Of a stretch of 64,000 nucleotides of DNA, positions 1 through 64,000 are shown piece by piece. A program made the position numbers and the translations under genes. The DNA is from Patescibacteria group bacterium (GTDB lineage Bacteria > Patescibacteriota > Minisyncoccia > Phycocordibacterales > UBA9973). Location: positions 35,717 to 99,716 of the forward strand of contig JBBTUY010000004.1 in the NCBI GenBank assembly GCA_038063515.1. Direction: 5' to 3'. How positions within the stretch are numbered: the stretch's first letter is position 1; every line of letters starts with the position of its first letter. Below the pieces are notes generated by a model, which worked only from the letters and a program-made list of their open reading frames with translations, searched no databases and was not told the origin of the DNA.

Positions 1-175
1 CAAGCCTTACTACCTTTTTAGCTTTTTGAGTAATAGCTTTTTTATTTTTCTTTGGAGCAGGTTTTGCTTTTTTCACTTTTACTACTTTCTTTAGCTTAAC
101 CTTTTTCTTTGCAATTACCCTAGGTTTCTTTACAACTTTAACCTTCTTACTTATTTTTTTATTTGTTTTTTTCAT
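1..175 (-). CDS. Partial ORF (N-terminus only). Extremely Lys-rich basic protein (MKKTNKKISKKVKVVKKPRVIAKKKVKLKK...) that continues beyond the window; product undetermined. Position immediately downstream of dnaG is where rpoD usually sits.
   Basis: ATG at 173-175 (rc), 12 nt after the dnaG stop. Open to the window edge. Not in the ORF track because it is under 60 aa. Confidence 0.3.
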   Translation of the reverse strand, partial: MKKTNKKISKKVKVVKKPRVIAKKKVKLKKVVKVKKAKPAPKKNKKAITQKAKKVVRL

Positions 176-186
176 ATTTTTTAAAT

Positions 187-1941
187 CTACACTTTTTTTA
201 AACGACCATTTTTAATTTCTTGTATATAATTATTAATTTCATTAATTTCTTTTAGAAGAATGCCGGCCCTCGCTCCATCTTTCTTTTCTTCGCTCATACG
301 TAATTCCTGCATTTTTATTAATAATTTCTCTTTGTATGTCTCTTCTTTGAGGTTGTTAATCAATTCTCCGACATCTTTTTCTATGTTGATATCCTTCCCA
401 TAAAAAACTTCTGCTTCAAATATCAAATCTTCTCTATTTAAATCTCCTTTTTTTGTAAATTCTTCAGGTGGTATTCCTAAAAGCTCTGAAATTTCTTTTA
501 AAATCGAGACTGTATCTAAGGTACTATCTCTAAGTGTATTTTGCCATAAAATAATTCCCAAAAGCCTCATTTCTATATAATCTTTTTTAAACTTCCTCAC
601 CTCTTGTTGCTCTTCACTCGGCGCAACGTTTTCATTTATTTGTGTAGTTATTTTTTTCAAATCATCCTTCAATGCTTGTTCGGGTATTGAAGTTGCGTCA
701 GATATCTTTTTTAAAAAATGCATTTGTTCTATTTTGCTTTCAATAGAATTAACAAATGGCAAGATCATATCTTTTACTCCTCTGCCCACCTTACGATTAT
801 CCCTTTTTGCATCTACGATAACTCTCGCAAGTAAAAATTCTATGACGTGTTTCGATTCTCTTACAGCACTACGCCATGCATCCACTCCTTCTTTGGAAAT
901 AAGGTCAGCAGGATCAACCCCTGCCTTCATATTTGCAACTTTTACATCCATGCCAAGTGAAAGTGCTATGCGTGCAGCTCGAAGTGAAGCATTAAATCCC
1001 GCCTTATCACCGTCATATGCAAGTATGATATTAGTTGAGAGACGACGCACAAGTCCTAAATTAGAAACTACATTTTCTTTACTCATTGTCACGTCAGATA
1101 GTGCTGTACCAGATGATGCCACGGTATTTCTAAATCCTGCTTGGTGTGAAAGAATGAGATCCATCTGACCCTCCACTAAAATAGAGAAATTATTTTTACG
1201 AATCGAGTCTTTGCCACGATCTAGTCCAAACAAAACATACGACTTGTTAAAGATTGGTGTGTCCGGACTATTTAAGTATTTGGCTGACTTGCCGTCATCT
1301 GTAAAAAGTCTTCCAGAGAAAGCAATCACCCGACCACTCGAATCAGCAATGGGAAACATTATTCTGTTGCGGAAACGATCGTAGTAACCCTTTTCTGTTT
1401 TCTTTATAAGTCCCGCTTTTTCTATCTCGTCTTCACTATACTTAAGTTTGGTGAGGTGTGAATAAAGTAGTCGCCAATCTTCAGATATAAAACCAATTCT
1501 AAAATTCTTAATACTTTCTTCGGTAAGTCCTCTATCTTTAAGATAGGATAAAACTGGAGCATTGTGCAAGATATTTCCTTCAAAAAAAACAGTAGCTGCT
1601 TCCATGACTCTATACAATCTCTCTTTTTCTGAAAAAGCTTCTGCTTCTTCTTTAGTAAATTCTTTCAGGTTAACTCCGGCCTTGTCAGCAAGAAGTTTTA
1701 ATGCGCCCTTAAAATCAAGTCCTTCGAACTCTTGAACAAAAGTAAAAATGTCCCCTCCCGCACTACAACCAAAACAGTAAAAGCTTCCCCGTCCTGGTGA
1801 GATAAAAAAGGACGGAGTCCTTTCATTGTGAAAGGGACATTTTGCTTTAAAATTAGCTCCTGCTGGTTCAAGCTTAATATAAGAAGCAATAACTTCCTCT
1901 ATGGACAATATCTCCTTAATTTTAGGAACGGGAGAATGCAT
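187..1941 (-). CDS. dnaG: DNA primase DnaG
   Basis: N-terminal CHC2 zinc finger (CPFHNERTPSF...CFGCSAGGDIFTF), Toprim core (ILVEGQMD, AYDGDKAG), 584 aa. Confidence 0.9.
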   Translation of the reverse strand: MHSPVPKIKEILSIEEVIASYIKLEPAGANFKAKCPFHNERTPSFFISPGRGSFYCFGCSAGGDIFTFVQEFEGLDFKGALKLLADKAGVNLKEFTKEEAEAFSEKERLYRVMEAATVFFEGNILHNAPVLSYLKDRGLTEESIKNFRIGFISEDWRLLYSHLTKLKYSEDEIEKAGLIKKTEKGYYDRFRNRIMFPIADSSGRVIAFSGRLFTDDGKSAKYLNSPDTPIFNKSYVLFGLDRGKDSIRKNNFSILVEGQMDLILSHQAGFRNTVASSGTALSDVTMSKENVVSNLGLVRRLSTNIILAYDGDKAGFNASLRAARIALSLGMDVKVANMKAGVDPADLISKEGVDAWRSAVRESKHVIEFLLARVIVDAKRDNRKVGRGVKDMILPFVNSIESKIEQMHFLKKISDATSIPEQALKDDLKKITTQINENVAPSEEQQEVRKFKKDYIEMRLLGIILWQNTLRDSTLDTVSILKEISELLGIPPEEFTKKGDLNREDLIFEAEVFYGKDINIEKDVGELINNLKEETYKEKLLIKMQELRMSEEKKDGARAGILLKEINEINNYIQEIKNGRLKKV

Positions 1942-1998
1942 AATTTATTTAATAGATAATTCTAGTAAGAAAAAACCTACGGGAAGTATTCGTATTAT

Positions 1999-4900
1999 TT
2001 ACTTCTTAGCTTTAAAACCTGTACCAGCTGGTATGAGTCTTCCGATGATAACATTTTCTTTTAGACCTCGAAGAGAATCTACTCCTCCCTTCACTGCATT
2101 TTCTATGAGCACTCTGTTTGTGTTTTGGAATGATGCAGCAGAAAGCCAGCTCTTTGTACGTAGTGAAACTTCAGTAATACCGAGTACTACGATCTCAGCC
2201 TTTGCTTCCTTGCCACCGAGTGTATTTACTCGAGAATTTTCTTCGATAAATGTAGTGTGCTCTACTATGTCTCCATTGGAGAAGTTAGTCTCACCTGCCT
2301 CCTTTATCTTTCTTCGTGAGAACATTTGACGAACGATGATCTCAGTGTGCTTTCTAGAAATAGACGCATTTTGAAGTTCGTACACTTTATTTATTTCACG
2401 AATGATGTATTTCTCCACGAGTTCTTTATTACCAAGCTTAAACATCTCTGTAATGTCTGCTGATCCGTCTGTCAAAAGCTGTCCCATTTTTACTTGGTCG
2501 CCTACTTTAACTATCGGCATTCTATGGAAAGACACAGCGTACTCTACTTCATGCTTGTCACCACTTGCCTTACCATCTGTAATATCAGATAAAACTTTTA
2601 TGATTTTTTCTTTATCATCTTTATTCTTAACTTCTATCACCTCACCGTCAGTCATAGATATAGTTGCAGGATTTTTAGGAACTCGTCTTTCAAATATTTC
2701 TTCAATACGTGGAAGACCTGTCGTGATGTCAGTACCCGCGACACCTCCAGCATGGAAAGTTCGAAGCGTAAGCTGTGTTCCCGGCTCACCAATAGCTTGT
2801 GCTGCGATGATACCTACTGCCTCACCGAGATCAACCAATTTGTTTCTTCCGAGATCTAGACCGTAACAGTTAACACAAAGACCGTGAACAGTTCTACATG
2901 TAAGTGGAGATCGTACGAAAACTTCCGTAAATCCTGCGTCGTCTATGACTTGACTGTCTTCTTTAGTTACGAGAAATCCTTTCTTGTAGGCCACATTGCC
3001 ATCTTTGTCTTTAAGGTCACCAGCAAGTATTCTTCCTCGAATATTCTTTGCAAGAGATATCTCAATTCCTGAAATATTTTCTGCTGTAATTATTTTTCCT
3101 TCTTTTGTCCCACAGTCTTCTTCGGTGATGACCACGTCTTGCGCAACGTCCACAAGTCTTCGTGTAAGGTATCCGGACTTTGCAGTGTTAAGAGCCGTAT
3201 CTGAGGCACCTTTTCTCGCACCATGAGTAGTGATGAAATATTCAATAGGAGACAAACCTTCTTGATAAGAAGATATGATTGGGAATTCAAGAGTTTTACC
3301 TTGGTTGTTTTGAATAAGACCTTTCATTCCTATCATCTGAGATAGAGATGTCATAGTACCTCTCGCTTTAGAAGTAAACAAGTCGTAAGTAGAACCATTT
3401 TTATCAAGTGTATTGGGAAGAACTTTTTCTAATTCCTTTTTAGCACTTGTCCAAATTTCTATAATTTTCTGATATTTTTCTGAGTTAGAAAGAAGTCCTT
3501 CACTCCACTGAGAAATAATTTCTTCTTCTAATTTTCTTCCTTTAGCAATGATTGCTGGCTTCTCAGGTGAAACTTTAACATTGTCCACACCCCATGTAGT
3601 ACCAGAAACTGTAGAGTACTTAAATCCGAATTCCTTTATCTTGTCGAGTATTGGAGGTGTATTGTCCACTCCATAACGCATGATGAGCTCGTCTAAAAGA
3701 GATGAAAGTCTCTCTTGAGTCATTTCATCATCAACATAAGGGAAATCACTTGGCAGGATGCTGTTAAAAAGAAGTTTACCTACAGAAGTATCAAACATAC
3801 CGCCATTAAATTTCGCGTAACGCAATGAATCTGTAGCGAGAACTTTAATCTTTGCACGTAGACCTACAATTCCATAGTCATGAGAACTTATAGCAATGTT
3901 TGGACTAGAGAAATATTTTCCTTCACCTGTTTCTCCATCCACTGATTTTGTCATCCAGTATGCACCGAGCACCATGTCCATGCGAGGGTTTACGATAGGC
4001 TCACCATTTTGTGGTTTTAATAGATTCTTGTTTGAAGCCATTAATTCCTTAGCTTCATTTTGTGCTTCTTCAAGAAGTGGCACATAGACTGCCATCTGGT
4101 CTCCATCGAAGTCAGCATTGAAAGCCTGACATACGAGTGGGTGTACTTGAATGGCATTACCTTCGATTAGTATTGGATTAAAAGCCTGAATACCAAGACG
4201 GTGCAAAGTAGGAGCGCGGTTTAATAGAACGTACTTACCTTCTATCACCTCTTCAAGCATTTCCCAAACTACCGCTTCACGCTCTTCTATCAATTTATTT
4301 GCTCCACGAATGTTGAATGCGAGCTCCGCTTGTAAAATCTTAGAAATAACAAATGGACGGAAAAGCTCAAGAGCCATGTGCTTTGGCAATCCACATTGAT
4401 TAAGTTTTAAATCAGGACCGACGACGATCACAGAACGTGCAGAATAGTCTACACGCTTACCGAGCAAATTCTGACGGAAAAGTCCTTGTTTTGATTTTAG
4501 GTTATCAGAGAGAGACTTAAGTGGACGCTTTTGTGACTGACTCATAGCAGCAGAATCATTTTGCTTTGCTATAGAGTTATCAATGAGTGCATCTACTGCC
4601 TCCTGAATGATTCTTTTCTCATTTCGGAGGATCACGTCTGGAGCATTTATTTCCTTTAATTTCTTTAGACGATTATTTCTGTTTATAACTCTACGATATA
4701 AGTCGTTAAGATCACTTGTGGCATGTCTTCCACCATCGAGTGCAACCATCGGACGAAGCACAGGAGGTATAACAGGTATAACAGTTAAAAACATCCATTC
4801 AGGACGAATCTTTGCATAGATCATCGCACGAATAAGAGAAAGTCTTTTTTGTAATTTATCTTTCTCGACGATGCTGGCCTTTTCTAGCATAGATTCTGTG

Positions 4901-5598
4901 TGAACTTTTAGTTTATTTAGATCAAGATTTTTAAATATTGAGTAGATTGCTTCCGCACCAATGTTGGCTTCAAAGCATGTGCCGTACTTCAAAGAATAGT
5001 GGTGAAAAGAAATTTCATTTAAAACTTTACCTTCATATATCTCTCCTATTTCTTTCTTAGTAATAGAAAGGAGGTTCTTTAATTTCTCTCTTGTGTCATC
5101 ATCAACAGCGTTCTTTAATTTAGATTTGTATTCTTTATCCAAATTGTCGATTATACTTTGCTTTTCTTCTTCATGAACCTTTACCACTATATAGCCAGCA
5201 AAATATATAACCTTTTCAAGGTCAGTGACAGAGATGTTCAGAAGTATACTCATACGAGAAGGTACACCACGGAGGAACCATATGTGTGACACAGGAGTAG
5301 CAAGCTCTATGTGACCCATACGTTCACGGCGCACTATAGAGCGAGTAACTTCAACTCCACATTTTTCACAGATTATATCTTTGTAACGAATACGACGATA
5401 CTTTCCACAGTAACATTCATAATCCTTTTCAGGTCCGAATATTTTCTCGTCAAAGAGACCGCCACGCTCACTTCTACTTGTACGGTAGTTTATTGTTTCT
5501 GGCTTTGTAACCTCACCAAAAGACCATTCTTGTATTTGCTCTGGTGAAGCAAGTCTTAATGTTATTTGATCAAATTCAGTTGTATTTAGAGTTTTCAT
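1999..5598 (-). CDS. rpoC: DNA-directed RNA polymerase subunit beta-prime
   Basis: 1199 aa; catalytic [14 protein letters not shown] motif; zinc-binding CxxC...CxxC N-terminus. Confidence 0.95.
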
Positions 5599-5630
5599 AT
5601 ATAATTTTAAAATTTAAAAGGTTCTTGTAA

Positions 5631-8600
5631 TTAAGAGTTAGACTCTTTCTTTAGGTCTACGTCGAGTGCAAGACCTCGTAAATAATTTAAAAGTACATTG
5701 AATGATGCCGGGGAGTTAGGTGGTCTGATAGGTTCATTTTTGATAATAGAATCAAATGTTGCAGAACGTCCAGCTATGTCGTCAGACTTAATAGTGAGCA
5801 TTTCACGTAGTGTGTATGCTGCACCATAACCTTCGAGTGCCCAGACTTCCATTTCTCCAAATCTCTGTCCTCCACCTTGTGCTTTACCACCGAGAGGTTG
5901 CTGAGTGATGAGAGAGTAGGGACCAATAGAACGCATGTGAATCTTGTCTTCTACCATGTGGTGTAGCTTCAGCATATACATGTAACCCACAGCTACGTCT
6001 TGCTCAAATGCTTCACCTGTTCTTCCGTCAAATAATTTTAATTTTCCATTTTCTGGCAATCCAGCTTTTACTAATTCTTCTTTGATTTCTTCACGTGTAG
6101 CACCGAGGAATGGTGGCACTATTGCTTGGTAGCCGAGAGTATTTGCAGCCATACCGAGATGCATTTCAAGTATCTGACCCAAGTTCATACGAGAAGGCAC
6201 ACCAAGTGGTGAGAGTATGATGTCTATAGGTGTACCATCAGCAGTGTAAGGCATATCTTCTTCAGGCATGATACGAGATATAACACCCTTGTTTCCATGT
6301 CTTCCTGAAAGCTTGTCTCCAACTGAAATATTTCTGATCTGTGCAACTTCAATAACGATCTTCTTTATGATACCAGCTTCGAGTGTGTGACCAAGATCAC
6401 GAGAAAAGATTTTTACACCGATAATTCTTCCACGCTTTCCGTGCTCCATACGAAGTGATGTATCTTTCACATCACGGGCCTTTTCAGCAAAGATACTTCG
6501 AAGAAGTCTCTCTTCTGGAGTAAGCTCTGTCTCACCTTTTGGAGTAATTTTACCCACCAAGATATCATTTTCTCGTACTTCTGCACCTACACGGATGACA
6601 CCGTCTTCATCTAAGTCTTTAAGTTTGAGCTCACCTATGTTTGGAATGTCGCGAGTAGTTATCTCAGCGCCGAGTTTTGTATCACGAACAACACATGTAA
6701 ATTCTTCTAAGTACACTGAAGTAAATTTACTTTTCTTAACAAGTCTTTCAGAAACGATAATCGCATCTTCATATGTTGACCCAGACCATGACAAGAATGC
6801 TACGAAAATATTTTGACCTATTGATATCTGACCGTCCACAGTACTACTTGTATCTGCAAGTACGTCTCCCTTTTTCACCTTGTCTCCCACACTCACAGAT
6901 GGACGCTGATGAAATACTGAGAAGTTGTTGTTACGCATGAAATTTACAAGACTATAAGTCTTTTCAGAATTTTTATCACCCTTGGCCTCCTTGCCTTCTA
7001 CGACGACTTTCTTTGCATCCACATAAGATACAACTCCGTCTATTTCAGAAAGTATTAAACGTCCTCCGTCTCTTGATGCTAATTCTTCCACACCAGTTGC
7101 GACGAGTGGAGCTTCAGGAGATACGCAAGGTACCGCCTGCTTCTGCATGTTACTTCCCATGAGTGCTCTGTTTGCATCGTTATGTTCGAGGAATGGTATG
7201 AGAGATGTTGCAATAGAGAAAGCTTGGTTTGTAGCCACATCAATGAAATCAAGTTCCATTTTAGAAATAGTACCTGGCTCTGTTTTAAGTCTTGCTTCTA
7301 CTTTGTCTCCATTTATTTTTCCATCTTCATCATAGCTAATACCAGCGTGTGCAATGTTGTAGCCTTCTTCTTGAACTGCGTTTAAGTAAACAACTTCACC
7401 AGTAATAATACCTTTTTTAACTTTGATATAAGGAGTTTCGATAATTCCAAATTCATTTATTCTTGCGTATGTAGAAAGGTGCAAGATAAGTCCGATGTTT
7501 GGACCTTCTGGAGTATGTATAGGACAGACTCTACCGTAGTGTGAAGGATGCACGTCACGCACTTCGAGTCCTGCACGTTCACGAGTAAGACCGCCGGGTC
7601 CGAGCGCAGACAAAGTACGCAAATGCTCTATTTCGTTAAGCACATTTTCTTGCGCCATAAATTGTGAGAGCTGGTTTGTAGTGAAAAATTCTTTAATACG
7701 AGCTTGAAGTGGACGCTGGTTTATGATGTGTATAGGAAGAGCCATGTCTACATCAATGATGGACATACGGTCTTGGATATTTCTCTTTATCTGCATCATA
7801 CCTGTGCGAACTTTCTGCTGAAGAATTTCTCCCACGAAACGCACACGTCTCTGACCCAAGTGATCTATGTCGTCAGCGCGAGATCCTGGAGTATTGTTTA
7901 ATGTTATGATGTGAGTAATTACAGTCAATAAATCTTCAGGAGAGATTGTCTTTCTTGCAAGCTCTTCTTCATCCATAGATTTATTAAAACGCTGGTTAAA
8001 TCTAAAACGTCCCACAGAAGACAAGTCGTATCTGTCTTTACTAAATAGTGAATCGATAAACTCCTTTGCATTGTCAGCAGTAGCCATGTCTCCGTCTCTT
8101 AAACGCTTGTATATCTCTATATATGAATCATTTGCTGTTTTTGCTGAGTCTTTAAGGAGACACTGCTTAATAGTCGCCTTTATAAAATCAGGTGTTTCCT
8201 TACTATTAAATGCTGCTTCTATTTTTTCGTTTGTGTCGTATCCAAATACACGAAGGAGTGACATAGCACCAAATTTTCTCTTTTTGTCTATTCGTATGTA
8301 TATTGCACCATCAGCATCAGACTCTATTTCAATCCATACTCCACGAGCAGGGATTATCTTTGCGCCAAAATATTTACCCCCCTTTACTTCTAACTCTGTA
8401 AAGAAAACACCGAAAGAACGGGCGAGCTGTGGAACGATAACTCTCTCTACTCCGTTTATGATAAAAGTACCGTGTGAAGTCATGAGAGGAATTTCAGACA
8501 TGAAAATCTCCTGTTCCTTAACAGTACCTAAAATCTTGTTATTTAATTTTACACGAGCTTTGAGAAGACCTTGGTAAGACAATTTATTTATCTTAGCGTA

Positions 8601-8828
8601 ACTCTCATCAAACTTTGGCTCGTTTAGAGAAAAAGAAGTGAACTCTAGTTCAAACTTCTTTGTCGAATAATCACTAATAGGAGAAAACTCCTTAAAAACT
8701 TCACCGATGCCTGTTTCTACAAGCCACTTGAAGCTCTTAATCTGAGCTTCTATCAAATTTGGAAATTCGACCAATGGCTTCTTATACCTAGAGAAATGCT
8801 TCTTCGGCAGCTTTTTTTCTATTTGCAT
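5631..8828 (-). CDS. rpoB: DNA-directed RNA polymerase subunit beta
   Basis: 1065 aa; conserved beta-subunit blocks (GEMEVWALEGYGAAYTLREMLTIKSDD etc.); directly upstream of rpoC. Confidence 0.95.
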   Translation of the reverse strand: MQIEKKLPKKHFSRYKKPLVEFPNLIEAQIKSFKWLVETGIGEVFKEFSPISDYSTKKFELEFTSFSLNEPKFDESYAKINKLSYQGLLKARVKLNNKILGTVKEQEIFMSEIPLMTSHGTFIINGVERVIVPQLARSFGVFFTELEVKGGKYFGAKIIPARGVWIEIESDADGAIYIRIDKKRKFGAMSLLRVFGYDTNEKIEAAFNSKETPDFIKATIKQCLLKDSAKTANDSYIEIYKRLRDGDMATADNAKEFIDSLFSKDRYDLSSVGRFRFNQRFNKSMDEEELARKTISPEDLLTVITHIITLNNTPGSRADDIDHLGQRRVRFVGEILQQKVRTGMMQIKRNIQDRMSIIDVDMALPIHIINQRPLQARIKEFFTTNQLSQFMAQENVLNEIEHLRTLSALGPGGLTRERAGLEVRDVHPSHYGRVCPIHTPEGPNIGLILHLSTYARINEFGIIETPYIKVKKGIITGEVVYLNAVQEEGYNIAHAGISYDEDGKINGDKVEARLKTEPGTISKMELDFIDVATNQAFSIATSLIPFLEHNDANRALMGSNMQKQAVPCVSPEAPLVATGVEELASRDGGRLILSEIDGVVSYVDAKKVVVEGKEAKGDKNSEKTYSLVNFMRNNNFSVFHQRPSVSVGDKVKKGDVLADTSSTVDGQISIGQNIFVAFLSWSGSTYEDAIIVSERLVKKSKFTSVYLEEFTCVVRDTKLGAEITTRDIPNIGELKLKDLDEDGVIRVGAEVRENDILVGKITPKGETELTPEERLLRSIFAEKARDVKDTSLRMEHGKRGRIIGVKIFSRDLGHTLEAGIIKKIVIEVAQIRNISVGDKLSGRHGNKGVISRIMPEEDMPYTADGTPIDIILSPLGVPSRMNLGQILEMHLGMAANTLGYQAIVPPFLGATREEIKEELVKAGLPENGKLKLFDGRTGEAFEQDVAVGYMYMLKLHHMVEDKIHMRSIGPYSLITQQPLGGKAQGGGQRFGEMEVWALEGYGAAYTLREMLTIKSDDIAGRSATFDSIIKNEPIRPPNSPASFNVLLNYLRGLALDVDLKKESNS

Positions 8829-8993
8829 AGTTATTTTTATCTAAAATAAAAGAAAAACCAAAAAATACAGCGAGAAAAACAAAGGGAAATGCTGTTTCTT
8901 TTAACTTCTTATTATTGTCTAGAAAATGATTAAGCTTAAACGTTTATAATGCACACAAGATTGCATCCAGTACTCAATCAATGAATCAAAATA

Positions 8994-9021
8994 AGTATAC
9001 TTATTTTTTAATGTTTGTCAA
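8994..9021 (-). promoter_or_regulatory. Sigma70-like promoter candidate for rpoB-rpoC-dnaG: -35 TTGACA (9021..9016), 16-nt spacer, -10 TATACT (8999..8994).
   Basis: Read directly on the minus strand in the trmD/rpoB intergenic region. Near-consensus hexamers and spacing; about 165-nt leader to the rpoB ATG. Confidence 0.45.
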
Positions 9022-9046
9022 ATTTATAGGCTCAGATAGACGTAAA

Positions 9047-9085
9047 TAGAGGTTTAGCCTCTATTTGTAGACGTCGGACGTCTAC
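9047..9085 (-). terminator. Tandem hairpins just after the trmD stop: perfect 19-bp palindrome gtagacgtcggacgtctac, then tagaggtttagcctcta. Candidate terminator/insulator between trmD and the rpoB promoter.
   Basis: Perfect palindromes seen in sequence 6 nt downstream of the trmD stop. The U-tract is weak (TTTAC). Confidence 0.35.
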
Positions 9086-9091
9086 AAGTTA

Positions 9092-9778
9092 TTATTTACC
9101 CTTTTTCCATTCCTCGATCTTTGCCTGATGACCAGAAAGTAAGACTTTTGGGACTTTATAGTTCTTACCCTTATATTTTAGTATTTCAGGACGGGTATAT
9201 ACTTCACTACTTGAGATTCTCTCTTCTTCTAGGGATTCATATTTGCCGAGTACTCCTGAGATCTGACGAGAGATAGAATCGATCAAAACCATAGCGGGTA
9301 GCTCGCCACCTGTTAAAACATAATCCCCTATGGATATCTCTTCTGCTTTTAAGATCTTTTGCACTCGTGCATCTATGCCTTCGTATCTACCTGAAATCAA
9401 AATTATATCTGTATATTTTTGTGCAGATTTTTTCGCATAGCTAGTATCAAACTTTTTACCTGAAGGAGAAAAAATAATTACCTTAACATTGCGAAGGCTA
9501 GAAGAAGCTTTTCGAGTGGTCTGGGGATTTTTTCCGAGGACCCGAGAAAAGTTTCTACTAGCCGCAGCAAATGCTTTAAGAAAAAGCTCAGGACGAAGTA
9601 CCATCCCCGGTCCGCCTCCGTATGGCCTGCCATCTATCCTCTTTTTTGGCTCACAGTAGTCTATAGGATTATAGAATTTTATAGAAATCTTTTTATCCTT
9701 CACCGCCCGGCCCAAAATAGACTCTTGTAAATAAGAGTCAAACATCTCGGGAAATATAGTTATTATATGAAAACGCAT
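9092..9778 (-). CDS. trmD: tRNA (guanine37-N1)-methyltransferase TrmD
   Basis: MRFHIITIFPEMF... N-terminus, DGRPYGGGPGMVL SAM-binding knot motif, 228 aa. Confidence 0.9.
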   Translation of the reverse strand: MRFHIITIFPEMFDSYLQESILGRAVKDKKISIKFYNPIDYCEPKKRIDGRPYGGGPGMVLRPELFLKAFAAASRNFSRVLGKNPQTTRKASSSLRNVKVIIFSPSGKKFDTSYAKKSAQKYTDIILISGRYEGIDARVQKILKAEEISIGDYVLTGGELPAMVLIDSISRQISGVLGKYESLEEERISSSEVYTRPEILKYKGKNYKVPKVLLSGHQAKIEEWKKGK

Positions 9779-9802
9779 AGCGAAACTCGACTCACTTATT
9801 TA

Positions 9803-10045
9803 TTATTCCGTGTAGAAAAACTTTTTTAATTCTTGTTCAGGGAGATACTCTCTTGCTTGTTTATAAATCCCATGAGTCATACCACGATCAAGTTCTTTAT
9901 GGTTAGGGACAACTAAATGTTCCAAAACTCCTTCCACTATTCTACTTAAAATCATATGGCTGCCTTTTTGACGGTTAAGTATGAAACCTTGCTTTTCAAG
10001 AAAACCTATCAAATCACTCCCAGAAATCCTGCGAAGTTTAGGCAT
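9803..10045 (-). CDS. hicA: HicA-family mRNA interferase toxin (YcfA-like)
   Basis: 80 aa. LEKQGFILNRQKGSHMIL and VPNHKELDRGMTHGIYKQA match HicA hallmarks. Overlaps the upstream hicB by 8 nt. Confidence 0.7.
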   Translation of the reverse strand: MPKLRRISGSDLIGFLEKQGFILNRQKGSHMILSRIVEGVLEHLVVPNHKELDRGMTHGIYKQAREYLPEQELKKFFYTE

Positions 10046-10274
10046 ACTGTCTAAATGGTATCTCGTAATTCATCAATACTGAAGGATTTTTAGTAAGACT
10101 GTTAATAGAATCATCTTTCATGGAAACTTCCAAATAAAGCTCAGTGGCCTCAGAAATATTTTTTGTAATTTCATCTAAGGTTTTACCTTGAGTAAAAATA
10201 GGGAAATCTGTCGCCTTGGCAACAAAATACCCGTCTACACCTTGTGAAATAATAAATTGAATAATATTTTTCAT
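10038..10274 (-). CDS. hicB: HicB-family antitoxin (UPF0150)
   Basis: 78 aa; DGYFVAKATDFPIFTQGKTLDEITKNISEATELYLE resembles the HicB N-terminal domain. Translationally coupled to hicA. Confidence 0.65.
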   Translation of the reverse strand: MKNIIQFIISQGVDGYFVAKATDFPIFTQGKTLDEITKNISEATELYLEVSMKDDSINSLTKNPSVLMNYEIPFRQYA

Positions 10275-10318
10275 AAATATATTATATCATACTATTTACC
10301 TGATGTACAATTAAAATA

Positions 10319-10353
10319 GCCGGTAATCCTCGAGGATTACCGGCTATTTTTTG
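10319..10353. terminator. Bidirectional intrinsic terminator: perfect 15-bp stem agccggtaatcctcg/cgaggattaccggct flanked by A/T runs.
   Basis: Perfect palindrome followed by TTTTTT (plus strand) and a T-rich tract on the minus strand. Lies between the lipoprotein gene and hicB. Confidence 0.7.
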
Positions 10354-10394
10354 AGGGTTATAGGCCCCTCAGCCTGTGTGGGAGAAAAACAAAC

Positions 10395-10913
10395 CTAGAA
10401 GGTTTTGTTCTTCTCCCAAATGATTTCGGTCGAAACAAAGCCCGACCCGATAAATTCACCGATATATTGGATCTCGGTGACCTCGCCGTCAACCAACATG
10501 ACCCGAACTCTCTTAGGATCTAATGTTGGAATCAAAGAGTGGAGGCGCCGACCCTCCTTGATTTCAGGGGCGGTTTTCACCCCCCCTTTACTCGGCTCCG
10601 AATTATAAGCCGAATGGCGAGAGTAGACGCTACACGGCTTGCTCTCGCCAGGCAAATCAAGGCCGATTACGAAGACGAATTCGAAACACTCCCCGCCATC
10701 GCAGGCAGGGAATGCAATGAAATTTTCTTCGGGAATGCTCACGCCGATTTTGGTCGGCGTGACCTCAGTCACACCCGGCGTGGGAGTCGGTGTCGCCACA
10801 TACCTCGTTGCAGACGAGGTATGTGGCCCCTGAGGCGCGACTCCCTCGCACCCAAGGAAAACCAAAGTCGAAAAAACGAAAACGAACGCAAAAAAAATCT
10901 TTCGCATAACCAT
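10395..10913 (-). CDS. Secreted lipoprotein (signal peptide plus lipobox FLGC). Compositionally foreign, about 50% GC against a one-third-GC background.
   Basis: MVMRKIFFAFVFVFSTLVFLGCEG... lipobox. Pro/Thr-rich linker (TPTPTPGVTEVTPT). CG dinucleotides are dense only in this gene. Confidence 0.6.
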   Translation of the reverse strand: MVMRKIFFAFVFVFSTLVFLGCEGVAPQGPHTSSATRYVATPTPTPGVTEVTPTKIGVSIPEENFIAFPACDGGECFEFVFVIGLDLPGESKPCSVYSRHSAYNSEPSKGGVKTAPEIKEGRRLHSLIPTLDPKRVRVMLVDGEVTEIQYIGEFIGSGFVSTEIIWEKNKTF

Positions 10914-10994
10914 TCCTTTTCAAAATCTGCAGTTGTTAAATGCACACGCCGATACAAACTGGCGTATGCTTGACTATCTAAAATCAATAAAAGC

Positions 10995-11018
10995 ATATAT
11001 ATATATATATATATATAT
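10995..11018. repeat. (AT)12 dinucleotide microsatellite
   Basis: 24 nt of perfect atatat... between the KH-gene terminator and the lipoprotein gene start. Confidence 0.95.
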
Positions 11019-11033
11019 TGTCAATAGCAACAC

Positions 11034-11067
11034 AAAAAAAACGCTTACAAAATAAGCGTTTTTTTTG
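11034..11067. terminator. Bidirectional intrinsic terminator (A8-acgctta-caaaa-taagcgt-T8)
   Basis: 7-bp stem flanked by an A-run and a T-run. Lies 24 nt downstream of the KH-protein stop on the minus strand. Confidence 0.65.
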
Positions 11068-11090
11068 TGTTTGAGTATTTTTTATTTAAA

Positions 11091-11465
11091 TTATATCCCC
11101 TTTAAGTCTTCCATTGCCTGGTCTACAGTCTTAAATGAAGTTTGAGATGTAGTAGGGCCTCCACGCTGATATGCTGAGCCACCTATCTCCTCACTACTAC
11201 TAGCTGGTCTAGGTGCGCCACCTTCTGGCTCGTTAATCTTTAAGTTTACGCGAGCGTTGTTCTTCATACCTATGATGCGGAGGAGAGTACGAATAGCCTT
11301 TGCAGTATTACCCATTCTTCCTATGATCTTACCCATATCAGAAGGGTTGACTGTGAGAGTTATAAGTACACCCATCTCGTCCACTGTACGCTCTATCTTT
11401 ACGTCATTTGGATTGTCTACGAGAGCCTTCACTACGTATTCTAGAAACACCTGATCGTTTTCCAT
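11091..11465 (-). CDS. KH-domain RNA-binding protein (YlqC/UPF0109-type). This family sits between rpsP and rimM in other bacteria.
   Basis: GKIIGRMGNTAKAIRTLL KH GxxG-type core; 124 aa; directly downstream of rpsP. Confidence 0.7.
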   Translation of the reverse strand: MENDQVFLEYVVKALVDNPNDVKIERTVDEMGVLITLTVNPSDMGKIIGRMGNTAKAIRTLLRIIGMKNNARVNLKINEPEGGAPRPASSSEEIGGSAYQRGGPTTSQTSFKTVDQAMEDLKGI

Positions 11466-11540
11466 ATATTTAGGTTAAATTCTAATTTTATAATCTATGC
11501 AGTGTTACGACTTACTGCGTATCCGTATTATTATACAAAA

Positions 11541-11849
11541 TTATTTGCCTGCTTTCAATTCCTTTCTCTTTTGTGTTGGCTTCTTTTTTGGGAGGACGTT
11601 TTTCTTCTTGCCTTCGACTATCTTGTCGTGCACGAGAAAATTGTGCATGGTGTCTGAACACTGAGCACCGTTTCCCATCCAGTATTTTATACGATCTGCC
11701 TGTAGAGTCTTCACTCCGAGTTTAGGATTGTAATTTCCTAGTATTTCTAAGAATCTTCCGCTTTTAGTACTGTTCTTTGAGTCAGTTAAAACTACCCGGA
11801 AGCTTGGGTCGTTCTTTCGTCCTATCCTTTGTAATCTGATTTTTAACAT
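11541..11849 (-). CDS. rpsP: 30S ribosomal protein S16 with a Lys-rich C-terminal tail
   Basis: MLKIRLQRIGRKNDPSFRVV...LGNYNPK is the canonical S16 N-terminus. Confidence 0.9.
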   Translation of the reverse strand: MLKIRLQRIGRKNDPSFRVVLTDSKNSTKSGRFLEILGNYNPKLGVKTLQADRIKYWMGNGAQCSDTMHNFLVHDKIVEGKKKNVLPKKKPTQKRKELKAGK

Positions 11850-11906
11850 TAGACCAGTTTAACACAAATTAGAAAAAAGGCAAATAAACATGCTATATTT
11901 AAATAC

Positions 11907-13880
11907 ATGAAGCAAAAAACAACAAACAGACTGCAAGGGGTGATATCCATATCTTCTAAAGGCACAGGATACGTAGCCATAGATCAAAATAAAGATAAGG
12001 GTAATGATCCAGAAATAGACTACAAGCATTTAAACACTGCCCTGCACGGGGACACAGTAGAGATAGTCCTCCACCCAAAAGGTCATGGTAGGCAGACAGC
12101 TGAAGTAAGTAAAATAATAACTCGAGCAAAAATGAGCTTTGCGGGTGTGCTCGAGCCCGTCTTCGCCGAGGCTTCGGCGGGCAAGGAAACTGATAAAAAT
12201 ATTTTTTTTGTTAAACCTGATGATACGAAAATGTATACGGATATTCTTGTAGCTAAAGAGGATTTAAACAATGCAAAAATAGGACAAAAGGTTTTTGTAG
12301 AAATAGTTTCATGGACTGATCCACGTAAAGCACCAAAAGGACGCATAGTGAAAGTCCTCGGTAAACCAGGAGAGAACAATGCTGAAATGAATGCAATAGT
12401 TTTAGAAAAAGGATTTGATACAAATCTCCCTCACAATGTAGAAGATGAAGCCAAAGCCATAAAACTTCGTGGCATAAAAAAAGAAGACTACGAGGGACGC
12501 AAAGATTTTAGACAAACTCTGACCTTCACAATAGACCCCTTTGATGCAAAAGATTTTGATGACGCTATTTCATTTAAAGAAGTAGGTGACCCCGCCAAGG
12601 ACGGGGTAAATTATGAAGTGGGTATACACATAGCAGATGTATCGTATTATGTTTTGCCTCAAAGTGCATTAGACGAAGAAGCTGGCGACCGCACAACTTC
12701 TGTATACTTAGTGGATAGAACGATACCCATGCTTCCAGAAGTACTTTCAAACGATCTATGCAGTCTAGTGCCAAATAAAGACAGACTGGCAATGAGTGCT
12801 GTTTTCATCGTAGACAAAAATGCACAAATAAAAAATGAATGGTACGGACGTACTGTGATAAATTCACAAAAAAGATTTACTTACGAAGAAGCGGAAGTTT
12901 CCATAAAAAAAAGTGGTACTCCCCTCCACAAAGAATTAACAATCTTAAACAATCTAGCGAAAAAATTAAACACGGAAAGATTTGAAAAAGGTGCGATATC
13001 CCTAGAACAAGAAGAAGTAAAATTTGTATTAGACAAAACTGGATTTCCTATTAAAGTCGTAAAAAAAGAGCGAGGAGACTCAAATAAATTAATAGAAGAG
13101 TTTATGCTCCTCGCAAACAGGCGTGTGGCAGAGATGCTTTCAAAAGGCTTAAAGAAAGACAATATAAAGTTTATATATCGCGTACACGACAATCCAAGCA
13201 AAGAAAAAATGGCAGATCTCGCATTCTTTTTAAAAAGCTTAGGACATAAGGTAAGCTTAAAGGACGGTATCATACCTACTCGTGAAATAAACAATTTACT
13301 TAAAAGCCTCAAAGGTAAAAATGAAGAAAACACAGTCGAGCGTGCAGTGGTACGAAGTATGGCAAAAGCCGTATATTCTACAAACAACATAGGACACTAC
13401 GGTCTCGCATTTGAATATTACACACACTTCACTTCCCCCATCCGTAGATACCCAGACATAATAGTACACAGAATACTAAACGAGTACTTAAAAGGTGCAA
13501 AGGTTGATACAGAAAAAATAGGTCAACTAGAAGAAATAGCCAAGGTCTCCTCGGTACAAGAAAAGTATGCTTCTGATGCAGAGCGTGCTTCAATAAAATA
13601 CAAACAGGTAGAGTACATGTCTAAAAAGAAAGGAGAGCTTTTTACTGGTGTGATAAGTGGCATCACAGAATGGGGTATGTATGTGGAAGAAAAAGAAACA
13701 AAGTGTGAGGGATTAGTAAAAGTCCGAGACATGAATGATGACTTTTACACATTTGATGAGAAGAAATTACAGCTCGTAGGACAAAAGAAGAAAAAGAAAT
13801 ACAGACTTGGAGATGAAGTTAGGATAAAAGTTAAGGAAGTTGATTTAGAAAAGAAAAATATTGATTATATTTTAGTATGA
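11907..13880 (+). CDS. rnr: Ribonuclease R / RNase II family 3'-5' exoribonuclease
   Basis: 657 aa; N-terminal cold-shock/OB domain, RNB catalytic domain (HYGLAFEYYTHFTSPIRRYPDIIVHR), C-terminal S1-like domain. Confidence 0.85.
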   Translation: MKQKTTNRLQGVISISSKGTGYVAIDQNKDKGNDPEIDYKHLNTALHGDTVEIVLHPKGHGRQTAEVSKIITRAKMSFAGVLEPVFAEASAGKETDKNIFFVKPDDTKMYTDILVAKEDLNNAKIGQKVFVEIVSWTDPRKAPKGRIVKVLGKPGENNAEMNAIVLEKGFDTNLPHNVEDEAKAIKLRGIKKEDYEGRKDFRQTLTFTIDPFDAKDFDDAISFKEVGDPAKDGVNYEVGIHIADVSYYVLPQSALDEEAGDRTTSVYLVDRTIPMLPEVLSNDLCSLVPNKDRLAMSAVFIVDKNAQIKNEWYGRTVINSQKRFTYEEAEVSIKKSGTPLHKELTILNNLAKKLNTERFEKGAISLEQEEVKFVLDKTGFPIKVVKKERGDSNKLIEEFMLLANRRVAEMLSKGLKKDNIKFIYRVHDNPSKEKMADLAFFLKSLGHKVSLKDGIIPTREINNLLKSLKGKNEENTVERAVVRSMAKAVYSTNNIGHYGLAFEYYTHFTSPIRRYPDIIVHRILNEYLKGAKVDTEKIGQLEEIAKVSSVQEKYASDAERASIKYKQVEYMSKKKGELFTGVISGITEWGMYVEEKETKCEGLVKVRDMNDDFYTFDEKKLQLVGQKKKKKYRLGDEVRIKVKEVDLEKKNIDYILV

Positions 13881-15799
13881 ATCCCGAACATAACAATAAA
13901 AGAAAAGAAAAGGTACACATGGCATTTTGGCTTGTTGTTTTTGTCGTAATAGGAATATACATTAGCTCCACTTCTTTTTCTTTATTTAGAGACAAAGATA
14001 TTTCTCCTGGTACAAACCTCGCTCTGGTATCAGAGTCAAACAAAGAAGGAAATGCTCTGCGGAAATACTCATATGTAAACAAAGACCTTATTGGCTCACC
14101 TAAAGTTTCGGCAAAAGCTTTTATAGTTGGAGATTTAAAAACGGGAGAAATAATACTTGCTAAAAATGAAGAGTCTAAGTTCCCCATTGCATCTACTTCA
14201 AAGCTCATGACAGCACTTGTCACCAAAGAACTTTCCACACCGACAGATGTAGTAAAAGTGAGCAGTAGAGCACTAGCGACATATGGTACAAACGGAGGAC
14301 TCAGATTAGGAGAGAAAATAAAAACACTAGACCTCGTATACCCCATGCTCCTTGAGTCTAGTAACGATGCGACAGAATTAGCCGCAGAGTACTTCGGCAG
14401 AGATACTTTCTTAACAAAGATGAATCAAAAGGCACAACAATTACAAATGACGCACACCTCCTACAAAGATCCAAGTGGTCTCTCTCCACAAAATATTTCC
14501 ACAGCCGGAGACCTTTTCAAACTCGCAGGATACATAACACAAAATAAAAATGACTTATTTGAAATAACAACAAAGAGAAGCTACTCCGACAAAGTTCACA
14601 GCTGGTCAAACATAAGTCAATTTTTAGGACAAGAAGGATACCTAGGAAGCAAGAGTGGCTACACAGATGAAGCAAAGCAAACAGTCGTCTCTATTTTTAA
14701 TTTACCTTTAGGTGAGAGTGGCTACCGTCCTATTGGGATTACTCTCCTTCAAAGTTATGATAGAAAAAAAGACGTAGAAACTATTTTAAAATATTTAAAA
14801 AAGTATGTGTATTACGGAGGCACAGTAGATGCAAATACTGACTGGGTAAAAGAAAAGCTGGGGATTCCAGACATACGTGAACCTGATTTCTTAAACCTAG
14901 CATTTCTTGGAGACATGATGCTCGACCGAGGAGTCAGGAATTCAGTAGTAAAAAATTTCAACAATGACTACTCTGCCCTTTTCGGAAAAGTAAAAGATTT
15001 GAGTGACACAATGAAAAAGTCAGACATAACTTTTGCCAACCTAGAGGGTCCTGCTTCCGACCAAGGCGCTGATCTTAAAAATTTATATTCTTTTAGAATG
15101 AATCCTGGTATTGTACCTGCACTCAAAGGTTCTGGTATCAGTATCGTATCTATAGCAAACAACCACGTCGGCGACTGGGGACGTCCTGCGTACAGAGACA
15201 CGCTAGGCAGACTCGCAGAAAATGAAATCCTCTACACAGGAGGAGGATACACAAGCATAGAAGCAGAAAAGCCAGCCATCATAGAAAAATACGGAATGAA
15301 AATAGGATTCCTTGGATTCTCAGACGTAGGACCAAACTGGATGGAAGCTTCGATAGAAAATTCAGGATTATTGCTCGCAAACAATCCTCGTTTTGATGAA
15401 ATAGTTCAAAATGCTTCAAAACAAGTAGACTACCTTGTAGTATCATTTCACTTTGGAGATGAGTACAAAACGATACACAACAAAAGGCAAGAATACCTAG
15501 CACACAAAGCAGTAGATGCTGGAGCTAAGATAGTCATAGGTCACCATCCACATGTAGTACAGGACACGGAAGTTTACAAAAATAGTTTTATCGCATATTC
15601 TCTCGGAAACTTTATCTTTGACCAGAAATTCTCTGTGGCCACCATGCAAGGCATGCTCTTAAATATTAAACTAAATAAAGACGGTAATATGACTATTAGA
15701 AAAGACATAGTGAAATTAAATTCTGCATTCCAGCCTGACAGCCTAACCAAAGGCAAAGAAGAAAATATATTATTTAAAGAAGTTAAACCAACACCATAA
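13877..15799 (+). CDS. Fusion protein: N-terminal D-alanyl-D-alanine carboxypeptidase (peptidase S11, PBP5-like) plus C-terminal CapA/PgsA-type (PGA_cap) metallophosphoesterase domain.
   Basis: SxxK (ASTSKLMT), SxN (ESSND) and KSG (KSGYTD) motifs in the N-half. C-half has FANLEGP, NNHVGDWG, FHFGDEY and GHHPHVVQ blocks typical of CapA. Confidence 0.7.
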   Translation: MNPEHNNKRKEKVHMAFWLVVFVVIGIYISSTSFSLFRDKDISPGTNLALVSESNKEGNALRKYSYVNKDLIGSPKVSAKAFIVGDLKTGEIILAKNEESKFPIASTSKLMTALVTKELSTPTDVVKVSSRALATYGTNGGLRLGEKIKTLDLVYPMLLESSNDATELAAEYFGRDTFLTKMNQKAQQLQMTHTSYKDPSGLSPQNISTAGDLFKLAGYITQNKNDLFEITTKRSYSDKVHSWSNISQFLGQEGYLGSKSGYTDEAKQTVVSIFNLPLGESGYRPIGITLLQSYDRKKDVETILKYLKKYVYYGGTVDANTDWVKEKLGIPDIREPDFLNLAFLGDMMLDRGVRNSVVKNFNNDYSALFGKVKDLSDTMKKSDITFANLEGPASDQGADLKNLYSFRMNPGIVPALKGSGISIVSIANNHVGDWGRPAYRDTLGRLAENEILYTGGGYTSIEAEKPAIIEKYGMKIGFLGFSDVGPNWMEASIENSGLLLANNPRFDEIVQNASKQVDYLVVSFHFGDEYKTIHNKRQEYLAHKAVDAGAKIVIGHHPHVVQDTEVYKNSFIAYSLGNFIFDQKFSVATMQGMLLNIKLNKDGNMTIRKDIVKLNSAFQPDSLTKGKEENILFKEVKPTP

Positions 15800-15803
15800 A
15801 GTC

Positions 15804-16982
15804 ATGGAAAATTCAAAGCCTCACTCATTGTGGATGGTTTGTACTATTTTGATAGTGGTGTTAGTAGTGCACGGTGCATGGACTAGAGATAAATTAATAT
15901 ATACGAGAATTTTAAATAAGGCACAAATACTACTTTCCACAAAAGAAGACACAACTAAAGAAGATGCTGCTATCCTTGCGAGCATAATAAACAATACTGA
16001 CGACAAGAGAAACACAGCACCCACCACAGAAGTACATAAAACAAAAGACACGATACACATAGGCTTTGTGGGTGACATAATTCCTGGTATTGATGCATAT
16101 CCTAATATGTTTTCAGATATTACTTCATACACAGAGAAGCCTGAGGTAATGATAGCTAACTTTGAGGGAGCAGCGACTGATTCTATATTTTCAAAATGTA
16201 AAATAGATTCTAAGAATTGTTTTTCATTTAATGGAAATGATATTTTCTTAAAATTACTACGAGACGCCTCATTTGATGTGTTAAATGTAGCCAATAACCA
16301 CTTTAATGATTACCGAGAAGTTGGACAAATAGACACAATAAGAAACATACGAGAAATAGGGCTTATACCAAGTGGCATGAAAGGTGAAGTAACTTATATA
16401 ACAAAAAATAATATCAAGATAAGTCTGGTAGGCTTCTCTAATTATTCATGGACAAATGATTTAAATAGAACTAATGAGGTGGCAAATTTAATACAAGAAG
16501 CAGATAAAGATGCGGACATTGTGGTGGTAGTATTCCATGGTGGCGGAGAAGGTGCTAGCTATTCTCATACACCAAGAGAAGTGGAATGGTATTTAGGAGA
16601 AAACAGAGGGGATCTTCGAGCCTTTGCACACAACGCCATAGACTCTGGAGCCGACCTAGTACTAGGTTCTGGTCCTCATGTTCTTCGTGGCATAGAATGG
16701 TATGAAAACAAGTTAATTGCTTACTCACTCGGAAACTTTGCTATGGCAGATGGAATACTAACCACAGGCACATTAAAAAATTCAGGGATGCTAAATGTAA
16801 CATTAGATAAACATGGCTCTATAATTTCTGGAAACATAGAATCTTTTGAAATAGATAGATACGGCATACCCCGCCCTGACTTAAGTAATACTGCAATTAC
16901 AATAATAAACAATCTCTCACAAAGTGACTTCGGAGAGCAAGGAGTAAAATTAAATCCTCTCGGAGAAATTAAAATAAAATAA
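15804..16982 (+). CDS. capA: CapA/PgsA-family capsule-synthesis-like metallophosphoesterase (second paralog). N-terminal signal anchor.
   Basis: IANFEGAATD, ANNHFNDY, VVVFHGGGEGAS, GSGPHVLRGIEWYENKLIAYSLGNF blocks. 4 nt after the preceding fusion gene. Confidence 0.7.
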   Translation: MENSKPHSLWMVCTILIVVLVVHGAWTRDKLIYTRILNKAQILLSTKEDTTKEDAAILASIINNTDDKRNTAPTTEVHKTKDTIHIGFVGDIIPGIDAYPNMFSDITSYTEKPEVMIANFEGAATDSIFSKCKIDSKNCFSFNGNDIFLKLLRDASFDVLNVANNHFNDYREVGQIDTIRNIREIGLIPSGMKGEVTYITKNNIKISLVGFSNYSWTNDLNRTNEVANLIQEADKDADIVVVVFHGGGEGASYSHTPREVEWYLGENRGDLRAFAHNAIDSGADLVLGSGPHVLRGIEWYENKLIAYSLGNFAMADGILTTGTLKNSGMLNVTLDKHGSIISGNIESFEIDRYGIPRPDLSNTAITIINNLSQSDFGEQGVKLNPLGEIKIK

Positions 16983-16996
16983 ATATTATTTCGTTA

Positions 16997-17025
16997 TAGC
17001 TTGTCAAACATCGGGTGTTTGACAA
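16997..17025. repeat. Left 29-nt inverted repeat (tagcttgtcaaacatcgggtgtttgacaa). It is itself a 10-bp-stem hairpin.
   Basis: Its reverse complement recurs at 17335..17363 with one mismatch, and the loops are reverse complements of each other (tcggg vs cccga). Confidence 0.8.
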
Positions 17026-17059
17026 TTGAGAATTCAAGACAAGATATTAAAAATTAAAA

Positions 17060-17120
17060 TTTAGAAACCCCTTAAAATAATAACAGTGCCGAGTGTGTTC
17101 TTACACACTCGGCACTGTTA
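17060..17120 (-). terminator. Very strong intrinsic terminator: perfect 17-bp stem taacagtgccgagtgtg/cacactcggcactgtta, 6-nt loop, T-rich tail on the minus strand.
   Basis: Perfect palindrome. Downstream (minus orientation) reads TTATTTTAAGGGGTTTCTAAATTTTAATTTTT. Confidence 0.7.
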
Positions 17121-17131
17121 CCTCCTGAAAA

Positions 17132-17278
17132 CTATGGTTCCAGGAGGTTCAAGTGTAGCATCGTGGCTTTTACAAGCCACGATGCTACAAACAAGGCAAC
17201 TGTCACAAGGACAATTACCATAACTATCAATACTATAGGATGCAATACGACTACATCCTTATCTTCTTCTTTTTTCAT
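17132..17278 (-). CDS. Small (48 aa) single-TM peptide MKKEEDKDVVVLHPIVLIVMVIVLVTVALFVASWLVKATMLHLNLLEP with a perfect Shine-Dalgarno sequence. Lies inside the IR-bounded module.
   Basis: GAGGAGG-5nt-ATG. A perfect 15-bp hairpin (gtagcatcgtggctt/aagccacgatgctac) is embedded in the coding region. The stop sits in the loop of a CCTCCTG/CAGGAGG hairpin. Internal start chosen over the 71-aa track ORF. Confidence 0.4.
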   Translation of the reverse strand: MKKEEDKDVVVLHPIVLIVMVIVLVTVALFVASWLVKATMLHLNLLEP

Positions 17279-17334
17279 AAGTACCTCCTCTAAAAAAATA
17301 CAGTATTCAAAAAAAAAAAGCAACCTTATGCCAT

Positions 17335-17363
17335 GCTTGTCAAACACCCGATGTTTAACAAGC
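17335..17363. repeat. Right 29-nt inverted repeat (gcttgtcaaacacccgatgtttaacaagc). Overlaps the last codons and stop of smc.
   Basis: Reverse complement of the 16997..17025 repeat with 1 mismatch. Confidence 0.8.
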
Positions 17364-19594
17364 TACTTTGCAATTTGAGTGGCTTCGTCAAACTTTACAG
17401 ATAGAAGTTTTGATGCGCCATTACTAGCTATTGTTACACCATACAAAACTCCAGCACGAGACATAGTCTCTCTGTTGTGAGTCACGACGATAAGCTGTGA
17501 ATGCTTTGAGAGCTTCTCTATCATGTCCCCATATTTACGAGAGTTTGCTTCATCGAGTGCGGCATCTGTCTCATCTAATACGAGGAATGGTGGAGGATTT
17601 ACTTGTGACATAGCGAAAAGTATGGCGATAGAAGTGAGTGACCTCTCGCCACCTGAGAGTGCATGAAGTTCTTTTACTTTTTTATGAGGCAGTGATACGT
17701 CTATCTCTATCCCCTGCTCGAATACAAGCTCTTCATCTGTCTCAAGCAAAAATTCCCCATCTTCATCTTTTTTCTTTCTTTTATTTTCCACCACGACTGA
17801 AAGGTGTCCATGTCCACCACCAAACATGAGAGAGAAGAATTCTTGAAATTCTACATTTATTTTCTTGATACCTTCTTTGAATTCTATGTCTATCTTTTCT
17901 TTCAAATCTTTAATAAGAACATTCAAAGACTCTATACTCTGTGTGAGATCTTCTATCTCTTTTTGTAAAAATTCATCTCTTTCCGTAACCTCTTTAAATT
18001 CTTTCATTATATCAGACGCATTTCCAAGCCCCGCATCTTCGAGTTTGATTTTAATACGCTCTATACGTCTCTTTAATTCATCTTGAGAGCCCTGAGTAAA
18101 ATCCGGATCTTTTACAACAAAATCTTTGTATGATAATATCTCTCTACCTATGAGCACTGCCCCTTCTTTGATCTCGTTTTCAAAAGACTCAGCTCTACTG
18201 TGTAAATTTTCTTCTTTTAGATTTAAAATTCCGAGAGCTGAGGACAACTCCTGATATTTAACTTTAAATTTAAATTTCTCTTTTTCGAGATCTCGAAGTG
18301 CTTCCATCTCTGTATTGATTTCATTTTTAACATTTTCAACACTCTCTCTAAATTCTTTTTCTTTTCTTTCTAGGCCTTCTATTTCTTTTAAGATTTGTGT
18401 TTGCGTAGCTTGCAAAGCTTCTAATTCAAGGTTGATTTTCTCTTCTGTTTGTTCCTTTTTATTTTTATTAAGGGATTGTAGTATGTTTTTTATCCTGTCC
18501 AAGATAGGCTTGATCTCATCTATGGTATTTTTAGAAATTGCTTCATCTATACCGAAGTTTATCTCCTCGATAAAGACTTCCATCTCTCTTTGAGTTAAAG
18601 CCACCACTTCAGTACTCACTTCCTTTCTGCGAGTTTCTCCTTCTATCATTCCTTCTATGCGACCAAGCTTTCTGCTTATCTCAGCTTTTAAGTTACGGAT
18701 TTCATTTAATTTATTTTCTATCTCTCGTAATTCTTCAATTTTCTTATTCCCTTTTGTTGGAGCTTCCTCTTCGTCTGATATTTTTCCTGACACATCTTCG
18801 AGCTCTTTTAGGACTTTATGCTTTTCGAATGTAAGATTAGACTTTTCTTTCTCTAAGAAAATACTTTCTTTTTTAAGATACTCCATATATAGCTGTCCCA
18901 GCTCTATCTGCATATCTTTTGCTCTTTCAAACTTCTCTACCTGTCTCTTTAAAAAGTTAAGGTGGGGCGCATTTTCTCTGCGAAGTATCCCCACTTCTTT
19001 CATGTTTGTTTCGGTACGCTCAAGCTTCTTTTCAGATTCTTTTATTTTATATTGATAAACTTTGAGACCAAGTGCATCTTCTATCATCTCACGCCTCTCA
19101 CGTGAATTCGCATTTAGTATTCTGTCCGCTTCACCTTGAGAGATAATGTGGTGCCCTGAGGAGCCAATGTTAAGTGAAGACAGAAGATTGTGAATATCTT
19201 TAAGACGAACTTCGCTCCCATTTAAAATATATTTATTAAGTCCATCCGCATACACTTCACGTGAAATACAGATAGTATCATAATTCAAATCTATGTTTTC
19301 TCCATTTTCATTTGAAAGTTTAAATATCTTATCTGAGTTATCGAAATATATTTTTACCTGCGCGCTCGTACCTTTTGATAAACTTTTTGATCCTTTAAAG
19401 ATAAGATCGAGTCCAGACTTACCACGCATGGATTTCATAGACTGCTCTCCAAGGACGTATCTAAATGCTTCCACGACATTAGACTTCCCAGAACCATTCG
19501 GCCCCACAACACAAGTCACAGGGCTACCAAAATCTAAAACACTTTTTTGTGCAAAAGATTTAAATCCGTTTATTTCAAGTGTCTTGAGACGCAT
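17363..19594 (-). CDS. smc: SMC-family chromosome-condensation ATPase, unusually short (743 aa). No recognisable hinge domain.
   Basis: N-terminal Walker A GPNGSGKSN plus FKSF. C-terminal LSGGERSLTSIA signature and LVLDETDAALD Walker B. Long E/K-rich coiled coil between them. rnc-smc synteny supports SMC rather than RecN/SbcC. Confidence 0.75.
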   Translation of the reverse strand: MRLKTLEINGFKSFAQKSVLDFGSPVTCVVGPNGSGKSNVVEAFRYVLGEQSMKSMRGKSGLDLIFKGSKSLSKGTSAQVKIYFDNSDKIFKLSNENGENIDLNYDTICISREVYADGLNKYILNGSEVRLKDIHNLLSSLNIGSSGHHIISQGEADRILNANSRERREMIEDALGLKVYQYKIKESEKKLERTETNMKEVGILRRENAPHLNFLKRQVEKFERAKDMQIELGQLYMEYLKKESIFLEKEKSNLTFEKHKVLKELEDVSGKISDEEEAPTKGNKKIEELREIENKLNEIRNLKAEISRKLGRIEGMIEGETRRKEVSTEVVALTQREMEVFIEEINFGIDEAISKNTIDEIKPILDRIKNILQSLNKNKKEQTEEKINLELEALQATQTQILKEIEGLERKEKEFRESVENVKNEINTEMEALRDLEKEKFKFKVKYQELSSALGILNLKEENLHSRAESFENEIKEGAVLIGREILSYKDFVVKDPDFTQGSQDELKRRIERIKIKLEDAGLGNASDIMKEFKEVTERDEFLQKEIEDLTQSIESLNVLIKDLKEKIDIEFKEGIKKINVEFQEFFSLMFGGGHGHLSVVVENKRKKKDEDGEFLLETDEELVFEQGIEIDVSLPHKKVKELHALSGGERSLTSIAILFAMSQVNPPPFLVLDETDAALDEANSRKYGDMIEKLSKHSQLIVVTHNRETMSRAGVLYGVTIASNGASKLLSVKFDEATQIAK

Positions 19595-19615
19595 AGTATC
19601 ATCTTACCATTAGAT

Positions 19616-20311
19616 CTAATCAACCCAATTTTTTATTTTTAATGCAGCTTCGGCTGCTTTCACTTCCGCTTCTTGTTTACTCTTACCGTTGCCTTCTGCT
19701 ATTTTAGATGTACCGAAAAATATACCAACAGTAAACTGCTTGTTGTGGTCAGGACCTATCTCATGCAAAACTTTGTATGCTGGGGTCACTTGTAGGAATT
19801 CCTGTGCCTTTTCTTGAATCAAACTTTTAGCATCACGCCAAAGCTTTTTGTTCACTATTTCATCAGTCTTTATGAGAAGATTTTCTGTAATAAATTTATT
19901 TACTGTTTCATAATTAGAGTCGAGATACATGGCACCAATGTATGCCTCATATGTATTTGCGAGGATGTATTGTCGTGCCTTCCCGTGATCCTTCGCTTCT
20001 CCTTTTGATAAAAGCAGATAATCATTCATACCTAACTCACTGGCTACTTCAGATATGATAGTCGCATTAACGAGTGCAGAACGCACAGCAGTCAACTCTC
20101 CTTCTGTATAATTTGAATATTTCTTATATAAATAATCTGTAGAGATGAGCTCGAGAACTGCGTCACCTAAGAATTCTAGACGTTCGTTGTGAGAAGTCTT
20201 CACACCGACATTTTCATTGATATATGAACGGTGTGTAAAAGCTTGTCTTAATAAATTTTTATCTTTAAAAAAGATATTTGTTTTTTTCTCAAAATTTTCA
20301 AAATTAATCAT
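19616..20311 (-). CDS. rnc: Ribonuclease III
   Basis: ERLEFLGDAVLEL catalytic signature and C-terminal dsRBD. Start set at the internal Met (MINFENF...). The longer track ORF would overlap the upstream gene by 155 nt. Confidence 0.85.
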   Translation of the reverse strand: MINFENFEKKTNIFFKDKNLLRQAFTHRSYINENVGVKTSHNERLEFLGDAVLELISTDYLYKKYSNYTEGELTAVRSALVNATIISEVASELGMNDYLLLSKGEAKDHGKARQYILANTYEAYIGAMYLDSNYETVNKFITENLLIKTDEIVNKKLWRDAKSLIQEKAQEFLQVTPAYKVLHEIGPDHNKQFTVGIFFGTSKIAEGNGKSKQEAEVKAAEAALKIKNWVD

Positions 20312-20327
20312 TTTATTATCTGTATTA

Positions 20328-21278
20328 CTATTTATTCGTATTGTTTGAAATAATCTCCACCGCTTTTTTAATGATTGGTAATATATCGTTATATATTCGG
20401 AGTTCGGCAAGAGCAGATAATGAGAACCACCGTGCATTATCAAGTCCAGTAGAATCCTCAAGTACAAGTTCTTTGTATTCACTCTCTGCTAGGAAATACA
20501 CTACCCTTTTTAAACTTCTCCCATTAACTGGGTGATTTGCCACATACTCGTTTTGACCTAATTTTTCTTTTATAACTACGTCGAGTCCTATCTCTTCTTT
20601 AATCTCTCTGATGGTAGCCTGTTCTTCATTTTCACCCTCTTCAATGCCACCCTTTGAAAGGGTCCAATAACCAAAAACATCATGAACAAGAGCAAAGAAA
20701 ATTTCACTACCCTGTGCACCCTGCCTTACAGCATAGACCAGTGCCCCACCCTTTCTCTCCACAGGTAAAGTAGAGATGTCTACAGGCTCACCAAAATTTT
20801 TATCTTTTGTTTTGGTCTTCTGCTCTTTATCAGGCTCACCGAGCTCTTTGTATACTGCACCGAGTACTCCATTTACAAATTTACTAGAATTCTCCCCGCC
20901 GAAGCTTTTTGCTAATTCTATAGATTCATTTATAGCTACCTTAGGAGGTACTTGTACCCTGTTGCCAAAAAGTAGCTCACACAAGCCTATGCGTAATATA
21001 TTTCTATCTACAATAGAAATCTTATCTATAGGCCAGTCAGGTGCAGCTTTTTCTATGACTTCGTCTATGACAGTACGATTCTTTAATATTTGATCAATGA
21101 GAGAATGCACAAAAGCATCATCTGTGGCTTCAGGCATGAACTCTTTTAAATTTCTTTTTAGAATCTCACTTATGACTTCACTTTCTTTGTGTTCTCCACT
21201 CTTTTTTTCAACAGGCATGAAATCCCATTCAAAGAGGGTTTGGAGCACTATTGATCTTGAGAGGTGCCTGTTTGCCAT
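20328..21278 (-). CDS. nusB: Fusion protein: NusB antitermination-factor domain (N) plus NUDIX hydrolase domain (C)
   Basis: N-half has a NusB-like helical domain (MANRHLSRSIVLQTLFEWDF...LAKSFGGENSSKFVNGVLGAV). C-half has a perfect Nudix box GGIEEGENEEQATIREIKEEIGL (Gx5Ex7REUxEExGU). Confidence 0.7.
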   Translation of the reverse strand: MANRHLSRSIVLQTLFEWDFMPVEKKSGEHKESEVISEILKRNLKEFMPEATDDAFVHSLIDQILKNRTVIDEVIEKAAPDWPIDKISIVDRNILRIGLCELLFGNRVQVPPKVAINESIELAKSFGGENSSKFVNGVLGAVYKELGEPDKEQKTKTKDKNFGEPVDISTLPVERKGGALVYAVRQGAQGSEIFFALVHDVFGYWTLSKGGIEEGENEEQATIREIKEEIGLDVVIKEKLGQNEYVANHPVNGRSLKRVVYFLAESEYKELVLEDSTGLDNARWFSLSALAELRIYNDILPIIKKAVEIISNNTNK

Positions 21279-21349
21279 AAATTAATGAGCTATAGAAAAC
21301 AAGTTAACTAATTAACACCCAAAATAATCAAAATAATATTGGGTAGTAA

Positions 21350-21583
21350 TTACTTAGCTTCAGATGGAGCAGCTTTAGCCTTAGCTTTTTTCTGCTTTTT
21401 CTCTGTCTTTTTTACTAAATCAAATACCTTTTTACCTCTATAAAAACCGCAAGTAGAACAGACTGTGTGACGTCTCTTCATAGCCGCGCAATTAGTACAC
21501 TTAGCAAAGCTAGTGCTCTCTAAAGCGTGGTGAGAACGCCTGTTCTTTGTATGCGATTTTGTATGTCTCATTCGTACTACCAT
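21350..21583 (-). CDS. rpmF: 50S ribosomal protein L32 with a Lys/Ala-rich C-terminal extension
   Basis: MVVRMRHTKSHTKNRRSHHAL N-terminus plus a CxxC...CxxC zinc ribbon. Confidence 0.85.
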   Translation of the reverse strand: MVVRMRHTKSHTKNRRSHHALESTSFAKCTNCAAMKRRHTVCSTCGFYRGKKVFDLVKKTEKKQKKAKAKAAPSEAK

Positions 21584-21684
21584 AATATATACACTCTAGC
21601 ATATTATGGCTTAAATGCAAAATTATACGACCAGGAACCAACCGAGGACGTGAAAAAATCCAAGAATGTGCTATTATCTAAAAC

Positions 21685-22932
21685 ATGAACATAGATGAAC
21701 AAAAAGAGAATAGCAGTGATCACAAAAGACTCGGAAAAGAGCTTGGTATATTTACATTTAGTGATACAGTCGGAAAAGGATTGCCATTATGGCTACCAAA
21801 AGGTGCGACAATACGTCGTGAACTTGAACGCTTTATAGTTGACGAAGAGATAAGAAGAGGATACCTTCACGTACGAACACCTGATATCGCAAAACTTGAT
21901 TTATACAAAAAATCAGGTCACTACCCTCACTACAAAGACTCAATGTATGCACCAATACAAATAGATGATGAAGAATTTATGCTTCGTCCGATGACATGCC
22001 CTCATCACTTCGAACTTTATCTTTCTAGTCCTCATAGTTACCGTGAGCTACCTATGCGCATAGCAGAGCTTGCTCAACTTTATCGATATGAGCAATCAGG
22101 TGAACTCATGGGACTACAAAGAGTTCGAAGCTTCTGTCTCGCTGACGCACATATAATATGTAAAGACGAAGAACAAGCAGTGGATGAGATAAGTCGTGCA
22201 CTTGATCTTATTGAATACGTAACTTCAGTATTTAATTTAAAGCTTGATGTCGACTATAGATACCGATTATCTCTAGGTGATAGAAATAATACAGAAAAAT
22301 ACTACAAAAACGACAATGCCTGGGAAAAAGGCGAAGACTTGCTTCGCAAATTAATGCAGAAAAGAGGTTCAAAATTTGAAGAAGCTAAAGATGAAGCTGC
22401 TTTTTATGGACCAAAGATAGATATACAAATGAAAAACGTAAACGGCAAAGAGGATACTGCGTTTACTGTTCAGTATGATTTCTGCATGCCAAGTAGATTT
22501 AATTTAACATATGTTGGAGAAGATGGTCAAAATCATACTGCATTCGTAGTACACAGATCCTCTATCGGAGCCATAGAGCGAATAATGGCATTCCTCATAG
22601 AGAAATACAGTGGTGCCTTCCCTCTCTGGCTTTCTCCTGTGCAAGTAAAAATAATTCCCGTCCGAACAAATCACACTGACTATGCACAGAAAATATCTGA
22701 AATGCTCAAAGAGCATAATATTCGTGTGGAATTAGATGACAAAGATGAAAACTTAGGTACGAAAGTTCGCGATGCTAAAAATAACAAGATGCCTTACTGG
22801 ATCGTCATCGGTGATAAAGAAATAGAGGCGGATAAAGTAACTCTCGAATCTCGTGACTCTGGAAACTTAGGACAAATGTCAAAAGAAGGCCTCATAGCAA
22901 AATTATTAGAAGAAATTAAAAATAAGAAATAA
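21685..22932 (+). CDS. thrS: Threonyl-tRNA synthetase, catalytic core plus anticodon-binding domain only. No N-terminal TGS or editing domains.
   Basis: Begins at the DHKRLGKELGIF motif that opens the ThrRS class II core. Motifs 2/3 are present and the C-terminal anticodon-binding domain is present. Only 415 aa. Confidence 0.8.
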   Translation: MNIDEQKENSSDHKRLGKELGIFTFSDTVGKGLPLWLPKGATIRRELERFIVDEEIRRGYLHVRTPDIAKLDLYKKSGHYPHYKDSMYAPIQIDDEEFMLRPMTCPHHFELYLSSPHSYRELPMRIAELAQLYRYEQSGELMGLQRVRSFCLADAHIICKDEEQAVDEISRALDLIEYVTSVFNLKLDVDYRYRLSLGDRNNTEKYYKNDNAWEKGEDLLRKLMQKRGSKFEEAKDEAAFYGPKIDIQMKNVNGKEDTAFTVQYDFCMPSRFNLTYVGEDGQNHTAFVVHRSSIGAIERIMAFLIEKYSGAFPLWLSPVQVKIIPVRTNHTDYAQKISEMLKEHNIRVELDDKDENLGTKVRDAKNNKMPYWIVIGDKEIEADKVTLESRDSGNLGQMSKEGLIAKLLEEIKNKK

Positions 22933-22936
22933 TTAT

Positions 22937-25239
<2,303 letters not shown>

Positions 25240-25254
25240 TTATTATATCAGAAT

Positions 25255-27093
25255 TTACCTTATTTGCCAATCAGCTTTTTCCTTGATTTTATTAGTTATT
25301 TTATCAAAAAAAGTACCGACTTCGAGGTCTGTAAGTGTGCGCTCGTAAGACTGGAAAATTAACCGAAAAGCATACGATATTTTTCCATCCTTTTTAAATT
25401 CATCAAAAAGATATGGCCCATGAACCACGAGCTCTCCCATATTCTCTCGTATAATTTTCTCTACGTCTCCTGCCACTACGCTCTCTGGCACCCACAATGC
25501 TATGTCGCGTGAAATAAATGGATACAAAGACCACATTTTAAATTTTTCTAAATTAGCAGTCACAGCAGGAGTGTTTTCTGAATGGTCTGGGGATTTTTTC
25601 CGAGGACCTGAGGAAAACACTCCTGCTGTGACTGCTTGATATAATTCATCTAACGTTTTCTCTATAATCCCGTCTTTCTCATTATATGCGACATGAGTCT
25701 CTTCACTGCCCTTTTTAAAGACACTTCCAATTTCAAATATTTTAACTTCTTTCATTTCTAGCAATGCAGAATTTATTTTATTTAATTTCAAACTCTCTTT
25801 GAGGCCGTCAGCAAGGTTCGTGCGAAGGAATTTCTTATCAGATGCACTTTGCATGACTTCTATTTCTCCCTTATCACAAAATGCATAACTCATGACTTCA
25901 GAATACCCCTTACTTCGAAGCTCATTTCTCACAGCAGACATTTTTATATATGTTTCATTTACCTTTGGTGTAAAGTTAATTTTTGGAATGATAGGCTTCA
26001 CCTTATCGTAGCCCAAGATTCGTCCGATCTCTTCTGCCATGTCTTCCTCACAAGTAAGGTCGAGGCGCATGGGTGGAACAATGATCTCAAAGACATCACC
26101 TTCATTTTTATATCCAATTTTATATCTTTCTAGAATATTACCTATCTCTACAACAGAAACTTCCAGTCCTAAAATTTTAGAAATCCTATCTGCAGAGAAT
26201 TTTAATTTCTTTTCTTTTTGTTTGACTGTATACACATCAACTATATCTTCAAAAGTAGCGTCAGGGAACATTTCAAATATAAGTGTAGAGAGTTCACGCA
26301 TAGCATAAGGTGCAAGCTCGGGAGACAAATCATTTTCAAATCTTTTGCGTGCGTCTGTAAAAATATTTAATGCTTGCGCAGTTTTTCTTATACTTATTGG
26401 ATCGAAATTTCCCACCTCGAGAATTATATTTGTAGTATTGTCACTTACTCCAGAATCTGCACCCCCTTTGATCCCAGCTAGAGCGAGAGGTTTTTTTTCA
26501 TCACATACAAGCATGACTCCTTCTTTGTCTTTCACTACTACACCTTTTGGGTTCTTTGTGGAAGGTAATAAATTTAATACATCATCTTTGAGACTTGGGC
26601 GAACGATGATGCCTCCTTCTAATTTATCTAAATCAAAACAATGCGTTGGTTGCCCTGTGTTATACATCACAATATTTGTAGCATCCACGAGATTGTTTAT
26701 ACTTCTCTCGCCTATGGACTCCAAGTGATTCACTACCCAGTCCGGACTTGGGCCTACTTTTACGTTACGAACCACTCTACCCATAAATCTCCTACACTTA
26801 TCTGTCTTTATATCTATCTTTAGATTAGTAGCTACAGATGAAGGAGTTTTATATTTTGGCGTTGGGTCGGTATATGAAATATTTAAAAGAGAAGCGAGCT
26901 CTTGTGCCACTCCCTTATGAGAAAGTAAATCATGTGACCTATTGGGTAGTATGTTTATATCAAAAATTGTGTCACCTTCTTTTTTCTCTACGCTCTCTAC
27001 CTCACAAATATGGTAAGTAAAAATGTCTGCGAGCTTATCTCTATCTGGTGCTTCTGGTATGTACCACTTAAGCCAATTGTAAGAAATTTTCAT
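25255..27093 (-). CDS. pheT: Phenylalanyl-tRNA synthetase beta subunit (short form, about 612 aa)
   Basis: Start placed at MKISYNWLKWYIP (canonical PheT N-terminus). B3/4 and B5 domains present. Follows pheS. Confidence 0.8.
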   Translation of the reverse strand: MKISYNWLKWYIPEAPDRDKLADIFTYHICEVESVEKKEGDTIFDINILPNRSHDLLSHKGVAQELASLLNISYTDPTPKYKTPSSVATNLKIDIKTDKCRRFMGRVVRNVKVGPSPDWVVNHLESIGERSINNLVDATNIVMYNTGQPTHCFDLDKLEGGIIVRPSLKDDVLNLLPSTKNPKGVVVKDKEGVMLVCDEKKPLALAGIKGGADSGVSDNTTNIILEVGNFDPISIRKTAQALNIFTDARKRFENDLSPELAPYAMRELSTLIFEMFPDATFEDIVDVYTVKQKEKKLKFSADRISKILGLEVSVVEIGNILERYKIGYKNEGDVFEIIVPPMRLDLTCEEDMAEEIGRILGYDKVKPIIPKINFTPKVNETYIKMSAVRNELRSKGYSEVMSYAFCDKGEIEVMQSASDKKFLRTNLADGLKESLKLNKINSALLEMKEVKIFEIGSVFKKGSEETHVAYNEKDGIIEKTLDELYQAVTAGVFSSGPRKKSPDHSENTPAVTANLEKFKMWSLYPFISRDIALWVPESVVAGDVEKIIRENMGELVVHGPYLFDEFKKDGKISYAFRLIFQSYERTLTDLEVGTFFDKITNKIKEKADWQIR

Positions 27094-27107
27094 TTTAAAA
27101 TTACAAA

Positions 27108-27824
27108 TTAAAACTGATTGAGGCGTAAGTCTCCTTGATAAAAAAGTCGCACATCTGGTATACCCCACTTGATCATGGCTATGCGGTCAAGACCTCCCCC
27201 AAAGGCAAAGCCTTGTACTTTATCTGGATTAAGTCCGCAATTTTTAATAACATTTGGATGGAGCATTCCCCCACCCATCATCTCAAGCCACCTGCCTTTA
27301 AACTTCGCATGCACTTCAAGTGACGGCTCGGTAAAAGGAAAGAAGCTCGGACGAAACTCTACTTCTGTCTCCTCTCCTAGCATCTTTTTATAAAATTCAG
27401 TGAGTACGCCTTTTAGATTTGCCAAGCTAACTCCGTCCTCGATACTACCTATCATGACACCATCTACTTGGTAAAATTGCATTTCATGCGTAGCATCAGT
27501 AGCTTCATTTCTATACACCTTACCAACTGATATAAATGCACATGGCAGCCTGCCGTCTTTTCCAGCCTGCTCTATGGCACGTGCTGTCACACTCGTACTA
27601 TGAGTACGGAGTACTTCGCCTTTAGAATCTTTAATCCAAAAAGTGTCTTGCATGTCCCGTGCTGGATGATCCTTGGCAACATTTAAAACATCGAAATTGT
27701 ACCACTCAGTCTCGAGCTCAGGACCAGTCGCTATTTCAAAACCCATCTCTGAAAAAGCCTTGTAGGCTTCTTCAGCTAAAAGTGTGAGTGGATGTATGGT
27801 ACCTTTTTTAATTTCTTTATTCAT
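27108..27824 (-). CDS. pheS: Phenylalanyl-tRNA synthetase alpha subunit (short form lacking the N-terminal coiled coil)
   Basis: FSEMGFEIATGPE...NFDVLNVAKDHPARDMQDTFW class II core motifs. 238 aa. Confidence 0.85.
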   Translation of the reverse strand: MNKEIKKGTIHPLTLLAEEAYKAFSEMGFEIATGPELETEWYNFDVLNVAKDHPARDMQDTFWIKDSKGEVLRTHSTSVTARAIEQAGKDGRLPCAFISVGKVYRNEATDATHEMQFYQVDGVMIGSIEDGVSLANLKGVLTEFYKKMLGEETEVEFRPSFFPFTEPSLEVHAKFKGRWLEMMGGGMLHPNVIKNCGLNPDKVQGFAFGGGLDRIAMIKWGIPDVRLFYQGDLRLNQF

Positions 27825-27826
27825 TA

Positions 27827-28120
27827 TTAAAATAAACCATCGTGGTGTTTCTTGCGAAGTTCGTATTCATTACTTTCACGATTATGAATAAGGGTAAAGT
27901 GAGTACTTCCGTCATAATGAAGAGGCTTAACAATCTTAAAGTGAGCTATTCCCTCTTTTTCTTCTCTGTTATGATGCCGTGCTTCATCAAAAAATGCCTT
28001 GGCATTAGATTCATTCTCTTCTAAATACTTAGCAGCTTGTTTTGCAGAATGACTATGTTCATCTATGTTTACCTTGTGACCATGTATGCTTAATGTAGTT
28101 GTTGGCATATATAAATGCAA
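27827..28120 (-). CDS. Hypothetical His-rich small protein, co-operonic with pheST
   Basis: 97 aa with no recognisable domain; many His (HGHKVNIDEHSHS, HHNREEKEGIAH, KHHDG). Abuts the pheS start. Confidence 0.35.
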   Translation of the reverse strand: MHLYMPTTTLSIHGHKVNIDEHSHSAKQAAKYLEENESNAKAFFDEARHHNREEKEGIAHFKIVKPLHYDGSTHFTLIHNRESNEYELRKKHHDGLF

Positions 28121-28137
28121 GTTAAATTACCAAAAGA

Positions 28138-29073
28138 TTATACCAAATTGTTCTCGACTGGACTAATTTTGCGACCATGACGAGACAAGACACATCCACC
28201 CGGACAAAAGGCTTTTCCCTCTCCCTCATCTACGCATTTAACACAAGCTATAAAATGCCTGTGGCATACAGGATTAGCACAATTCACATAATTCTCTGAT
28301 GTGTCTCCACATGTGTCGCACTTTCCTATTATTTTATGCTTCATATCATCCGTATAAAAACCCATAGTTACCCTACCATCAAATACATACAGTTTTCCAT
28401 GGAAGTCTTCGTTAGGATATTTCTCCATATAGCTCACGATGCCACCATCTAGCTGGTACACGTCAGTGAAATCTTGTGTGACAAGAAAACCAGATGCTTT
28501 CTCACAGCGAACACCACCAGTACACACAGTGAGAACAGTTTTATTTTTCAAATGAGATATCTGCTCTACTAGCTTTGGTAAGTCTCTGAAATTCTCCATA
28601 GGAGGAAGTATAGAATTTTCAAAATGCCCCACTTTGTGCTCATACGCATTACGCATATCTACAATATAAAATTCTCTGCCTGTTTTTATCCATTCATGCA
28701 ATTCTTCAGGTTTTAAATGCACACCCGTAATTTCATTTGGATCTATGTCACAAGTGCCTAAATGTAAAGACACTATCTCATTGCGTACTTTTATTGATAG
28801 TTTTGGAAATGCATACCCAGTACCTGTGCTTAGTTTAAAATGAATATTTTTAAATCTTTCATCTTTTTCTAATTCAAAAATATATTCTTGGATGTTTTCT
28901 TTTGTGCCTTCGTATGTAGCGTTTATACCCTCAGATGCGATGATGCACCTGCCTTTCAAGCCCAGCTTTTCACAAAGCTCTTTCTCTTTTTTCATCACAT
29001 TTTCTGTATCAGAAATATGTACATACTTATATAAAAGTAGTATTTCGTATTGTTCTTTGCCTTCTTCAGTCAT
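28138..29073 (-). CDS. trhO: Rhodanese-domain tRNA uridine(34) hydroxylase TrhO (YceA/UPF0176) with a C-terminal Cys-rich extension
   Basis: Rhodanese active-site loop VLTVCTGGVRCEKASGFL; EGINATYEG; C-terminal CDTCGD...CANPVCHRH...CVKC. Confidence 0.7.
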   Translation of the reverse strand: MTEEGKEQYEILLLYKYVHISDTENVMKKEKELCEKLGLKGRCIIASEGINATYEGTKENIQEYIFELEKDERFKNIHFKLSTGTGYAFPKLSIKVRNEIVSLHLGTCDIDPNEITGVHLKPEELHEWIKTGREFYIVDMRNAYEHKVGHFENSILPPMENFRDLPKLVEQISHLKNKTVLTVCTGGVRCEKASGFLVTQDFTDVYQLDGGIVSYMEKYPNEDFHGKLYVFDGRVTMGFYTDDMKHKIIGKCDTCGDTSENYVNCANPVCHRHFIACVKCVDEGEGKAFCPGGCVLSRHGRKISPVENNLV

Positions 29074-29127
29074 AAGGCTATATTAGCTATAAAAAGACAA
29101 AAATACAAGATTCTATGGCGAAAAAAA

Positions 29128-32058
29128 TTACTTATAAATTTCAGCCATCTTACAATACGGGCAAGTACCACCTTTCCCAAATGAATTATAATCACAGGGA
29201 CGAGAAGTCCACTCTCCTGTTTTTATAGCATCATCATATTCTTTTATATCCTTAATGAGTAAATTTATTTCTTCATCAGTTATTTTTGTATTATAGATAC
29301 CCTCTTTATTACTTTGTGCTTCTAAAAATTCTAGTCTAGATTCACTTACCTTTAGTTTCCATTTAGAGTTTTTCTCTATAAGAAAAGAATACATTGCGAG
29401 CTGCCGCATGTAGTTACTCATTCTACCATCCTCATCTCTCTTTTCTATTTCTCCCTTTTTCCTCACTCCACCTGTTTTAAAATCAGTCACACGAACAGTA
29501 TTCGGATCTAAATATTCTATAAGATCTAACTTTCCATACATATTTAAATGTGGGAATTCTTCGCTATTAAGCGAAACACTTTTTTCAGCCTCCCTTTTCT
29601 CTGATATCTCTTCTAGTCTGCCTTCAACCCAAGTAGAAATAATATATAATATTTCTTTATTGCCTAAGCTTATTTCTTCTAACTCTTTTTTAGATGGGGA
29701 ATTTTTTAAACTTAAAATTTTATCGATAGCTGTATGCACAGCACTTCCAAACTCAAGACTAGCACTCTTTTCTTCAGGTAATTGAAGCAAGTTTCTAAAA
29801 TACCATTTCCAGGGGCATTCAAAAAAGTTATTAAGGAGAGATACGGAAATTTTCCTATCTTCATAGTCTCGTGCAACCAACTTCTGCAAAAGAGCTAGCG
29901 TCGTATGTGTATCTTCCACCTCTTTTTTCTCTGTATATATCTTAGGGTCGTTTTTTAAAATTATTCTCTCTGTCTCATCTTTATTTTGTTTTTCTAAATG
30001 CTCACCTATGTTACTGACAATGTGTGCTAATTCCAAATCACCTCCGCTATATGAATGAAGTGCATATGATAATGTACAAAATCTTTTAGCTCTTGTGATA
30101 GCTACGTATAATTGACGTTTCAAAACTTCCTCATCTTGTTTTTCTATTACCTCTTCGAGAACTTCTGGTAAAGTAAATCCTCCATGCCTACCAGAAGATA
30201 AAGATTTCTGGTCCATGTGTGCGATCCACACATAGTCAAACTCTAGCCCTTTTGATCCATGGAGTGTGAGCACCTTCACTCCCGTATCAGAAGAAAAAAC
30301 AGCAAGAGGGATATGCTCTCCATAAGACTCCAGTCTATCTAAAAAAAACAAGAAGTCCTTAAGTGTAGTTTTTGAATTTTTCTCTAGTTGTGAAAGTGCT
30401 AAGTGTAAAAATGTACGCACCACTTCAACACGCAAGACTAGCTCTTCATGGTTTTTTGCACCCTGAAGCAGGAATTCTGACCCTATATTTTGTATTAAAG
30501 AATACAAATCTAAATCCACAGATCTGTTAATAAAGGATTTTAATTTCTCTATCCACAAACTGACAGAATCCTCATTTTTAAAAAGGCTATTGTCAGGATC
30601 AGGAATATCTAAAATAGAAAACTCTCGCATATTGTGCTCTTTTATAAACTTATGTGCAAGGAGAGGATTAATTTCTGAAAACTTATTAAAAAGAGACGCA
30701 GATATTGCTACCCCACTCTCTGGATATACTATTATCTTTAAGATCTCTAAAAGGCTTCTGGTTTCTTCTCTGTCAAAAAAGTTTAACTTATCACCGCTTG
30801 CGACCGGTATCCCCATATCACGCAATATTGCCATCGCACTACGAACATGTTTGTTTTTAGGCACGAGTATTGCTATATCCTCTGCATTCTCTTTATTTTT
30901 CAATCTCTCTTTGATCTCTAGTCCGCACATAATGATCTCATCTCTTTGATAGCTTGCCTCCACTAAACGCACAGGGTGATTTTCAGTAAGGTTACTTTTT
31001 AATTTACCATCTGTTAAAGAACTCTGAAGTAAGGTATGGGATAATTCTAAAATTTTCTCTGTTGAACGATAATTTTCCTCTAAAGTAATTAATTTTGTTT
31101 CACCAAATGTATGTTTAAAATTATCAAAATACGCAAGAGACGCGCCATTAAATCCATAGATGAGTTGTCTGTCATCTCCCACGACAAAAATATTTGGTCT
31201 CTCTTCTTCGCCCCATACTTTTTCTAGAAATTCATTCTGAATACCAGAAGAGTCTTGGTGTTCATCTACTAATATATACTGATACTTTTCCTTAAGGTCA
31301 TAAAGAGCCTCCTCAGAATTCTCTACTATTTTCACCAAATTTGCCAAAACATCATCGTAGTCAAATAAGTTTTTATCTTTTTTAGCTTCTTCATAAAGTT
31401 CGTAGAACTTTATGGCCTCCAGTGTACGATGTAGCCCTTCTATCTTTTTTTGGATATCCTTTTTTAATTCACCTTTTGTAGCTCCCCGTAAAGAAATGTT
31501 GTCAGGATCAGATTCTAATATCGAAATCTCTTTTGTAATCAGATTTTGAAATGACGAGCCTGTCATACGCTCTCGTTTTAAGAGAGAGATTAAATTTTTC
31601 AAATCATGAAAATATCTTGATGCATCTGACCTTGGGCGAATATAAGTCCATTCATTATCATTTAAAATAGAGTCGCAGAGTAATACAGCATCAGACTCAT
31701 CCATGACTTTAGGTATAATATCCATGTCTAAGACATTAAAATATTGCTCTATCATTTCCATGGCAAAACTATGAAAAGTAGAGACATGTACTTTAGAAAA
31801 TTCAGGCCCTATGTATTCACGCAAACGCAAACGCATAGCCTTAACACCAGAATTAGTAAATGTAAGGCATAAGATACTGCTAGCCCCGGCATCCGTTGTC
31901 TTTAGGATGTGTGCTATACGAAGTGCTAGTACCTGCGTCTTTCCTGTGCCTGGACCTGCAACAACCATGACAGGTCCATCGATAGTATCCACTGCCTGTT
32001 TTTGAGCTTTATTTAATTTCTTATATTCTTTTATAAAATTTTGTTCTATCTCTTTCAT
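29128..32058 (-). CDS. UvrD/PcrA-family SF1 helicase fused to a C-terminal PD-(D/E)XK, Cas4/AddB-like nuclease domain with a Cys cluster
   Basis: Walker A VVAGPGTGKTQV; helicase motifs II (ILVDEHQD) to VI. C-terminus has GKLDLIEY, VTDFKTGG, QLAMY plus FECPW...CDYNSFGKGGTCPYC. Confidence 0.7.
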   Translation of the reverse strand: MKEIEQNFIKEYKKLNKAQKQAVDTIDGPVMVVAGPGTGKTQVLALRIAHILKTTDAGASSILCLTFTNSGVKAMRLRLREYIGPEFSKVHVSTFHSFAMEMIEQYFNVLDMDIIPKVMDESDAVLLCDSILNDNEWTYIRPRSDASRYFHDLKNLISLLKRERMTGSSFQNLITKEISILESDPDNISLRGATKGELKKDIQKKIEGLHRTLEAIKFYELYEEAKKDKNLFDYDDVLANLVKIVENSEEALYDLKEKYQYILVDEHQDSSGIQNEFLEKVWGEEERPNIFVVGDDRQLIYGFNGASLAYFDNFKHTFGETKLITLEENYRSTEKILELSHTLLQSSLTDGKLKSNLTENHPVRLVEASYQRDEIIMCGLEIKERLKNKENAEDIAILVPKNKHVRSAMAILRDMGIPVASGDKLNFFDREETRSLLEILKIIVYPESGVAISASLFNKFSEINPLLAHKFIKEHNMREFSILDIPDPDNSLFKNEDSVSLWIEKLKSFINRSVDLDLYSLIQNIGSEFLLQGAKNHEELVLRVEVVRTFLHLALSQLEKNSKTTLKDFLFFLDRLESYGEHIPLAVFSSDTGVKVLTLHGSKGLEFDYVWIAHMDQKSLSSGRHGGFTLPEVLEEVIEKQDEEVLKRQLYVAITRAKRFCTLSYALHSYSGGDLELAHIVSNIGEHLEKQNKDETERIILKNDPKIYTEKKEVEDTHTTLALLQKLVARDYEDRKISVSLLNNFFECPWKWYFRNLLQLPEEKSASLEFGSAVHTAIDKILSLKNSPSKKELEEISLGNKEILYIISTWVEGRLEEISEKREAEKSVSLNSEEFPHLNMYGKLDLIEYLDPNTVRVTDFKTGGVRKKGEIEKRDEDGRMSNYMRQLAMYSFLIEKNSKWKLKVSESRLEFLEAQSNKEGIYNTKITDEEINLLIKDIKEYDDAIKTGEWTSRPCDYNSFGKGGTCPYCKMAEIYK

Positions 32059-32100
32059 ACTAAAAGCTTAACATACGGGAACTTTGCAAATCTACTTTAT

Positions 32101-33021
32101 TTAAATCTTTTTTGGAAAGATAAAGGACAATGTAATTGAAGAAAAAAGTGCAAACATTATAACAGCGAATGAAATAAGTGATGATACATGCAAGCCAAAT
32201 ATCCCAGCGAGCATCTTAAGACCAATAAATACAAGTATCACAGCGAGACCCTTCTGTAAGTGGTGAAAGCGGTGTAAAATATTTTCAAGCAAAAAGAATA
32301 ATGCTCGAAGACCCATAATAGCAAAAATATTTGAAGTAAACACAACGAATAAATTTTGTGAGATAGAAAATACAGCGGGTATAGAGTCGACAGCAAATAT
32401 GATATCTGTCGCCTCCACCATAAGCACAACCATGAAAAGTGATGTAAAGTAAAACTTACCATTTTCTCTAAAAAAGAACTTCCCGCCATGGTGACTATCA
32501 GTAAAGGGAAATATTTTATGGAAAAACTTAATAATTTTATTGTCTTTAAAGTTGATGTGCTCCTCCTTCTTTTGCCATAATAACTTTATGCCAGTATAGA
32601 GAAGTATCGCTCCAAATATATAGAGAACCCAGTAAAACTGATGAATGATGTATGCACCAAGTCCAATAAAAATACCTCGGAAAATTATCGCCCCTAAAAT
32701 TCCCCAAAACAAAGCTCTATGGTGGTATTTTTCCTCCAGATTAAAATAGCTGAAAATGAGCATGATGACAAAGAGGTTGTCTACTGAGAGCATCTTCTCA
32801 GTAACATATGCACTAAAGAATTCAATAGCCAGATCTTTTCCTACAAATAAAAATATAAGCATGCCGAACAAAAGAGATACAGCTATCCAAAAAATAGACT
32901 GATACAAAGCTGGCTTAAACTCGATCTTATGGCTCTTTTTATTAAAAAATCCTAGGTCTGCGACCAGAAAACCTGTCACCACAACACCAAATAATAGCAT
33001 TAAAATATTTTGAGCATCCAT
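32101..33021 (-). CDS. terC: TerC-family integral membrane protein
   Basis: Multiple TM helices; the EKMLSVDNLFVIMLIF motif is characteristic of TerC/Alx. Confidence 0.7.
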   Translation of the reverse strand: MDAQNILMLLFGVVVTGFLVADLGFFNKKSHKIEFKPALYQSIFWIAVSLLFGMLIFLFVGKDLAIEFFSAYVTEKMLSVDNLFVIMLIFSYFNLEEKYHHRALFWGILGAIIFRGIFIGLGAYIIHQFYWVLYIFGAILLYTGIKLLWQKKEEHINFKDNKIIKFFHKIFPFTDSHHGGKFFFRENGKFYFTSLFMVVLMVEATDIIFAVDSIPAVFSISQNLFVVFTSNIFAIMGLRALFFLLENILHRFHHLQKGLAVILVFIGLKMLAGIFGLHVSSLISFAVIMFALFSSITLSFIFPKKI

Positions 33022-33023
33022 TA

Positions 33024-33797
33024 TTATATTTTACCATATCTCCCTATTTTTGTCCTTTTTATCATATACGCGAGTGCTGGTACACACATCTTCTCCCCGA
33101 GGGCATTTGCTATGGCTCGTACATATGTACCACTGCTACATGTAGTCACGAACTTAGCTATAAAAAACTCTTGATCTACCTTATCAATTTTTGTATTTAA
33201 TTTTTCATCCCACATGTTTAAGATTATTTGTTGCCTAAAATCACCTTCTACTTTAGCTATCCTTTTTTCTATATTAGAAAGTAATTTTTTACCAGATATC
33301 TTCCTCAAACTTAAGAATTCTAAATTCTTTACATTTACTTCTCTCGTCGTAACGGGTACATCTAAGCCTTCTCTCGCGTAAACAAATAGTGCTTTACCAT
33401 CTACTGTCTTTGAGGAATACGCTGGATAAGTCTGGATGAATCCACCTTTGAAATATTTTAAATTATCTTTTATAGAATTTGATAAATTTTTACGATTATA
33501 ACTTTTGATATATCTAAATACAGGTGGAGATGTGACTTTTCCTAAGATGTCATACGTATCTGTAGAAAAACCAAAAAGAACTTCAAATACGTATTCTTTA
33601 GTCAAAGCCAAATATTTATCTTTATTTTTAACTTCTTCACCTGTTAAGACTAGGAGCAGACCTCTTGCCATAGGATCCAGACGCCCCGCATAAGTCATTT
33701 TGATTTTTTCGTATCCTTTATTTTTTAGACGGAAATTATCAAGTGCAGCAAGAGGTGTCTCCCCTTCTTTTTTATCAATGACAACAACTTTCTTCAT
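33024..33797 (-). CDS. truB: tRNA pseudouridine(55) synthase TruB
   Basis: YAGRLDPMARGLLLVLTG catalytic-Asp motif; KEYVFEVLFGFSTDTYDILG. Confidence 0.75.
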   Translation of the reverse strand: MKKVVVIDKKEGETPLAALDNFRLKNKGYEKIKMTYAGRLDPMARGLLLVLTGEEVKNKDKYLALTKEYVFEVLFGFSTDTYDILGKVTSPPVFRYIKSYNRKNLSNSIKDNLKYFKGGFIQTYPAYSSKTVDGKALFVYAREGLDVPVTTREVNVKNLEFLSLRKISGKKLLSNIEKRIAKVEGDFRQQIILNMWDEKLNTKIDKVDQEFFIAKFVTTCSSGTYVRAIANALGEKMCVPALAYMIKRTKIGRYGKI

Positions 33798-33896
33798 AGA
33801 TTTATTTATTGTGTAGCGGATGTAGATGTGCTATTATGCCTACTGCTCCAACTATAATCTTAAGTCTATTTGATTACTAGCTATAATACTATCTAA

Positions 33897-34124
33897 CTAA
33901 CCCAAATTATCTAAATCATGTTTGGAGTAATTCACAGCAACCACAGGTACATTAAAACCAGGGTGTTCATTTGGGCAAATAACAACAGCACCTTCACCAA
34001 TAGATGTTAAAACACCACTAACTTCTTTCCTGCAATACTGACAAGTTATTTTTATAGTGTCACCTATACGTTGCCCTAATTTTCTCTCTTGAGAATTAGA
34101 CTTATTTTCTAATTTTATTTCCAT
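33897..34124 (-). CDS. Hypothetical small protein with Cys pairs (possible zinc ribbon)
   Basis: 75 aa; CQYC...CPNEH. Confidence 0.3.
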   Translation of the reverse strand: MEIKLENKSNSQERKLGQRIGDTIKITCQYCRKEVSGVLTSIGEGAVVICPNEHPGFNVPVVAVNYSKHDLDNLG

Positions 34125-34227
34125 ATATTTATTAAGATTAAGTATTAAAAACTAATAATATGCTATATTATATCACAAAAATTTTATTTTGTTAAAAACT
34201 TCAAAATAGTGTAGATTATATAAGCAC

Positions 34228-34312
34228 GGAGGCGTCGCATAGCGGTCTAGTGCACCATCTTGGAAAGGTGGCATACCGAAAGGTATCGAGAGTTCAAATC
34301 TCTCCGCCTCCG
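34228..34312 (+). tRNA. tRNA-Ser (anticodon GGA). Type II with long variable arm; CCA not encoded.
   Basis: Manual fold: acceptor GGAGGCG/CGCCTCC, D-stem GCAT/GTGC, anticodon stem CCATC/GGTGG with loop TTGGAAA, variable arm CATACCGAAAGGTATC, T-arm GAGAG-TTCAAAT-CTCTC, G73. Confidence 0.85.
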
Positions 34313-34384
34313 CATTGACAACCTGTTAGTTTTGATGACCCACTTAGTTATGTACTAAGTGCGACCCACAAAGCTTCATGTTAC

Positions 34385-34416
34385 AAAAAAGAACGATGAG
34401 TATCGTTCTTTTTTGT
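34385..34416. terminator. Bidirectional intrinsic terminator (A6-gaacgat-loop-atcgttc-T6). Ends both the tRNA-Ser transcript and the minus-strand NirK operon.
   Basis: Stem-loop flanked by A- and T-runs between tRNA-Ser (+) and the DUF1059 gene (-). Confidence 0.65.
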
Positions 34417-34430
34417 TGATATAAAATATT

Positions 34431-34616
34431 TTATGCCGTCTCAAATCTTGCCTTATTATCCACCATCCACTTATCTTGATCTTCTTTTGTCTTAGATGGA
34501 TTACTCATTACATAAGCATGAGCTTCCATGTAGTGAGGCATAAGTGCTTGCATCCATTGTTCAAACGTTTCGCCTTGTGCTGTCGCTTCACATAAATCAC
34601 ATTTCAATGTTTTCAT
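34431..34616 (-). CDS. DUF1059-like small putative metal-binding protein
   Basis: MKTLKCDLCEATAQGETFEQWMQALMPHYMEAH fits the K.C....C...G.TEE....H...H pattern of that family. Last gene of the DM13-NirK operon. Confidence 0.45.
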   Translation of the reverse strand: MKTLKCDLCEATAQGETFEQWMQALMPHYMEAHAYVMSNPSKTKEDQDKWMVDNKARFETA

Positions 34617-34659
34617 AGTATTTAAAAGTTATTAATAATTGATTATATTATAAGACTTT

Positions 34660-34953
34660 TTATATTAATCCCAAACTAAAAGAAATTGTATCTTCAGAAA
34701 ATATCTCTTCTTTTTTACGAACGAGAGCTTTTAGTGGTAGTAGGTATGTACCAGATCTCTTGTCTGGAAAGATCGATGTCTTCCATTTTGTTTTACCTAT
34801 AGTTACCATGACTGGAATAGAACCGAAACCTGCTTTTACTTTAGATCCTTTCTTTATTTCTTCTGACTCTTTCTTTGGAACACCTGCAAAATGCCATCCT
34901 GCCATACCAGGATAGAGCCAGACTTTTGATCTAAATTTATAAACTTTTTTCAT
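34660..34953 (-). CDS. DUF1905-domain protein
   Basis: FRSKVWLYPGMAGWHFAGVP...GFGSIPVMVTIGKTKWKTSIFPDKRSGTYLLPLKALVRKKE. Confidence 0.55.
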   Translation of the reverse strand: MKKVYKFRSKVWLYPGMAGWHFAGVPKKESEEIKKGSKVKAGFGSIPVMVTIGKTKWKTSIFPDKRSGTYLLPLKALVRKKEEIFSEDTISFSLGLI

Positions 34954-34962
34954 TATTTTTAA

Positions 34963-36207
34963 CTAATGCATTTTCATCTCTTCTAGCATATTTTTATCAC
35001 TTTCAATCTTTTTAAATATCTCTGGGTTCTCATCCCCTGTAACTTCAAGTACTGCCCACGCACCTTTATTCATTCGTGCGAGAGCGTGATCCACGAGTAA
35101 GTATTTACCAGGGACATCAACAGTAAACTCTACAATGCTTGCTCCACCTGGGAGAACAGCGGTTGCTTGAGTATTATGCTCCATCGCACCTCCAATACTC
35201 GCATTTGGATACACGGTATCAAAAATTTCACCAATTACATGGAAAGATGATATTAGGTTCACGCCACCATTACCGACATACATACGAATTCTATCTCCCA
35301 CTTTTGCTTGCATTCGTGGTGTTGTTTCAATGCGACCATTGAAAGTTACATAATTAGGCTGTCCGTCCAAGAGTGCATCAGGGTCAAATGGTACCAGTCC
35401 TTTTTTTCCAAGTTGCCCCATAGTGTATAGCTCTCCTTGCATAACATAAAATTCTTTATCAACTTCTGCAAATCCTTCTTTTGGATCAACTAAAATCATT
35501 CCGTATTGTCCATGTGAATTGTGAGTTGAAACATTGGGCATCGCACAATGATATATATAAAGACCTGGATTTAATGCTTTCCATCTAAATGTTTTTGTTT
35601 CTCCAGGTGCCACATGGGTAACTGACGCTCCGCCTCCTGGGCCTGTAACTGCATGCAGATCTATATTGTGATCATGTAGGCTTGACGGGTCATTTGTCAG
35701 TGTTAATTCTACCGTATCTCCCTCGCGTATACGAAGCATTGGACCAGGAACTTGTTTATTGTATGTCCAGTAGTTGAAATAAATTCCAGGGGATATCTCT
35801 CCGAGGACTTCTTGTGCAGTCAAACTAATACGCACAATACCGTCTGCGTCAGGTGCTTGTGGTTTTTCTGGAACAACTGTCGGATCTGCACCAATATCTG
35901 CGACTTTATCGAAACGATTTTCATATCTAAAAAAATCTATAATTTTAGCAAATGGGATAGATGGAGGGAGTCCACCTGGAGCGTGTGAATGCACAAATGC
36001 TGGCATAGCAAAATCAGGAGGATAAGTTTTGTTTGCCACTAGTCCTGTGAAAAAAGCAATAACAATTAGAGCGACTGGGATGTATAGCCATTTTTGCTTA
36101 AAAATTGAATGGAAATGCCCTTGTTTCCATACATATCGCACAATTACGATAAAGGCTATAAATCCTACTATTCCAGATATCATTTCAAAAATAAGGTATT
36201 TGAACAT
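34963..36207 (-). CDS. nirK: Copper-containing nitrite reductase NirK (two-domain multicopper oxidase) with an N-terminal transmembrane anchor
   Basis: HNIDLHAVTGPGGGASVTHVAPGETKTFRWKALNPGLYIYHCAMPNVSTHNSHGQYGMILV contains type-2 Cu His ligands and type-1 Cu C/H/M ligands. Two N-terminal TM helices. Confidence 0.85.
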   Translation of the reverse strand: MFKYLIFEMISGIVGFIAFIVIVRYVWKQGHFHSIFKQKWLYIPVALIVIAFFTGLVANKTYPPDFAMPAFVHSHAPGGLPPSIPFAKIIDFFRYENRFDKVADIGADPTVVPEKPQAPDADGIVRISLTAQEVLGEISPGIYFNYWTYNKQVPGPMLRIREGDTVELTLTNDPSSLHDHNIDLHAVTGPGGGASVTHVAPGETKTFRWKALNPGLYIYHCAMPNVSTHNSHGQYGMILVDPKEGFAEVDKEFYVMQGELYTMGQLGKKGLVPFDPDALLDGQPNYVTFNGRIETTPRMQAKVGDRIRMYVGNGGVNLISSFHVIGEIFDTVYPNASIGGAMEHNTQATAVLPGGASIVEFTVDVPGKYLLVDHALARMNKGAWAVLEVTGDENPEIFKKIESDKNMLEEMKMH

Positions 36208-36232
36208 ATAAAATATTTATTACATTAATAAT

Positions 36233-36688
36233 CTACAAACTTGAAATATCGGCGTAGTTAAACAATACTCCAAATGCCTTACACCAAACCATCACATATT
36301 TGTAATCTTTGATATTTGCACTTGTGGGTATTTTGTAATTTATATTTCCTTCAGTTGCTTTTACTTTACCCAAGCTTATATACTCTTTTGCATCCAAATC
36401 TTTAGATAGATAAACATAAATATCTGGTCCATTGATTGTTTTAAAGTTTTCATATCGTACATATGTATCAGTTCCATCTGAAACAATACGAATTGATCCA
36501 CTAGCTTCGTGTCCTCCTGTACCTACTATTTGAGCAGATTTAATTTCTACTTCTTTTGGTATATCTTTTGTATTTGAAACAGGTACAGCTTCGTTAGCTT
36601 TTATGTTTATGAAAAGTGGAGAGATAAGATAGTATCCAATTCCAATTACTGCGATTATTACTAATATGATTAATAACTTTTTAACCAT
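36233..36688 (-). CDS. DM13-domain protein (predicted electron-transfer domain), membrane-anchored. First gene of the NirK operon.
   Basis: Signal anchor plus GTGGHEASGSIRIV...NGPDIYVYL blocks resembling DM13. 25 nt upstream of nirK. Confidence 0.5.
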   Translation of the reverse strand: MVKKLLIILVIIAVIGIGYYLISPLFINIKANEAVPVSNTKDIPKEVEIKSAQIVGTGGHEASGSIRIVSDGTDTYVRYENFKTINGPDIYVYLSKDLDAKEYISLGKVKATEGNINYKIPTSANIKDYKYVMVWCKAFGVLFNYADISSL

Positions 36689-36787
36689 GATCTAATGTTA
36701 ACATTTTCTTGTTATTTTTTCTACCAATAAAGTAAAGACAGCTTTACATCAACCAAATAAATATGTATACTCAAAATACGAAAATAT

Positions 36788-37000
36788 ATGAAAGAATGCA
36801 TAAAAAATGAAGTCGGGAAATTACGGACGCAAGTAGGGGCTACTCAAGAAGATCTTGCTAGCAAGGTCAGCGTGAGCCGTCAAACCATTATTGCTCTTGA
36901 GAAGGGCAACTACACCCCGTCTATATTATTAGCATTAAAGATTGCTGGCTACTTCAAGATGCCAGTAGAGAAAGTATTTAAAATATCATATGAAAAATAA
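36788..37000 (+). CDS. XRE-family helix-turn-helix transcriptional regulator
   Basis: LRTQVGATQEDLASKVSVSRQTIIALEKG is the classic Cro/C1 HTH. 70 aa. Confidence 0.8.
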   Translation: MKECIKNEVGKLRTQVGATQEDLASKVSVSRQTIIALEKGNYTPSILLALKIAGYFKMPVEKVFKISYEK

Positions 37001-37352
37001 CATCAAAGAAATAATCATAACTGTGTGCTTGATTGCGATAGCAATTATTTTACTGAACCCCTTCCATTTTTGGATGCCAGACATGATGGTTATGTGCATG
37101 CTCGCTATAGCTCTTGCTCTCTTTGGTGTATTTGCAAGCTTCATACTTCGGGAGCAAACAGTAGACGAACGAGATGATGTTCATCGAACTCTTGCAGGAA
37201 GAAATGCATTCCTTGCTGGGTCATCAATTCTGATGATTGGTATAGTAATACAAGGATACTCACACGCCGTAGACCCATGGTTAGTTATCGCTTTGATAGT
37301 AATGATTCTAGTCAAAGTAGCCACTCGTATGTGGAGTGACAAGAACCTCTAA
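36990..37352 (+). CDS. Small membrane protein (3 TM) translationally coupled to the XRE regulator (DUF2178-like arrangement)
   Basis: Overlaps the XRE stop by 11 nt; hydrophobic helices. Confidence 0.5.
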   Translation: MKNNIKEIIITVCLIAIAIILLNPFHFWMPDMMVMCMLAIALALFGVFASFILREQTVDERDDVHRTLAGRNAFLAGSSILMIGIVIQGYSHAVDPWLVIALIVMILVKVATRMWSDKNL

Positions 37353-37368
37353 TATAGAGTTATCCACT

Positions 37369-37402
37369 AAAACAGATGTAAACCATGCTTTACATCTGTT
37401 TT
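37369..37402 (+). terminator. Intrinsic terminator, 14-bp stem aaaacagatgtaaa/tttacatctgtttt
   Basis: Perfect stem ending in a TTTT run, 17 nt after the membrane-protein stop. Confidence 0.7.
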
Positions 37403-37455
37403 AGTATTGTATATACTTTATCTATTATAATTATTAATTAACAAAGAATATATTT

Positions 37456-38034
37456 ATGAATAAAAACACAGGGATTATTATAGGGGTTATTGCACTCGTT
37501 GTGATAGTCGGAGGAATCTATGCATCAACAAATAGTAAAGATGATGCGATGATGGAAAAAGAAAAGATGGAACAGCAAGCCATGGAAGATCAAAAGATGG
37601 CTGAAGAAAAGATGATGATGGAGAAAAAAGCAATGGAAGAGAAAGATGCGATGATAAAAACTGATAGCATGATGAAAAAAGATGAGACAAATATGATGGA
37701 GAAGAGTGATACCATGATGAAGGCTGGTTCTTATGAAGCATATTCAGCAGAGAAAGTTATGTTGGCTTCTAGTACTCACGATGTTGTATTATTTTTTAGA
37801 GCTAGTTGGTGTCCAACATGTATTGCAGTTGATAAAGACATAAAGGCAAATCTCGGAAAGATTCCATCAAGCCTTGCTATTTTAGATGTTAATTATGACA
37901 ACTCAAGTGACCTTAAGAAAAAGTATGGGGTTACATACCAGCACACATTTGTGCAAGTTGATAAAGATGGAAATATGATCAAAAAATGGAGTGGTAGTCC
38001 AACTCTATCTGCTCTCGTTTCTGAAGTAAAATAA
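37456..38034 (+). CDS. Membrane-anchored thioredoxin-fold protein (WCPTC) with a Met/Glu/Lys-rich repeat linker
   Basis: N-terminal TM; linker MMEKEKMEQQAMEDQKMAEEKMMMEKKAMEEKDAMIKTDSMMKKDETNMMEKSDTMMK (more than 20 Met); thioredoxin core VVLFFRASWCPTCIAVD. Confidence 0.65.
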   Translation: MNKNTGIIIGVIALVVIVGGIYASTNSKDDAMMEKEKMEQQAMEDQKMAEEKMMMEKKAMEEKDAMIKTDSMMKKDETNMMEKSDTMMKAGSYEAYSAEKVMLASSTHDVVLFFRASWCPTCIAVDKDIKANLGKIPSSLAILDVNYDNSSDLKKKYGVTYQHTFVQVDKDGNMIKKWSGSPTLSALVSEVK

Positions 38035-38035
38035 C

Positions 38036-39799
38036 ATGTTGCTCCTCCTGATCTCATTTGTAAGTGGCGTACTTACAATACTTGCTCCATGTATCCTACC
38101 ATTACTTCCTGTAATTGTCGGACACTCTATCACTGATACTACCCCAAGCAGAAGGAGGCTGTTTGTTGTGGTAGCTTCTCTTGCAGTATCTGTAATACTT
38201 TTTACCTTACTTCTAAAAGCAAGTTCACTGCTTATCGATATACCTCAAGATTTCTGGAAATGGATCTCTGGTGGAATCATATTTTTCTTTGGAATAACCA
38301 TGCTTTTCCCAAGTATATGGGAAAGGTTTTCTTTCGCCAATACTATTTCTCTTAAATCAAACAAGGTTCTAGGAGAGGGGTATAAAAAAGATAGTATTTG
38401 GGGTGATGTAATAATTGGGGCATCACTTGGTCCTATATTTTCTGCTTGTAGCCCCACTTACTTTGTGATCTTGGCTACAATTTTACCAGTGTCACCTATA
38501 TTGGGAATTATATATCTTATGGCGTATGTGCTAGGTTTGTCACTTGCTCTTATTATCGTAGCTCTGTTGGGCGAACGAATTATGGCTAAAGTTGGTAAAG
38601 TTTCAGACCCTAGAGGATGGTTTAAAAAGATATTCGGAATCATTTTTATTCTTGTCGCTATCGCTATTATCTCTGGATATGACAAAAAGCTTCAAATTAG
38701 TTTACTGGATTCAGGATTCCTTGATGTTACAAAAATAGAACAGAAGCTTTTAGATAGTGAGAACAAGACTAAAGAAAATAAAGATGCTTCTATTGAAATT
38801 AATAACTCACAGCCAGAAACAGAAAAAATGTCATTTTTAAGTTTAAAAGAAAAAAGTAAAAAGTTTGAGCTAGCTCCAGATTTGAGTTCTATTGATGGGT
38901 ATATCAATGTAGACAATATATCAAATAAATTACCGATTACTATTTCAGAATACAAGGGCAAGAAAGTGGTACTACTCGATATTTGGACATATAGCTGTAT
39001 CAATTGTCAGCGTACTATTCCATATCTAAATGAATGGCATAAAAAGTATGAAGATGATGGGCTGGTAATTATCGGTCTACACACTCCAGAGTTTGCTTTC
39101 GAGAAAATACAGAAAAATGTTGAAAATGCCGTGCAAGATTTTAAGATAAAATATCCAGTAGTTTTAGATAATGATTTCTCTACATGGCGAGAATATAAAA
39201 ATCAATACTGGCCTAGGAAGTATCTCATAGATATAGATGGTTATATCGTCTATGATCATGCGGGTGAAGGTCAATATGAAGAAACAGAAAGACAGATCCA
39301 GAAAGCATTAGGTGAATTAAATTATCGCTTAAAAACAGAGAAAGAAATAAGTACAGAAATATCAAAACCAAACAATGTTACAGAAGTAAATTCAAATAAA
39401 GTGAACAGTCCAGAAACATATTTTGGGTCAGCAAGAAATAGTATTTTGGCTAATGGAAAGAATGGTGTCAGCGGAAATCAAACTCTCTCACTCCCATCTT
39501 CTATTTCTTTTAACAAACTATATCTCGATGGTACTTGGAACATCACTCCTGAATATGCAGAAAATACAAACTCAGGAATTATTGTCTTCAATTATGAAGC
39601 AAAGAATGTTTACATAACAGCTGGGTCAGAAAATGGAGTTGAAGTAGAAATTTACAAGGATGATGTTTTTATAAAGAAATTAACCATCAAGAATGAAACA
39701 CTCTACCAACTCATAGGAGATTCTGATTATGAGAAGCACACACTGCGTATTATGATACCAAAGTCTGGATTGCAAGCGTTTACATTTACATTTGGATAG
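38036..39799 (+). CDS. CcdA/DsbD-type transmembrane thiol-disulfide transporter fused to a periplasmic TlpA/ResA-like thioredoxin domain plus a C-terminal beta-rich domain
   Basis: TM Cys motifs LAPCILP and SACSPTY (CcdA hallmarks). Redoxin block VLLDIWTYSCINCQRTIPYL...YWPRKYLIDIDGYIV. Start overlaps the preceding stop (taaCATG). Confidence 0.7.
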   Translation: MLLLLISFVSGVLTILAPCILPLLPVIVGHSITDTTPSRRRLFVVVASLAVSVILFTLLLKASSLLIDIPQDFWKWISGGIIFFFGITMLFPSIWERFSFANTISLKSNKVLGEGYKKDSIWGDVIIGASLGPIFSACSPTYFVILATILPVSPILGIIYLMAYVLGLSLALIIVALLGERIMAKVGKVSDPRGWFKKIFGIIFILVAIAIISGYDKKLQISLLDSGFLDVTKIEQKLLDSENKTKENKDASIEINNSQPETEKMSFLSLKEKSKKFELAPDLSSIDGYINVDNISNKLPITISEYKGKKVVLLDIWTYSCINCQRTIPYLNEWHKKYEDDGLVIIGLHTPEFAFEKIQKNVENAVQDFKIKYPVVLDNDFSTWREYKNQYWPRKYLIDIDGYIVYDHAGEGQYEETERQIQKALGELNYRLKTEKEISTEISKPNNVTEVNSNKVNSPETYFGSARNSILANGKNGVSGNQTLSLPSSISFNKLYLDGTWNITPEYAENTNSGIIVFNYEAKNVYITAGSENGVEVEIYKDDVFIKKLTIKNETLYQLIGDSDYEKHTLRIMIPKSGLQAFTFTFG

Positions 39800-39928
39800 A
39801 TAATTATTCTAATGAAGCAATCTTCTTCTCTTTCAATAGAAACCTACTTGGCAGATATACAATCAAATCTCCTTTCTCTGTGGAATATAAAAAGATAGCG
39901 GATAGGGTGTAGGAGATACTACTAAAAG

Positions 39929-41959
<2,031 letters not shown>

Positions 41960-42466
41960 TTAATATCTTGTTTCTAGCTGACGTTCTATCCTATTTGTAC
42001 TTGTGGAAGTACAGGAAGCATCCCCAATATTATAACCTTTAGAAACTATAGTTGTTACAGTTCTAATTCCTGAAGTAGCATCTTTTTGAACTGTTACTAC
42101 TGCACAATTTGTACTACTTGCAGCACCTAAACCAGTTAAAATAAAAGTATATACTCCGTTATTAGGATTACCAGCAATAGCTGCCCAAGTTGCAGTGATG
42201 TTGGAATTTCCGCCACAGTTTACGGTAGTTGATACACCAGGCAAAACAAAACGACTACTTACACCTTTATCATTCATAAGGGCACATTCTATGCCGGTAT
42301 CAGCGGCAAAGAAAGAATCGTTTGTATCCCGTGCCGAAGTAGTGAATTTAAGTTCTTTGAGAGCTATATTTGCAATGCCCAAAGTTATAGAAAGCAAAAT
42401 ACTTGATACTACTACTGCAAATAGTATAACGAAAGCCTTATTCTTTTGTATATTTTGTAATATCAT
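41960..42466 (-). CDS. PilX-like pilus-associated protein (hydrophobic N-terminal helix without a canonical G/FTLIE prepilin site)
   Basis: N-terminus KAFVILFAVVVSSILLSITLGIANIALKELK resembles PilX_N-type proteins. Ser/Thr-rich with several Cys. 9 nt upstream of ligA. Confidence 0.4.
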   Translation of the reverse strand: MILQNIQKNKAFVILFAVVVSSILLSITLGIANIALKELKFTTSARDTNDSFFAADTGIECALMNDKGVSSRFVLPGVSTTVNCGGNSNITATWAAIAGNPNNGVYTFILTGLGAASSTNCAVVTVQKDATSGIRTVTTIVSKGYNIGDASCTSTSTNRIERQLETRY

Positions 42467-42467
42467 A

Positions 42468-43076
42468 TTATTCTACCCAGTTATATAAACTTTCAGTAAA
42501 TGAAACACTTACATAAGCCCCATTTTGTAACCAATATACTGTTGAAGAAATTTTCATTTCATTAGCACTAGGAAAAGGAAAAGTTACACTTATTTTTCGA
42601 TTAAACCCAGCAGACACCCCAAGAGAAGAATTATTGTATTTACCAGTAGTAGAATTATAGTATATGGGTGCATTGCGACAATCATCAAATGAGCATGCTG
42701 TTATAGTCATAGCAGTTATGGGTTGAGTAGGATTATTATAATCTAAACTATCAGCGTTAAAATAGCATCCATTTGTAGTAGCACATAATGCATTCCATGA
42801 AGCTGTAGTAAGCTTGGTTTTAAATGCATTCCAACCAGCCTGTGAGCCACCAGCATCGTTTAATACATATGCATCACGCAAGTTTCTTATATACTCTACT
42901 CCCTCTTGTGCAAGATATGTTGCGACGACTTTCCTTTGTGCATAGTTACCATTATTAGTATCTTTAGCCGAAATAGATATGAGGCCGAGTATAGATGCAG
43001 TAAGGATGGAAATGGCAATAAGGGTCTCTATTAAAGTAAAGCCAAGATTTTTATTTGTTGTATTTTTAAATTTCAT
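42468..43076 (-). CDS. Type IV pilus minor pilin / pseudopilin
   Basis: Prepilin leader plus GFTLIETLIAISIL class III signal. Confidence 0.75.
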   Translation of the reverse strand: MKFKNTTNKNLGFTLIETLIAISILTASILGLISISAKDTNNGNYAQRKVVATYLAQEGVEYIRNLRDAYVLNDAGGSQAGWNAFKTKLTTASWNALCATTNGCYFNADSLDYNNPTQPITAMTITACSFDDCRNAPIYYNSTTGKYNNSSLGVSAGFNRKISVTFPFPSANEMKISSTVYWLQNGAYVSVSFTESLYNWVE

Positions 43077-43084
43077 ATAAATAT

Positions 43085-43753
43085 CTAGTTTACATCAATT
43101 AATCTCTGAGAAACTGAAGTTTGCAAATTAAAAGGTGTCTCTCCATTCTTTAAAAGAATTTTACCTACTAGTCTTATGGTAACAAAAGGCTGTTGTCTAT
43201 TACCAGAAGAATAAGACTCTGCGCCCAAAACAGCGAAGGATGAAACTGATTGAATCACAACTTCGTCCGGAGTTAATTTAACGAACCCTGCGGCAGCATA
43301 AGGACCAACAGTAGATTTCCATACAGCAAGTGGATTACCTGGAAGATTAGTATCAGGACCTATATAATAAACCCACTGATCGTTATCACTCGCATTATCA
43401 ATACCATCATTACTTGGAACACCTGTCTCAGGCTCAAAAGATATACCCCAACAATTTGAAGCGTTTGTGGAACTTTTTGGCACACTTACAAGATTAGAAG
43501 TAGTAGTAGGCATAGTGTCGCCTGAAAGAAAACAATGATAATTGTACCCTGTTCTCAAATTTCTAGACATATCTTCCATCATAAAGGTCATATTATCCAT
43601 AATAGATCGTACGTCCTGAGACTTCTGATGTAAAACATTCGCATTCAAAAATGCGCCCATAGCGGTAACAGCAATTATCAAAAAAAGTGACACAGCAATC
43701 ATAGTTTCTATGATTGTATATCCAGTATTATTTTGTAAAAAATTATTTTTCAT
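43085..43753 (-). CDS. Type IV pilus minor pilin / pseudopilin
   Basis: GYTIIETMIAVSLFLII prepilin cleavage/methylation motif. Confidence 0.75.
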   Translation of the reverse strand: MKNNFLQNNTGYTIIETMIAVSLFLIIAVTAMGAFLNANVLHQKSQDVRSIMDNMTFMMEDMSRNLRTGYNYHCFLSGDTMPTTTSNLVSVPKSSTNASNCWGISFEPETGVPSNDGIDNASDNDQWVYYIGPDTNLPGNPLAVWKSTVGPYAAAGFVKLTPDEVVIQSVSSFAVLGAESYSSGNRQQPFVTIRLVGKILLKNGETPFNLQTSVSQRLIDVN

Positions 43754-43763
43754 TTTGTCTAAC

Positions 43764-44402
43764 CTAATTCATCTGAACTCTACCCGAAGGGTATATTTTT
43801 ATAAGTGCACTGCCACCTTTTGGTGAAATTACTGTAATCTGTACATATGATACGGCTCCTGCCAATGCGGTACCATTTGAGGTAAAATTCACCCCCGAAT
43901 TAACTCGTGAAAATGTTGCAGTTAAATTACTAGGAGTAGCAGAGACAGTACCAAAAACTTGAATTGCAGATATATAACTTCCTTTAGGAATAGAAACCTT
44001 ACCTAAACATTCTGTGGTTGTACAATGTGGCAAACCATCATAAATACCGTCACTGTCTAAATCGGTAAAATAAATAAACTTTTTATTAAAAAATATGCTG
44101 TCATTTGAGTCATTACTATTAGTTGAATCAAAATAAATACCGTAAGAAGGCTTCCACGTAGAGGGTACAGTAGTCGTAGGTAATTTACCCGACAATGCTG
44201 CTTTCTGAGCCTCCACTATCTTAAGTGCTATTTCATTACCTAAGTTTTTTGTATCAACCTTAGACTGGAAAAATCCGTAATTAAAAGTAATAACAGTGGA
44301 CATAAGAGAAAATATACCGAGAACAACGATAAGCTCCACATACGTCATACCTTTATTGTATTGTTTATGTTTTACTATTTTATTTTTATTTAAATGAAAC
44401 AT
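43764..44402 (-). CDS. Type IV pilus minor pilin / pseudopilin (GspH/FimT-like)
   Basis: GMTYVELIVVLGIF prepilin motif after a long basic leader. Confidence 0.7.
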   Translation of the reverse strand: MFHLNKNKIVKHKQYNKGMTYVELIVVLGIFSLMSTVITFNYGFFQSKVDTKNLGNEIALKIVEAQKAALSGKLPTTTVPSTWKPSYGIYFDSTNSNDSNDSIFFNKKFIYFTDLDSDGIYDGLPHCTTTECLGKVSIPKGSYISAIQVFGTVSATPSNLTATFSRVNSGVNFTSNGTALAGAVSYVQITVISPKGGSALIKIYPSGRVQMN

Positions 44403-44414
44403 TATTTAAAAGTT

Positions 44415-45251
44415 TTAAATTTGAAAAAAGCTGAAAATATATAAGTCTAGTATGAAAACAAGAAATGATCCAAAAACCAAATACGGGGCAAAAGGTATCT
44501 CACTTCTCATTTTATACCTCTTAGATATTATAACAAGCACAATACCTATGATTGCCCCAGACCAAAATGCAATAGCAGTAGCAGAAAGTATCCTTGAGAA
44601 GCCGAGTAGCCACCCGAGCCCTACTGCAAGCTTTGCGTCACCTAGTCCCATCCATGTACCACGTGAGACGAGCCAAAGTAGTGCGAAAGGTAGTGACACA
44701 GCTACGCCAGCCATGAAATCAAAAAGTGTGGGTATGTGAAATACAAAATATCCATGAGCGTTAAAGAAAAACATACCAATAAAGGCAAAGGCTGCCAACA
44801 TTAAAGAAAGCTGGTCGGGAATTATTTTATGCTTTATATCGTAGGTAGAGATTACTAAAAGAATTGAAAACATAAAAGCATAATACGTAAACACAAAAAT
44901 AAAATTAAAAACATCTATAAATAAGATGTCCTGAAATTTAATAAAAAGTGATACGAAAATAAGACCACTGGTGAGCTCTACGAGTGGATACTGTATAGAT
45001 ATCTTTGTCTTACAAATTTTACATCTCCCCATAAGCGCAAAGAAGCTAAATACTGGAATGAGCTCATACCATGAGAGCTTGTTCTGGCAGGTCATGCAGG
45101 CACTCCTGCCTCCAAGGGACTTCTTTGTATTTATCCTATATATGACAACATTTAAAAAACTCCCAATTATAACACCGAGACAGAAAAAGAAAATCATATA
45201 AGGCAAAATCATATATATAATTGTACCATAAATATAAAACTGAATAAACAA
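44415..45251 (-). CDS. pilD: Prepilin peptidase / N-methyltransferase PilD (peptidase A24)
   Basis: GSFLNVVIYR, zinc tetracysteine CMTCQNKLSWYELIPV...CKICKTKI, polytopic C-terminal catalytic domain. Confidence 0.85.
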   Translation of the reverse strand: MFIQFYIYGTIIYMILPYMIFFFCLGVIIGSFLNVVIYRINTKKSLGGRSACMTCQNKLSWYELIPVFSFFALMGRCKICKTKISIQYPLVELTSGLIFVSLFIKFQDILFIDVFNFIFVFTYYAFMFSILLVISTYDIKHKIIPDQLSLMLAAFAFIGMFFFNAHGYFVFHIPTLFDFMAGVAVSLPFALLWLVSRGTWMGLGDAKLAVGLGWLLGFSRILSATAIAFWSGAIIGIVLVIISKRYKMRSEIPFAPYLVFGSFLVFILDLYIFSFFQI

Positions 45252-45284
45252 AAAAAAGCCACCCTTGAGGTGGCTTTTTTTTGT
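45251..45284. terminator. Bidirectional intrinsic terminator A8-gccacc-cttg-aggtggc-T8, downstream of pilin gene 45297..45833
   Basis: Perfect 7-bp GC stem flanked by 8-nt A and T runs. Confidence 0.75.
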
Positions 45285-45296
45285 AAGAATTAAATT

Positions 45297-45833
45297 TTAA
45301 TCGCAACGATAACCACCTACTGCAGTAGCATTAGAAAATGCTGCAGTAAAGTTAACTAAAGTTGTTGGTGATGTACCAGTAAATGTTCTCTTTGTACCTT
45401 TGTTATCATTACAAAATGCCCCAGTAGAAGTTGATGCGGCAAAGAACCAAGTACCTGAAGTATTTGGATCAGCACCATTCCATCCGTAGTAAACATAAGT
45501 AGGTCCTGGTAAAGTAGAGGCTAGTGCGTACAAACTATTTAAAGAACTAGTTGTAGCGTTAAATAATGTTCCACTCGCAGCAGTACCAGCAGGCAATGCA
45601 CCAGTTATACCAGAACTGACCTGATATGCTGTTGGGGTTACATATGCAGTACCAGTCGTACCTGAAAACAAAAATCCTTGAGAAGTCATCTGGCTCAACT
45701 GGGAGACTATTTTTGCATCTCGGCTCTTACCTCTTGCAGAACCAAGGTAAGCAAGAACAACTGTTGCCAAGATAGCGATAATAGCTATGACTATCATAAG
45801 CTCGATCAAAGTGAAACCTTTTTTAGAATTCAT
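45297..45833 (-). CDS. pilA: Type IV major pilin (PilA-like), paralog 2
   Basis: MNSKKGFTLIELMIVIAIIAILA canonical class III signal; Thr/Ser/Gly-rich globular part; C-terminal Cys pair (FCNDN...YRCD). Confidence 0.8.
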   Translation of the reverse strand: MNSKKGFTLIELMIVIAIIAILATVVLAYLGSARGKSRDAKIVSQLSQMTSQGFLFSGTTGTAYVTPTAYQVSSGITGALPAGTAASGTLFNATTSSLNSLYALASTLPGPTYVYYGWNGADPNTSGTWFFAASTSTGAFCNDNKGTKRTFTGTSPTTLVNFTAAFSNATAVGGYRCD

Positions 45834-45878
45834 ATTAAATATAATTTAAATTAATAATACAAGCAGTACAATATATAG

Positions 45879-45908
45879 ATTATAACACATAACACCATAT
45901 AAAAACAA
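45879..45908 (-). promoter_or_regulatory. Promoter candidate for pilin paralog 2: -35 TTGTTT (45908..45903), 18-nt spacer with TG, -10 TATAAT (45884..45879).
   Basis: Read on the minus strand. The -35 overlaps the U-tract of the upstream terminator. Confidence 0.35.
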
Positions 45909-45945
45909 AAATACCCTGTGTTTTCCACAAGGTATTTTTGTAATA
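45901..45945 (-). terminator. Intrinsic terminator for pilin paralog 1 (imperfect 10-bp stem ataccttgtg/cacagggtat plus TTTTTGTTTTT)
   Basis: Stem-loop 45911..45935 followed on the minus strand by a long T-tract. Confidence 0.6.
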
Positions 45946-45976
45946 TTTTTTTAAATATTAATGAATCTAAAATAAT

Positions 45977-46456
45977 CTAGCTTGCAGCAGAGTTGTTGCA
46001 GATAACATTAGTACTAGAAGGACCTGCAGTTATGTCAGTCATACCTAAAGTACTTACACCTGCATACCCCGTACTATCTACACAGAAAAATGTACCGGTA
46101 GGTAGAGTAATCATAGCACCCCAAGCAGAAGGAGCTACACCAACAGCAGTATTTTGTCCACAACCAACTGTGTTTGGAGAAGCTGAAGCATTAGCAGCAT
46201 TCTTAAGAGCAAGTAAACTACCAGTAGTAGTAACAGCAGCGTTACAAAGATCTACGGCATATGTACCAGCAGCACCCACTCCAAGCTCAGCTTGTGCACG
46301 CATTGAAGACATACTTGCTTGAACAGAAGCGTCTTTACCTTTGTTTCTTGCAGTGTTAAGAGAAGCCAAAACAACTGAAGCTAAGATACCTATGATAGCA
46401 ACAACAACCAAGAGCTCGATCAAAGTGAAACCTTTTTTGAAATTCATTTTTTTCAT
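45977..46456 (-). CDS. pilA: Type IV major pilin (PilA-like), paralog 1
   Basis: MKKMNFKKGFTLIELLVVVAIIGILASVVLA class III signal. Start chosen at MKKMNF rather than the longer track ORF. C-terminal Cys pair (FFCVD...VICNN). Confidence 0.8.
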   Translation of the reverse strand: MKKMNFKKGFTLIELLVVVAIIGILASVVLASLNTARNKGKDASVQASMSSMRAQAELGVGAAGTYAVDLCNAAVTTTGSLLALKNAANASASPNTVGCGQNTAVGVAPSAWGAMITLPTGTFFCVDSTGYAGVSTLGMTDITAGPSSTNVICNNSAAS

Positions 46457-46505
46457 AATATTTTTAAAACTAATAATAATTGATAATTCGACTCCCACCC
46501 AAACG

Positions 46506-46572
46506 ATTATAGCCAGGCAGGTATATTTTTATATAAAGTAATTATATCATATGTAAAAACAAAAATACGCAA
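46506..46572 (-). promoter_or_regulatory. Promoter region for pilin paralog 1: -35 TTGCGT (46572..46567), 17-nt spacer, extended -10 TGATATAAT (46549..46541). A second TGGCTATAAT lies at 46515..46506.
   Basis: Read on the minus strand; an extended -10 compensates for a weaker -35. Confidence 0.35.
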
Positions 46573-46613
46573 ACAAGTTATCCACAGCAATACTGTCTAA
46601 TCAGTATATAATC

Positions 46614-47822
46614 TTAACTGATACCTCCAGCTAGGTTATATATAGGTATAAGTATAGAAGTAAGTAATATACCGACACCGAGACCAAGTACCACTATCAT
46701 CACAGGCTCTATGAGCCCGACGAGAGTGTCTACTGCGTCGTCCACCTCACGTGCATAAAAAGTAGCCAGTGTCTTTAAGATAGACCCGAGTGAGCCTGTC
46801 TCCTCTCCCACCTTTATCATTTGGACCATGATTCCTGGTATTTCTACTTTATATTTTTCAAATGCAGCAGATAATGAAGAGCCGGATTTAACCTTTTCCA
46901 TAATTTCTTCTAATATCTTTTTATACACACGACTTCCCACAACACTCGAAGTAACGTCAATAGACCTCAGTATTGGCACACCTGAGGAAAGAGTTGTGTT
47001 TAAATTGTCTGCGATTCTAGAAAGGTAGAGTGTTCGGTATAAGTTACCTACAACTGGCAGAGATAGTCGTGTATGGTCGAGATATGTCTTACCTGTCTCA
47101 GTAGAAGCAAGTCTCCAAACCCAAATACCTAAAAATACTAAGAAAATAATACCGAGGAAGCCATAATTAACAAATAAATCAGAAATTCCTATGATCACCT
47201 TTGTATATATTGGTACTTCCTGACCTGAATCTAGAATAATCTCTGAAAGTCTTGGGATAACAATAACGAACATAAGGATCATGACAACAAAGAAAGTAAT
47301 GATGACGAATACAGGGTAAATAAGAGCATTTCTGGTTTTAGAAGACAGAGAGTACTGACGATCTAAGTATTCAGACAAATGTAAAAATACTTCAGTTAGC
47401 TTTCCTGTCTCTTCCCCCACCTTTACCATGTTTACATAAAAGTCTGAAAAAACTTCCGGATGACGTGCAAGCGCACCTGATATAGACACACCAGCCTGAA
47501 GATCGTCGCTGATTTGAGTAAGCTTAACTCCTAAAAGCTTATTTTCAGTATTTACTGCGAGCATGTTAAAACATTTAAGAGCGGAGACTTGGGCATCAAA
47601 CAAAGTAGAGATTTGTCTAGACAATATGACCACATCTTTGTTTGAAACTTTGTTGAAAATAGAAAGATTGAGGAATTTCCTTGGTTCATCTGTATTTTTT
47701 ATAGAAATAATTACAAGACCACGCTTTTGTAGTCCGCTTATCGCCATGTCTCTACTCGGAGCGTCTATGTCTCCTTCTTTGCTTACACCCTTGTCATCTA
47801 TTGCTTTATATTTGAATAGCAT
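46614..47822 (-). CDS. pilC: Type IV pilus platform protein PilC (GspF family)
   Basis: Two T2SS-F repeats, 3 TM segments, 402 aa. Confidence 0.85.
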   Translation of the reverse strand: MLFKYKAIDDKGVSKEGDIDAPSRDMAISGLQKRGLVIISIKNTDEPRKFLNLSIFNKVSNKDVVILSRQISTLFDAQVSALKCFNMLAVNTENKLLGVKLTQISDDLQAGVSISGALARHPEVFSDFYVNMVKVGEETGKLTEVFLHLSEYLDRQYSLSSKTRNALIYPVFVIITFFVVMILMFVIVIPRLSEIILDSGQEVPIYTKVIIGISDLFVNYGFLGIIFLVFLGIWVWRLASTETGKTYLDHTRLSLPVVGNLYRTLYLSRIADNLNTTLSSGVPILRSIDVTSSVVGSRVYKKILEEIMEKVKSGSSLSAAFEKYKVEIPGIMVQMIKVGEETGSLGSILKTLATFYAREVDDAVDTLVGLIEPVMIVVLGLGVGILLTSILIPIYNLAGGIS

Positions 47823-47829
47823 ATATGTA

Positions 47830-48888
47830 TTAAATCATACGATCTAGGCCTTTTGGATTTAGAGAATACTGTCTCGCATTCTCTATAGAAATCTCCCCTG
47901 CACGAACAAGCTCTACTAGTGAGTGGTTTAAGTCCACCATCCCAGATTCAGAACCTGTTTCTATTACTACGTCTATCTCATGTGTTCTTTTTTCACGAAT
48001 AAGGTTTGACACAGCATTGTTATTTAAAAGAAGTTCGTATGCAGGTATGAGTCCCCCGTTAATGCGAGGTACAAGTCTCTGAGAAAATATCCCGAGTAAT
48101 CCAGAAGCAAGCTGAGAACGAATCTGGTCTTGCTGGTTGCCTGGGAATGAATCTATGATTCTGTCTATTGTCTGTGAAGCATTGTTTGTGTGTAAAGTAG
48201 AAAGTACGAGGTGGCCTGTCTCAGCGGCCGTTACAGCTGTAGCTATGGTCTCTGGCGTACGCATCTCACCTATCAAGATGACATTTACATCTTCACGAAA
48301 GACGGACTTCAGTGCAACATGGAAATCTTTGGTATCTATACCTACTTCGCGTTGATTAATTATTGATTTATTTGGAACATATACATGCTCAATAGGGTCC
48401 TCAATGGTGATGATATTGCGTGCTTGTTCGTTGTTTATTAGGTCTACCATTGCGGAAAGCGTAGTAGACTTACCTTGACCTACAGGTCCAACCACTAAGA
48501 AAAATCCCTGCTTTTTCCTTGCAATATCCGCCAAACTGTCAGGCAAATGTAAATCAGAAAATGTTTTAACCTTTGGCACTAAACGCAAGACAATATTTAT
48601 CAAACCTTTTTGAAAAAAAGCGTTACCACGAAGTCGCGCTTCTCCACGGAAATCATAAGAGAAATCCATTTCTTGATTTTCAAGAAAAAGATCGACCTTA
48701 CCAGGGGGTAATATTGCTTTTAATATTCCCATTATATCTTCTTCGGTGAGAGGTGCGTGTTTAACAAGAAATATTAACTCTCCGGAAACACGAATAGCCG
48801 GCACACGAGTCGTACCTATGTGCAAGTCAGATCCATCTTCACGGATGACATTTAAAACGAGATCTTCAAATAATTTTTTATAGTCCAT
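47830..48888 (-). CDS. pilT: Twitching-motility / pilus retraction ATPase PilT
   Basis: 352 aa; Walker A GPVGQGKSTTL, Asp box, His box AAETGHLVLSTLHTNNA; no GspE N-domain. Confidence 0.85.
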   Translation of the reverse strand: MDYKKLFEDLVLNVIREDGSDLHIGTTRVPAIRVSGELIFLVKHAPLTEEDIMGILKAILPPGKVDLFLENQEMDFSYDFRGEARLRGNAFFQKGLINIVLRLVPKVKTFSDLHLPDSLADIARKKQGFFLVVGPVGQGKSTTLSAMVDLINNEQARNIITIEDPIEHVYVPNKSIINQREVGIDTKDFHVALKSVFREDVNVILIGEMRTPETIATAVTAAETGHLVLSTLHTNNASQTIDRIIDSFPGNQQDQIRSQLASGLLGIFSQRLVPRINGGLIPAYELLLNNNAVSNLIREKRTHEIDVVIETGSESGMVDLNHSLVELVRAGEISIENARQYSLNPKGLDRMI

Positions 48889-48963
48889 TCGTTACTAAAA
48901 TTTATATTTATAATATATATTATTGTACCATGTAATAAAAGTTAGGAGAATAGCTCTATATTT

Positions 48964-49368
48964 TTATGTATTTGAAATAGCTATTTTCTTTGAAGTTATC
49001 TCCCCAACTTGTTCTAAAACTTCTTTTGGAGTACAGTTTGCTTTTATTATATATCCAGCGACGCCGAGAGCATTGCCTTGGTCGATGTCTGCCTGCTCGC
49101 TCTTGTTAGATAAAACTATTTTTATAGAATTTGGTGATAAGTTTTCAGCATTTATGCGTCCGAGCATTTCGAAACCATCAACTTCTGGCATAATAATATC
49201 CGTTAACAAAACATCTGGCTGTAAGCCACCCTTTATCTTACTCAAGGCATCTTCGGCTCCTGAAGACGTATGCACTTCATAATTGCTCTGACTAAACTTT
49301 AAAGCATACATATCTAAAAGAAAATTATCATCATCAACTATTAAAATTTTCTTCTTTTCTCCTTCCAT
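48964..49368 (-). CDS. Stand-alone response-regulator receiver domain (CheY/PilH-like)
   Basis: KILIVDDD, phospho-acceptor region VLLTDIIMPEVDGFEM, conserved Lys in GYIIK. 134 aa, no output domain. Confidence 0.75.
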   Translation of the reverse strand: MEGEKKKILIVDDDNFLLDMYALKFSQSNYEVHTSSGAEDALSKIKGGLQPDVLLTDIIMPEVDGFEMLGRINAENLSPNSIKIVLSNKSEQADIDQGNALGVAGYIIKANCTPKEVLEQVGEITSKKIAISNT

Positions 49369-49532
49369 AATATTTAAATTAAAATAATAATCTCAAAAAA
49401 AATACTTTTTATGGGAAACCTAGGGTTTATGATCTTTGTACACCTAGATTTTATTATAACACACAATGTTTTTTACTTAGACATGCTGTGTATAACTACA
49501 TAAAACTAGAGTAAATCGACAATTTAGACAAA

Positions 49533-51278
49533 TTACTCAGTAGCATCACTGAAATTATACACTTCCTTAAATGGAATGATACCGTTTACTGCTTTCAGCA
49601 TGGCATCTTCCCTCATCATAAGCATGCCCTTCTGGCGGACAGCTTTGTAAATTTCAGCCTCTATTGGATTTTTCAAAATTATACTTTGAACTTCTTTGTC
49701 TACTTTAAACATTTCAAATACCGCAACACGACCCCTCGTACCTGAAGGACATTCCGAAGACGGCACAGTGTCGTACATTTTACCATCCTCCCCTATTACT
49801 TTTTTGAACTGATCGGGTAAGTCTTTTAATTCTTCGTCTATTTGATTCTTAATCACAGGATCTATGGGTACTAATTTTCTTGATGATTCACATGTCATGA
49901 GAGCTAAACGCTGAGCCATAGATAAAATGAGGGTAGGAGCAATGAGGTAAGGGTCGACACCCATGTCTATAAGACGAGGAATGGCACCTATGGCATTGTT
50001 GGTATGCAAAGTAGAAAGAACTAAGTGCCCTGTAAGGGCCGCTTGAATGGCAAGCTGAGCTGTCTCCTTGTCACGTATTTCTCCTACCATTATTATATCT
50101 GGGTCCTGACGCATAATAGAGCGAAGACCATTTGCAAAAGTATACCCAATCTCAGGCATGACCTGTGACTGGCTTACATTTGGCATGTGGTACTCCACAG
50201 GGTCTTCGAGTGAAATAATATTATTTTTTTCTTTGTCTAATTCGTTCATCATAGAGTACAAAGTCGTAGACTTTCCAGAGCCAGTAGGTCCAGTGATGAG
50301 AATGATGCCGTAGGGTCGTGTTAATGCTTCTTTAACCATTTTCAAATTTTCAGGAGAGAGGTGTAGCTGATCGAGAGGCTTTACCCCCTTTTCAGAGTCA
50401 AGTATACGAATAACAACTTTTTCACCATAATACGCAGGCATAGTGGAGACACGAAAATCTATCTTGTGACCATCAATATTTGCACTAAAAGATCCGTCTT
50501 GAGGTTTTCTTTTTTCATCGAGTCTTAATTTTGCTAAAATTTTAATACGAGCTACGACTCCACTGTATACATTGAGTGGAAGGACTATGGAAGTATACAA
50601 AGCTCCGTCTACACGAAAACGAACTTTCACTTTTTCTCCAGTATGCTCTATGTGTATGTCAGAGGCATTACCTTCTATGGCGTTACGAAGCACAACTGCT
50701 ACTATTTTTATCACGGGAGCATCCTCCACTATCTTTGCCTCTTCATTTGGTTTAGTATTTTTTAATGTATCACTCAAATTTTCGTCTACTAAAGATTGCT
50801 CTTTAGCTTCGTCTTTGTTTAATATATCTAGGGCTTCTTCTACTTGAGTCGTTAAGCCTCTGTATATACCCATAGTGCGTTCATAGTCTCCTTTAGATAT
50901 GAGAAAAACCTTAAAAGGTACTCCTGCCTTGTTGGAAATAAACTGGAGTGCATCCATTGCTTGTATGTTTTCTGGATCAGTGACACCTACGTGAAGAACT
51001 CCATCTTTGAGGTCTATCGGGACAAAATTATAATGTGTAGCTGAATCCTCAGAAATATATTTAAGTGGATCAAATGTCAGCTCTTTTTCAGTAACTTTTA
51101 CAGCTGGTATACCTAAATACTCCCCCCTTAGTGAGAGAAGTTCTTGTTCTCCTATACCAGACTCTAGTAAAGCTTCATTAATATCTCCACTGTATTTCTC
51201 AACAGCACGAGCTTTGATCTCGCTTATCTGGTCTTCTTTTATTAGATTTTTTTCAACTAATGATTGTAGAAAACTCAT
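49533..51278 (-). CDS. pilB: Type IV pilus assembly (extension) ATPase PilB (GspE family)
   Basis: 581 aa; N-terminal GSPII_E_N domain; Walker A GPTGSGKSTTLYSM; tetracysteine-region equivalent; His box. Confidence 0.9.
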   Translation of the reverse strand: MSFLQSLVEKNLIKEDQISEIKARAVEKYSGDINEALLESGIGEQELLSLRGEYLGIPAVKVTEKELTFDPLKYISEDSATHYNFVPIDLKDGVLHVGVTDPENIQAMDALQFISNKAGVPFKVFLISKGDYERTMGIYRGLTTQVEEALDILNKDEAKEQSLVDENLSDTLKNTKPNEEAKIVEDAPVIKIVAVVLRNAIEGNASDIHIEHTGEKVKVRFRVDGALYTSIVLPLNVYSGVVARIKILAKLRLDEKRKPQDGSFSANIDGHKIDFRVSTMPAYYGEKVVIRILDSEKGVKPLDQLHLSPENLKMVKEALTRPYGIILITGPTGSGKSTTLYSMMNELDKEKNNIISLEDPVEYHMPNVSQSQVMPEIGYTFANGLRSIMRQDPDIIMVGEIRDKETAQLAIQAALTGHLVLSTLHTNNAIGAIPRLIDMGVDPYLIAPTLILSMAQRLALMTCESSRKLVPIDPVIKNQIDEELKDLPDQFKKVIGEDGKMYDTVPSSECPSGTRGRVAVFEMFKVDKEVQSIILKNPIEAEIYKAVRQKGMLMMREDAMLKAVNGIIPFKEVYNFSDATE

Positions 51279-51373
51279 CCCGTTAGAAATTTATATTTTA
51301 ATTATTAATACATAATATATTATACCTCATTTTAATCTTTTCGTTATTTCTAACGGAATTCATACAGAGGTAA

Positions 51374-51787
51374 TTAGTTTGTGGGATTGGTATTGTTTTT
51401 AGGGAGAGACGAGTTTGGTTGTGTGTTTGTAGAAATATTTACAGATGTTGAAACTTTATCAGACCCAATAGGAGCAAAAGGGTTAGGTCTACCTTCTGTG
51501 CCGTCAGGATTAAGTATTATAGTAGAGTCACGTAGTGATGTGAAAGCTGGATTAGAAAATATAGTTGCATCTAATTTTATCCCTTCCACAGACAAGAGGA
51601 GCGTGAGGAATTCTTGAGTGATAGTAGAGTCAGCAACATTAGTATCCGTAGGAACAACGCTACCAGACGGAGACGTGGTTACAAGATTACCTGATTCCTC
51701 CGGACTTTTCTTAACAAAGAAAATAAATATGAGGAGAAAAATTCCTGCAATTGCTGTAAATATTAAAATGTTTTTTAATTTCTTCAT
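51374..51787 (-). CDS. Hypothetical membrane-anchored Ser/Thr/Pro-rich protein in the PilP-like position of the pilMNO cluster
   Basis: N-terminal TM; low-complexity TNTQPNSSLPKNNTNPTN tail. Confidence 0.35.
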   Translation of the reverse strand: MKKLKNILIFTAIAGIFLLIFIFFVKKSPEESGNLVTTSPSGSVVPTDTNVADSTITQEFLTLLLSVEGIKLDATIFSNPAFTSLRDSTIILNPDGTEGRPNPFAPIGSDKVSTSVNISTNTQPNSSLPKNNTNPTN

Positions 51788-51790
51788 ATT

Positions 51791-52387
51791 TTAATTCTTT
51801 AACCAATAAGTCTTGATTTTAAAATCATGTTTGTATGTTGGAGTACCGGACTTTAAATCTATCTCCGAAGAAAAAGTTATTGATGATACATCTACTATGC
51901 GTAGATTGCTTTCAAGGTCTCGTGTAAAGTTTAGGAAATTTTCATATGTGCCAACAATAGAAAAGCTCAAATCCCACACACCGTATTCAGTAGAAACACC
52001 TGGTCCTGTAGCTCCTCCTGGGACCACTGATCCAGATCCTGGGGCTGTTGTTGTAGGGGCTGTTTTGATAGCATCATATTTCACATCTCTAAGAACCATG
52101 CCGTATGGTGCTGCAATCTTTTCTATTTCAAGAATGAGTCTGATGTTGTCGATACTGTCTGGAAGAAGCTTTTGTAGTTTTGCGAGGTCTTCAGTATTTA
52201 AGGCATTGTACTCAGCGGTTAATTTATCTCTTTGGTTTTCGAGTGCTTTAGAATTCTTTAAGGCCTCGTCATAAGACGCGACCTGACCACGAAGTTCTAC
52301 TACGTTAGTATAGAGAGGATTAGTAAATGCAAAAAATCCTGCAACTGCTATTCCTAATAAAATGATTGGTAAGATAAATCTAAGCAT
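51791..52387 (-). CDS. pilO: Type IV pilus inner-membrane alignment protein PilO
   Basis: N-terminal TM plus coiled coil and LLPDSIDNIRLILEIEKIA block. 198 aa. Confidence 0.65.
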   Translation of the reverse strand: MLRFILPIILLGIAVAGFFAFTNPLYTNVVELRGQVASYDEALKNSKALENQRDKLTAEYNALNTEDLAKLQKLLPDSIDNIRLILEIEKIAAPYGMVLRDVKYDAIKTAPTTTAPGSGSVVPGGATGPGVSTEYGVWDLSFSIVGTYENFLNFTRDLESNLRIVDVSSITFSSEIDLKSGTPTYKHDFKIKTYWLKN

Positions 52388-52389
52388 AA

Positions 52390-53031
52390 TTATGGATTTA
52401 ATTGAGGTGGCAAAATCCCTTCTACTGCTTGCTCCCTCTTTAGGAGATTAAGCTTATAATCTACAAATGATGGATCAACTGAGAAATCTAAATCGAAAAT
52501 AATGTTACCAGTCTCACTGAGTGTAAGGTTTGAAAAAACAGGTTCAATAAAATTCTTGTTCTTGCCGAAAAGATCTGACTGAAGTGCAAGATGGCTATAT
52601 CCCAAAGAAACACCAGACATCTTAACATTTACTCTGTCACCCAGATTGCCTCCGTAGGTATAGCTAAATTTAGTAAAACGAACACTCTTCATTGTGATAA
52701 GCTGAAGCTCTTCAAATATAGGACTAATGGCTATATGCTTGGTGAGGACTTGGTTTGCTGCGTGGAGCCTTCTGTCTAAAAGCCTGAGGCCTTCTATCTT
52801 TGTAGGCTCGAAACGATTCTTTGCTAGAGATAGGTCAGATTCCATTTTTGCAATACTTTTCAATTGGACTCCTTTATAAAAATAAAATGCTCCTGTGGTG
52901 ATGGCGACAGTGAGAACTATGAGAATACAAATCACGGTCAAAAAACCGATCGGCTTCGTGTATGTAGCAGAAGTATTTTCTCTAACCAAAGGTTTTTTAG
53001 GTATGAAAGATGTTTGAAAATTTTGTTCCAT
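52390..53031 (-). CDS. pilN: Type IV pilus inner-membrane alignment protein PilN
   Basis: Short cytoplasmic N-terminus, single TM, periplasmic domain. Adjacent to pilO with a 2-nt gap. Confidence 0.6.
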   Translation of the reverse strand: MEQNFQTSFIPKKPLVRENTSATYTKPIGFLTVICILIVLTVAITTGAFYFYKGVQLKSIAKMESDLSLAKNRFEPTKIEGLRLLDRRLHAANQVLTKHIAISPIFEELQLITMKSVRFTKFSYTYGGNLGDRVNVKMSGVSLGYSHLALQSDLFGKNKNFIEPVFSNLTLSETGNIIFDLDFSVDPSFVDYKLNLLKREQAVEGILPPQLNP

Positions 53032-53356
53032 TACTTTATATTGTATCTTTTATATTATATTACAAAAATATCTTTTAATGAAGCAAAGTGTGTATAACTT
53101 TATGCAAAGACAGAAAATAAATACAAGCTGGGAGTTTGGTAGATGAGAAAATAAAAAAGGCAGATAAGGGTATACACGTGTAACACCCTCATCTGCCCGA
53201 GCATTCAAATACAAGTATGCGGAATATTTTACTTATATTTGATATTTTTTTGCCAACAGGAAACTTAAAGCACTTTTGTCTAAAAAGTTGTAGTGTGAGA
53301 TTGAATAGTTGTGGAACATTTAGCGGACTTTTAGTGGTCCATAGAAAGGGGATAAA

Positions 53357-53513
53357 TATGAGAGAAAAAGGTTTGGCACAAGCGTGCACCCTGACGTTAG
53401 GGCTTGGGTTTGTTTTGCTGTTTCTTTCCTGGGTGGCGGCTGGAGCAGGAAACGAGATAGGTGGTTACGTCGCCATCATCTTCTTCGCATTAAGGGTGGC
53501 CGGATTTTGGTAG
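53357..53513 (+). CDS. Small (51 aa) two-TM hydrophobic protein in a locally GC-rich patch
   Basis: AAAGGGG SD 6 nt before the ATG. MREKGLAQACTLTLGLGFVLLFLSWVAAGAGNEIGGYVAIIFFALRVAGFW. The surrounding 140 nt are far more GC-rich than the flanks. Confidence 0.3.
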
Positions 53514-53543
53514 GTCATCAAAGCCACAAAAGTAAACTACCCC

Positions 53544-53570
53544 CACTAGCAAGAACGGTTCTTACTAGTG
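53544..53570. repeat. REP-like imperfect palindrome cactagcaagaacggttcttactagtg at the 3' end of the RAYT gene
   Basis: Same core (ctagcaagaacggttcttgctag) recurs at 54284..54312. Confidence 0.75.
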
Positions 53571-54257
53571 TTTGCTTTGATCTTCATCATTTTCAAAAGA
53601 AAGATAACTATCTATAAAATCTTCAAAATCATTGTCGTAAGAAAAATATTCCGGAAAAGCTTCTTTATTTAAAATATTACTTTCACATCTATCTATCCCT
53701 GTATAGTCAATGTAACTAGAATACTTATACTTTTTTAAAAAATCTTGCCAAGTATTTGGATTTTGTTTATCGATCAGTTCTTGCCATCCAGAAAATTGTA
53801 AATCCAATGGATTCAAAGCTATATATCCAAAGAGGTGTTTTAAATATATATCTTCAGGGATATGTTTTGATTTAAATAATCCTCCAAATAAAGATCCTGT
53901 TCTTTGATATTTTATATTAAAATACATTGAATAACCGACACCTAGTTTTCTCATAAATTTAGTAATTCCACCTTCAACCTCTTCTTTAAGAAGAATATGA
54001 AAATGATTCGGCATGAGACACCATGCACCAATAGACACAAGTGCATTACTCCTTTTGTAAGAAAATATTTCTTCATAACTTTTATGTAAAATATTTATAA
54101 GATTATCGAGCCTTATAGATTCATCGGAATTAGCCACATAAAGTAACATGATGAAACGATTGTAATCGTGAGTGGATTTAAAAATAACCCTCTTGTCTAT
54201 CCCCCTATTATAAATATGATAAAATTCTCCTGGAACAAAAATATCTTTTCTTAACAT
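53565..54257 (-). CDS. REP-associated tyrosine transposase (RAYT) / IS200-IS605-family Y1 HuH transposase
   Basis: HuH motif MPNHFHILL, catalytic Tyr in YIALNP, EFYHIYNRG N-terminal block. Start chosen at ATG 54257 (MLRKDIF...); the track ORF uses an upstream TTG. Confidence 0.75.
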   Translation of the reverse strand: MLRKDIFVPGEFYHIYNRGIDKRVIFKSTHDYNRFIMLLYVANSDESIRLDNLINILHKSYEEIFSYKRSNALVSIGAWCLMPNHFHILLKEEVEGGITKFMRKLGVGYSMYFNIKYQRTGSLFGGLFKSKHIPEDIYLKHLFGYIALNPLDLQFSGWQELIDKQNPNTWQDFLKKYKYSSYIDYTGIDRCESNILNKEAFPEYFSYDNDFEDFIDSYLSFENDEDQSKH

Positions 54258-54283
54258 AAGAAAGAGTTTACCAAATTCGGGCT

Positions 54284-54323
54284 CCTCTAGCAAGAACGGT
54301 TCTTGCTAGAGGATTGCTAGAGG
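54284..54323. repeat. REP-like palindrome cctctagcaagaacggttcttgctagagg plus a partial tandem copy (attgctagagg)
   Basis: 14-bp arms. Lies between the pilM stop and the RAYT start. Confidence 0.75.
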
Positions 54324-54330
54324 AAATATT

Positions 54331-55458
54331 TTATTGAAGTTTGCGCAGTGCTAGACCCATAGCGACAGCAAACTCGGGACCCATGGTATCAAGAACTTTC
54401 TGCAAGAATTCTGGAGTCTTAACTTTAGAAAATGGATGACCTATCTCTATTTCAGCTTGGAAATTATTTGCAGAAACTTCTTTGAGACCCTTCATAAGCG
54501 CCCCACCACCAGAAAATATAACCTTGCTTATTGTTCTGTTGTATTTTTTCTCATAACTTAGTAATACGTTGTTTGTTTCAGACATTATGTAGTCTATGTG
54601 AATCTTGATAACGTCAGCTAAGCTTTTTTCTGTAGGGCTACCGTATAGTCCAAACTCTTTCTTGATCTTCTCAGCTTCGGCAAATGACATGCTTAGAGAC
54701 TTGGATATTGATTCTGTTATATACGCTCCCCCTCTCTCTATAGAGTGAAAACTTTTCACCATGCCAAACTCCACAATAGAGAGCTTGGTGCGGGACGCAC
54801 CAAAATCAATAAGGAGAACTGGAGAAAGTTCATGCTCAAAGTTTGATCTGATAGAAGAGAAAATTTCAATTTCAAAAAAAGGAGACTCGATCTTGCACTC
54901 TGCTAAAATAGAACGGAACTTAGCCACTGCGTCATTTTGAGTAGCTACCACGAGCACATTCATCTTGTCTATTTTTACTTCCTCTACATGCTCTCTGTTT
55001 AATTCTTCGAAAGAAGCCTCTTTGTTTGGTAAAACGAAATAATCAAGGGAAACTTCTGCAATGGGCACAGGAATGTATTTCCTAGCTTCAATAGAAACTA
55101 TCGAAAGCATTTCGTCTGCTTTTACCTGAGATGGTAGCTGTATTGTAAATATTAAACTTGATTGTACGGGTATAGACAAAACGCCTGAATTAGAAGAGAC
55201 ACTAGACTGCTTTAATACTTCCTTTAATGCGTCGGCTATTTTCTCTACGGAAAGATTTGTAGTGGCACCTATATCAAGGTCAGCATACGGACCAAGCTCT
55301 ATGATACCGTAAGTTTCGAGTATAACTCTACCCCCCTTCTTCTTTATCTCAACGACTTTGATGGCTGAAGTTCCAATATCAATACCCACAGCACCATCTT
55401 CTGTGCCTTTTATCATTTTCTCTATATTCCCAAAGATTGTTTTCAGCGGATTATCCAT
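54331..55458 (-). CDS. pilM: Type IV pilus assembly ATPase-fold protein PilM (actin-like)
   Basis: GAVGIDIGTSAIKVVEI... actin/HSP70-fold N-terminus; 375 aa. Confidence 0.8.
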   Translation of the reverse strand: MDNPLKTIFGNIEKMIKGTEDGAVGIDIGTSAIKVVEIKKKGGRVILETYGIIELGPYADLDIGATTNLSVEKIADALKEVLKQSSVSSNSGVLSIPVQSSLIFTIQLPSQVKADEMLSIVSIEARKYIPVPIAEVSLDYFVLPNKEASFEELNREHVEEVKIDKMNVLVVATQNDAVAKFRSILAECKIESPFFEIEIFSSIRSNFEHELSPVLLIDFGASRTKLSIVEFGMVKSFHSIERGGAYITESISKSLSMSFAEAEKIKKEFGLYGSPTEKSLADVIKIHIDYIMSETNNVLLSYEKKYNRTISKVIFSGGGALMKGLKEVSANNFQAEIEIGHPFSKVKTPEFLQKVLDTMGPEFAVAMGLALRKLQ

Positions 55459-55495
55459 TTATACTAAAAATACTAATATAATAATTATACCACAT

Positions 55496-56170
55496 ATGGC
55501 CTTTTTGAACACTATATTAAATGGAGTCTTAAATTTAATCTTTCCCATGAAATGCATAGACTGTGGAATTTCAGGATCAAATTTTTGCAATACATGCATA
55601 GGTCAGGCTCCGATCTCAGACAGAGAAGTGTCAAGTTGGATATACCCGACATTCGACTATAGACACCCACCGGTCAAGAAAGCCTTGTGGCTAATAAAAT
55701 ACAAAAGCAAGAAGAGCTTAGTGAAAATATTTGCCGAAATAATGTATGACAGGATGATAGCAGAGCTTGCAGACTTGTCTCAATTAGAAAATTTTAATAA
55801 TTCCATCTTGATACCCATTCCCCTTTCAAAAAAAGGACACAGAGAGAGAGGATACAATCAAGCAGAATTACTTTGCGAAGAATTAATAGAGATAGATAAA
55901 AATACAAATTTTAAACTAGGAAAAAATATTCTAGTAAAGACAAAAGACACAGGGCACCAAGCTCACATTAAAAACAAAGGCGAAAGAATGAAGAATATCA
56001 TTGGTGCTTTTAGTATTAAAGATTTAGATAAAAATATAAATTTGATAAAAAATAAAAATATAATCCTAATAGATGACATAACCACTACAGGAGCTACGCT
56101 CGGTGAAGCAAAGAAAGTGCTAAAAAACGCTGGTGCAAGAAAAATAATAGCTTTTACTATAGCACATTGA
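55496..56170 (+). CDS. comF: ComF-family competence protein (ComFC-like phosphoribosyltransferase with an N-terminal zinc finger)
   Basis: CIDCGISGSNFCNTC zinc finger; PRTase motif IILIDDITTTGATLGEAKKVL. Start set at MAFLNTIL; divergent from pilM. Confidence 0.75.
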   Translation: MAFLNTILNGVLNLIFPMKCIDCGISGSNFCNTCIGQAPISDREVSSWIYPTFDYRHPPVKKALWLIKYKSKKSLVKIFAEIMYDRMIAELADLSQLENFNNSILIPIPLSKKGHRERGYNQAELLCEELIEIDKNTNFKLGKNILVKTKDTGHQAHIKNKGERMKNIIGAFSIKDLDKNINLIKNKNIILIDDITTTGATLGEAKKVLKNAGARKIIAFTIAH

Positions 56171-56183
56171 TATAATAACCTCT

Positions 56184-57395
56184 ATGTCACATTGTAAAGA
56201 TTGCGAACCAGCACAAGAAAGTCATTTTGTAGCATATACCTCAGTCGTACTAGGATGGATAGATGAGCCATTTTTTGGACTCATGGAAAAAATGTTTAAA
56301 AATACAGCAGAAGTAATGGCGGACAAGCTGTCTATTCCATTTTTTGAAACCATGGTCTTCCTCGGACTCGGTAGATACTCATACAGGCCAGAGAAAAAGG
56401 ATACATACAGAACTAAATGTTTCTGGGATGAAGCAAGAAGACGAAACATTCAAATGCGTGAATTTCATCTCGGACCCATAGGTGACGCATTCGTGGCGAC
56501 CTTCACATACAAAGACGGTGACAAAGAAAAAAAGAAGACGCTGCTTTTTGATGGCTTACCTCGCCCTGGACTCAAAGACTCACCTTCTCTTAAATGGATG
56601 GACAACAAAGGCATAATGAAAACAAAATTCAAAGAAGCAGGTTTGCCTATAGCAGATGGGGGTGTGACATGGACGAAAAGTCAGGCAATAAAAATTTTTA
56701 ATCGCATCCAAAAGCCCATCATCACCAAGCCGAATTTAGGATCTAGAAGTAGACATACGATGATCCACATAAACACCCTCGAGGATTTGATGGTGGGATT
56801 TAAAAAAGCCAAGAAACTCTCTCCTCTAGTCATAGTCGAGGAAGAACTTCGCGGATACTTGTTTAGAGGAACACTAGTAAATCAAAAAATTGTAGCAGTC
56901 ATAAAACGTGACCAACCAGAAGTCACCGGTGACGGTATTCATACTCTTCAACACTTGCTCGATGAAGAAAACAAAAGACCAGAAAGACAAGGCCCGATAT
57001 ACCACATCATACCCATAGACAAAGAAGCAGAAATAGAGCTAAAAAGACAAAATGTAAAGTTAGACGACGTAATAGAAAAAGGTAAAGTAATAACTTTCTC
57101 CCAAAAGACAAGTAGGAGTTGTGGAGGTACTACTACAGATGTCACAGATATAATTCATCCTGATAACAAAGAAATGCTCGAAAACGTAGGCAAACTTTTA
57201 AATGACCCACTTGTGGGCGTAGATTTTATAATAGAAGATATAACCAAATCATGGAAAGAAGAACAACATTCGGGCATCATAGAGTGCAACAGTCTGCCGT
57301 TTATAGACCTGCACCACTACCCTCTCTTTGGTAAGCCAGTCAACGTAGCAGGAAAACTCTGGGATCTCGTACTACCCGAGTCGCATATAGACTAA
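56184..57395 (+). CDS. ATP-grasp enzyme resembling the N-terminal (aspartate-adding) half of cyanophycin synthetase CphA. No Mur-ligase half.
   Basis: Blocks NQKIVAVIKRDQPEVTGDGIHTLQHLL, TDIIHPDNKEMLENVGKLL and VGVDFIIEDITKSWKEEQHSGIIECNSLPF parallel the CphA ATP-grasp core. Confidence 0.55.
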   Translation: MSHCKDCEPAQESHFVAYTSVVLGWIDEPFFGLMEKMFKNTAEVMADKLSIPFFETMVFLGLGRYSYRPEKKDTYRTKCFWDEARRRNIQMREFHLGPIGDAFVATFTYKDGDKEKKKTLLFDGLPRPGLKDSPSLKWMDNKGIMKTKFKEAGLPIADGGVTWTKSQAIKIFNRIQKPIITKPNLGSRSRHTMIHINTLEDLMVGFKKAKKLSPLVIVEEELRGYLFRGTLVNQKIVAVIKRDQPEVTGDGIHTLQHLLDEENKRPERQGPIYHIIPIDKEAEIELKRQNVKLDDVIEKGKVITFSQKTSRSCGGTTTDVTDIIHPDNKEMLENVGKLLNDPLVGVDFIIEDITKSWKEEQHSGIIECNSLPFIDLHHYPLFGKPVNVAGKLWDLVLPESHID

Positions 57396-57886
57396 TTTTT
57401 CTCAAACATTATTTCAGAGTCTGGGTTGTATGCATCAGGATCCATGACTAAGTGAGAAGTGTATTTTTCTGATACAACGAAATCACCTAAGAATTTAAGG
57501 AATTCTTCCTTCCTTCCTTTCTTTCCTTTTTCTTCTAAATGCTCGAGGGGGTGAGCTTCAGGAGTAAATTCATAATGCCCCCTTATCTCTCCGTCACTAT
57601 ATACACGTAAGTGGTATTGATCTTGGAAATCATCTAATTTCCTCCAACTTAAAACCTGATCAGTGTCAGTCCATGCTATGAAATGATTCCCGAAACCCCA
57701 GCTCTCATGTAGGTGCTTCTTTAATTCTTCTAGGGTCTTGCCTTGTCTCAAATATCCTATGTGGTATTTCTGCCTTGAGCTGTCGTGATGAATGATACCC
57801 CACTTAAGTAGTGTTCTCTGCATAGGCAAGAAAAACCTGTATATATGATGCCAAGCCTTGTATTTCAATCTATCGAAAAAACTCAT
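57392..57886 (-). CDS. Hypothetical protein (164 aa, His/Trp-rich, no recognised domain)
   Basis: ORF only. Convergent with the ATP-grasp gene (4-nt overlap). Upstream neighbour is yhhQ. Confidence 0.35.
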   Translation of the reverse strand: MSFFDRLKYKAWHHIYRFFLPMQRTLLKWGIIHHDSSRQKYHIGYLRQGKTLEELKKHLHESWGFGNHFIAWTDTDQVLSWRKLDDFQDQYHLRVYSDGEIRGHYEFTPEAHPLEHLEEKGKKGRKEEFLKFLGDFVVSEKYTSHLVMDPDAYNPDSEIMFEKN

Positions 57887-57954
57887 AAGGATATAATAGC
57901 ATATTTTAAATTTAATTTAACATATCATTTACGAGTGAATTTATAGATAAAGTT

Positions 57955-58635
57955 TTATTTCAACGAAAAAGGATTAAAATTTGTATCAGTATCATAATAG
58001 TCTTCATTTTCTTTTTTCTTCAAGAAAGAGATTATTTTATACGTTACAGGGGTAAAAAATATTTCTATTAGTGTTTTAAAAATATAATTAGAGATAATGA
58101 GTGTGACGAGTAAAGAAAAAGGAAATATACCCGAAAATGCAATTAATATAAATAAACTGCTATCTACAAGCTCGCCGACTACAGTAGAGCCCACAGTACG
58201 CATCCAGAGATGTTTACCTTTTGACCACAACTTCATTTTAATTAAAATAAAGGAGTTTGAAAAACTTCCGAAAGTGTACGCAATGAGACTCGCTATCACA
58301 ATACGAGGAGTAAATCCTAGGATGCTATCATATGCCATTTGATTATTCCAATCCGCTGCAGGAGGCAGCTTCCCAACAATTATAAACACAACAGACATCA
58401 TCAATGCAGAAAAAAAACCAAGCCATATTATTCCACGAGTTCTTTTATATCCATAAACTTCGGCTAGTATGTCTCCGAAAATATAACTCAATGGAAACAA
58501 CAAGGTTCCTGCATCAAATGTAAACCAGCCCAAACTAACTATCTTAGTAGATGCAATATTTGAAATCAGAAGCACTGACACAAAAAATACGCTAATGGGA
58601 ACTAAGTATATATAATTTTTTCCTTCTTTATTCAT
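57955..58635 (-). CDS. yhhQ: Queuosine-precursor transporter YhhQ (Vut_1/DUF165 family)
   Basis: Hallmark LFPLSYIFGDILAEVYGY motif; 6 TM; 226 aa. Confidence 0.75.
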   Translation of the reverse strand: MNKEGKNYIYLVPISVFFVSVLLISNIASTKIVSLGWFTFDAGTLLFPLSYIFGDILAEVYGYKRTRGIIWLGFFSALMMSVVFIIVGKLPPAADWNNQMAYDSILGFTPRIVIASLIAYTFGSFSNSFILIKMKLWSKGKHLWMRTVGSTVVGELVDSSLFILIAFSGIFPFSLLVTLIISNYIFKTLIEIFFTPVTYKIISFLKKKENEDYYDTDTNFNPFSLK

Positions 58636-58689
58636 AAAATATATTTTTTAAATTAAAAAACAACTTGATCAACGGATAATTTATTGTCT

Positions 58690-58781
58690 TGGCGGAGCCG
58701 GACGGATTCGAACCGTCGAGGGGTTTTGAAGCCCCTGCCTCTTTAGCAAAGAGGTACGTTAGACCACTCTGACACGGCTCC
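58690..58781 (-). tRNA. tRNA-Ser (anticodon GCT). Type II; CCA encoded; the D-arm pairs poorly.
   Basis: Manual fold of the reverse complement: acceptor GGAGCCG/CGGCTCC, anticodon stem CCTCT/AGAGG with loop TTGCTAA, long variable arm AGGGGCTTCAAAACCCCT, T-arm GACGG-TTCGAAT-CCGTC, G73, CCA. Confidence 0.65.
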
Positions 58782-58862
58782 TTTGGCTATTTTCATACTC
58801 TATCATATTATTATGGTTTTTCCATTTTTTTCTGGTATACTCTTTTTAGTTAGCAGATAGAA

Positions 58863-58952
58863 GGACAGATGGGTGAGTGGCTTAAACCAGCGGTTTACTA
58901 AACCGCCGTCCCCTTAAAAGGACCGTGAGTTCGAATCTCACTCTGTCCGCCA
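58863..58952 (+). tRNA. Type II Ser-like tRNA gene with an atypical anticodon loop (UUACUAA, apparent anticodon ACU); CCA encoded
   Basis: Manual fold: acceptor GGACAGA/TCTGTCC, D-stem GGT/ACC, anticodon stem GCGGT/ACCGC, long variable arm, T-arm GTGAG-TTCGAAT-CTCAC, G73, CCA. A34 is not expected in a bacterial tRNA-Ser. Confidence 0.55.
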
Positions 58953-59051
58953 GTAGTTTTGAAAAGTAGTCGCTAGAAAGTTCTTATTTTAGGCTACATT
59001 TCAAAACTGAAAAGTGATAAAATGAGTGAACCCTGAAGGGATTCGAACTGT

Positions 59052-59483
59052 ATGATTTTTCAAGAAGCACCACCAGATTTTAATAAGGAAATAGACGTCG
59101 TTGGCTGCTATGTCCAGTATGACGGTAAATTTGTTTTGCTTCATCGTCAACCATATAAAACCAATGGGAATAAATTAGGTCTTCCCGCGGGCAAGGTCGA
59201 TCGAGGAGAAAATATTCATCAGGCAATGAGTCGAGAGATTAAAGAAGAAACAGGCCTAGAAATACCCGAGGAAAATCTGGAACACATCGGTACAGTATTC
59301 GTTAGAAATGAAGGTCATGACATTGGCTACCACATGTTTATCACTCACTTGTCAGCTCAACCAGAAGTAATCATTAGTCCTAAAGAGCATCAGGCATATA
59401 TCTGGGCATCACCCTCTGAAGCACTCAAAATGGATTTGATACATGACTTAGACGACTGTATTAAGATGTATTACCAAATTTAA
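59052..59483 (+). CDS. NUDIX hydrolase
   Basis: Nudix box GKVDRGENIHQAMSREIKEETGL. 143 aa. Confidence 0.8.
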   Translation: MIFQEAPPDFNKEIDVVGCYVQYDGKFVLLHRQPYKTNGNKLGLPAGKVDRGENIHQAMSREIKEETGLEIPEENLEHIGTVFVRNEGHDIGYHMFITHLSAQPEVIISPKEHQAYIWASPSEALKMDLIHDLDDCIKMYYQI

Positions 59484-59495
59484 ACACCAATCTTT

Positions 59496-59669
59496 ATGAG
59501 GAAAGTTAAGCAAATAAAAAAGAATCTCGGTATCTCACCAGAACTTCTGACGAAACTTCGTCGCGCTACTCTTATAGCCTCCGCTGGTTCATCTACACGC
59601 CTTAAAGGTTCAAAACTCTCAGATAAAGAAGTAGAGCGAGTAGCTAATACTGTTTTTGGGCAAAAGTAG
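59496..59669 (+). CDS. Small ORF (57 aa) MRKVKQIKKNLGISPELLTKLRRATLIASAGSSTRLKGSKLSDKEVERVANTVFGQK, 12 nt after the NUDIX gene. Function unknown.
   Basis: Below the 60-aa cutoff of the ORF track. No clear SD. Confidence 0.2.
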   Translation: MRKVKQIKKNLGISPELLTKLRRATLIASAGSSTRLKGSKLSDKEVERVANTVFGQK

Positions 59670-59817
59670 GAATATCGAATAAGGCAGGATTTTCTTTGTA
59701 GATTCGCCTCAAATCCCGTACAATTTTATCAACACTCCTGAAATCAAGCCGTTTCGGTTCTAATTTCGGGACATCGCCACCGCAGATTTTTTTTAATTAA
59801 CTTTTATAATATAGATT

Positions 59818-60705
59818 CTAGTTATTAAACGCATCTCGTAGAGTTTGGATATCAAACTTTTTCATTTTCATGAAAGCCTCGGTGACACGAGCTATTTGTT
59901 CTTTGGTGCCAGTAGACATTATATGCTCCATTTCAGTAGGAACTACTTGCCATGGAAAGCCAAATTTATCTTTGAGCCAGCCACACTGCACCTCCTCTCC
60001 CCCTTCTGTTAATTTATCCCAATAGTAGTCTACTTCTTCTTGGGTATCGCAGTTTATCATAAAAGATATCGCTTGCTCGAAGTTAAGTGGACTTTTCTTG
60101 CCGCTATCCATAGCTGCCATGAAAAAATTTTCTATAGTAAAGCCAGCGTGCTTCACCACAGCATTTGTCTCTACTACTTCTTTGTCTGCTTCCTCGTATT
60201 TCATCATGTAGTTAATATTTGAATTATGAAATACACTTGTGTAAAAATTCACAGCTTCTTCTGCACGACCACAAGCATCCCCCGCAAACATAAGTGTAGG
60301 TATCACTTTCTGCGGAGACTTCATGGTCGAAGAAAACATGATCTGCCATGACACTCCATACTGGTCCTCTACCCAGCCATACTTGTCTGCAAATGGATAT
60401 GCAGCTAGCTCCATGAGCACCTTGCCAGTACTTGAGAGTTTACCCCAAAGTTCATCTACCTCTTCTGTGGAGTCACAAGATATGATGAAAGACACAGTAG
60501 GATTAAACTTATTAAATGGCCCGGCTACCATGAGACTAAAATCCGTACCAAAGATATTAAGCGTACCCATCTGCACACTACCAGAAGGAGTGTTTTCGAG
60601 CTCTCCGGCACCACTAAACTTCGTACCTGGAAATACTGAAATATAAAAATCAGTGATCCCTTTCATATCTTTCTCAAACCATAAAAACGGTATTATTTTT
60701 TGCAT
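59818..60705 (-). CDS. Tandem VOC/PhnB-like (3-demethylubiquinone-9 3-methyltransferase-domain) protein
   Basis: Two repeats, each opening with I(I/P)PFLWF / VIPTLMF...YGVSWQI / FGFPWQV blocks typical of the PhnB/YjdN family. Confidence 0.6.
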   Translation of the reverse strand: MQKIIPFLWFEKDMKGITDFYISVFPGTKFSGAGELENTPSGSVQMGTLNIFGTDFSLMVAGPFNKFNPTVSFIISCDSTEEVDELWGKLSSTGKVLMELAAYPFADKYGWVEDQYGVSWQIMFSSTMKSPQKVIPTLMFAGDACGRAEEAVNFYTSVFHNSNINYMMKYEEADKEVVETNAVVKHAGFTIENFFMAAMDSGKKSPLNFEQAISFMINCDTQEEVDYYWDKLTEGGEEVQCGWLKDKFGFPWQVVPTEMEHIMSTGTKEQIARVTEAFMKMKKFDIQTLRDAFNN

Positions 60706-60716
60706 GCTTTGTGGAA

Positions 60717-61103
60717 TTATTTAATTTTCTTTGTAACCTTTGCCACCTGCTTAGATACATCTTTCCACTCGCTTTTTATAGTCTTAGCTATAGCACTTAC
60801 GTCCTTGGCAGCAAGCTTGTATTCCTTTGCATAATTTTTAGATACTGTGTCTACTACTTTGTTGTAAATTGGCGCACTTACTTTCTTTGCCTTCTTTATC
60901 TCAGCACTTACTTCTTTCTTCATTTTAGCGATCAACGCCTTTGCTTTCTTTTGATTTGTTTTACCATCGGGACCCATAAGATAATAAGCTCCAGCACCTG
61001 CAAGTGCTACCCCCGCTGCACCTATGACTCCAAGAGAAACTTTCTCCCCTGTTGATAAGCCACCCTTTTTAACAGCTGCTGTACTTTTTGTATTTTTTTT
61101 CAT
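60717..61103 (-). CDS. YtxH-like (DUF948-related) membrane-anchored Lys/Ala-rich stress protein
   Basis: LGVIGAAGVALAGAGAYYLMGPDGK Gly-zipper TM segment followed by a K/A/E-rich amphipathic region. Confidence 0.4.
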   Translation of the reverse strand: MKKNTKSTAAVKKGGLSTGEKVSLGVIGAAGVALAGAGAYYLMGPDGKTNQKKAKALIAKMKKEVSAEIKKAKKVSAPIYNKVVDTVSKNYAKEYKLAAKDVSAIAKTIKSEWKDVSKQVAKVTKKIK

Positions 61104-61135
61104 ATTTTTTATTTTAATATTTTTTTAATAAACTT

Positions 61136-61387
61136 TTAATCTTTTCGACGTCTTTTCTTTCCACCAAACAAAAAACTAAATACCATGCTATTTCTCACAT
61201 CTTCGAGAAGCTCTTTTGTGGTATCCCCTATGTGGTCTATGTCTTTCTCTATCTTATCTAAAATTCTAGAAAATGTGCCCGCTGCACGATTTAAATAGAA
61301 CAGTAGAACTGCAATAAGAATAAAAAGTATCACAAAACCGACACTGGAGATAAGGAAGAAAATATGCATTTGTGAAAATTGATCCAT
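61136..61387 (-). CDS. DUF948-like small membrane protein (TM plus coiled coil, basic tail)
   Basis: 83 aa; N-terminal TM; DKIEKDIDHIGDTTKELLEDV; KKRRRKD tail. Confidence 0.35.
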   Translation of the reverse strand: MDQFSQMHIFFLISSVGFVILFILIAVLLFYLNRAAGTFSRILDKIEKDIDHIGDTTKELLEDVRNSMVFSFLFGGKKRRRKD

Positions 61388-61451
61388 TGATTAATTATAG
61401 ACCTTTCCAGGTAAATTGCAAAAACCATCCTTTTCTGATATGCTACTTCTA

Positions 61452-61753
61452 GCGGGATAGAGAAGAGGAATCTCGCAAGGCTCAGCGGTTTTTATATGGG
61501 CCCCCTCAGAAGAAACTTTGAGGTGTGCACTCGTCAAATTCGGAGAAATCCTCTCTGCCATCTGGTAGAAAGACAATTCCGAGCTAAATTTTCCAAGTAA
61601 TTGGAGATAAATGTGTAGAGACTAGATGATGAGCTCCTTAATTAAATTTATTTAAAAAGGAGATGGTATAGTCCAGACCACAAACATTTTGGTAGTGAAA
61701 ACTATAGTGGTAAAGCATAACCTTGAGACGGCCGTTCGATTCGGCCTCCCGCA
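61452..61753 (+). ncRNA. ssrA: Candidate tmRNA (ssrA): 5' GCGGGA pairs with 3' TCCCGC+A, and a canonical T-arm (GGCCG-TTCGATT-CGGCC) immediately precedes the 3' acceptor strand
   Basis: A tRNA-like 3' end with no matching 5' acceptor within 100 nt; the complement is about 295 nt upstream. Possible P2 pairing CAAGG/CCTTG. CCA not encoded. Tag reading frame not identified. Confidence 0.3.
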
Positions 61754-61813
61754 ACAAGATAGTGCCAAAACTAAAAGACAGAAATTTAAAGTTTAAATTT
61801 CTGTCTTTTAGTT

Positions 61814-62461
61814 TTATATAAATCCGTACTCTCGGAAAATATCTTCATAAATAGCTATTACTCTCTTTGCTTCACGTTGAGAAATCTCATATGAGAGACC
61901 TTCGTGTGCAACCCTGTTTCTTATTGTGTGCACTTCCCACGCAGAAGTAAGATTCCTAAATTTTTCTTGGTCTGTGCTTTTTAATTTATCACCCAGTGTA
62001 TCTCCTTTAAACCCGAGTTGACCTAAAAGGTCCTCAAGCATAGCATCAGCTTCTATGATGGCAAGTTTCCAGTCACTCGGAGACTGAGAGAAAAGATATG
62101 TGAGAGTCCTCACCCATCTACTATTTTCAGATACGTTATTCTCTCTTTCCTTCTTTTCTTCACGCTCCTTTTTATGATGAGCGTATTCTACTATCTCGTG
62201 ATGCATATGTGCGTGCTCCTTTTTTCTAATCTCAAGCATACGTACAAAACAGTACGACATAAGTGCGAGGAAAAACATTGCGAGGAAAAAGAGTATGACG
62301 TAAAAAGTGTCGAGTACGCTCTTCTGAAAAAAGATAGCTGCTAATCCTTTAGCTACGCTAACTTCGTGCCCAAACCAATAGTCAGGACTTAAATACTGAG
62401 ACTCAAGGAAAGTCCCCTCTATTAAACTATTTTGTCTTTCGTATGATCGCGCAACGTCCAT
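61814..62461 (-). CDS. Membrane-anchored protein with a C-terminal HEPN-like helical domain
   Basis: One or two TM helices (FYVILFFLAMFFLALMSYCFV), a His-rich linker, and a C-terminal domain ending in the R-x4-H motif (TIRNRVAHEG). Confidence 0.4.
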   Translation of the reverse strand: MDVARSYERQNSLIEGTFLESQYLSPDYWFGHEVSVAKGLAAIFFQKSVLDTFYVILFFLAMFFLALMSYCFVRMLEIRKKEHAHMHHEIVEYAHHKKEREEKKERENNVSENSRWVRTLTYLFSQSPSDWKLAIIEADAMLEDLLGQLGFKGDTLGDKLKSTDQEKFRNLTSAWEVHTIRNRVAHEGLSYEISQREAKRVIAIYEDIFREYGFI

Positions 62462-62495
62462 AAATTTTGTTATATATATTATACAACAAAAAACC

Positions 62496-63920
62496 CTATC
62501 TCACCTCTTCGAATTTTTTCCCAACTTCAAATAGTAAATCTTCAGCTCCATGAGGTGCCATGAATTGGATACCGAGAGGTAAGTTTTTACCCTCAACCTC
62601 ACTAAATCCTGATGGTATAGATACCGCTGGTACTCCAACCATATTAGCTGTAATAGTAAATATATCTGCCAACCACACAGATACTGGATCACTCTTTTCC
62701 CCTATTTTCCAAGCCACAAACGGAGCAGTGGGAGTAGCAATAATATCAATATCCTTAAAAACTCTATCGAATTCTTTTATTAAAACATTTCTTACGGCTT
62801 GCGCCTTACCATAATACGCATCATAGTACCCATGTGATAAAACATATGTTCCGAGAAGTATACGTCTACGTACTTCCTTTCCAAAACCAACCCCTTTAGT
62901 TAACATATAATCTTCCAGTAAATTAGATCCGTCTTTGTGTAAGCCGTACCTTACCCCATCAAAACGAGCAAGATTAGTGGAAGCCTCAGCAGGCATAATT
63001 ATATAATAAATAGCTAGAGCAATATCAAGATTCTTAATAGAAATATCTTTCATCTTAAATCCCAATGATTCGAGCTTTTTGATAGATTGATTAAAATTCT
63101 CTTTTACCTTGGCGTCAACTCCTTCGGAGTTCACTAGTGACCATGGTATGCCGACAACCATATCTTTTTTTTCTTTATATGAAGGATAGGTATCATCATT
63201 GAAACTCGTGCTATCCATGGGATCATGACCTGTAACAGCATCAAAAATTATTTTTGCATCCTCCGTGTTTTTAGCAATCTGTCCAATACAATCAAGAGAT
63301 GAGCCCATAGCGATAAGACCGTGACGAGACACCCTGCCATATGTTGGCTTGAACCCTACTGTTCCACAAAAAGCCGAAGGCTCACGTACTGATCCACCAG
63401 TATCAGAACCAAGAGATCCTAACGCGAGATTTGCTGCTACGGCCACTACTGAACCTCCAGAAGACCCTCCAGCTACCCTAGATGTATCGTAAGGATTTTT
63501 GGTTACACCGTATGCCGAATTTTCAGTTGATCCTCCCATTGCAAACTCATCTGTATTTGTTCTACCTAGAAACACAACTCCTTGTTTTTTTAGTTTTTCT
63601 ATAACAGTAGCATCATAAGATGCTATATAATTTTCTAGAATTTTTGATGCTGAAGAAACATGCCTTCCTTTGATAAGGATTACATCTTTTATAGCAAGGG
63701 GTATACCTAGAAGTGGAAAAGATTTTCCATCTTTTATCATTACATCAGCTACCTGGGCCTGTTCTAAAACATCATCATATACTTCTAAATAAACGTTTAA
63801 TTCATTATTTTTATTTTTTATTTCATCTAAATATGCCTGTGCTAGTTCAACTGCAGTAAATTCTTTATTATCTAATGCCAAGCGTGCTTTTTTAATTGTC
63901 AGACTTTTTAAATCAATCAT
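62496..63920 (-). CDS. gatA: Glutamyl-tRNA(Gln) amidotransferase subunit A (amidase signature family)
   Basis: GGSSGGSVVAVAA plus Ser-cisSer-Lys triad context; 474 aa. Confidence 0.9.
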   Translation of the reverse strand: MIDLKSLTIKKARLALDNKEFTAVELAQAYLDEIKNKNNELNVYLEVYDDVLEQAQVADVMIKDGKSFPLLGIPLAIKDVILIKGRHVSSASKILENYIASYDATVIEKLKKQGVVFLGRTNTDEFAMGGSTENSAYGVTKNPYDTSRVAGGSSGGSVVAVAANLALGSLGSDTGGSVREPSAFCGTVGFKPTYGRVSRHGLIAMGSSLDCIGQIAKNTEDAKIIFDAVTGHDPMDSTSFNDDTYPSYKEKKDMVVGIPWSLVNSEGVDAKVKENFNQSIKKLESLGFKMKDISIKNLDIALAIYYIIMPAEASTNLARFDGVRYGLHKDGSNLLEDYMLTKGVGFGKEVRRRILLGTYVLSHGYYDAYYGKAQAVRNVLIKEFDRVFKDIDIIATPTAPFVAWKIGEKSDPVSVWLADIFTITANMVGVPAVSIPSGFSEVEGKNLPLGIQFMAPHGAEDLLFEVGKKFEEVR

Positions 63921-63928
63921 AAATAAAA

Positions 63929-64000
63929 TTACAAAATCTTTTTTACTTTCAGGAAGTTGTCTTGTGTATCTGGAAACTGCTCTAAAATAAGCTCTTTGGA
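63929..64000 (-). CDS. gatC: Glu-tRNA(Gln) amidotransferase subunit C, C-terminal fragment (partial at window edge)
   Basis: Tail ...QFPDTQDNFLKVKKIL* matches the GatC C-terminal D-G/N-Y/F-x-K/R-V-P/K-x-I-L pattern. 8 nt upstream of the gatA start. Confidence 0.55.
   Translation of the reverse strand, partial: SKELILEQFPDTQDNFLKVKKIL

What the first reader, a model, noticed from the sequence alone, without database searches (positions are those of the whole stretch)
9803..11090. Foreign GC-rich lipoprotein cassette plus hicBA toxin–antitoxin pair inserted into the conserved rpsP–KH–trmD operon
In most bacteria rpsP, the KH-protein gene, rimM, trmD and rplS form one operon. Here KH is followed by a bidirectional terminator, an (AT)12 microsatellite, a lipoprotein gene whose GC content (about 50%, CG-rich codons) far exceeds the roughly one-third genomic average, a second perfect terminator, and then an overlapping hicB/hicA pair immediately before trmD. 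rimM and rplS are absent from the locus. The composition shows recent horizontal acquisition from a higher-GC donor. The doubly terminated cassette structure suggests integration of a mobile insert into an essential ribosomal operon, stabilised by the TA module.
Basis: seen in the sequence. Interest (0 to 1): 0.6.

Follow-up and report, generated by a model that had tools for sequence, protein, structure and literature searches.

The report
GC-rich lipoprotein cassette plus later hicBA
In a tiny-genome groundwater bacterium (Patescibacteria), a self-contained lipoprotein gene with unusually high GC sits between two conserved housekeeping genes, but it is an old resident shared with related species rather than a recent import, and the toxin–antitoxin pair next to it arrived separately and later.

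Summary
On the minus strand: rpsP, KH (KhpA-like), hairpin, (AT)12, a 170-aa lipoprotein gene (52% GC against 36.9% for the window; GC3 0.60 against 0.30), a perfect palindromic hairpin, overlapping hicB/hicA, then trmD.

- **Cassette age.** The same cassette (hairpin, promoter, lipoprotein, hairpin) lies in the same KH|trmD slot in at least two other species, plus a third short contig. It is equally GC-rich there and has no hicBA.
- **Composition.** Four-fold sites between orthologues are as randomised as in rpoB/rpoC, yet stay about 65% GC. The composition is therefore a maintained state, not a sign of recent transfer.
- **hicBA.** This is a separate, lineage-specific insertion of about 0.5 kb. 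Its closest relatives sit just downstream of trmD in other genomes. Here it landed upstream, brought its own extended −10 promoter, and probably now drives trmD.
- **Operon.** rimM and rplS are absent from this locus in all 78 related species examined. In 22 of them the KH|trmD junction holds unrelated cargo, so it is an insertion hotspot.

The lipoprotein belongs to a small uncharacterised family: no Pfam match, and a confident AlphaFold model with no PDB relative. Why its GC stays high is unexplained.

The parts
11541..11849 (-). rpsP (ribosomal protein S16), first gene of the conserved block
   Evidence: PF00886, 60.4 bits
11091..11465 (-). KhpA-like KH-domain protein with a variable C-terminal tail
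   Evidence: PF13083, 74.7 bits. 87% identical to the L003 orthologue and at most 80% to the other relatives.
11029..11071 (.). Bidirectional terminator-like hairpin after KH (19-bp perfect arms, A8/T8 tracts)
   Evidence: -24.2 kcal/mol, z = -8.6; I3. Same position in L003, L085 and L086 with compensatory changes.
11019..11024 (-). TTGACA -35 hexamer of the lipoprotein promoter
   Evidence: Read directly from the sequence. The homologous promoters are TTGACA-17-TATAAT in L085 and TTGCAA-17-TATAAT in L086.
10995..11018 (.). (AT)12 microsatellite filling the spacer and -10 region of that promoter (TTGACA-17 nt-TATATA)
   Evidence: TRF. (AT)7 in L003, absent in L085 and L086. Identical length in two other assemblies of this species.
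10942..10969 (-). Hairpin in the 5' UTR, followed by a CUGCAGA/UUGCAGA motif and the RBS
   Evidence: The three orthologous UTRs also contain a GC-rich hairpin, and UUGCAGA (UGCGG in L003) lies before the RBS. Weak evidence; function unknown.
10395..10907 (-). 170-aa lipoprotein (signal peptide, lipobox FLGC, Thr/Pro linker, conserved domain with the motifs IGVS, CDGGEC and W-E). GC 52%, GC3 0.60.
   Evidence: AlphaFold pLDDT 87.6. No Pfam, NCBIfam or PDB relative.
10313..10350 (.). Bidirectional terminator-like hairpin after the lipoprotein gene (perfect palindrome)
   Evidence: -26.7 kcal/mol, z = -9.9; I2. Conserved with compensatory changes in L003, L085 and L086. The Logan contigs L001 and L002 break at its centre.
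9798..10302 (-). Inserted hicBA block. It comprises a relic of a trmD 3' end (CAGGTAAATAG, 10292-10302), an extended -10 (TG-A-TATAAT, 10281-10289), hicB and hicA.
   Evidence: About 82% nucleotide identity to the blocks in L089, L093 and L114, starting in the last codons of their trmD. Absent from L003.
10038..10274 (-). hicB-like antitoxin, 78 aa, with no DNA-binding domain
   Evidence: PF15919, 17.6 bits (below the cut-off of 27). PDB 2yzt E = 0.012 and HicB3 E = 0.34. Always paired with hicA in relatives.
9803..10045 (-). hicA toxin, 80 aa, with a G-S-H motif at residues 28-30
   Evidence: PF07927, 49.9 bits against a cut-off of 27. 173 homologues.
9779..9802 (-). 24-nt spacer between hicA and trmD. 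It has no terminator and keeps only a remnant (TTTCGCTATG) of the ancestral trmD promoter TTCGTGNTATAAY.
9092..9778 (-). trmD, tRNA (m1G37) methyltransferase
   Evidence: PF01746, 126.7 bits

Best explanation
Two independent insertions of different ages lie between KH and trmD in a Nomurabacteria/Paceibacterota-type genome. In this clade the normal order is rpsP-KH-trmD-...-rpoB, without rimM or rplS.

**(1) The lipoprotein cassette.** It is an autonomous transcription unit: terminator, sigma-70-type promoter, 5' UTR, 170-aa membrane-anchored surface lipoprotein, terminator.
- It entered the KH|trmD junction, a recurrent insertion hotspot, in the ancestor of a small subclade.
- It has since co-diverged with its flanks, or at most been exchanged among close relatives.
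- Its high GC is a maintained equilibrium that several family members share. It is not a residue of recent transfer.
- In this species and in L003, an (AT)n tract has replaced the promoter spacer and -10 region. This may tune expression or switch it by slippage.

**(2) The hicBA block.** This 0.5-kb module belongs to a lineage that usually rides on the 3' end of trmD in related genomes.
- It was inserted later, only in this lineage, between the cassette terminator and trmD.
- It brought its own extended -10 promoter. The old trmD promoter has decayed, so trmD is now most probably transcribed by read-through from hicBA.

**Shown:** the anatomy, synteny, composition, saturation of synonymous sites, and block homology.
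**Inferred:** co-transcription of trmD with hicBA, the promoter effect of (AT)n, surface exposure of the lipoprotein, and the force that keeps GC high.
For: **Clade arrangement and hotspot**
- 78 related species show rpsP-KH-trmD with a KH-trmD gap of 3-133 bp in 54. Twenty-two carry 250-2400 bp of unrelated cargo: PDDEXK_3, NYN, RHS, TSCPD and others.

**The cassette is shared and old**
- Orthologous lipoprotein genes lie in the same slot in L003 (51% aa identity) and L086 (34%). L085 (44%) is a short contig with the same hairpins. Promoter position is conserved and hicBA is absent.
- All are GC-rich: GC3 is 0.60, 0.64, 0.57 and 0.53, against about 0.30-0.36 in the flanks.
- A paralogue between trmD and rpoB in L115 also has high GC3, 0.50 against 0.28-0.37.
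- At four-fold sites between the window and L003, the strong/weak (G/C versus A/T) state memory is 0.11 in the flanks (n = 981) and 0.12 in the lipoprotein (n = 43). GC4 is 0.18/0.33 in the flanks and 0.65/0.67 in the lipoprotein.
- The codon shift does not follow that of rpsP/KH (r = 0.13, p = 0.35).
- rpoB places the window and L004 as an exclusive nearest pair.

**hicBA is separate**
- It is absent from L003, L085 and L086 and has native GC.
- The block 9798-10302 is about 82% identical to blocks lying directly after trmD in L089/L093 and L114, and in the P0008 contig. L114 keeps a duplicated trmD 3' end after hicA.
- A 68% relative sits in a conjugative-type element.

**The gene is a real protein gene**
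- The family has 33 cluster representatives.
- Cys20 is nearly invariant in the family alignment, and the two motif cysteines are replaced together in six members.
- The AlphaFold model has pLDDT 87.6.
Against: - Only three or four cassette-bearing genomes are known, and the radiation is star-like: rpoB identity is 88.1% for the nearest pair against at most 87.4% for others.
- trmD of the window is closer to the cassette-free L005 and L006 (90%) than to L003 (82%). Lateral exchange of the cassette, or replacement of trmD, cannot be excluded.
- The lipoprotein four-fold sample is small (n = 43; CI -0.17 to 0.40).
- No force that keeps GC high was identified.
- No transcript data exist. The -10 inside (AT)12 is imperfect (TATATA, lacking the final T).
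- No length variation of (AT)n was seen among three assemblies of this species.
- HicB scores below Pfam's threshold.
Confidence: 0.62

Rival explanations
1. A single foreign mobile insert (lipoprotein cassette plus hicBA) was recently acquired from a higher-GC donor, integrated into the ribosomal operon, and is held there by the toxin-antitoxin module.
For: GC and GC3 are extreme outliers. The cassette is absent from the slot in all 78 species representatives measured. hicBA relatives occur on a conjugative-type element.
Against: - The cassette is present without hicBA in L003, L086 and L085, in the same slot.
- Synonymous sites are saturated between orthologues.
- hicBA has native composition and separate homology boundaries.
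- No higher-GC donor homologue appears among 5.8 billion or 1.84 billion proteins.
- No mobility genes or flanking repeats were found.
Confidence: 0.04
2. Recurrent import. The lipoprotein cassette circulates among Patescibacteria from a GC-richer reservoir. It has been inserted, or replaced by homologous recombination through KH and trmD, independently in each carrier, so the high GC reflects repeated re-introduction.
For: - The KH|trmD junction is a hotspot that holds diverse cargo, often GC-rich: L027, L048, L059, L067 and L077 are 0.12-0.23 above their loci.
- The KH and trmD flanks of the window give discordant nearest neighbours.
- Family members occur at other sites with their own promoter and terminator.
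Against: - No GC-rich reservoir was found. Distant family members in L087 and L088 have nearly native GC.
- The AT-rich regulatory flanks, with the hairpins in the same positions, are shared by all four carriers.
- L003 and L086 are sisters by KH plus trmD and both carry the cassette.
- The lipoprotein's synonymous divergence matches that of its flanks.
Confidence: 0.22
3. The GC-rich patch is not a protein gene. It is a structured RNA, an antisense gene, or an assembly chimera.
For: In AT-rich genomes, GC-rich patches are often RNA genes. A 144-aa antisense ORF exists at 10539-10973.
Against: - There is no Rfam match even at E = 10 other than terminator-like noise.
- The sense ORF is conserved, with a lipobox, in 32 aligned family members, including the near-native-GC members encoded in L088 and L117.
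- The AlphaFold model is confident.
- Identical sequence was recovered in two independent assemblies.
- The antisense similarity only mirrors the conserved sense segment.
Confidence: 0.02

Closest known systems
HicAB type II toxin-antitoxin systems (Pfam PF07927 HicA_toxin; PF15919 HicB_lk_antitox)
   Same: An 80-aa HicA with the G-S-H motif, and a small upstream partner gene that overlaps it. The pair is mobile and patchily distributed, and relatives occur in a conjugative-type element.
   Different: - HicB is only 78 aa, lacks a recognisable RHH/HTH DNA-binding domain and scores below threshold.
- The order is antitoxin then toxin.
- This sublineage is repeatedly linked to trmD: downstream in three other lineages, upstream here.
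- Here it appears to supply the promoter for an essential gene.
Canonical rpsP-(KH/khpA)-rimM-trmD-rplS operon (own knowledge of E. coli and Bacillus gene order)
   Same: rpsP, KH and trmD are in the same order and on the same strand.
   Different: rimM and rplS are missing from the locus in the whole clade. trmD is followed by rpoB/rpoC. In the carriers, the operon is split by two terminators and an inserted transcription unit.
Integration hotspots and genomic islets between conserved core genes
   Same: A fixed junction between two core genes holds different cargo in different species. The cargo is often atypical in composition.
   Different: There is no integrase, tRNA target or att repeats. 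Inserts are tiny, one or two genes. One cargo, the lipoprotein cassette, has been retained long enough for synonymous sites to saturate.
Simple-sequence-repeat promoters of phase-variable surface proteins, such as the (TA)n tract between -35 and -10 of Haemophilus influenzae hifA/hifB (own knowledge)
   Same: A dinucleotide AT repeat lies directly after a consensus -35 box of a surface-protein gene. Repeat number differs between species: 12, 7 and 0.
   Different: No within-population length variation was seen. The repeat includes the -10 region rather than only the spacer, so it may simply be a degenerate promoter.
GC-biased gene conversion as an explanation for locally raised GC3 in bacteria (Lassalle et al. 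2015, PMC4450053)
   Same: GC3 is raised in a fast-evolving gene located at a recombination and insertion hotspot.
   Different: The excess, about +0.3 in GC3 and confined to one 0.5-kb gene, appears (from my own recollection; the paper was not opened) far larger and sharper than effects described for gBGC. Not tested here.

Membership tests
HicAB toxin-antitoxin | Toxin matches the HicA family model above its curated threshold | tested here: met
   PF07927, 49.9 bits against a cut-off of 27
HicAB toxin-antitoxin | Conserved catalytic histidine (G-x-H motif) in HicA | tested here: met
   KGSHMIL at residues 27-33, read from the translation. The role of this histidine is from own knowledge.
HicAB toxin-antitoxin | Partner protein with the HicB fold | tested here: inconclusive
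   PF15919, 17.6 bits, below the cut-off of 27. PDB TTHA1756 E = 0.012 and HicB3 E = 0.34. No NCBIfam hit.
HicAB toxin-antitoxin | Adjacent co-oriented gene pair conserved as a unit | tested here: met
   8-nt overlap. The pair is conserved in L089, L090-L094 and L114.
HicAB toxin-antitoxin | C-terminal DNA-binding domain on HicB for autoregulation | tested here: not met
   78 aa with no RHH/HTH match. Short HicB forms do exist, so this does not exclude membership.
HicAB toxin-antitoxin | Toxicity of HicA and its neutralisation by HicB | not testable with these tools
   Needs expression experiments.
Bacterial lipoprotein (Lgt/Lsp substrate) | N-terminal signal peptide ending in a lipobox with an invariant Cys | tested here: met
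   MRK followed by a hydrophobic stretch and F-L-G-C. Cys20 is conserved in at least 90% of 32 family members. This is a pattern reading only; no predictor was run.
Bacterial lipoprotein (Lgt/Lsp substrate) | Lgt and LspA encoded in the genome | not tested
   Only 64 kb is available, and neither was looked for.
Recently acquired genomic island | Atypical base composition and codon usage | tested here: met
Recently acquired genomic island | Absent from the same site in close relatives | tested here: not met
   Present in L003, L086 and L085 at the same site. Absent from all 78 species representatives measured.
Recently acquired genomic island | Low synonymous divergence from the donor or between carriers | tested here: not met
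   Four-fold sites are near saturation. No donor was found.
Recently acquired genomic island | Mobility genes or flanking direct repeats | tested here: not met
   No convincing flanking repeats. No integrase or transposase lies between rpsP and rpoB.
rpsP-KH-rimM-trmD-rplS operon | All five genes are contiguous | tested here: not met
   rimM and rplS are not detected in the window or in 84 related loci. Gene order is given.
Phase-variable SSR promoter | Repeat tract located within the promoter elements | tested here: met
   TTGACA is followed directly by (AT)12. The homologous promoters are canonical.
Phase-variable SSR promoter | Repeat number varies within a population | tested here: inconclusive
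   Three consensus assemblies all carry (AT)12. Reads were not available.

The most novel reading that the evidence does not exclude
A small, uncharacterised family of Patescibacteria surface lipoproteins, with a confident fold model that has no PDB relative, is carried on self-contained promoter-terminator cassettes. Their GC3 is held at roughly twice the genomic level for longer than it takes synonymous sites to saturate. That would mean a single gene has its own compositional equilibrium, through selection on GC-rich or rare codons or through very strong local biased conversion at an insertion hotspot. Separately, a hicBA lineage has specialised in riding on the essential gene trmD and here has taken over its transcription.
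Probability: 0.3. Interest if true: 0.65.

Novelty: new variant of a known kind. Interest (0 to 1): 0.42.

Why it matters
- **Method.** A sharp GC/GC3 anomaly is routinely read as recent horizontal transfer. Here the anomaly is conserved across orthologues whose synonymous sites have been randomised, so that inference fails. If the maintained GC-rich equilibrium is real, it offers a compact natural case, one 0.5-kb gene in several lineages, for separating selection on codon or GC content from biased gene conversion in bacteria.
- **Patescibacteria biology.** The work flags an abundant-looking, strongly promoted surface lipoprotein family of unknown fold and function. These organisms' lifestyle depends on cell-surface contacts.
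- **Genome architecture.** It identifies the KH|trmD junction as a cargo hotspot. It also identifies a toxin-antitoxin lineage linked to trmD that may now control transcription of an essential tRNA methyltransferase.

Tried and rejected
- **Structured RNA in the GC-rich patch.** Rfam at gathering thresholds and at E = 10 gave only sub-threshold terminator-like hits, and there is no tRNA.
- **Antisense ORF 10539-10973.** Rejected as a by-product of high GC and of sense-strand conservation.
- **Translational selection as the cause of high GC3.** The codon shift does not correlate with that of rpsP/KH (r = 0.13) and it enriches codons those genes avoid.
- **Donor search.** The word-index search found only the gene itself and one 49% homologue. 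Scans of metagenome and viral contigs with the lipoprotein found nothing. The profile search found 33 relatives, all anonymous small lipoproteins. The third homology search added no names.
- **L001 and L002 contigs ending at 10321.** First considered as a sign of hicBA presence/absence polymorphism. The better explanation is that the assembler broke at the centre of the perfect 32-bp palindrome.
- **Promoter upstream of hicB.** First read as the captured ancestral trmD promoter. Revised after alignment with L089 and L114 showed that it travels with the hicBA block.
- **Direct repeat D1** (10285-10310 against an internal trmD segment, 81% over 26 nt). Judged to be chance.
- **Target-site duplications or att-like repeats around either insert.** None found.
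- **PADLOC.** No defence-system match.
Full report
**1.

On the minus strand the window carries the following features:
- rpsP at 11541-11849 and a KhpA-type KH gene at 11091-11465.
- A 19-bp perfect hairpin with flanking A and T runs at 11029-11071.
- (AT)12 at 10995-11018.
- An ORF at 10395-10913. The start more likely in use is 10907, which matches the 170-aa database protein P0001.
- A perfect palindromic hairpin at 10313-10350.
- hicB at 10038-10274, overlapping hicA at 9803-10045 by 8 nt.
- After 24 nt, trmD at 9092-9778, then rpoB and rpoC.

Both hairpins fold far better than shuffled controls (z = -8.6 and -9.9). (AT)12 is the only dinucleotide microsatellite in the window.

The ORF is 51.8% GC against 36.9% for the window. 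It is the only GC peak in 64 kb (z = 4.6). Its GC3 is 0.60, against 0.30 ± 0.06 (maximum 0.45) for 55 other ORFs. It is enriched in NCG, GGG, GGC and GAG codons.

tblastn with L19 and RimM queries finds nothing in the window or in 84 related loci.

**2. Where the window comes from, and the normal state of the locus**

The lipoprotein is identical to a hypothetical protein from a "Patescibacteria group bacterium" MAG. A scan of one genome per species with trmD returned 80 Nomurabacteria/Paceibacterota-type loci.
- In the 78 where both genes were found, the order is rpsP-KH-trmD, usually followed by rpoB.
- The KH-trmD gap is 3-133 bp in 54 of them, so there is no room for rimM. rplS does not follow trmD.
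- The missing rimM and rplS are therefore a feature of the clade and not a consequence of the insert.
- Twenty-two species carry 250-2400 bp at this junction, with unrelated cargo: PD-(D/E)XK_3, NYN, an RHS-repeat protein, a TSCPD fragment, small Cys-rich proteins, a small two-gene pair and a large surface protein. Several of these are also GC-rich relative to their locus.

The KH|trmD junction is a recurrent insertion hotspot.

**3. The lipoprotein cassette is shared and old**

The only close homologue, P0002 (51% identity), lies in the same slot in another MAG (L003/L004). The layout there is KH, hairpin, TTGACA-(AT)7, 5' UTR, lipoprotein, hairpin, then directly trmD, with no hicBA.

A profile search of 1.84 billion representatives found 33 family members.
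- One of them, P0127 (34% identity), again sits between KH and trmD in a third genome (L086).
- Another, P0123 (44%), lies on a short contig with the same flanking hairpins (L085).
- The hairpins keep their positions while changing sequence in a compensatory way. L085 and L086 carry canonical promoters, TTGACA-17-TATAAT and TTGCAA-17-TATAAT, at the place where the window and L003 have TTGACA followed by (AT)n.

All four orthologues are GC-rich relative to their genomes: GC3 is 0.60, 0.64, 0.57 and 0.53, against about 0.30-0.36. A paralogue between trmD and rpoB in another relative also has GC3 of 0.50 against 0.28-0.37. Two distant members elsewhere are only slightly enriched.

**4. Recent transfer is not supported**

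Four-fold degenerate sites at conserved residues were compared between the window and L003.

| Sites | n | GC4, window | GC4, L003 | Residual memory of strong/weak (G/C vs A/T) state |
|---|---|---|---|---|
| Flanking genes (rpoB, rpoC, trmD, KH) | 981 | 0.18 | 0.33 | 0.11 (CI 0.05-0.18) |
| Lipoprotein gene | 43 | 0.65 | 0.67 | 0.12 (CI -0.17 to 0.40) |

In a two-state model, each lineage would retain only about one third of any neutral GC excess present at the split. The present excess of about 0.47 would then require an impossible ancestral value. This step is inference.

The lipoprotein's sites are as scrambled as those of the flanks, but around a different equilibrium. Base identities tell the same story.

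The codon shift is not the one seen in rpsP/KH (r = 0.13, p = 0.35), so ordinary translational selection does not explain it.

What keeps the GC high is unexplained. The candidates are selection for GC-rich or rare codons, strong biased conversion at a recombination hotspot (the hypothesis of PMC4450053), or repeated re-import from an unseen reservoir.

**5. How the carriers are related**

- rpoB, the longest marker, makes the window and L004 an exclusive nearest pair, but only by 88.1% against at most 87.4%.
- KH agrees: 87% to L003 and 80% to L086, against at most 79% for the rest.
- trmD of the window is closer to the cassette-free L005 and L006 (90%) than to L003 (82%).

The radiation is star-like. 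Recombination in this region is plausible, so lateral exchange of the cassette among relatives remains a live rival.

**6. hicBA is a separate, later insertion**

- It is missing from the three other cassette loci, and its GC (0.31-0.36) is native.
- HicA passes Pfam's threshold and has the G-S-H motif. HicB is short (78 aa), scores below threshold, and lacks a DNA-binding domain.
- The closest relatives (HicA 73-81% identical; HicB 85-91% where DNA was available) lie immediately downstream of trmD in other Nomurabacteria-like contigs. L089/L093 have KH-trmD-hicB-hicA. The P0008 contig has the same order. L114 has a duplicated remnant of the trmD 3' end after hicA.
- The block of about 82% nucleotide identity spans window 9798-10302. 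Its left edge reads CAGGTAAATAG, which aligns with the final GGT-AAA-TAA codons of trmD in those relatives. An extended -10 (TG-A-TATAAT) follows, then 6 nt, then the hicB ATG.
- The module therefore arrived with its own promoter and a scrap of a trmD 3' end, but landed upstream of trmD.
- The promoter motif that precedes trmD in L003, L085 and L086 (TTCGTGNTATAAY) is reduced to TTTCGCTATG in the window. No terminator-like hairpin lies in the 24 nt between hicA and trmD. Read-through transcription of trmD from the hicB promoter is therefore the most likely arrangement, but this is inferred.
- A more distant relative (68%) sits in a conjugative-type element with PrgI, TraC, TraG, Fic and SLT genes.

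**7. What the lipoprotein is**

The family consists of proteins of about 160-185 aa. Each has a signal peptide, a lipobox with a nearly invariant Cys, a low-complexity linker, and a domain of about 120 aa carrying IGVS, P-x-CDGGEC and a C-terminal L/I-W motif. The two motif cysteines are replaced together in six members, which suggests a disulfide pair.

The most likely role is an abundant membrane-anchored surface protein of a monoderm (single-membrane, no outer membrane) episymbiont. The consensus promoters and strong terminators fit high, insulated expression. Its molecular function is unknown.

**8. The (AT)n tract**

In the window the tract begins directly after TTGACA. Twelve repeats are just enough to give TTGACA-17-TATATA. 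L003 has seven repeats and no good -10 at proper spacing. This fits a slippage-tunable promoter, as in known SSR promoters. However, three assemblies of this species all show (AT)12, and the -10 is imperfect, so this remains a hypothesis.

**9. Verdict**

It is not recent, it is not one composite element, and it is not held in place by the TA module.

The ordinary parts are a HicAB pair and an insertion hotspot. The unusual parts are three: GC-rich composition persisting long-term in a single gene, an uncharacterised lipoprotein fold, and a hicBA lineage linked to trmD.

Noticed in passing
window 61420-61765 (+): A group I intron (Rfam RF00028, 63.9 bits, 61481-61695) appears to interrupt the anticodon loop of a tRNA-like gene. 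The 5' half is GCGGGATAGAG...CAAGGCT, and the 3' half is CATAACCTTG...GGCCGTTCGATTCGGCC TCCCGCA. That is most simply a tRNA with a CAU anticodon. ARAGORN did not call it.
   Followed up: partly
window 58863-58952 (+) and 58690-58781 (-): Two divergently oriented long-arm tRNA-Ser genes. ARAGORN calls one with the anticodon ACT, which is unusual for bacteria (A34). The other has GCT.
   Followed up: no
L005-L084, KH|trmD junction (for example L048 4657-6001, L027 4978-6001, L059, L067, L077): Several unrelated cargo genes at the same hotspot in other species are also much more GC-rich than their loci. L048 has a TSCPD-domain ORF at 65% GC against 42%. L027 has an RHS-repeat protein at 53% against 41%. 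High GC may be a property of the hotspot and not of one gene.
   Followed up: partly
L114 525-600: After hicA there is a second, slightly diverged copy of the trmD 3' end, encoding VPKVLLSGNHKDIEAWKNKAQK*. This is a duplication signature showing that hicBA entered at the 3' end of trmD together with a replacement gene end.
   Followed up: partly
window 10795-10827 (inside the lipoprotein CDS): A perfect 14-bp inverted repeat with a 5-nt loop lies in the non-conserved linker-coding part of the gene. Function unknown; it may be chance in GC-rich sequence.
   Followed up: no
window 10908-10994 (-) and the orthologous 5' UTRs in L003, L085 and L086: Each lipoprotein 5' UTR contains a GC-rich hairpin, and the UUGCAGA-like motif (UGCGG in L003) lies before the RBS. 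No Rfam family matches. This may be a small cis-regulatory element.
   Followed up: partly
window 41960-55458 (-): A type IV pilus-like cluster: prepilin peptidase, several N-methyl pilins, T2SSF, T2SSE, a response regulator, PilM and PilO-like. It is interrupted by a weak IS200-like Y1 transposase ORF at 53565-54293.
   Followed up: no
L090 and L091 941-8243: A hicBA pair 67-68% identical to the window's sits inside a conjugative or T4SS-like gene set (Fic, PrgI, TraC-like, TraG P-loop, SLT) on a 406-kb Patescibacteria-like scaffold.
   Followed up: no

Follow-up and report, generated by a model that had tools for sequence, protein, structure and literature searches.

A mobile-element footprint between convergent SMC and capA-like genes of a Patescibacteria genome, probably a RAYT-less REP doublet

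The segment between the SMC and capA-like genes

In the 64-kb stretch of Patescibacteria DNA analysed here (the window), a PGA_cap (capA-like) gene and a gene for a short SMC-like ATPase converge on a segment bounded by 29-nt inverted repeats (Table 1). The arms, which the original prediction had described as near-identical and as hairpins in their own right, differ by 1 mismatch (97% complementary), are spaced 311 nt apart and each fold as TTGTCAAACA-N5-TGTTTGACAA, a pattern with two matches in the 64 kb and none in 100 shuffles. They are copies of a hairpin family, termed REP-A herein, that recurs across Patescibacteria. The left hairpin core begins 18 nt past the capA-like stop codon, and the last three nucleotides of the right arm (17363-17365, CTA) are the TAG stop of the SMC_N protein, as had been noticed from the sequence. 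Directly 5' of the stem, the window copies read GTAGC and ATAGC.

As RNA, each copy is most stable when read in the sense of the gene ending beside it: the left one at -11.6 kcal/mol on the plus strand and -10.5 kcal/mol on the minus strand, and the right one at -16.1 kcal/mol on the minus strand (a 13-bp stem with two G-U pairs) and -10.5 kcal/mol on the plus strand. In the minimum-free-energy fold the two arms, being inverted, pair with each other. No U-run adjoins either copy in the sequence, and no clear direct duplication flanks the arms. A TTGACA within the left copy forms part of a promoter-like site that is directed into the interior, antisense to a small open reading frame (ORF).

Table 1. 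Features of the SMC/capA junction and of the RAYT-like locus in the window (positions count from the first letter of the window)
Feature	Position	Strand	Remarks
PGA_cap (capA-like) gene, 392 aa	15804..16982	+	Flanking gene
Left REP-A copy	16997..17025	+	Hairpin core 17001-17025, TTGTCAAACAT-CGG-GTGTTTGACAA, TAGC before core; fits family alignment
Promoter-like site	17019..17048	+	TTGACA (within left REP-A), 18 nt, GATATT; 10/12 positions fit; consensus match only
Interior between REP-A copies	17026..17336		311 bp; without transposase
Perfect 18-bp hairpin, 4-nt loop	17081-17098/17103-17120	-	-34.6 kcal/mol, z = -10
Imperfect hairpin, CCTCCTG / CAGGAGG core	17113..17155		78% complementary; loop contains ORF stop codon 17132-17134
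48-aa ORF	17132..17278	-	MKKEEDKDVVVLHPIVLIVMVIVLVTVALFVASWLVKATMLHLNLLEP; charged N-terminus and one long hydrophobic stretch, single-TM shape; orphan
Perfect 16-bp hairpin, 4-nt loop	17154-17169/17174-17189		In frame within small ORF, codons VASWLVKATMLH
GGAGG	17284..17288	-	5 nt upstream of the ORF's ATG (17276-17278)
Right REP-A copy	17337..17365	-	Minus-strand reading GTAGC-TTGTTAAACAT-CGG-GTGTTTGACAA-GC
Short SMC-like ATPase (SMC_N) gene, 743 aa	17363..19594	-	Flanking gene
RAYT-like Y1/HUH gene	53565-54257, with flanks 53546..54313	-	Pfam Y1_Tnp, fold match
REP-B palindrome CTAGCAAGAAC-G-GTTCTTGCTAG	53546-53568 and 54283-54313		Flanks the window's RAYT-like gene

The interior has a GC content of 0.357 (window, 0.369), and neither blastn nor tblastx matched it outside the hairpins in the window or in any retrieved locus; the segment likewise had no match in plasmid or phage records. 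Folded as RNA, the region is far more stable than its shuffles (z = -15). A perfect stem that had been read as a 17-bp terminator is in fact 18 bp long; UUAUUUUAA comes directly after it on the minus strand, so that it resembles a terminator for the SMC and small-ORF transcripts, although no call was made there by the terminator scan. The perfect stem embedded in coding sequence was also confirmed with one base pair more than predicted (16 instead of 15 bp), and no T-run lies beside it on either strand, whereas the CCTCCTG/CAGGAGG hairpin with the stop codon in its loop is present as described. Ten perfect hairpins of at least 11 bp occur in the window, compared with 0.15 in shuffles, so that long hairpins are a habit of the genome; two of the ten nevertheless fall within this 370 bp.

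The 48-aa ORF of the original prediction, with about 28 hydrophobic residues and a GGAGG 5 nt before its ATG, is likewise present. It is an orphan: at E <= 0.001 no homolog other than itself was found among 1.84 billion representatives, none was found in JGI metagenomes or IMG/VR viral contigs, and Pfam, NCBIfam and PHROGs returned no family match. The exact peptide occurs at this locus only, and the ORF is absent from all orthologous SMC/capA loci. As homology searches easily miss short hydrophobic peptides, the absence of homologs carries little weight. The remark that strong ribosome-binding sites are rare here was an understatement, as none of the 50 window ORFs of at least 100 aa has GGAG, GAGG or AGGA at -20..-3; GGAGG-N4-9-ATG sites number about 11 in the window on both strands, and none is at a long-gene start. 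Because the host does without Shine-Dalgarno (SD) signals in 50/50 genes, the GGAGG is weak evidence of translation. The codon-usage log-likelihood ratio of the ORF (0.141 per codon) corresponds to the 13th percentile of real genes and is reached by 4.7% of spurious ORFs, a gene-like value for which the term inert relic may undersell the interior. We consider it possible, with the odds somewhat against it, that the ORF is cargo translated into a membrane peptide.

REP-A hairpins and RAYT-like genes across Patescibacteria

Searching 185,579 species genomes with the pattern TTGTYAAACA-N5-TGTTTRACAA yielded 49 stretches, about 41 of them in records titled as Patescibacteria, where single MAGs contribute several (L-numbers below denote retrieved comparison loci). 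The REP-A consensus is an 11-13-bp stem, TTGTYAAACAY...RTGTTTRACAA, with a 3-nt loop. In an alignment of 46 copies, 91.5% of cells were paired and compensatory C-G to U-A changes occurred at two pairs: pair 11/15, left free in the search pattern, was C-G in 30 copies, U-A in 11, U-G in 3 and other in 2, and pair 5/21 was C-G in 25 and U-A in 19. The observed level of covariation was reached by 0/500 shuffles. These compensatory changes identify REP-A as a hairpin under selection. MAGs that bear the labels of different CPR classes share its 22-nt core, and the loop often differs among copies of one MAG.

Outside the loci with transposase genes, REP-A is scattered singly or in doublets, in most cases shortly past a stop codon, with solo copies commonly 1-20 nt beyond it (L009, L010, L025, L033, L037, L048). 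In L033, two copies lie on either side of an ordinary DHFR gene beside thyA, and L034 and L040 have tandem half-sites in which GTGTTTGACAA appears three times at 11-nt spacing. REP-A was also detected in frame (VKHxVF[DN]) inside genes for MurB, TGT (two different sites), MnmA, RecG, GT4, a methyltransferase and CofD; one of the TGT copies is a 10-codon insertion relative to the other TGT. Two of the features that count against a REP reading concern the copies themselves. The GTAG tag is present in 3/46 copies, no enrichment over the 3.7% background, and (G/A)TAGC precedes only the two copies in the window. In addition, the search for further copies of the repeat that had been suggested as a MITE test found none in the window, even at up to 6 mismatches, and none in 20 kb of extra flank; the approximately 84 kb of host genome read contain two REP-A copies, both at the SMC/capA locus.

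Elsewhere, REP-A is associated with genes of about 220 aa for IS200-like Y1/HUH (RAYT-like) proteins. For 11 of 44 instances such a gene is no more than 500 nt away, and REP-A stands on both sides of the gene in L022, L045, L021, L033, L034 and L088. The pair is inverted in L022 and L033 and direct in L045, L021 and L088, an inconstancy that also counts against a REP reading. Many of these genes also carry an in-frame REP-A within their own coding sequence, and in L034 (-10 box TATAAT) and L088 a REP-A half supplies a properly spaced -35 box upstream of the gene. The REP-A-linked proteins score above the Pfam Y1_Tnp cut-off with invariant HUH (NHFH) and Tyr (YIHLNP) motifs. PDB profile and fold matches of the RAYT-like proteins included 2XM3, 2VIC and 2A6M, and some homologs are named 'REP element-mobilizing transposase RayT' by JGI; against the NCBIfam RAYT equivalog REP_Tyr_transpos, the CPR proteins reach 27-38 bits, with a cut-off of 80, a shortfall that likewise weighs against the REP reading.

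Same-family genes are accompanied by other palindromes as well, namely REP-B in the window, REP-C in L055 and L057, and REP-E in L037; a gene plus its own palindrome is the typical RAYT pattern. The structure model of the window's RAYT-like protein (pLDDT 84) matched best the PDB entry 4ER8 (E = 5.5e-4), a structure of the E. coli RAYT in complex with a REP hairpin, followed by IS608 and ISDra2 TnpA structures. This gene was rejected as the cognate of the REP-A pair since its flanking palindrome differs, and no cognate RAYT for REP-A was seen in the approximately 84 kb of host genome.

Insertion of the segment and competing explanations

In the closest relatives, L060 (SMC 72% identical) and L062, the SMC and capA-like stop codons are 2 nt apart, compared with 380 nt here, and the segment is therefore an insertion. 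Three other loci have hairpin-flanked RAYT-like genes in the same slot (L055, L057 and L088, the last with REP-A-like hairpins), three more have a REP-B-like doublet there (L082, L083, L096), and in L054 and L056 unrelated genes occupy the variable slot downstream of SMC. The interior has no homolog in relatives, and orthologous loci show no conservation of it. As a transposase-free hairpin pair inserted between genes that abut in relatives, the segment is a mobile-element footprint, not a demonstrated toxin or RNA gene. We assign a probability of roughly 0.7 to the reading that the 29-nt repeats are two REP-type hairpins and the segment a RAYT-less REP doublet of the REP/RAYT kind.

The E. 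coli TnpA-REP and IS608 enzymes cut and rejoin DNA at the foot of a hairpin. By analogy, the REP-A hairpins would be single-strand DNA substrates that a RAYT-like enzyme cuts and rejoins at the same place. The segment may have come in whole, as REP-cargo-REP, or it may descend from a RAYT cassette whose gene was subsequently lost or swapped for another; two separate REP insertions around a small native gene would be a less likely route. As no cognate RAYT is visible, it is probably immobile today. Its main effect would probably be at the RNA level, with the REP-A copies forming hairpins at the 3' ends of the capA and SMC transcripts and the 18-bp hairpin probably acting as a minus-strand terminator.

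These results bear on all the readings first offered for the locus. A MITE-like insertion was partly upheld, in that the segment is inserted relative to the closest relatives and its terminal repeats are members of a hairpin family associated with mobile elements, but it is not multicopy and the enzyme concerned is Y1/HUH, not of the TIR/DDE type. A structured ncRNA found no support, with no Rfam match and no conservation at orthologous loci. The repeats do occur only here in the approximately 84 kb of this genome that were read, without conservation at orthologs, as foreseen for a mere pair of convergent terminators; that conclusion does not follow, however, as the same hairpin recurs across Patescibacteria beside transposase genes.

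The remaining reading, a type I toxin-antitoxin locus, gained nothing positive beyond the shape of the peptide. In its wider form it holds that the interior is a real small-gene cassette: the 48-aa membrane peptide is translated from a highly structured mRNA by means of its SD, an antisense RNA starting at TTGACA-18-GATATT represses it, and the repeats are boundaries or a vehicle. We judge this unlikely. The charged N-terminus and hydrophobic stretch, the spaced GGAGG that is scarce in the window, codon usage within the real-gene range, the strong hairpin and U-rich tail after the stop codon and the extreme structure of the region all suit such a cassette, as would the promoter-like site, were it more than a consensus match. 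However, the peptide has no toxin or other family match and no homolog in the collections searched, is confined to one locus, and sits in a host that shows no use of SD signals; moreover, a perfect 16-bp palindrome in coding sequence resembles an inserted palindromic element more than a selected protein sequence. Two independent solo REP-A insertions after the SMC and capA stops, around a pre-existing small intergenic gene region that would form no unit with them, are quite improbable. The window copies are alike in loop, orientation-specific wobble and 4-nt TAGC flank, in a family where loops often differ within one MAG; the closest relatives have no gene between SMC and capA, and no relative has a homolog of the interior. 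These observations stand against the frequency of solo copies just past stop codons, the REP-A pair bracketing a DHFR gene in L033 and the unrelated genes found in the variable slot.

Very improbable, in our estimate, is a host regulatory or termination element of no mobile origin, either an operator or -35 palindrome recognised by a DNA-binding protein dimer or simply two convergent terminators. The perfect TTGACA in the arm, the properly spaced -10 boxes before RAYT genes, the tandem half-sites of L034 and L040, and the position of both copies at gene 3' ends could be so explained, whereas in-frame copies at non-homologous sites in eight different housekeeping genes, stem pairs whose two sides change together, U-G intermediates included, and the tight association with Y1 transposase genes speak against it; nor does a U-run directly follow either copy, and orthologous SMC/capA junctions lack the element.

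A bolder version of the RAYT-less doublet, in which REP-A pairs define a RAYT-mobilised cassette, also seems to us quite improbable. The segment would then be a REP-cargo-REP element, itself non-autonomous, that has brought a foreign membrane peptide, SD-driven and with its own terminator, from one Patescibacteria lineage to another. If this were true, the peptide might be a toxin with an addiction or exclusion function, and one hairpin sequence would have been kept across CPR classes, read by a conserved Y1 enzyme or through an RNA-level host function. Such reading would extend to the REP-A copies within essential genes and to those in the coding sequence of the transposase.

Likeness to known systems

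The closest parallels are the REP/REPIN-RAYT systems of Proteobacteria, such as E. coli TnpA-REP and the Pseudomonas REPINs (PMC3116915, PMC5581495, PMC3479197). Both have a short palindromic hairpin flanking a Y1/HUH gene of roughly 160-230 aa, different cognate palindromes per gene lineage, inverted doublets able to pair with each other, and copies between convergent genes near stop codons; in addition, the window protein has 4ER8 as its best fold match. The differences lie partly in the repeats: in Pseudomonas REPINs, 71 bp separate the REP 16-mers (PMC3116915), whereas the window spacer of 311 nt is far longer and has its own hairpins. The CPR RAYT genes also differ in often having an in-frame REP copy inside, and their proteins in falling below the NCBIfam RAYT cut-off. 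Classical REPs reach tens to hundreds of copies in a genome, and their families are usually species- or genus-specific; in contrast, the copy number of REP-A is very low (2 in approximately 84 kb), and one 22-nt core spans MAGs labelled as different CPR classes.

The passages of Di Nocera et al. 2013 (PMC3733652) on GTAG-tagged REPs describe copies between convergent ORFs at <20 bp from both 3' ends, GTAG termini that often provide a TAG stop, and intragenic, in-frame REPs in repair and tRNA-modification genes; the phyla reported in those passages do not include Patescibacteria. The window pair shares the convergent-ORF position, with GTAG-C before the SMC-side hairpin and a TAG that ends SMC, and the REP-A family shares the in-frame intragenic copies, but the GTAG tag is not conserved family-wide.

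IS200/IS605 elements (IS608, ISDra2) have the enzyme superfamily (Pfam Y1_Tnp) and hairpins at both ends in common with the REP-A system. Each of them ends in two dissimilar imperfect hairpins, both subterminal and on the same strand, and transposase-less elements bounded by the end hairpins (PATEs or MITEs) are their known non-autonomous form. The window ends are instead a near-identical inverted pair, and a C-terminal extension makes the CPR proteins longer by about 70-90 aa. While ISs and PATEs are multicopy, the interior is single copy in the window and the retrieved loci, which speaks against an IS200/IS605 IS or PATE/MITE derivative. A classical, DDE-derived TIR MITE was rejected: the arms are TIR-like, but the segment is single copy with no clear target-site duplication, and the linked enzymes are Y1, not DDE.

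Type I toxin-antitoxin loci of the Hok/Sok, Fst or TxpA type resemble the segment in the small peptide with its single TM, in the strong SD and highly structured mRNA, and in what may be an antisense promoter. The segment differs from them in lacking toxin-family homology, repeat copies and conservation, in a host without apparent SD use. Rickettsia palindromic elements (RPEs) are approximately 100-150 bp long and have no known linked transposase. Like the REP-A family, they are palindromic selfish elements in frame in housekeeping genes of reduced-genome, host-dependent bacteria, whereas REP-A measures about 25-30 nt, or some 10 codons, and is linked to RAYT-like genes, and the window pair itself is extragenic.

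A hairpin doublet between convergent genes

The segment between the capA-like and SMC genes is best described, by comparison with related loci, as a REP doublet that lacks a transposase and was inserted where two convergent genes adjoin. The inverted repeats, the interior hairpins and the ORF for a 48-aa peptide behind a GGAGG-5nt-ATG start, as laid out in the original prediction, were all recovered by repeat finder and sequence reading. The right repeat had also been said to overlap the smc stop codon, and the outermost triplet of that arm is indeed the SMC stop, TAG. Each arm is a hairpin of its own with the pattern TTGTCAAACA-N5-TGTTTGACAA, which was matched at two places in the window, whereas 100 shuffles gave no match. 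Perfect long hairpins numbered 10 in the window (0.15 expected), mostly as A-run/hairpin/T-run terminators. RNA folding gave -16.1 kcal/mol for the right copy on the SMC sense strand versus -10.5 on the opposite strand, and -11.6 versus -10.5 kcal/mol for the left copy on the capA sense strand and its opposite, an asymmetry that is due to U-G pairs. Folding of the whole segment predicted REPIN-style pairing between the two arms.

Positions and makeup of the hairpins, genes and structured elements (window coordinates unless a locus from another genome, Lnnn, is named)
Feature	Position	Strand	Details
Inverted-repeat arms	16997-17025 / 17337-17365		29 nt, 97% complementary, 311 nt apart (repeat finder)
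Perfect 18-bp hairpin	17081-17120		repeat finder
Perfect 16-bp hairpin	17154-17189		repeat finder
CCTCCTG/CAGGAGG hairpin			imperfect (repeat finder)
Small ORF	17132-17278	minus	encodes MKKEEDKDVVVLHPIVLIVMVIVLVTVALFVASWLVKATMLHLNLLEP; GGAGG 5 nt ahead of ATG
Flanking genes			PGA_cap (capA-like) protein; 743-aa SMC_N ATPase
RAYT-like gene of the window	53565-54257	minus	bracketed by REP-B
REP-B	53546-53568, 54283-54313		CTAGCAAGAAC-G-GTTCTTGCTAG
REP-C	L055, L057		CTACGGAGGC-N3-GCCTCCGTAG; brackets RAYT genes
REP-E	L037		ATGTCAAGGGTAACCCTTGACAT; brackets RAYT-like gene
RAYT-like genes bracketed by REP-A	L022, L045, L021, L033, L034, L088
REP-A inside RAYT-like coding sequence	L033:6917-6941, L034:6022-6046, L021:1264-1288, L049:6247-6271, L045:5407-5431
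REP-A inside other genes	L006, L008, L019, L036, L039, L042, L044, L052		Pfam-confirmed hosts: MurB, TGT (2 genomes, 2 different sites), MnmA, RecG (other frame), GT4 glycosyltransferase, methyltransferase, CofD
Tandem REP-A half-sites	L034:6249-6310, L040:4930-4973		GTGTTTGACAA, three at 11-nt spacing
Type III hammerhead ribozyme (RF00008)	L029:455-537		45.9 bits, E = 6e-9
Hammerhead arrangement, further loci	L020 ~3930-4014, L040 ~4949-5040
DHFR-like gene	L033:6218-6740		bracketed by two REP-A copies
Three perfect long hairpins	10313-11071		17, 14 and 19 bp
14-bp hairpin of this group	10795-10827		within 172-aa ORF
Group I intron match (RF00028)	61481-61695	plus	63.9 bits

The exact SMC protein was also found on Hainich groundwater metagenome contigs (ENA ERZ1292624 and others) and carries the NCBI label Patescibacteria; its nearest relatives were only 72% identical. 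Of 46 loci that carry relatives of the SMC gene, L060 and L062 are the closest in which capA lies downstream; in both, the SMC and convergent capA-like stop codons are 2 nt apart, and in the window the distance is 380 nt. Other relatives carry, in the same slot, RAYT genes (IS200-like Y1/HUH transposases) flanked by REP-C hairpins (L055 and L057), a RAYT gene flanked by hairpins like those of the arms (L088; ATGTCCAACAT-CCG-ATGTTGGACAT upstream and CCCCC-TGTCAAACAC-CCG-GTGTTTGACA-GGGGG downstream) or a REP-B-like doublet (L082, L083 and L096), and all of these hairpins begin within a few nucleotides of the SMC stop. We therefore regard the segment as an insertion at a hot spot, the SMC 3' end. 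Published REPs show a likeness in position, as PMC3733652 puts convergent-gene REPs under 20 bp from the ORF end on either side and describes GTAG termini that supply TAG stops; the SMC-side copy here reads GTAG-C-hairpin. The REP-B-like doublet lies ~14-60 nt past the SMC stop in these distant relatives (SMC 45% identical) and forms a REPIN-like hairpin with a 21-bp stem from two palindromes, ACAAGAACCGTTCTTAGT / ACTAAGAACGGTTCTTGT.

As to how the doublet arose, the two copies share their loop, wobble pattern and TAGC flank, which favors movement of the segment as a unit, or a RAYT cassette that lost its gene, over two solo insertions of the hairpin. Two other identities for the repeats were discarded: the element is far too rare for a DNA-uptake sequence, at 2 copies in 64 kb, and a parS or CtsR-like operator, suggested by a half-site resemblance, was rejected because of in-frame intragenic copies and compensatory stem changes.

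The REP-A family and its RAYT-like transposases

The hairpin of both arms, here called REP-A, was sought in one genome per species (GTDB) with the pattern TTGTYAAACA-N5-TGTTTRACAA. This gave 49 stretches, ~41 of them Patescibacteria by record title, the only source of the taxon labels, with more than one copy in several MAGs; the titles included Paceibacterota/Parcubacteria, Giovannoni-, Kaiser-, Taylor-, Yanofsky- and Nomurabacteria, and many MAGs titled Saccharibacteria. Part of the apparent N5 loop belongs to the stem, so that the unit has an 11-bp stem and a loop of 3 nt. Across 46 copies, the pair left free by the search pattern was C-G in 30, U-A in 11, U-G in 3 and another in 2, and a second varying stem pair was C-G in 25 and U-A in 19. 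None of 500 shuffles reached this covariation, which indicates selection for base pairing itself, in keeping with a hairpin formed by RNA or by single-strand DNA. The GTAG tag was not enriched across the family. In two loci, a RAYT gene is preceded by a full hairpin that adjoins tandem direct repeats of a REP-A half-site, iteron-like in appearance. In L029, a match to the type III hammerhead ribozyme that falls just short of the gathering score is separated by 3 nt from a REP-A hairpin and is followed by a long hairpin and an SD-led gene; this order is kept in three Paceibacterota MAGs (L029, L020 and L040), among which the REP-A stems show compensatory changes.

A RAYT-like gene lay within 500 nt of 11 of the 44 REP-A instances. 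In L022, a 220-aa ORF lies between two inverted REP-A copies, with similar layouts in L045 and L033, and RAYT-like homologs also adjoin REP-A in L034, L049, L021, L015 and L037. The REP-A-flanked ORFs match Pfam Y1_Tnp (IS200-like transposase), and among NCBIfam models they score best with "REP-associated tyrosine transposase," though under its cut-off. In an alignment of 11 RAYT-like proteins, the HUH motif (N-H-F-H) and the Tyr of YIHLNP were invariant. Each of these genes is bracketed by hairpins, and the palindrome differs by lineage; it is a hallmark of RAYTs that the gene is flanked by a palindrome of its own (PMC5581495; PMC3733652). Despite different class labels on their MAGs, L045 and L021 have RAYTs with 66.5% identity. 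In L033, a DHFR-like gene that adjoins thyA and lies between two REP-A copies has its stop codon in the loop of the downstream hairpin, with the RAYT gene directly after.

At E <= 1e-10, the window's own RAYT-like protein had 2,610 homologs, almost all of them patescibacterial, the closest up to 82% identical (above the 72% for SMC) and some named "REP element-mobilizing transposase RayT" by JGI. Its AlphaFold model (pLDDT 84) best matched the fold of 4ER8, the E. coli RAYT in complex with a REP hairpin (E = 5.5e-4), followed by the IS608 and ISDra2 transposases. Single-sequence PDB searches with the RAYT-like proteins gave no match, and only profile and fold searches did.

Together, these comparisons identify the inverted repeats as probable REP-type hairpins of a Patescibacteria RAYT-like system, and the hairpin-dense block as the likely footprint of single-strand-DNA transposase activity. 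The transposition mechanism of IS200/IS605 elements such as IS608 is well established. Because of this precedent and that of E. coli TnpA-REP (PMC3479197), we infer that the hairpin would be recognized on single-stranded DNA by a Y1 enzyme, cleaved and then rejoined. These systems differ from classical REPs by their low copy number here: no further REP-A was found in the window, even with 6 mismatches allowed, and neither REP-A nor another RAYT in the 10 kb past each end, and REP-B in the window and flanks surrounds the window's RAYT only, plus one doubtful remnant.

Copies inside genes

In-frame REP-A usually reads VKHxVF(D/N), and only two frames are tolerated because a stop codon closes one of the hairpin's frames. 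When the TGT of L052 was aligned with the other REP-A-bearing TGT, a 10-codon insertion coincided with the REP-A site; this insertion and the in-frame copies are signs that REP-A may have moved. Most REP-A-flanked RAYT genes themselves carry an in-frame REP-A or a remnant in a variable loop ahead of the HUH motif, with just degenerate remnants at this loop in L022, L006 and L088. Intragenic placement is familiar REP behavior, reported from other phyla (PMC3733652).

The REP-A hairpin occurs in many Patescibacteria MAGs and is able to sit in frame inside essential genes. The literature searched gave no paper that ties REP/RAYT to Patescibacteria, and these phyla are absent from a survey of HUH endonucleases. 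We appear to be dealing with an undescribed family, in which a single REP-type hairpin, conserved over a 22-nt core, goes together with a large RAYT-like clade; we infer the whole account from comparison. Patescibacteria genomes are tiny and streamlined, so the persistence of such elements in them is relevant to the question of how selfish or domesticated DNA outlasts genome reduction. The hairpins also lend themselves to strain typing and to the detection of insertion hot spots, of which the SMC 3' end is an example.

The interior and the 48-aa peptide

The 311-bp interior resembled nothing else in the window, the fetched loci, or phage and plasmid records. A decayed RAYT gene as its source found no support, as tblastn and tblastx with RAYT proteins and cassettes matched hairpin-encoded residues only. 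A promoter-like TTGACA-18-GATATT points antisense into the interior with the REP-A arm itself as its -35 box, and an arm is likewise placed upstream of the RAYT genes of L034 (then TATAAT) and L088, which is suggestive of REP-A arms as a source of promoter -35 boxes.

The original prediction had offered a type I toxin-antitoxin locus or a structured ncRNA for this segment. The toxin-antitoxin reading is possible, and its sole positive support is the shape of the peptide; no family or homolog came to its aid. The 48-aa peptide had no family match in Pfam, PHROGs or NCBIfam, found only itself by phmmer against 1.84 billion representatives, and had no homologs in JGI metagenomes or IMG/VR; its exact sequence is known from this locus only. 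All six Hainich contigs were identical over 550 nt, leaving no polymorphism for a dN/dS test. What argues against dismissing the small ORF is its gene-like codon usage, which ranks at the 13th percentile among windows from real genes and is equalled by just 4.7% of spurious ORFs, together with its start context and a strong hairpin downstream that carries a U-rich tail. Against trusting it stand a perfect 36-nt palindrome in frame within the ORF and the absence of Shine-Dalgarno use in the host. Strong ribosome-binding sites had been called rare, which proved an understatement: among 50 ORFs 100 aa or longer, none had even a 4-mer Shine-Dalgarno core at -20 to -3. As for an ncRNA, Rfam searches of the segment at E <= 10 and of the whole window at the gathering threshold gave only chance-level miRNA/sRNA matches over the hairpins. 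Annotation of the segment as either is unwarranted without transcript data, and the transposase-less REP doublet is the reading we retain.

In many of the 50 long ORFs, a TATAAT-like box precedes the ATG by 5-12 nt; with the lack of Shine-Dalgarno motifs, this suggests leaderless or very-short-leader mRNAs. Elsewhere in the window, the group I intron match was above its gathering score, and ARAGORN found no tRNA there. Three perfect long hairpins fall inside 760 bp near a HicA-like gene, one of them within a 172-aa ORF that has no Pfam match; this ORF was called as 75 aa versus 172 aa in two Hainich contigs, which suggests a frameshift polymorphism.

Follow-up and report, generated by a model that had tools for sequence, protein, structure and literature searches.

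A NusB protein fused to an Ap4A/ApnA-hydrolase-type Nudix domain and encoded directly upstream of rnc across Parcubacteria/Paceibacteria

NusB and ribosomal protein S10 (NusE) bind BoxA RNA and nucleate the rRNA antitermination complex, and NusB is, to our knowledge, a nearly universal single-domain factor. In a 64-kb stretch of DNA from a Patescibacteria group bacterium (64,000 nucleotides; hereafter the window), one open reading frame (ORF) appeared to join NusB to a second domain of the Nudix fold. This locus raised three questions: whether the fusion is a real gene, to which Nudix subfamily the added domain belongs, and what such a domain would do when tethered to NusB. The features concerned were as follows, all of them on the minus strand:

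17363..19594, minus strand, short SMC-like ATPase of 743 aa, the next gene past rnc (Pfam SMC_N, residues 3-728)
19616..20311, minus strand, rnc, RNase III (Pfam Ribonucleas_3_3, Ribonuclease_3, and dsrm)
20328..21278, minus strand, nusB::nudix, complete ORF of 316 aa (ORF list, Pfam, and full-length homologues)
20337..20762, minus strand, Nudix-fold domain of Ap4A/ApnA-hydrolase type, residues 173-314 (Pfam, phmmer, Foldseek, and family HMM)
20583..20651, minus strand, Nudix box, residues 210-232, GGIEEGENEEQATIREIKEEIGL (regex scan)
20763..20840, minus strand, Lys/Glu/Pro-rich flexible linker, residues 147-172 (pLDDT and alignment of 80 species)
20841..21278, minus strand, all-helical NusB domain, residues 1-146 (HMM, phmmer, AF2, and Foldseek)
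21350..21583, minus strand, rpmF, ribosomal protein L32 (Pfam Ribosomal_L32p), 71 nt upstream of the fusion gene

The nusB::nudix ORF started with the ATG at 21278, ended with the stop codon at 20328-20330, and ran in a single frame with zero internal stops. It matched two Pfam families: (i) NusB (PF01029) at residues 7-144 (E=9.7e-35; 120.3 bits vs cut-off 23.1) and (ii) NUDIX (PF00293) at residues 202-301 (E=2.5e-14; 53.9 bits vs cut-off 21.1), the latter being the only Nudix-clan match of the fusion protein in Pfam. Both domains were present in 120/120 best database matches to the fusion protein, and the full-length fusion was found in 80/80 species-level Paceibacteria genome loci, so that at least 80 such genomes encode it; the NusB–Nudix junction was in frame in all of these 120 matches, which came from several source databases, and in all of these 80 loci. 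The fusion was retained down to about 32% identity to the query, across many candidate phylum-level groups. The first-pass annotation had read NusB and NUDIX in one ORF and had proposed that the two Pfam matches, the conservation in related genomes, and the integrity of the junction be checked; all three came out in its favor, since the two matches (120 and 54 bits) lay in an uninterrupted frame and every relative examined was in frame at the junction, by which a local frameshift or assembly artefact was excluded. The chance that a sequencing or assembly error joined two separate genes is thus negligible, with a continuous frame in the window ORF, in the 120 best homologues, and in the 80 species-level genomes. 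A few Nudix-only or NusB-only cluster representatives did exist (P0211, P0226, and P0195); the starts of the Nudix-only ones coincided with Leu codons of the fusion (L146 for P0226 and L171 for P0211), so that they looked like N-terminally truncated gene calls, and these representatives were discarded as an unreliable sign of split genes. The nusB::nudix ORF is a real gene, clade-wide in Parcubacteria/Paceibacteria (ultra-small CPR bacteria).

The gene neighborhood was conserved as well. The likely start of rnc (MINFENF) was located at 20311, 16 nt past the fusion stop codon and on the same strand, and the placement of the fusion immediately upstream of rnc, already pointed out in the first-pass annotation, recurred in related genomes: rnc was directly downstream of the fusion in 80/80 loci (within 400 nt in 77), rpmF was directly upstream in 79/80, and an smc match followed rnc in 70/80, giving the gene order rpmF–nusB::nudix–rnc(–smc) common to Paceibacteria fusion loci. 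Scanning positions 17200-21800 for promoters and terminators yielded counts equal to those of shuffled sequence, and in the gaps that separate rpmF, nusB::nudix, rnc, and smc, the minus strand showed no terminator-like site; such a terminator-free stretch is compatible with co-transcription, though it is no evidence for it. An rRNA operon was absent from the 64-kb window, and thus the search of the window for the BoxA consensus GCTCTTTAACAA with at most two mismatches (11 matches vs 11.1 expected by chance) was uninformative.

The N-terminal domain passed not only the Pfam cut-off but also that of the NCBIfam model TIGR01951 nusB (123.6 bits vs 88.35). Its phmmer matches included Thermotoga maritima NusB 1tzt (E=4e-20) and Aquifex NusB 2jr0/3r2c (4e-17), the AF2 model placed helices over residues 4-146, and Foldseek aligned it with 1tzv and 3r2d (target TM 0.82 each) and 1eyv (0.79). 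The N-terminus MANRHLSRS was invariant in the family, and BoxA contacts are known to start at the NusB N-terminus (PMC3177189). The BoxA-contact residues F122 (which stacks on U8), E81, and K118 of Aquifex NusB (PMC3177189) aligned with F134, D91, and N130 of the fusion, respectively, of which F134 was conserved in 98% and D91 in 94% of a diverse set of 65 fusion proteins, made up of 64 cluster representatives and the query. By HMM cut-off, fold, and BoxA-contact residues, the N-terminal domain is a bona fide NusB, in line with its initial labelling as NusB-like, and it is predicted to bind BoxA and S10. Canonical NusB (Aquifex aeolicus 3R2C and T. maritima 1TZT) had in common with it the all-helical fold and the BoxA U8-pocket residues but consisted of one domain only, about 140 aa long, while the fusion added 170 residues (linker plus Nudix); this extension, absent from canonical NusB, joined directly after helix alpha-7 of the NusB RNA-binding face. 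RsmB/Sun, the 16S rRNA m5C967 methyltransferase, is a precedent for such a fusion, its NusB-type domain for RNA binding being joined to an enzyme that acts on RNA, but its C-terminal domain is a SAM-dependent methyltransferase, while no methyltransferase domain was found by Pfam in the fusion protein and the N-terminal domain of the latter scored as true NusB. An RsmB/Sun identity was rejected, its models scoring 52 bits (cut-off 319) and covering residues 38-157 only.

The linker, described from the outset as Lys/Glu-rich, indeed read GEPDKEQKTKTKDKNFGEPVDISTLP at residues 147-172. Across 80 species, it measured 17-35 aa (median 24), was composed of 21% K, 14% E, and 14% P, and was flanked by the motifs GEPGKEQ and D-I-x-K-L-P. 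AF2 predicted linker residues 149-166 to be disordered (pLDDT <50), and its model (pTM 0.50) displayed no defined NusB–Nudix interface; this model suggests that NusB and Nudix are two independent domains on a flexible basic tether.

The secondary structure in the AF2 model and the Foldseek matches of the C-terminal domain agreed with a Nudix fold, and its nearest relatives were Ap4A/ApnA hydrolases: (i) the best phmmer matches were Aquifex Ap4A hydrolase 3i7u (4e-7) and Thermus Ndx1 1vc8 (5e-7); (ii) Foldseek ranked 3i7u (E=2.9e-9, TM 0.89) ahead of CT771, Ndx1 (1vc8, TM 0.84), and then the Caenorhabditis elegans and human Ap4A hydrolases; and (iii) the family HMM matched C. elegans Ap4A hydrolase 1KTG over the whole domain (49 bits, residues 3-130). 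By these sequence and fold relatives, the fused domain is a Nudix domain of Ap4A/ApnA-hydrolase type, which in the window protein may have divalent-metal-dependent pyrophosphohydrolase activity. It shared the motif W-T-x-[PS]-K-G with the Ap4A/ApnA hydrolases (aq_158 3I7U, Ndx1 1VC8, C. elegans 1KTG, human NUDT2 3U53, and Chlamydia CT771); unlike them, it is fused to NusB, and the Glu of the box RE pair is often replaced in its family. No cut-off of the NCBIfam equivalog models was reached by the Nudix domain. The assignment to an RppH-like or NAD-cap-removing Nudix enzyme, which the first-pass annotation had offered, had to be given up: the best model for RppH (NF001936) gave 37-38 bits vs cut-off 118 with a match around the box only, the family HMM scored E. 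coli RppH at 16.6 bits in the box region only, and the NAD(+) diphosphatase (NudC) model NF001299 gave 27-29 bits vs cut-off 158. The SQPWPFP-type motif is the mark of the NudC family, and direct reading of the window protein after the box found none. A second Nudix gene, intact and MutT-like, was present in the genome at 59052-59483 of the window; its likeness to the fused domain was confined to the box, so the latter did not arise from it by recent duplication.

The Nudix box had been called perfect, and GGIEEGENEEQATIREIKEEIGL agreed with GX5EX7REUXEEXGU throughout. Conservation was assessed in two samples, namely 80 species-level loci and 64 diverse cluster representatives (65 sequences including the query), and the window protein proved to be in a minority: the box was complete in 24/80 species and in 10/65 diverse sequences, the query being one of the 10. 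Among the 80 species, the box residues were kept to different extents (E225 in 45, R224 in 68, E228 in 63, E229 in 72, and E216 in 70). E225, whose counterparts in alignment register are E53 of RppH and E58 of human Ap4A hydrolase, was found in 45/80 species (56%) and 13/64 cluster representatives (20%), ranked 110 of 139 domain positions by entropy (among the least conserved), had given way to K, A, S, I, or V in roughly half the species, and changed state at least 26 times on the tree. An RppH-E53A variant is catalytically inactive (PMC6061791), and the human Ap4A hydrolase E58A has a structure with bound ligand (4IJX). RppH, too, is a Nudix enzyme with RNA 5′ ends as substrate, and its catalytic residue E53 has E225 as counterpart in the complete box of the window protein, but the E53 equivalent was not conserved in the fusion family and the profile alignment extended over the box only.

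A different set of residues was invariant. G178, H199, D200, F202, G203, W205, Y245, P250, K257, G278, W284, and Y296 were 100% conserved in the 80 species, and K209 99%; the 35 species lacking E225 retained the same invariant set, and the mean pairwise identity of their Nudix domains was 54.7% vs 56.8% for the 45 species with E225. In the alignment, K209, K257, W284, and Y296 matched K36, K83, W109, and Y121 of C. elegans Ap4A hydrolase, and Y245 is probably the counterpart of its Y76 (the loop-5 Tyr), an equivalence that hinges on gap placement. Ap4A hydrolases use a PKG Lys, the loop-5 Tyr, a further Lys, and another aromatic residue to grip the phosphate and stack the adenine (PMC4734340; Plasmodium/human comparison). 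For some of the invariant aromatic residues (W205, W284, and Y261), the reason for conservation could be the stability of the fold instead of ligand contact. From these alignments, we infer that the family conserves a nucleoside-polyphosphate pocket, with a PKG-type Lys and a further Lys, a His, and a pair of Tyr for stacking, and not the metal-binding catalytic Glu; H199, W205, K209, Y245, K257, W284, and Y296 are the residues assigned to this pocket. Since the pocket is conserved and the catalytic residues are not, the module is probably mainly a binder and only sometimes an enzyme. In the close clade of the window protein, the box was better kept: E225 was present in 111/128 sequences at 70-79% identity, and among 45 sequences of this clade E229 was invariant and R224, E225, and E216 were each at least 90% conserved, so that catalysis may matter there; E225 was lost even at 70-72% identity to the window protein, as in L004 (TIKKIKEEIGL) and L009 (TLKAIKKEIGL). 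The proposal of 5′-end chemistry tethered to NusB thus survived in part: catalysis is possible for the window protein, whose box is complete, but given E225 in 45/80 species and an invariant pocket, the fusion does not have it as its conserved function.

The best explanation as a whole, which we hold tentatively and at somewhat less than even confidence, is that a NusB-tethered Nudix domain binds a nucleoside-polyphosphate group, possibly that of an RNA 5′ end, within the antitermination complex. With the pocket kept and the catalytic Glu not, the selected job would be the binding of a nucleoside-polyphosphate group beside the BoxA site. Helix alpha-7 of NusB forms part of the BoxA site, and the linker, which begins immediately past this helix, would place the Nudix domain nearby; in our reading, the ligand would be the triphosphate or Np4-type cap at the 5′ terminus of the nascent RNA that carries BoxA (pre-rRNA leader). 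A 5′ leader held on the elongating polymerase would help the leader–trailer helix to form, and this helix would then be cut by the co-encoded RNase III. Where the box is intact, as in the window organism, the module probably also hydrolyses the 5′ group (RppH-like conversion or ApnA cleavage), and hydrolysis would be optional for the fusion family. For the fusion members with a dead box, the closest functional precedent is CF Im25/NUDT21, a Nudix-fold component of an RNA-processing complex that binds Ap4A/ATP without hydrolysis (PMC2425470). CF Im25 is a eukaryotic pre-mRNA 3′-end factor, a separate polypeptide, and a member of another Nudix subfamily, which makes it an analogy and not a sign of membership, and it recognises an internal RNA motif, unlike the 5′-end ligand proposed for the fusion.

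In its most specific form, this explanation would make the Nudix domain a clamp: the ppp or Np4 5′ terminus of the pre-rRNA leader would be gripped on the NusB–S10–BoxA platform, replacing stabilisation by SuhB, the leader would be kept at the RNA exit until the trailer is made, and hydrolysis would be a dispensable step for release or timing that some lineages, among them that of the window organism, have retained and others have lost. This form is possible but unlikely. SuhB of the E. coli rRNA antitermination complex offers a parallel, being an enzyme fold that acts as an accessory subunit, stabilises NusB/E, and promotes RNase III processing, but it has an inositol monophosphatase fold and is a separate dimeric protein unfused to NusB.

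An explanation along the lines of the first-pass annotation is a catalytic one, in which NusB would deliver an RppH-like pyrophosphohydrolase or cap-removing enzyme to nascent BoxA transcripts and the conversion of the 5′ end would trigger or license processing. The perfect box of the window protein and its good retention in the close clade, the weak best NCBIfam match of the Nudix domain to an RppH model, and the conserved rnc linkage all speak for it, and so does the precedent of E. coli RppH, a Nudix enzyme described in two reports (PMC6061791, PMC8833179) as stripping 5′ triphosphate and Np4 caps. We nevertheless consider it unlikely: E225 was lost in 35/80 species and 51/64 diverse representatives, including species as close as 70-72% identity, the Nudix domain showed no decay after this loss, and the cut-offs of both the RppH and the NudC models were missed.

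Two further explanations dispense with catalysis, and each is judged rather improbable. According to the one, the Nudix domain would be a SuhB-like protein–protein module without a nucleotide ligand that stabilises NusB–S10 on the polymerase; the drift of the catalytic residues in a domain that is otherwise conserved speaks for such a scaffold, as does the existence of Nudix proteins that are not enzymes and act in protein interaction (PMC5389931), but the invariant residues are largely the phosphate and adenine holders of Ap4A hydrolases, which points to a ligand pocket instead of a protein interface. According to the other, the domain would bind a free nucleotide (Ap4A, ATP, or a related alarmone) and tune NusB-dependent antitermination to the state of the cell. 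Nudix domains with a degenerate box serve as sensors of ADP-ribose in NrtR-type regulators, and an NrtR Nudix domain (3gz8) was among the Foldseek matches at rank 12; the conservation of an Ap4A-hydrolase pocket without catalysis and the nonhydrolytic Ap4A/ATP binding of CF Im25 also fit a sensor. The flexible tether and the lack of a predicted interdomain contact leave no obvious allosteric route to NusB. The sensor account overlaps the best explanation, from which it differs in the ligand alone.

That the two domains are functionally unrelated, a housekeeping Ap4A/NTP hydrolase having been fused to NusB by stop-codon loss in a streamlined genome and kept for co-expression, would suit the free-standing Ap4A hydrolases as nearest relatives, the compactness of CPR genomes, and the structural independence of the two domains, but it is very unlikely given that a housekeeping hydrolase should retain the catalytic Glu that most lineages lack, that the fusion persists across deeply divergent groups, and that the genome has its own intact MutT-like Nudix gene.

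Literature searches on NusB plus Nudix and on NusB plus CPR/Parcubacteria found no paper on the fusion, a text search of a Nudix-clan review from 2017 gave no mention of NusB, and the fusion proteins are annotated as plain "NusB". A NusB with a second module occurs in much of the Parcubacteria/Paceibacteria lineage, in which ribosome biogenesis is otherwise reduced and uncharacterised. If the module were merely an attached housekeeping hydrolase, the fusion would be a curiosity of genome streamlining; if it binds or processes the 5′ ends of BoxA transcripts, it would be a new component of the antitermination complex, and antitermination would be physically tied to 5′-end status and RNase III processing. 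The series from intact to dead boxes in an otherwise conserved domain could separate binding from catalysis in Nudix proteins, and if the 5′ end is indeed anchored in this manner, the family would reveal an unrecognised means by which a transcription elongation complex keeps hold of an RNA 5′ end, and its natural variants would form a substrate-trapping Nudix series.

The gene nusB::nudix in the window was a single ORF with an ATG start and without internal stop, and its 316-aa product contained a NusB domain (Pfam, residues 7–144, E=9.7e-35) and a NUDIX domain (Pfam, residues 202–301, E=2.5e-14). The NCBIfam NusB equivalog TIGR01951 scored 123.6 bits on this protein (cut-off 88.35), and the Nudix box GGIEEGENEEQATIREIKEEIGL at 20583–20651 agreed at all positions with GX5EX7REUXEEXGU. 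The first-pass annotation had described an N-terminal NusB domain and a perfect Nudix box in one ORF followed by rnc, and this description was correct on the Pfam, NCBIfam, and ORF evidence. The features concerned were as follows:

Upstream of nusB::nudix, minus strand: rpmF (L32)
21278 down to 20328, minus strand: nusB::nudix, single ORF of 316 aa
Probable start 20311, minus strand: RNase III gene rnc, the next gene, 16 nt past the fusion stop codon
17363–19594, minus strand: short SMC-like gene downstream of rnc, 743 aa
59052–59483, plus strand: second, stand-alone Nudix ORF, 143 aa, with intact box GKVDRGENIHQAMSREIKEETGL

The SMC-like protein may be an SMC of reduced length, perhaps lacking the hinge, because SMC_N (Pfam) covered its residues 3–728 and no Pfam hinge-domain match was found in it. 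Neither an rRNA operon nor a recognisable BoxA was found within the 64-kb window. Divergent from rpmF was a threonyl-tRNA-synthetase-like ORF (21685–22932, plus strand, 415 aa), which consisted of a class II core plus an anticodon-binding domain and lacked N-terminal TGS and editing domains.

A homologue search over 5.8 billion proteins gave at least 8000 matches, and the best 120 of them were 299–334 aa long, carried both Pfam domains without exception, and came, as far as sources were named, from Nomurabacteria, Pacebacteria, Paceibacterota, and Patescibacteria. A one-genome-per-species collection contained 593 loci encoding relatives; the match ran from query residue 1 to at least residue 307 in all of the best 80, whose titles included Nomura-, Kaiser-, Adler-, Lloyd-, Vogel-, and Zambryskibacteria and Parcubacteria group (some "Candidatus Saccharibacteria" titles belonged to bulk third-party assemblies and were perhaps generic labels rather than true placements). 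Clustering at 50% grouped the full-length fusions into about 64 clusters, the most distant about 32% identical to the query. Since the fusion was full-length in the best homologues, the species-level loci, and these diverse clusters, an assembly or frameshift artefact at the junction, against which a check had been advised, was excluded. When the neighbours in the 80 loci were scored by tblastn with the neighbouring proteins of the window, rpmF was immediately upstream of the fusion in 79, rnc was immediately downstream in all 80 (no more than 400 nt away in 77), and an smc match followed rnc in 70. The order rpmF–nusB::nudix–rnc was a stable feature of the lineage. In model bacteria, plsX and fab genes follow rpmF, and rnc adjoins smc and ftsY; the order rpmF–nusB::nudix–rnc–smc (19616–21583, minus strand, in the window; also the 80 loci) may be a trace of fatty-acid synthesis genes lost from reduced genomes.

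By phmmer, the module matched the NusB proteins of T. maritima (E=4e-20) and Aquifex (E=4e-17). In the AF2 model, residues 4–146 were all-helical, and the modelled NusB module fitted two solved NusB structures, 1tzv and 3r2d, with TM 0.82. In the Aquifex NusB–NusE–BoxA structure, RNA contacts begin at the NusB N-terminus; F122, which stacks on U8, is among them, as are E81 and K118, on or near the final helix, alpha-7 (PMC3177189). These three residues aligned by phmmer with F134, D91, and N130 of the window protein; F134 was 98% and D91 94% conserved in a diverse set of 65 fusions made up of 64 cluster representatives and the query, and the N-terminus MANRHLSRS was invariant within the close clade. 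With its fold and RNA-contact residues kept, the module was therefore treated as a putatively working NusB. The linker left NusB right after alpha-7, beside the BoxA site; across the 80 species it was 17–35 residues long (median 24), contained 21% Lys, 14% Glu, and 14% Pro, and lay between two conserved motifs, GEPGKEQ and D-I-x-K-L-P. The two domains were predicted to be mutually independent, because pLDDT was <50 for residues 149–166 and the whole-model pTM was 0.50.

The fused Nudix domain was of the Ap4A/ApnA-hydrolase type and belonged to neither RppH nor NudC, as indicated by three lines of evidence: (i) the nearest solved proteins by sequence were Aquifex Ap4A hydrolase, Thermus Ndx1 (Ap6A hydrolase), and human NUDT2, with CT771 and Dcp2 ranking next, and the nearest fold was again Aquifex Ap4A hydrolase (E=2.9e-9, TM 0.89), with CT771, DR1025, mycobacterial MutT1, Ndx1 (TM 0.84), and the Ap4A hydrolases of C. 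elegans and humans as further near folds; (ii) the family Nudix profile aligned over the whole domain with C. elegans Ap4A hydrolase (49 bits) vs the box region only of E. coli RppH (16.6 bits), both reference sequences having been confirmed against PDB; and (iii) no NCBIfam equivalog cut-off was reached by the domain, so that the RppH-like or NAD-cap decapping identity proposed earlier was rejected (RppH, 38 bits vs cut-off 118; NAD diphosphatase model for NudC, 29 vs 158). The stand-alone Nudix ORF at 59052–59483 was of MutT/NudG-like NTP-diphosphatase type, under every equivalog cut-off, and resembled the fused domain only in the box. Close to it, two tRNA-Ser genes in 58690–58952 lay in divergent orientation about 80 nt apart, and the one at 58863–58952 (plus strand) carried ACT, an anticodon unusual in placing A at the wobble position. 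Rfam matched a group I catalytic intron (63.9 bits, full model length) at 61481–61695 (plus strand), outside every ARAGORN tRNA and every detected rRNA; its flanking ORFs 60717–61103 and 61814–62461 had no Pfam match.

The 80 species-level proteins were 53–74% identical to the query, and just 24 had the complete set G210, E216, R224, E225, E228, E229, and G231; E225, the Glu of the RE pair in the box, was kept in 45, replaced elsewhere by K (13), A (8), S (4), I (3), or others, and ranked 110th by entropy among 139 domain positions. It was absent even from close species such as L004 (72% identical, TIKKIKEEIGL), L007 (KI), and L009 (KA), and was kept in 13 of 64 diverse cluster representatives and in 111 of 128 close-clade sequences at 70–79% identity. 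G178, H199, D200, F202, G203, W205, Y245, P250, K257, G278, W284, and Y296 were 100% conserved, K209 was 99% conserved, and the same invariant set was retained in all 35 species without E225, whose mean pairwise Nudix identity was 54.7% vs 56.8% among the 45 with it. On a rough neighbour-joining tree of 139 taxa with the box columns left out, an equally rough parsimony count gave at least 26 changes of the E225 state vs 45 with random tip placement. Very divergent members kept a C-terminal domain with an unrecognisable box: P0253, P0260, P0268, and P0197, all cluster representatives, were NusB fusions that had lost the Nudix box, and the family profile gave 62 bits on P0197 and a 17-bit remnant on P0253, did not recognise P0260, and had no match in P0268 (P0253, P0260, and P0268 also contained a long Lys/Glu-rich stretch). 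Three singleton clusters, P0154, P0179, and P0206, showed a NusB N-terminus joined to an unrelated C-terminus (cytidylyltransferase-like by eye in P0154) and may represent either chimeric gene calls or further NusB fusions.

By alignment, E225 corresponded to E53 of E. coli RppH, whose E53A mutant is catalytically inactive (PMC6061791), and to E58 of human Ap4A hydrolase, which is Ala precisely there in 1XSA and in the E58A structures 4ICK and 4IJX, the latter with bound ligand. K209, K257, W284, and Y296 corresponded to K36, K83, W109, and Y121 of C. elegans Ap4A hydrolase, and Y245 probably to Y76, the gap placement being ambiguous. Ap4A hydrolases hold the phosphate with two Lys, one of them in the PKG motif, and a loop-5 Tyr; the adenine is sandwiched between that Tyr and another aromatic residue, Tyr or Phe (PMC4734340). 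Judged from these correspondences, the family retained the residues that hold a nucleoside polyphosphate while dropping the one that cleaves it, although the invariant set may include fold-core residues, and many natural members resemble the laboratory-made E58A mutant.

An Ap4A-hydrolase-type pocket that appeared strongly constrained, with a catalytic Glu that appeared little so, was thus found together with a NusB that looks functional, a tether that is basic and flexible, and a fixed operon with RNase III. We infer that the conserved job of the Nudix module would be to bind a nucleoside-polyphosphate group beside the BoxA site. The most likely ligand would be a group at the 5′ end of the nascent transcript that bears BoxA, either its triphosphate or an Np4-type cap, because (i) the tether starts at the NusB RNA-binding face; (ii) the E. 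coli antitermination complex raises co-transcriptional RNase III processing, according to a preprint, a section heading of which ascribes this partly to stable bridging of the rRNA 5′ and 3′ ends (bioRxiv 10.64898/2026.03.17.712431); and (iii) the E. coli accessory protein SuhB is required for stable NusB/E retention in that complex (PMC6614801). A precedent is CF Im25, an RNA-processing complex subunit whose Nudix fold binds Ap4A or ATP but hydrolyses neither (PMC2425470). An NrtR-type Nudix domain was present among the fold matches of the fused domain. NrtR-type regulators, in which a ligand-binding Nudix domain serves transcription control, are a second precedent.

There are four rivals to such transcript-end binding: that the module is a pure protein scaffold, that it is a free-nucleotide sensor, that its catalytic role is the conserved one, or that it is an unrelated housekeeping enzyme. 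The last two were weakened by the loss of E225 while the domain did not decay. The window protein itself is probably an active hydrolase too, because its box is complete and its close clade mostly keeps E225; the 5′-end chemistry suggested in the first-pass annotation may therefore hold for this protein, but not as a family trait, the catalytic Glu not being conserved across the family.

The two-domain architecture was already visible in precomputed Pfam annotation; every source calls the protein simply NusB, and the best 120 matches, where named, carried no label beyond "transcription antitermination factor NusB" or "N utilization substance protein B". The literature search found no paper describing a NusB–Nudix fusion, and NusB goes unmentioned in a comprehensive Nudix-clan review. 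The fusion is a NusB with an accessory module, and its interest would be greater if the reading of that module as a 5′-end anchor proves right.
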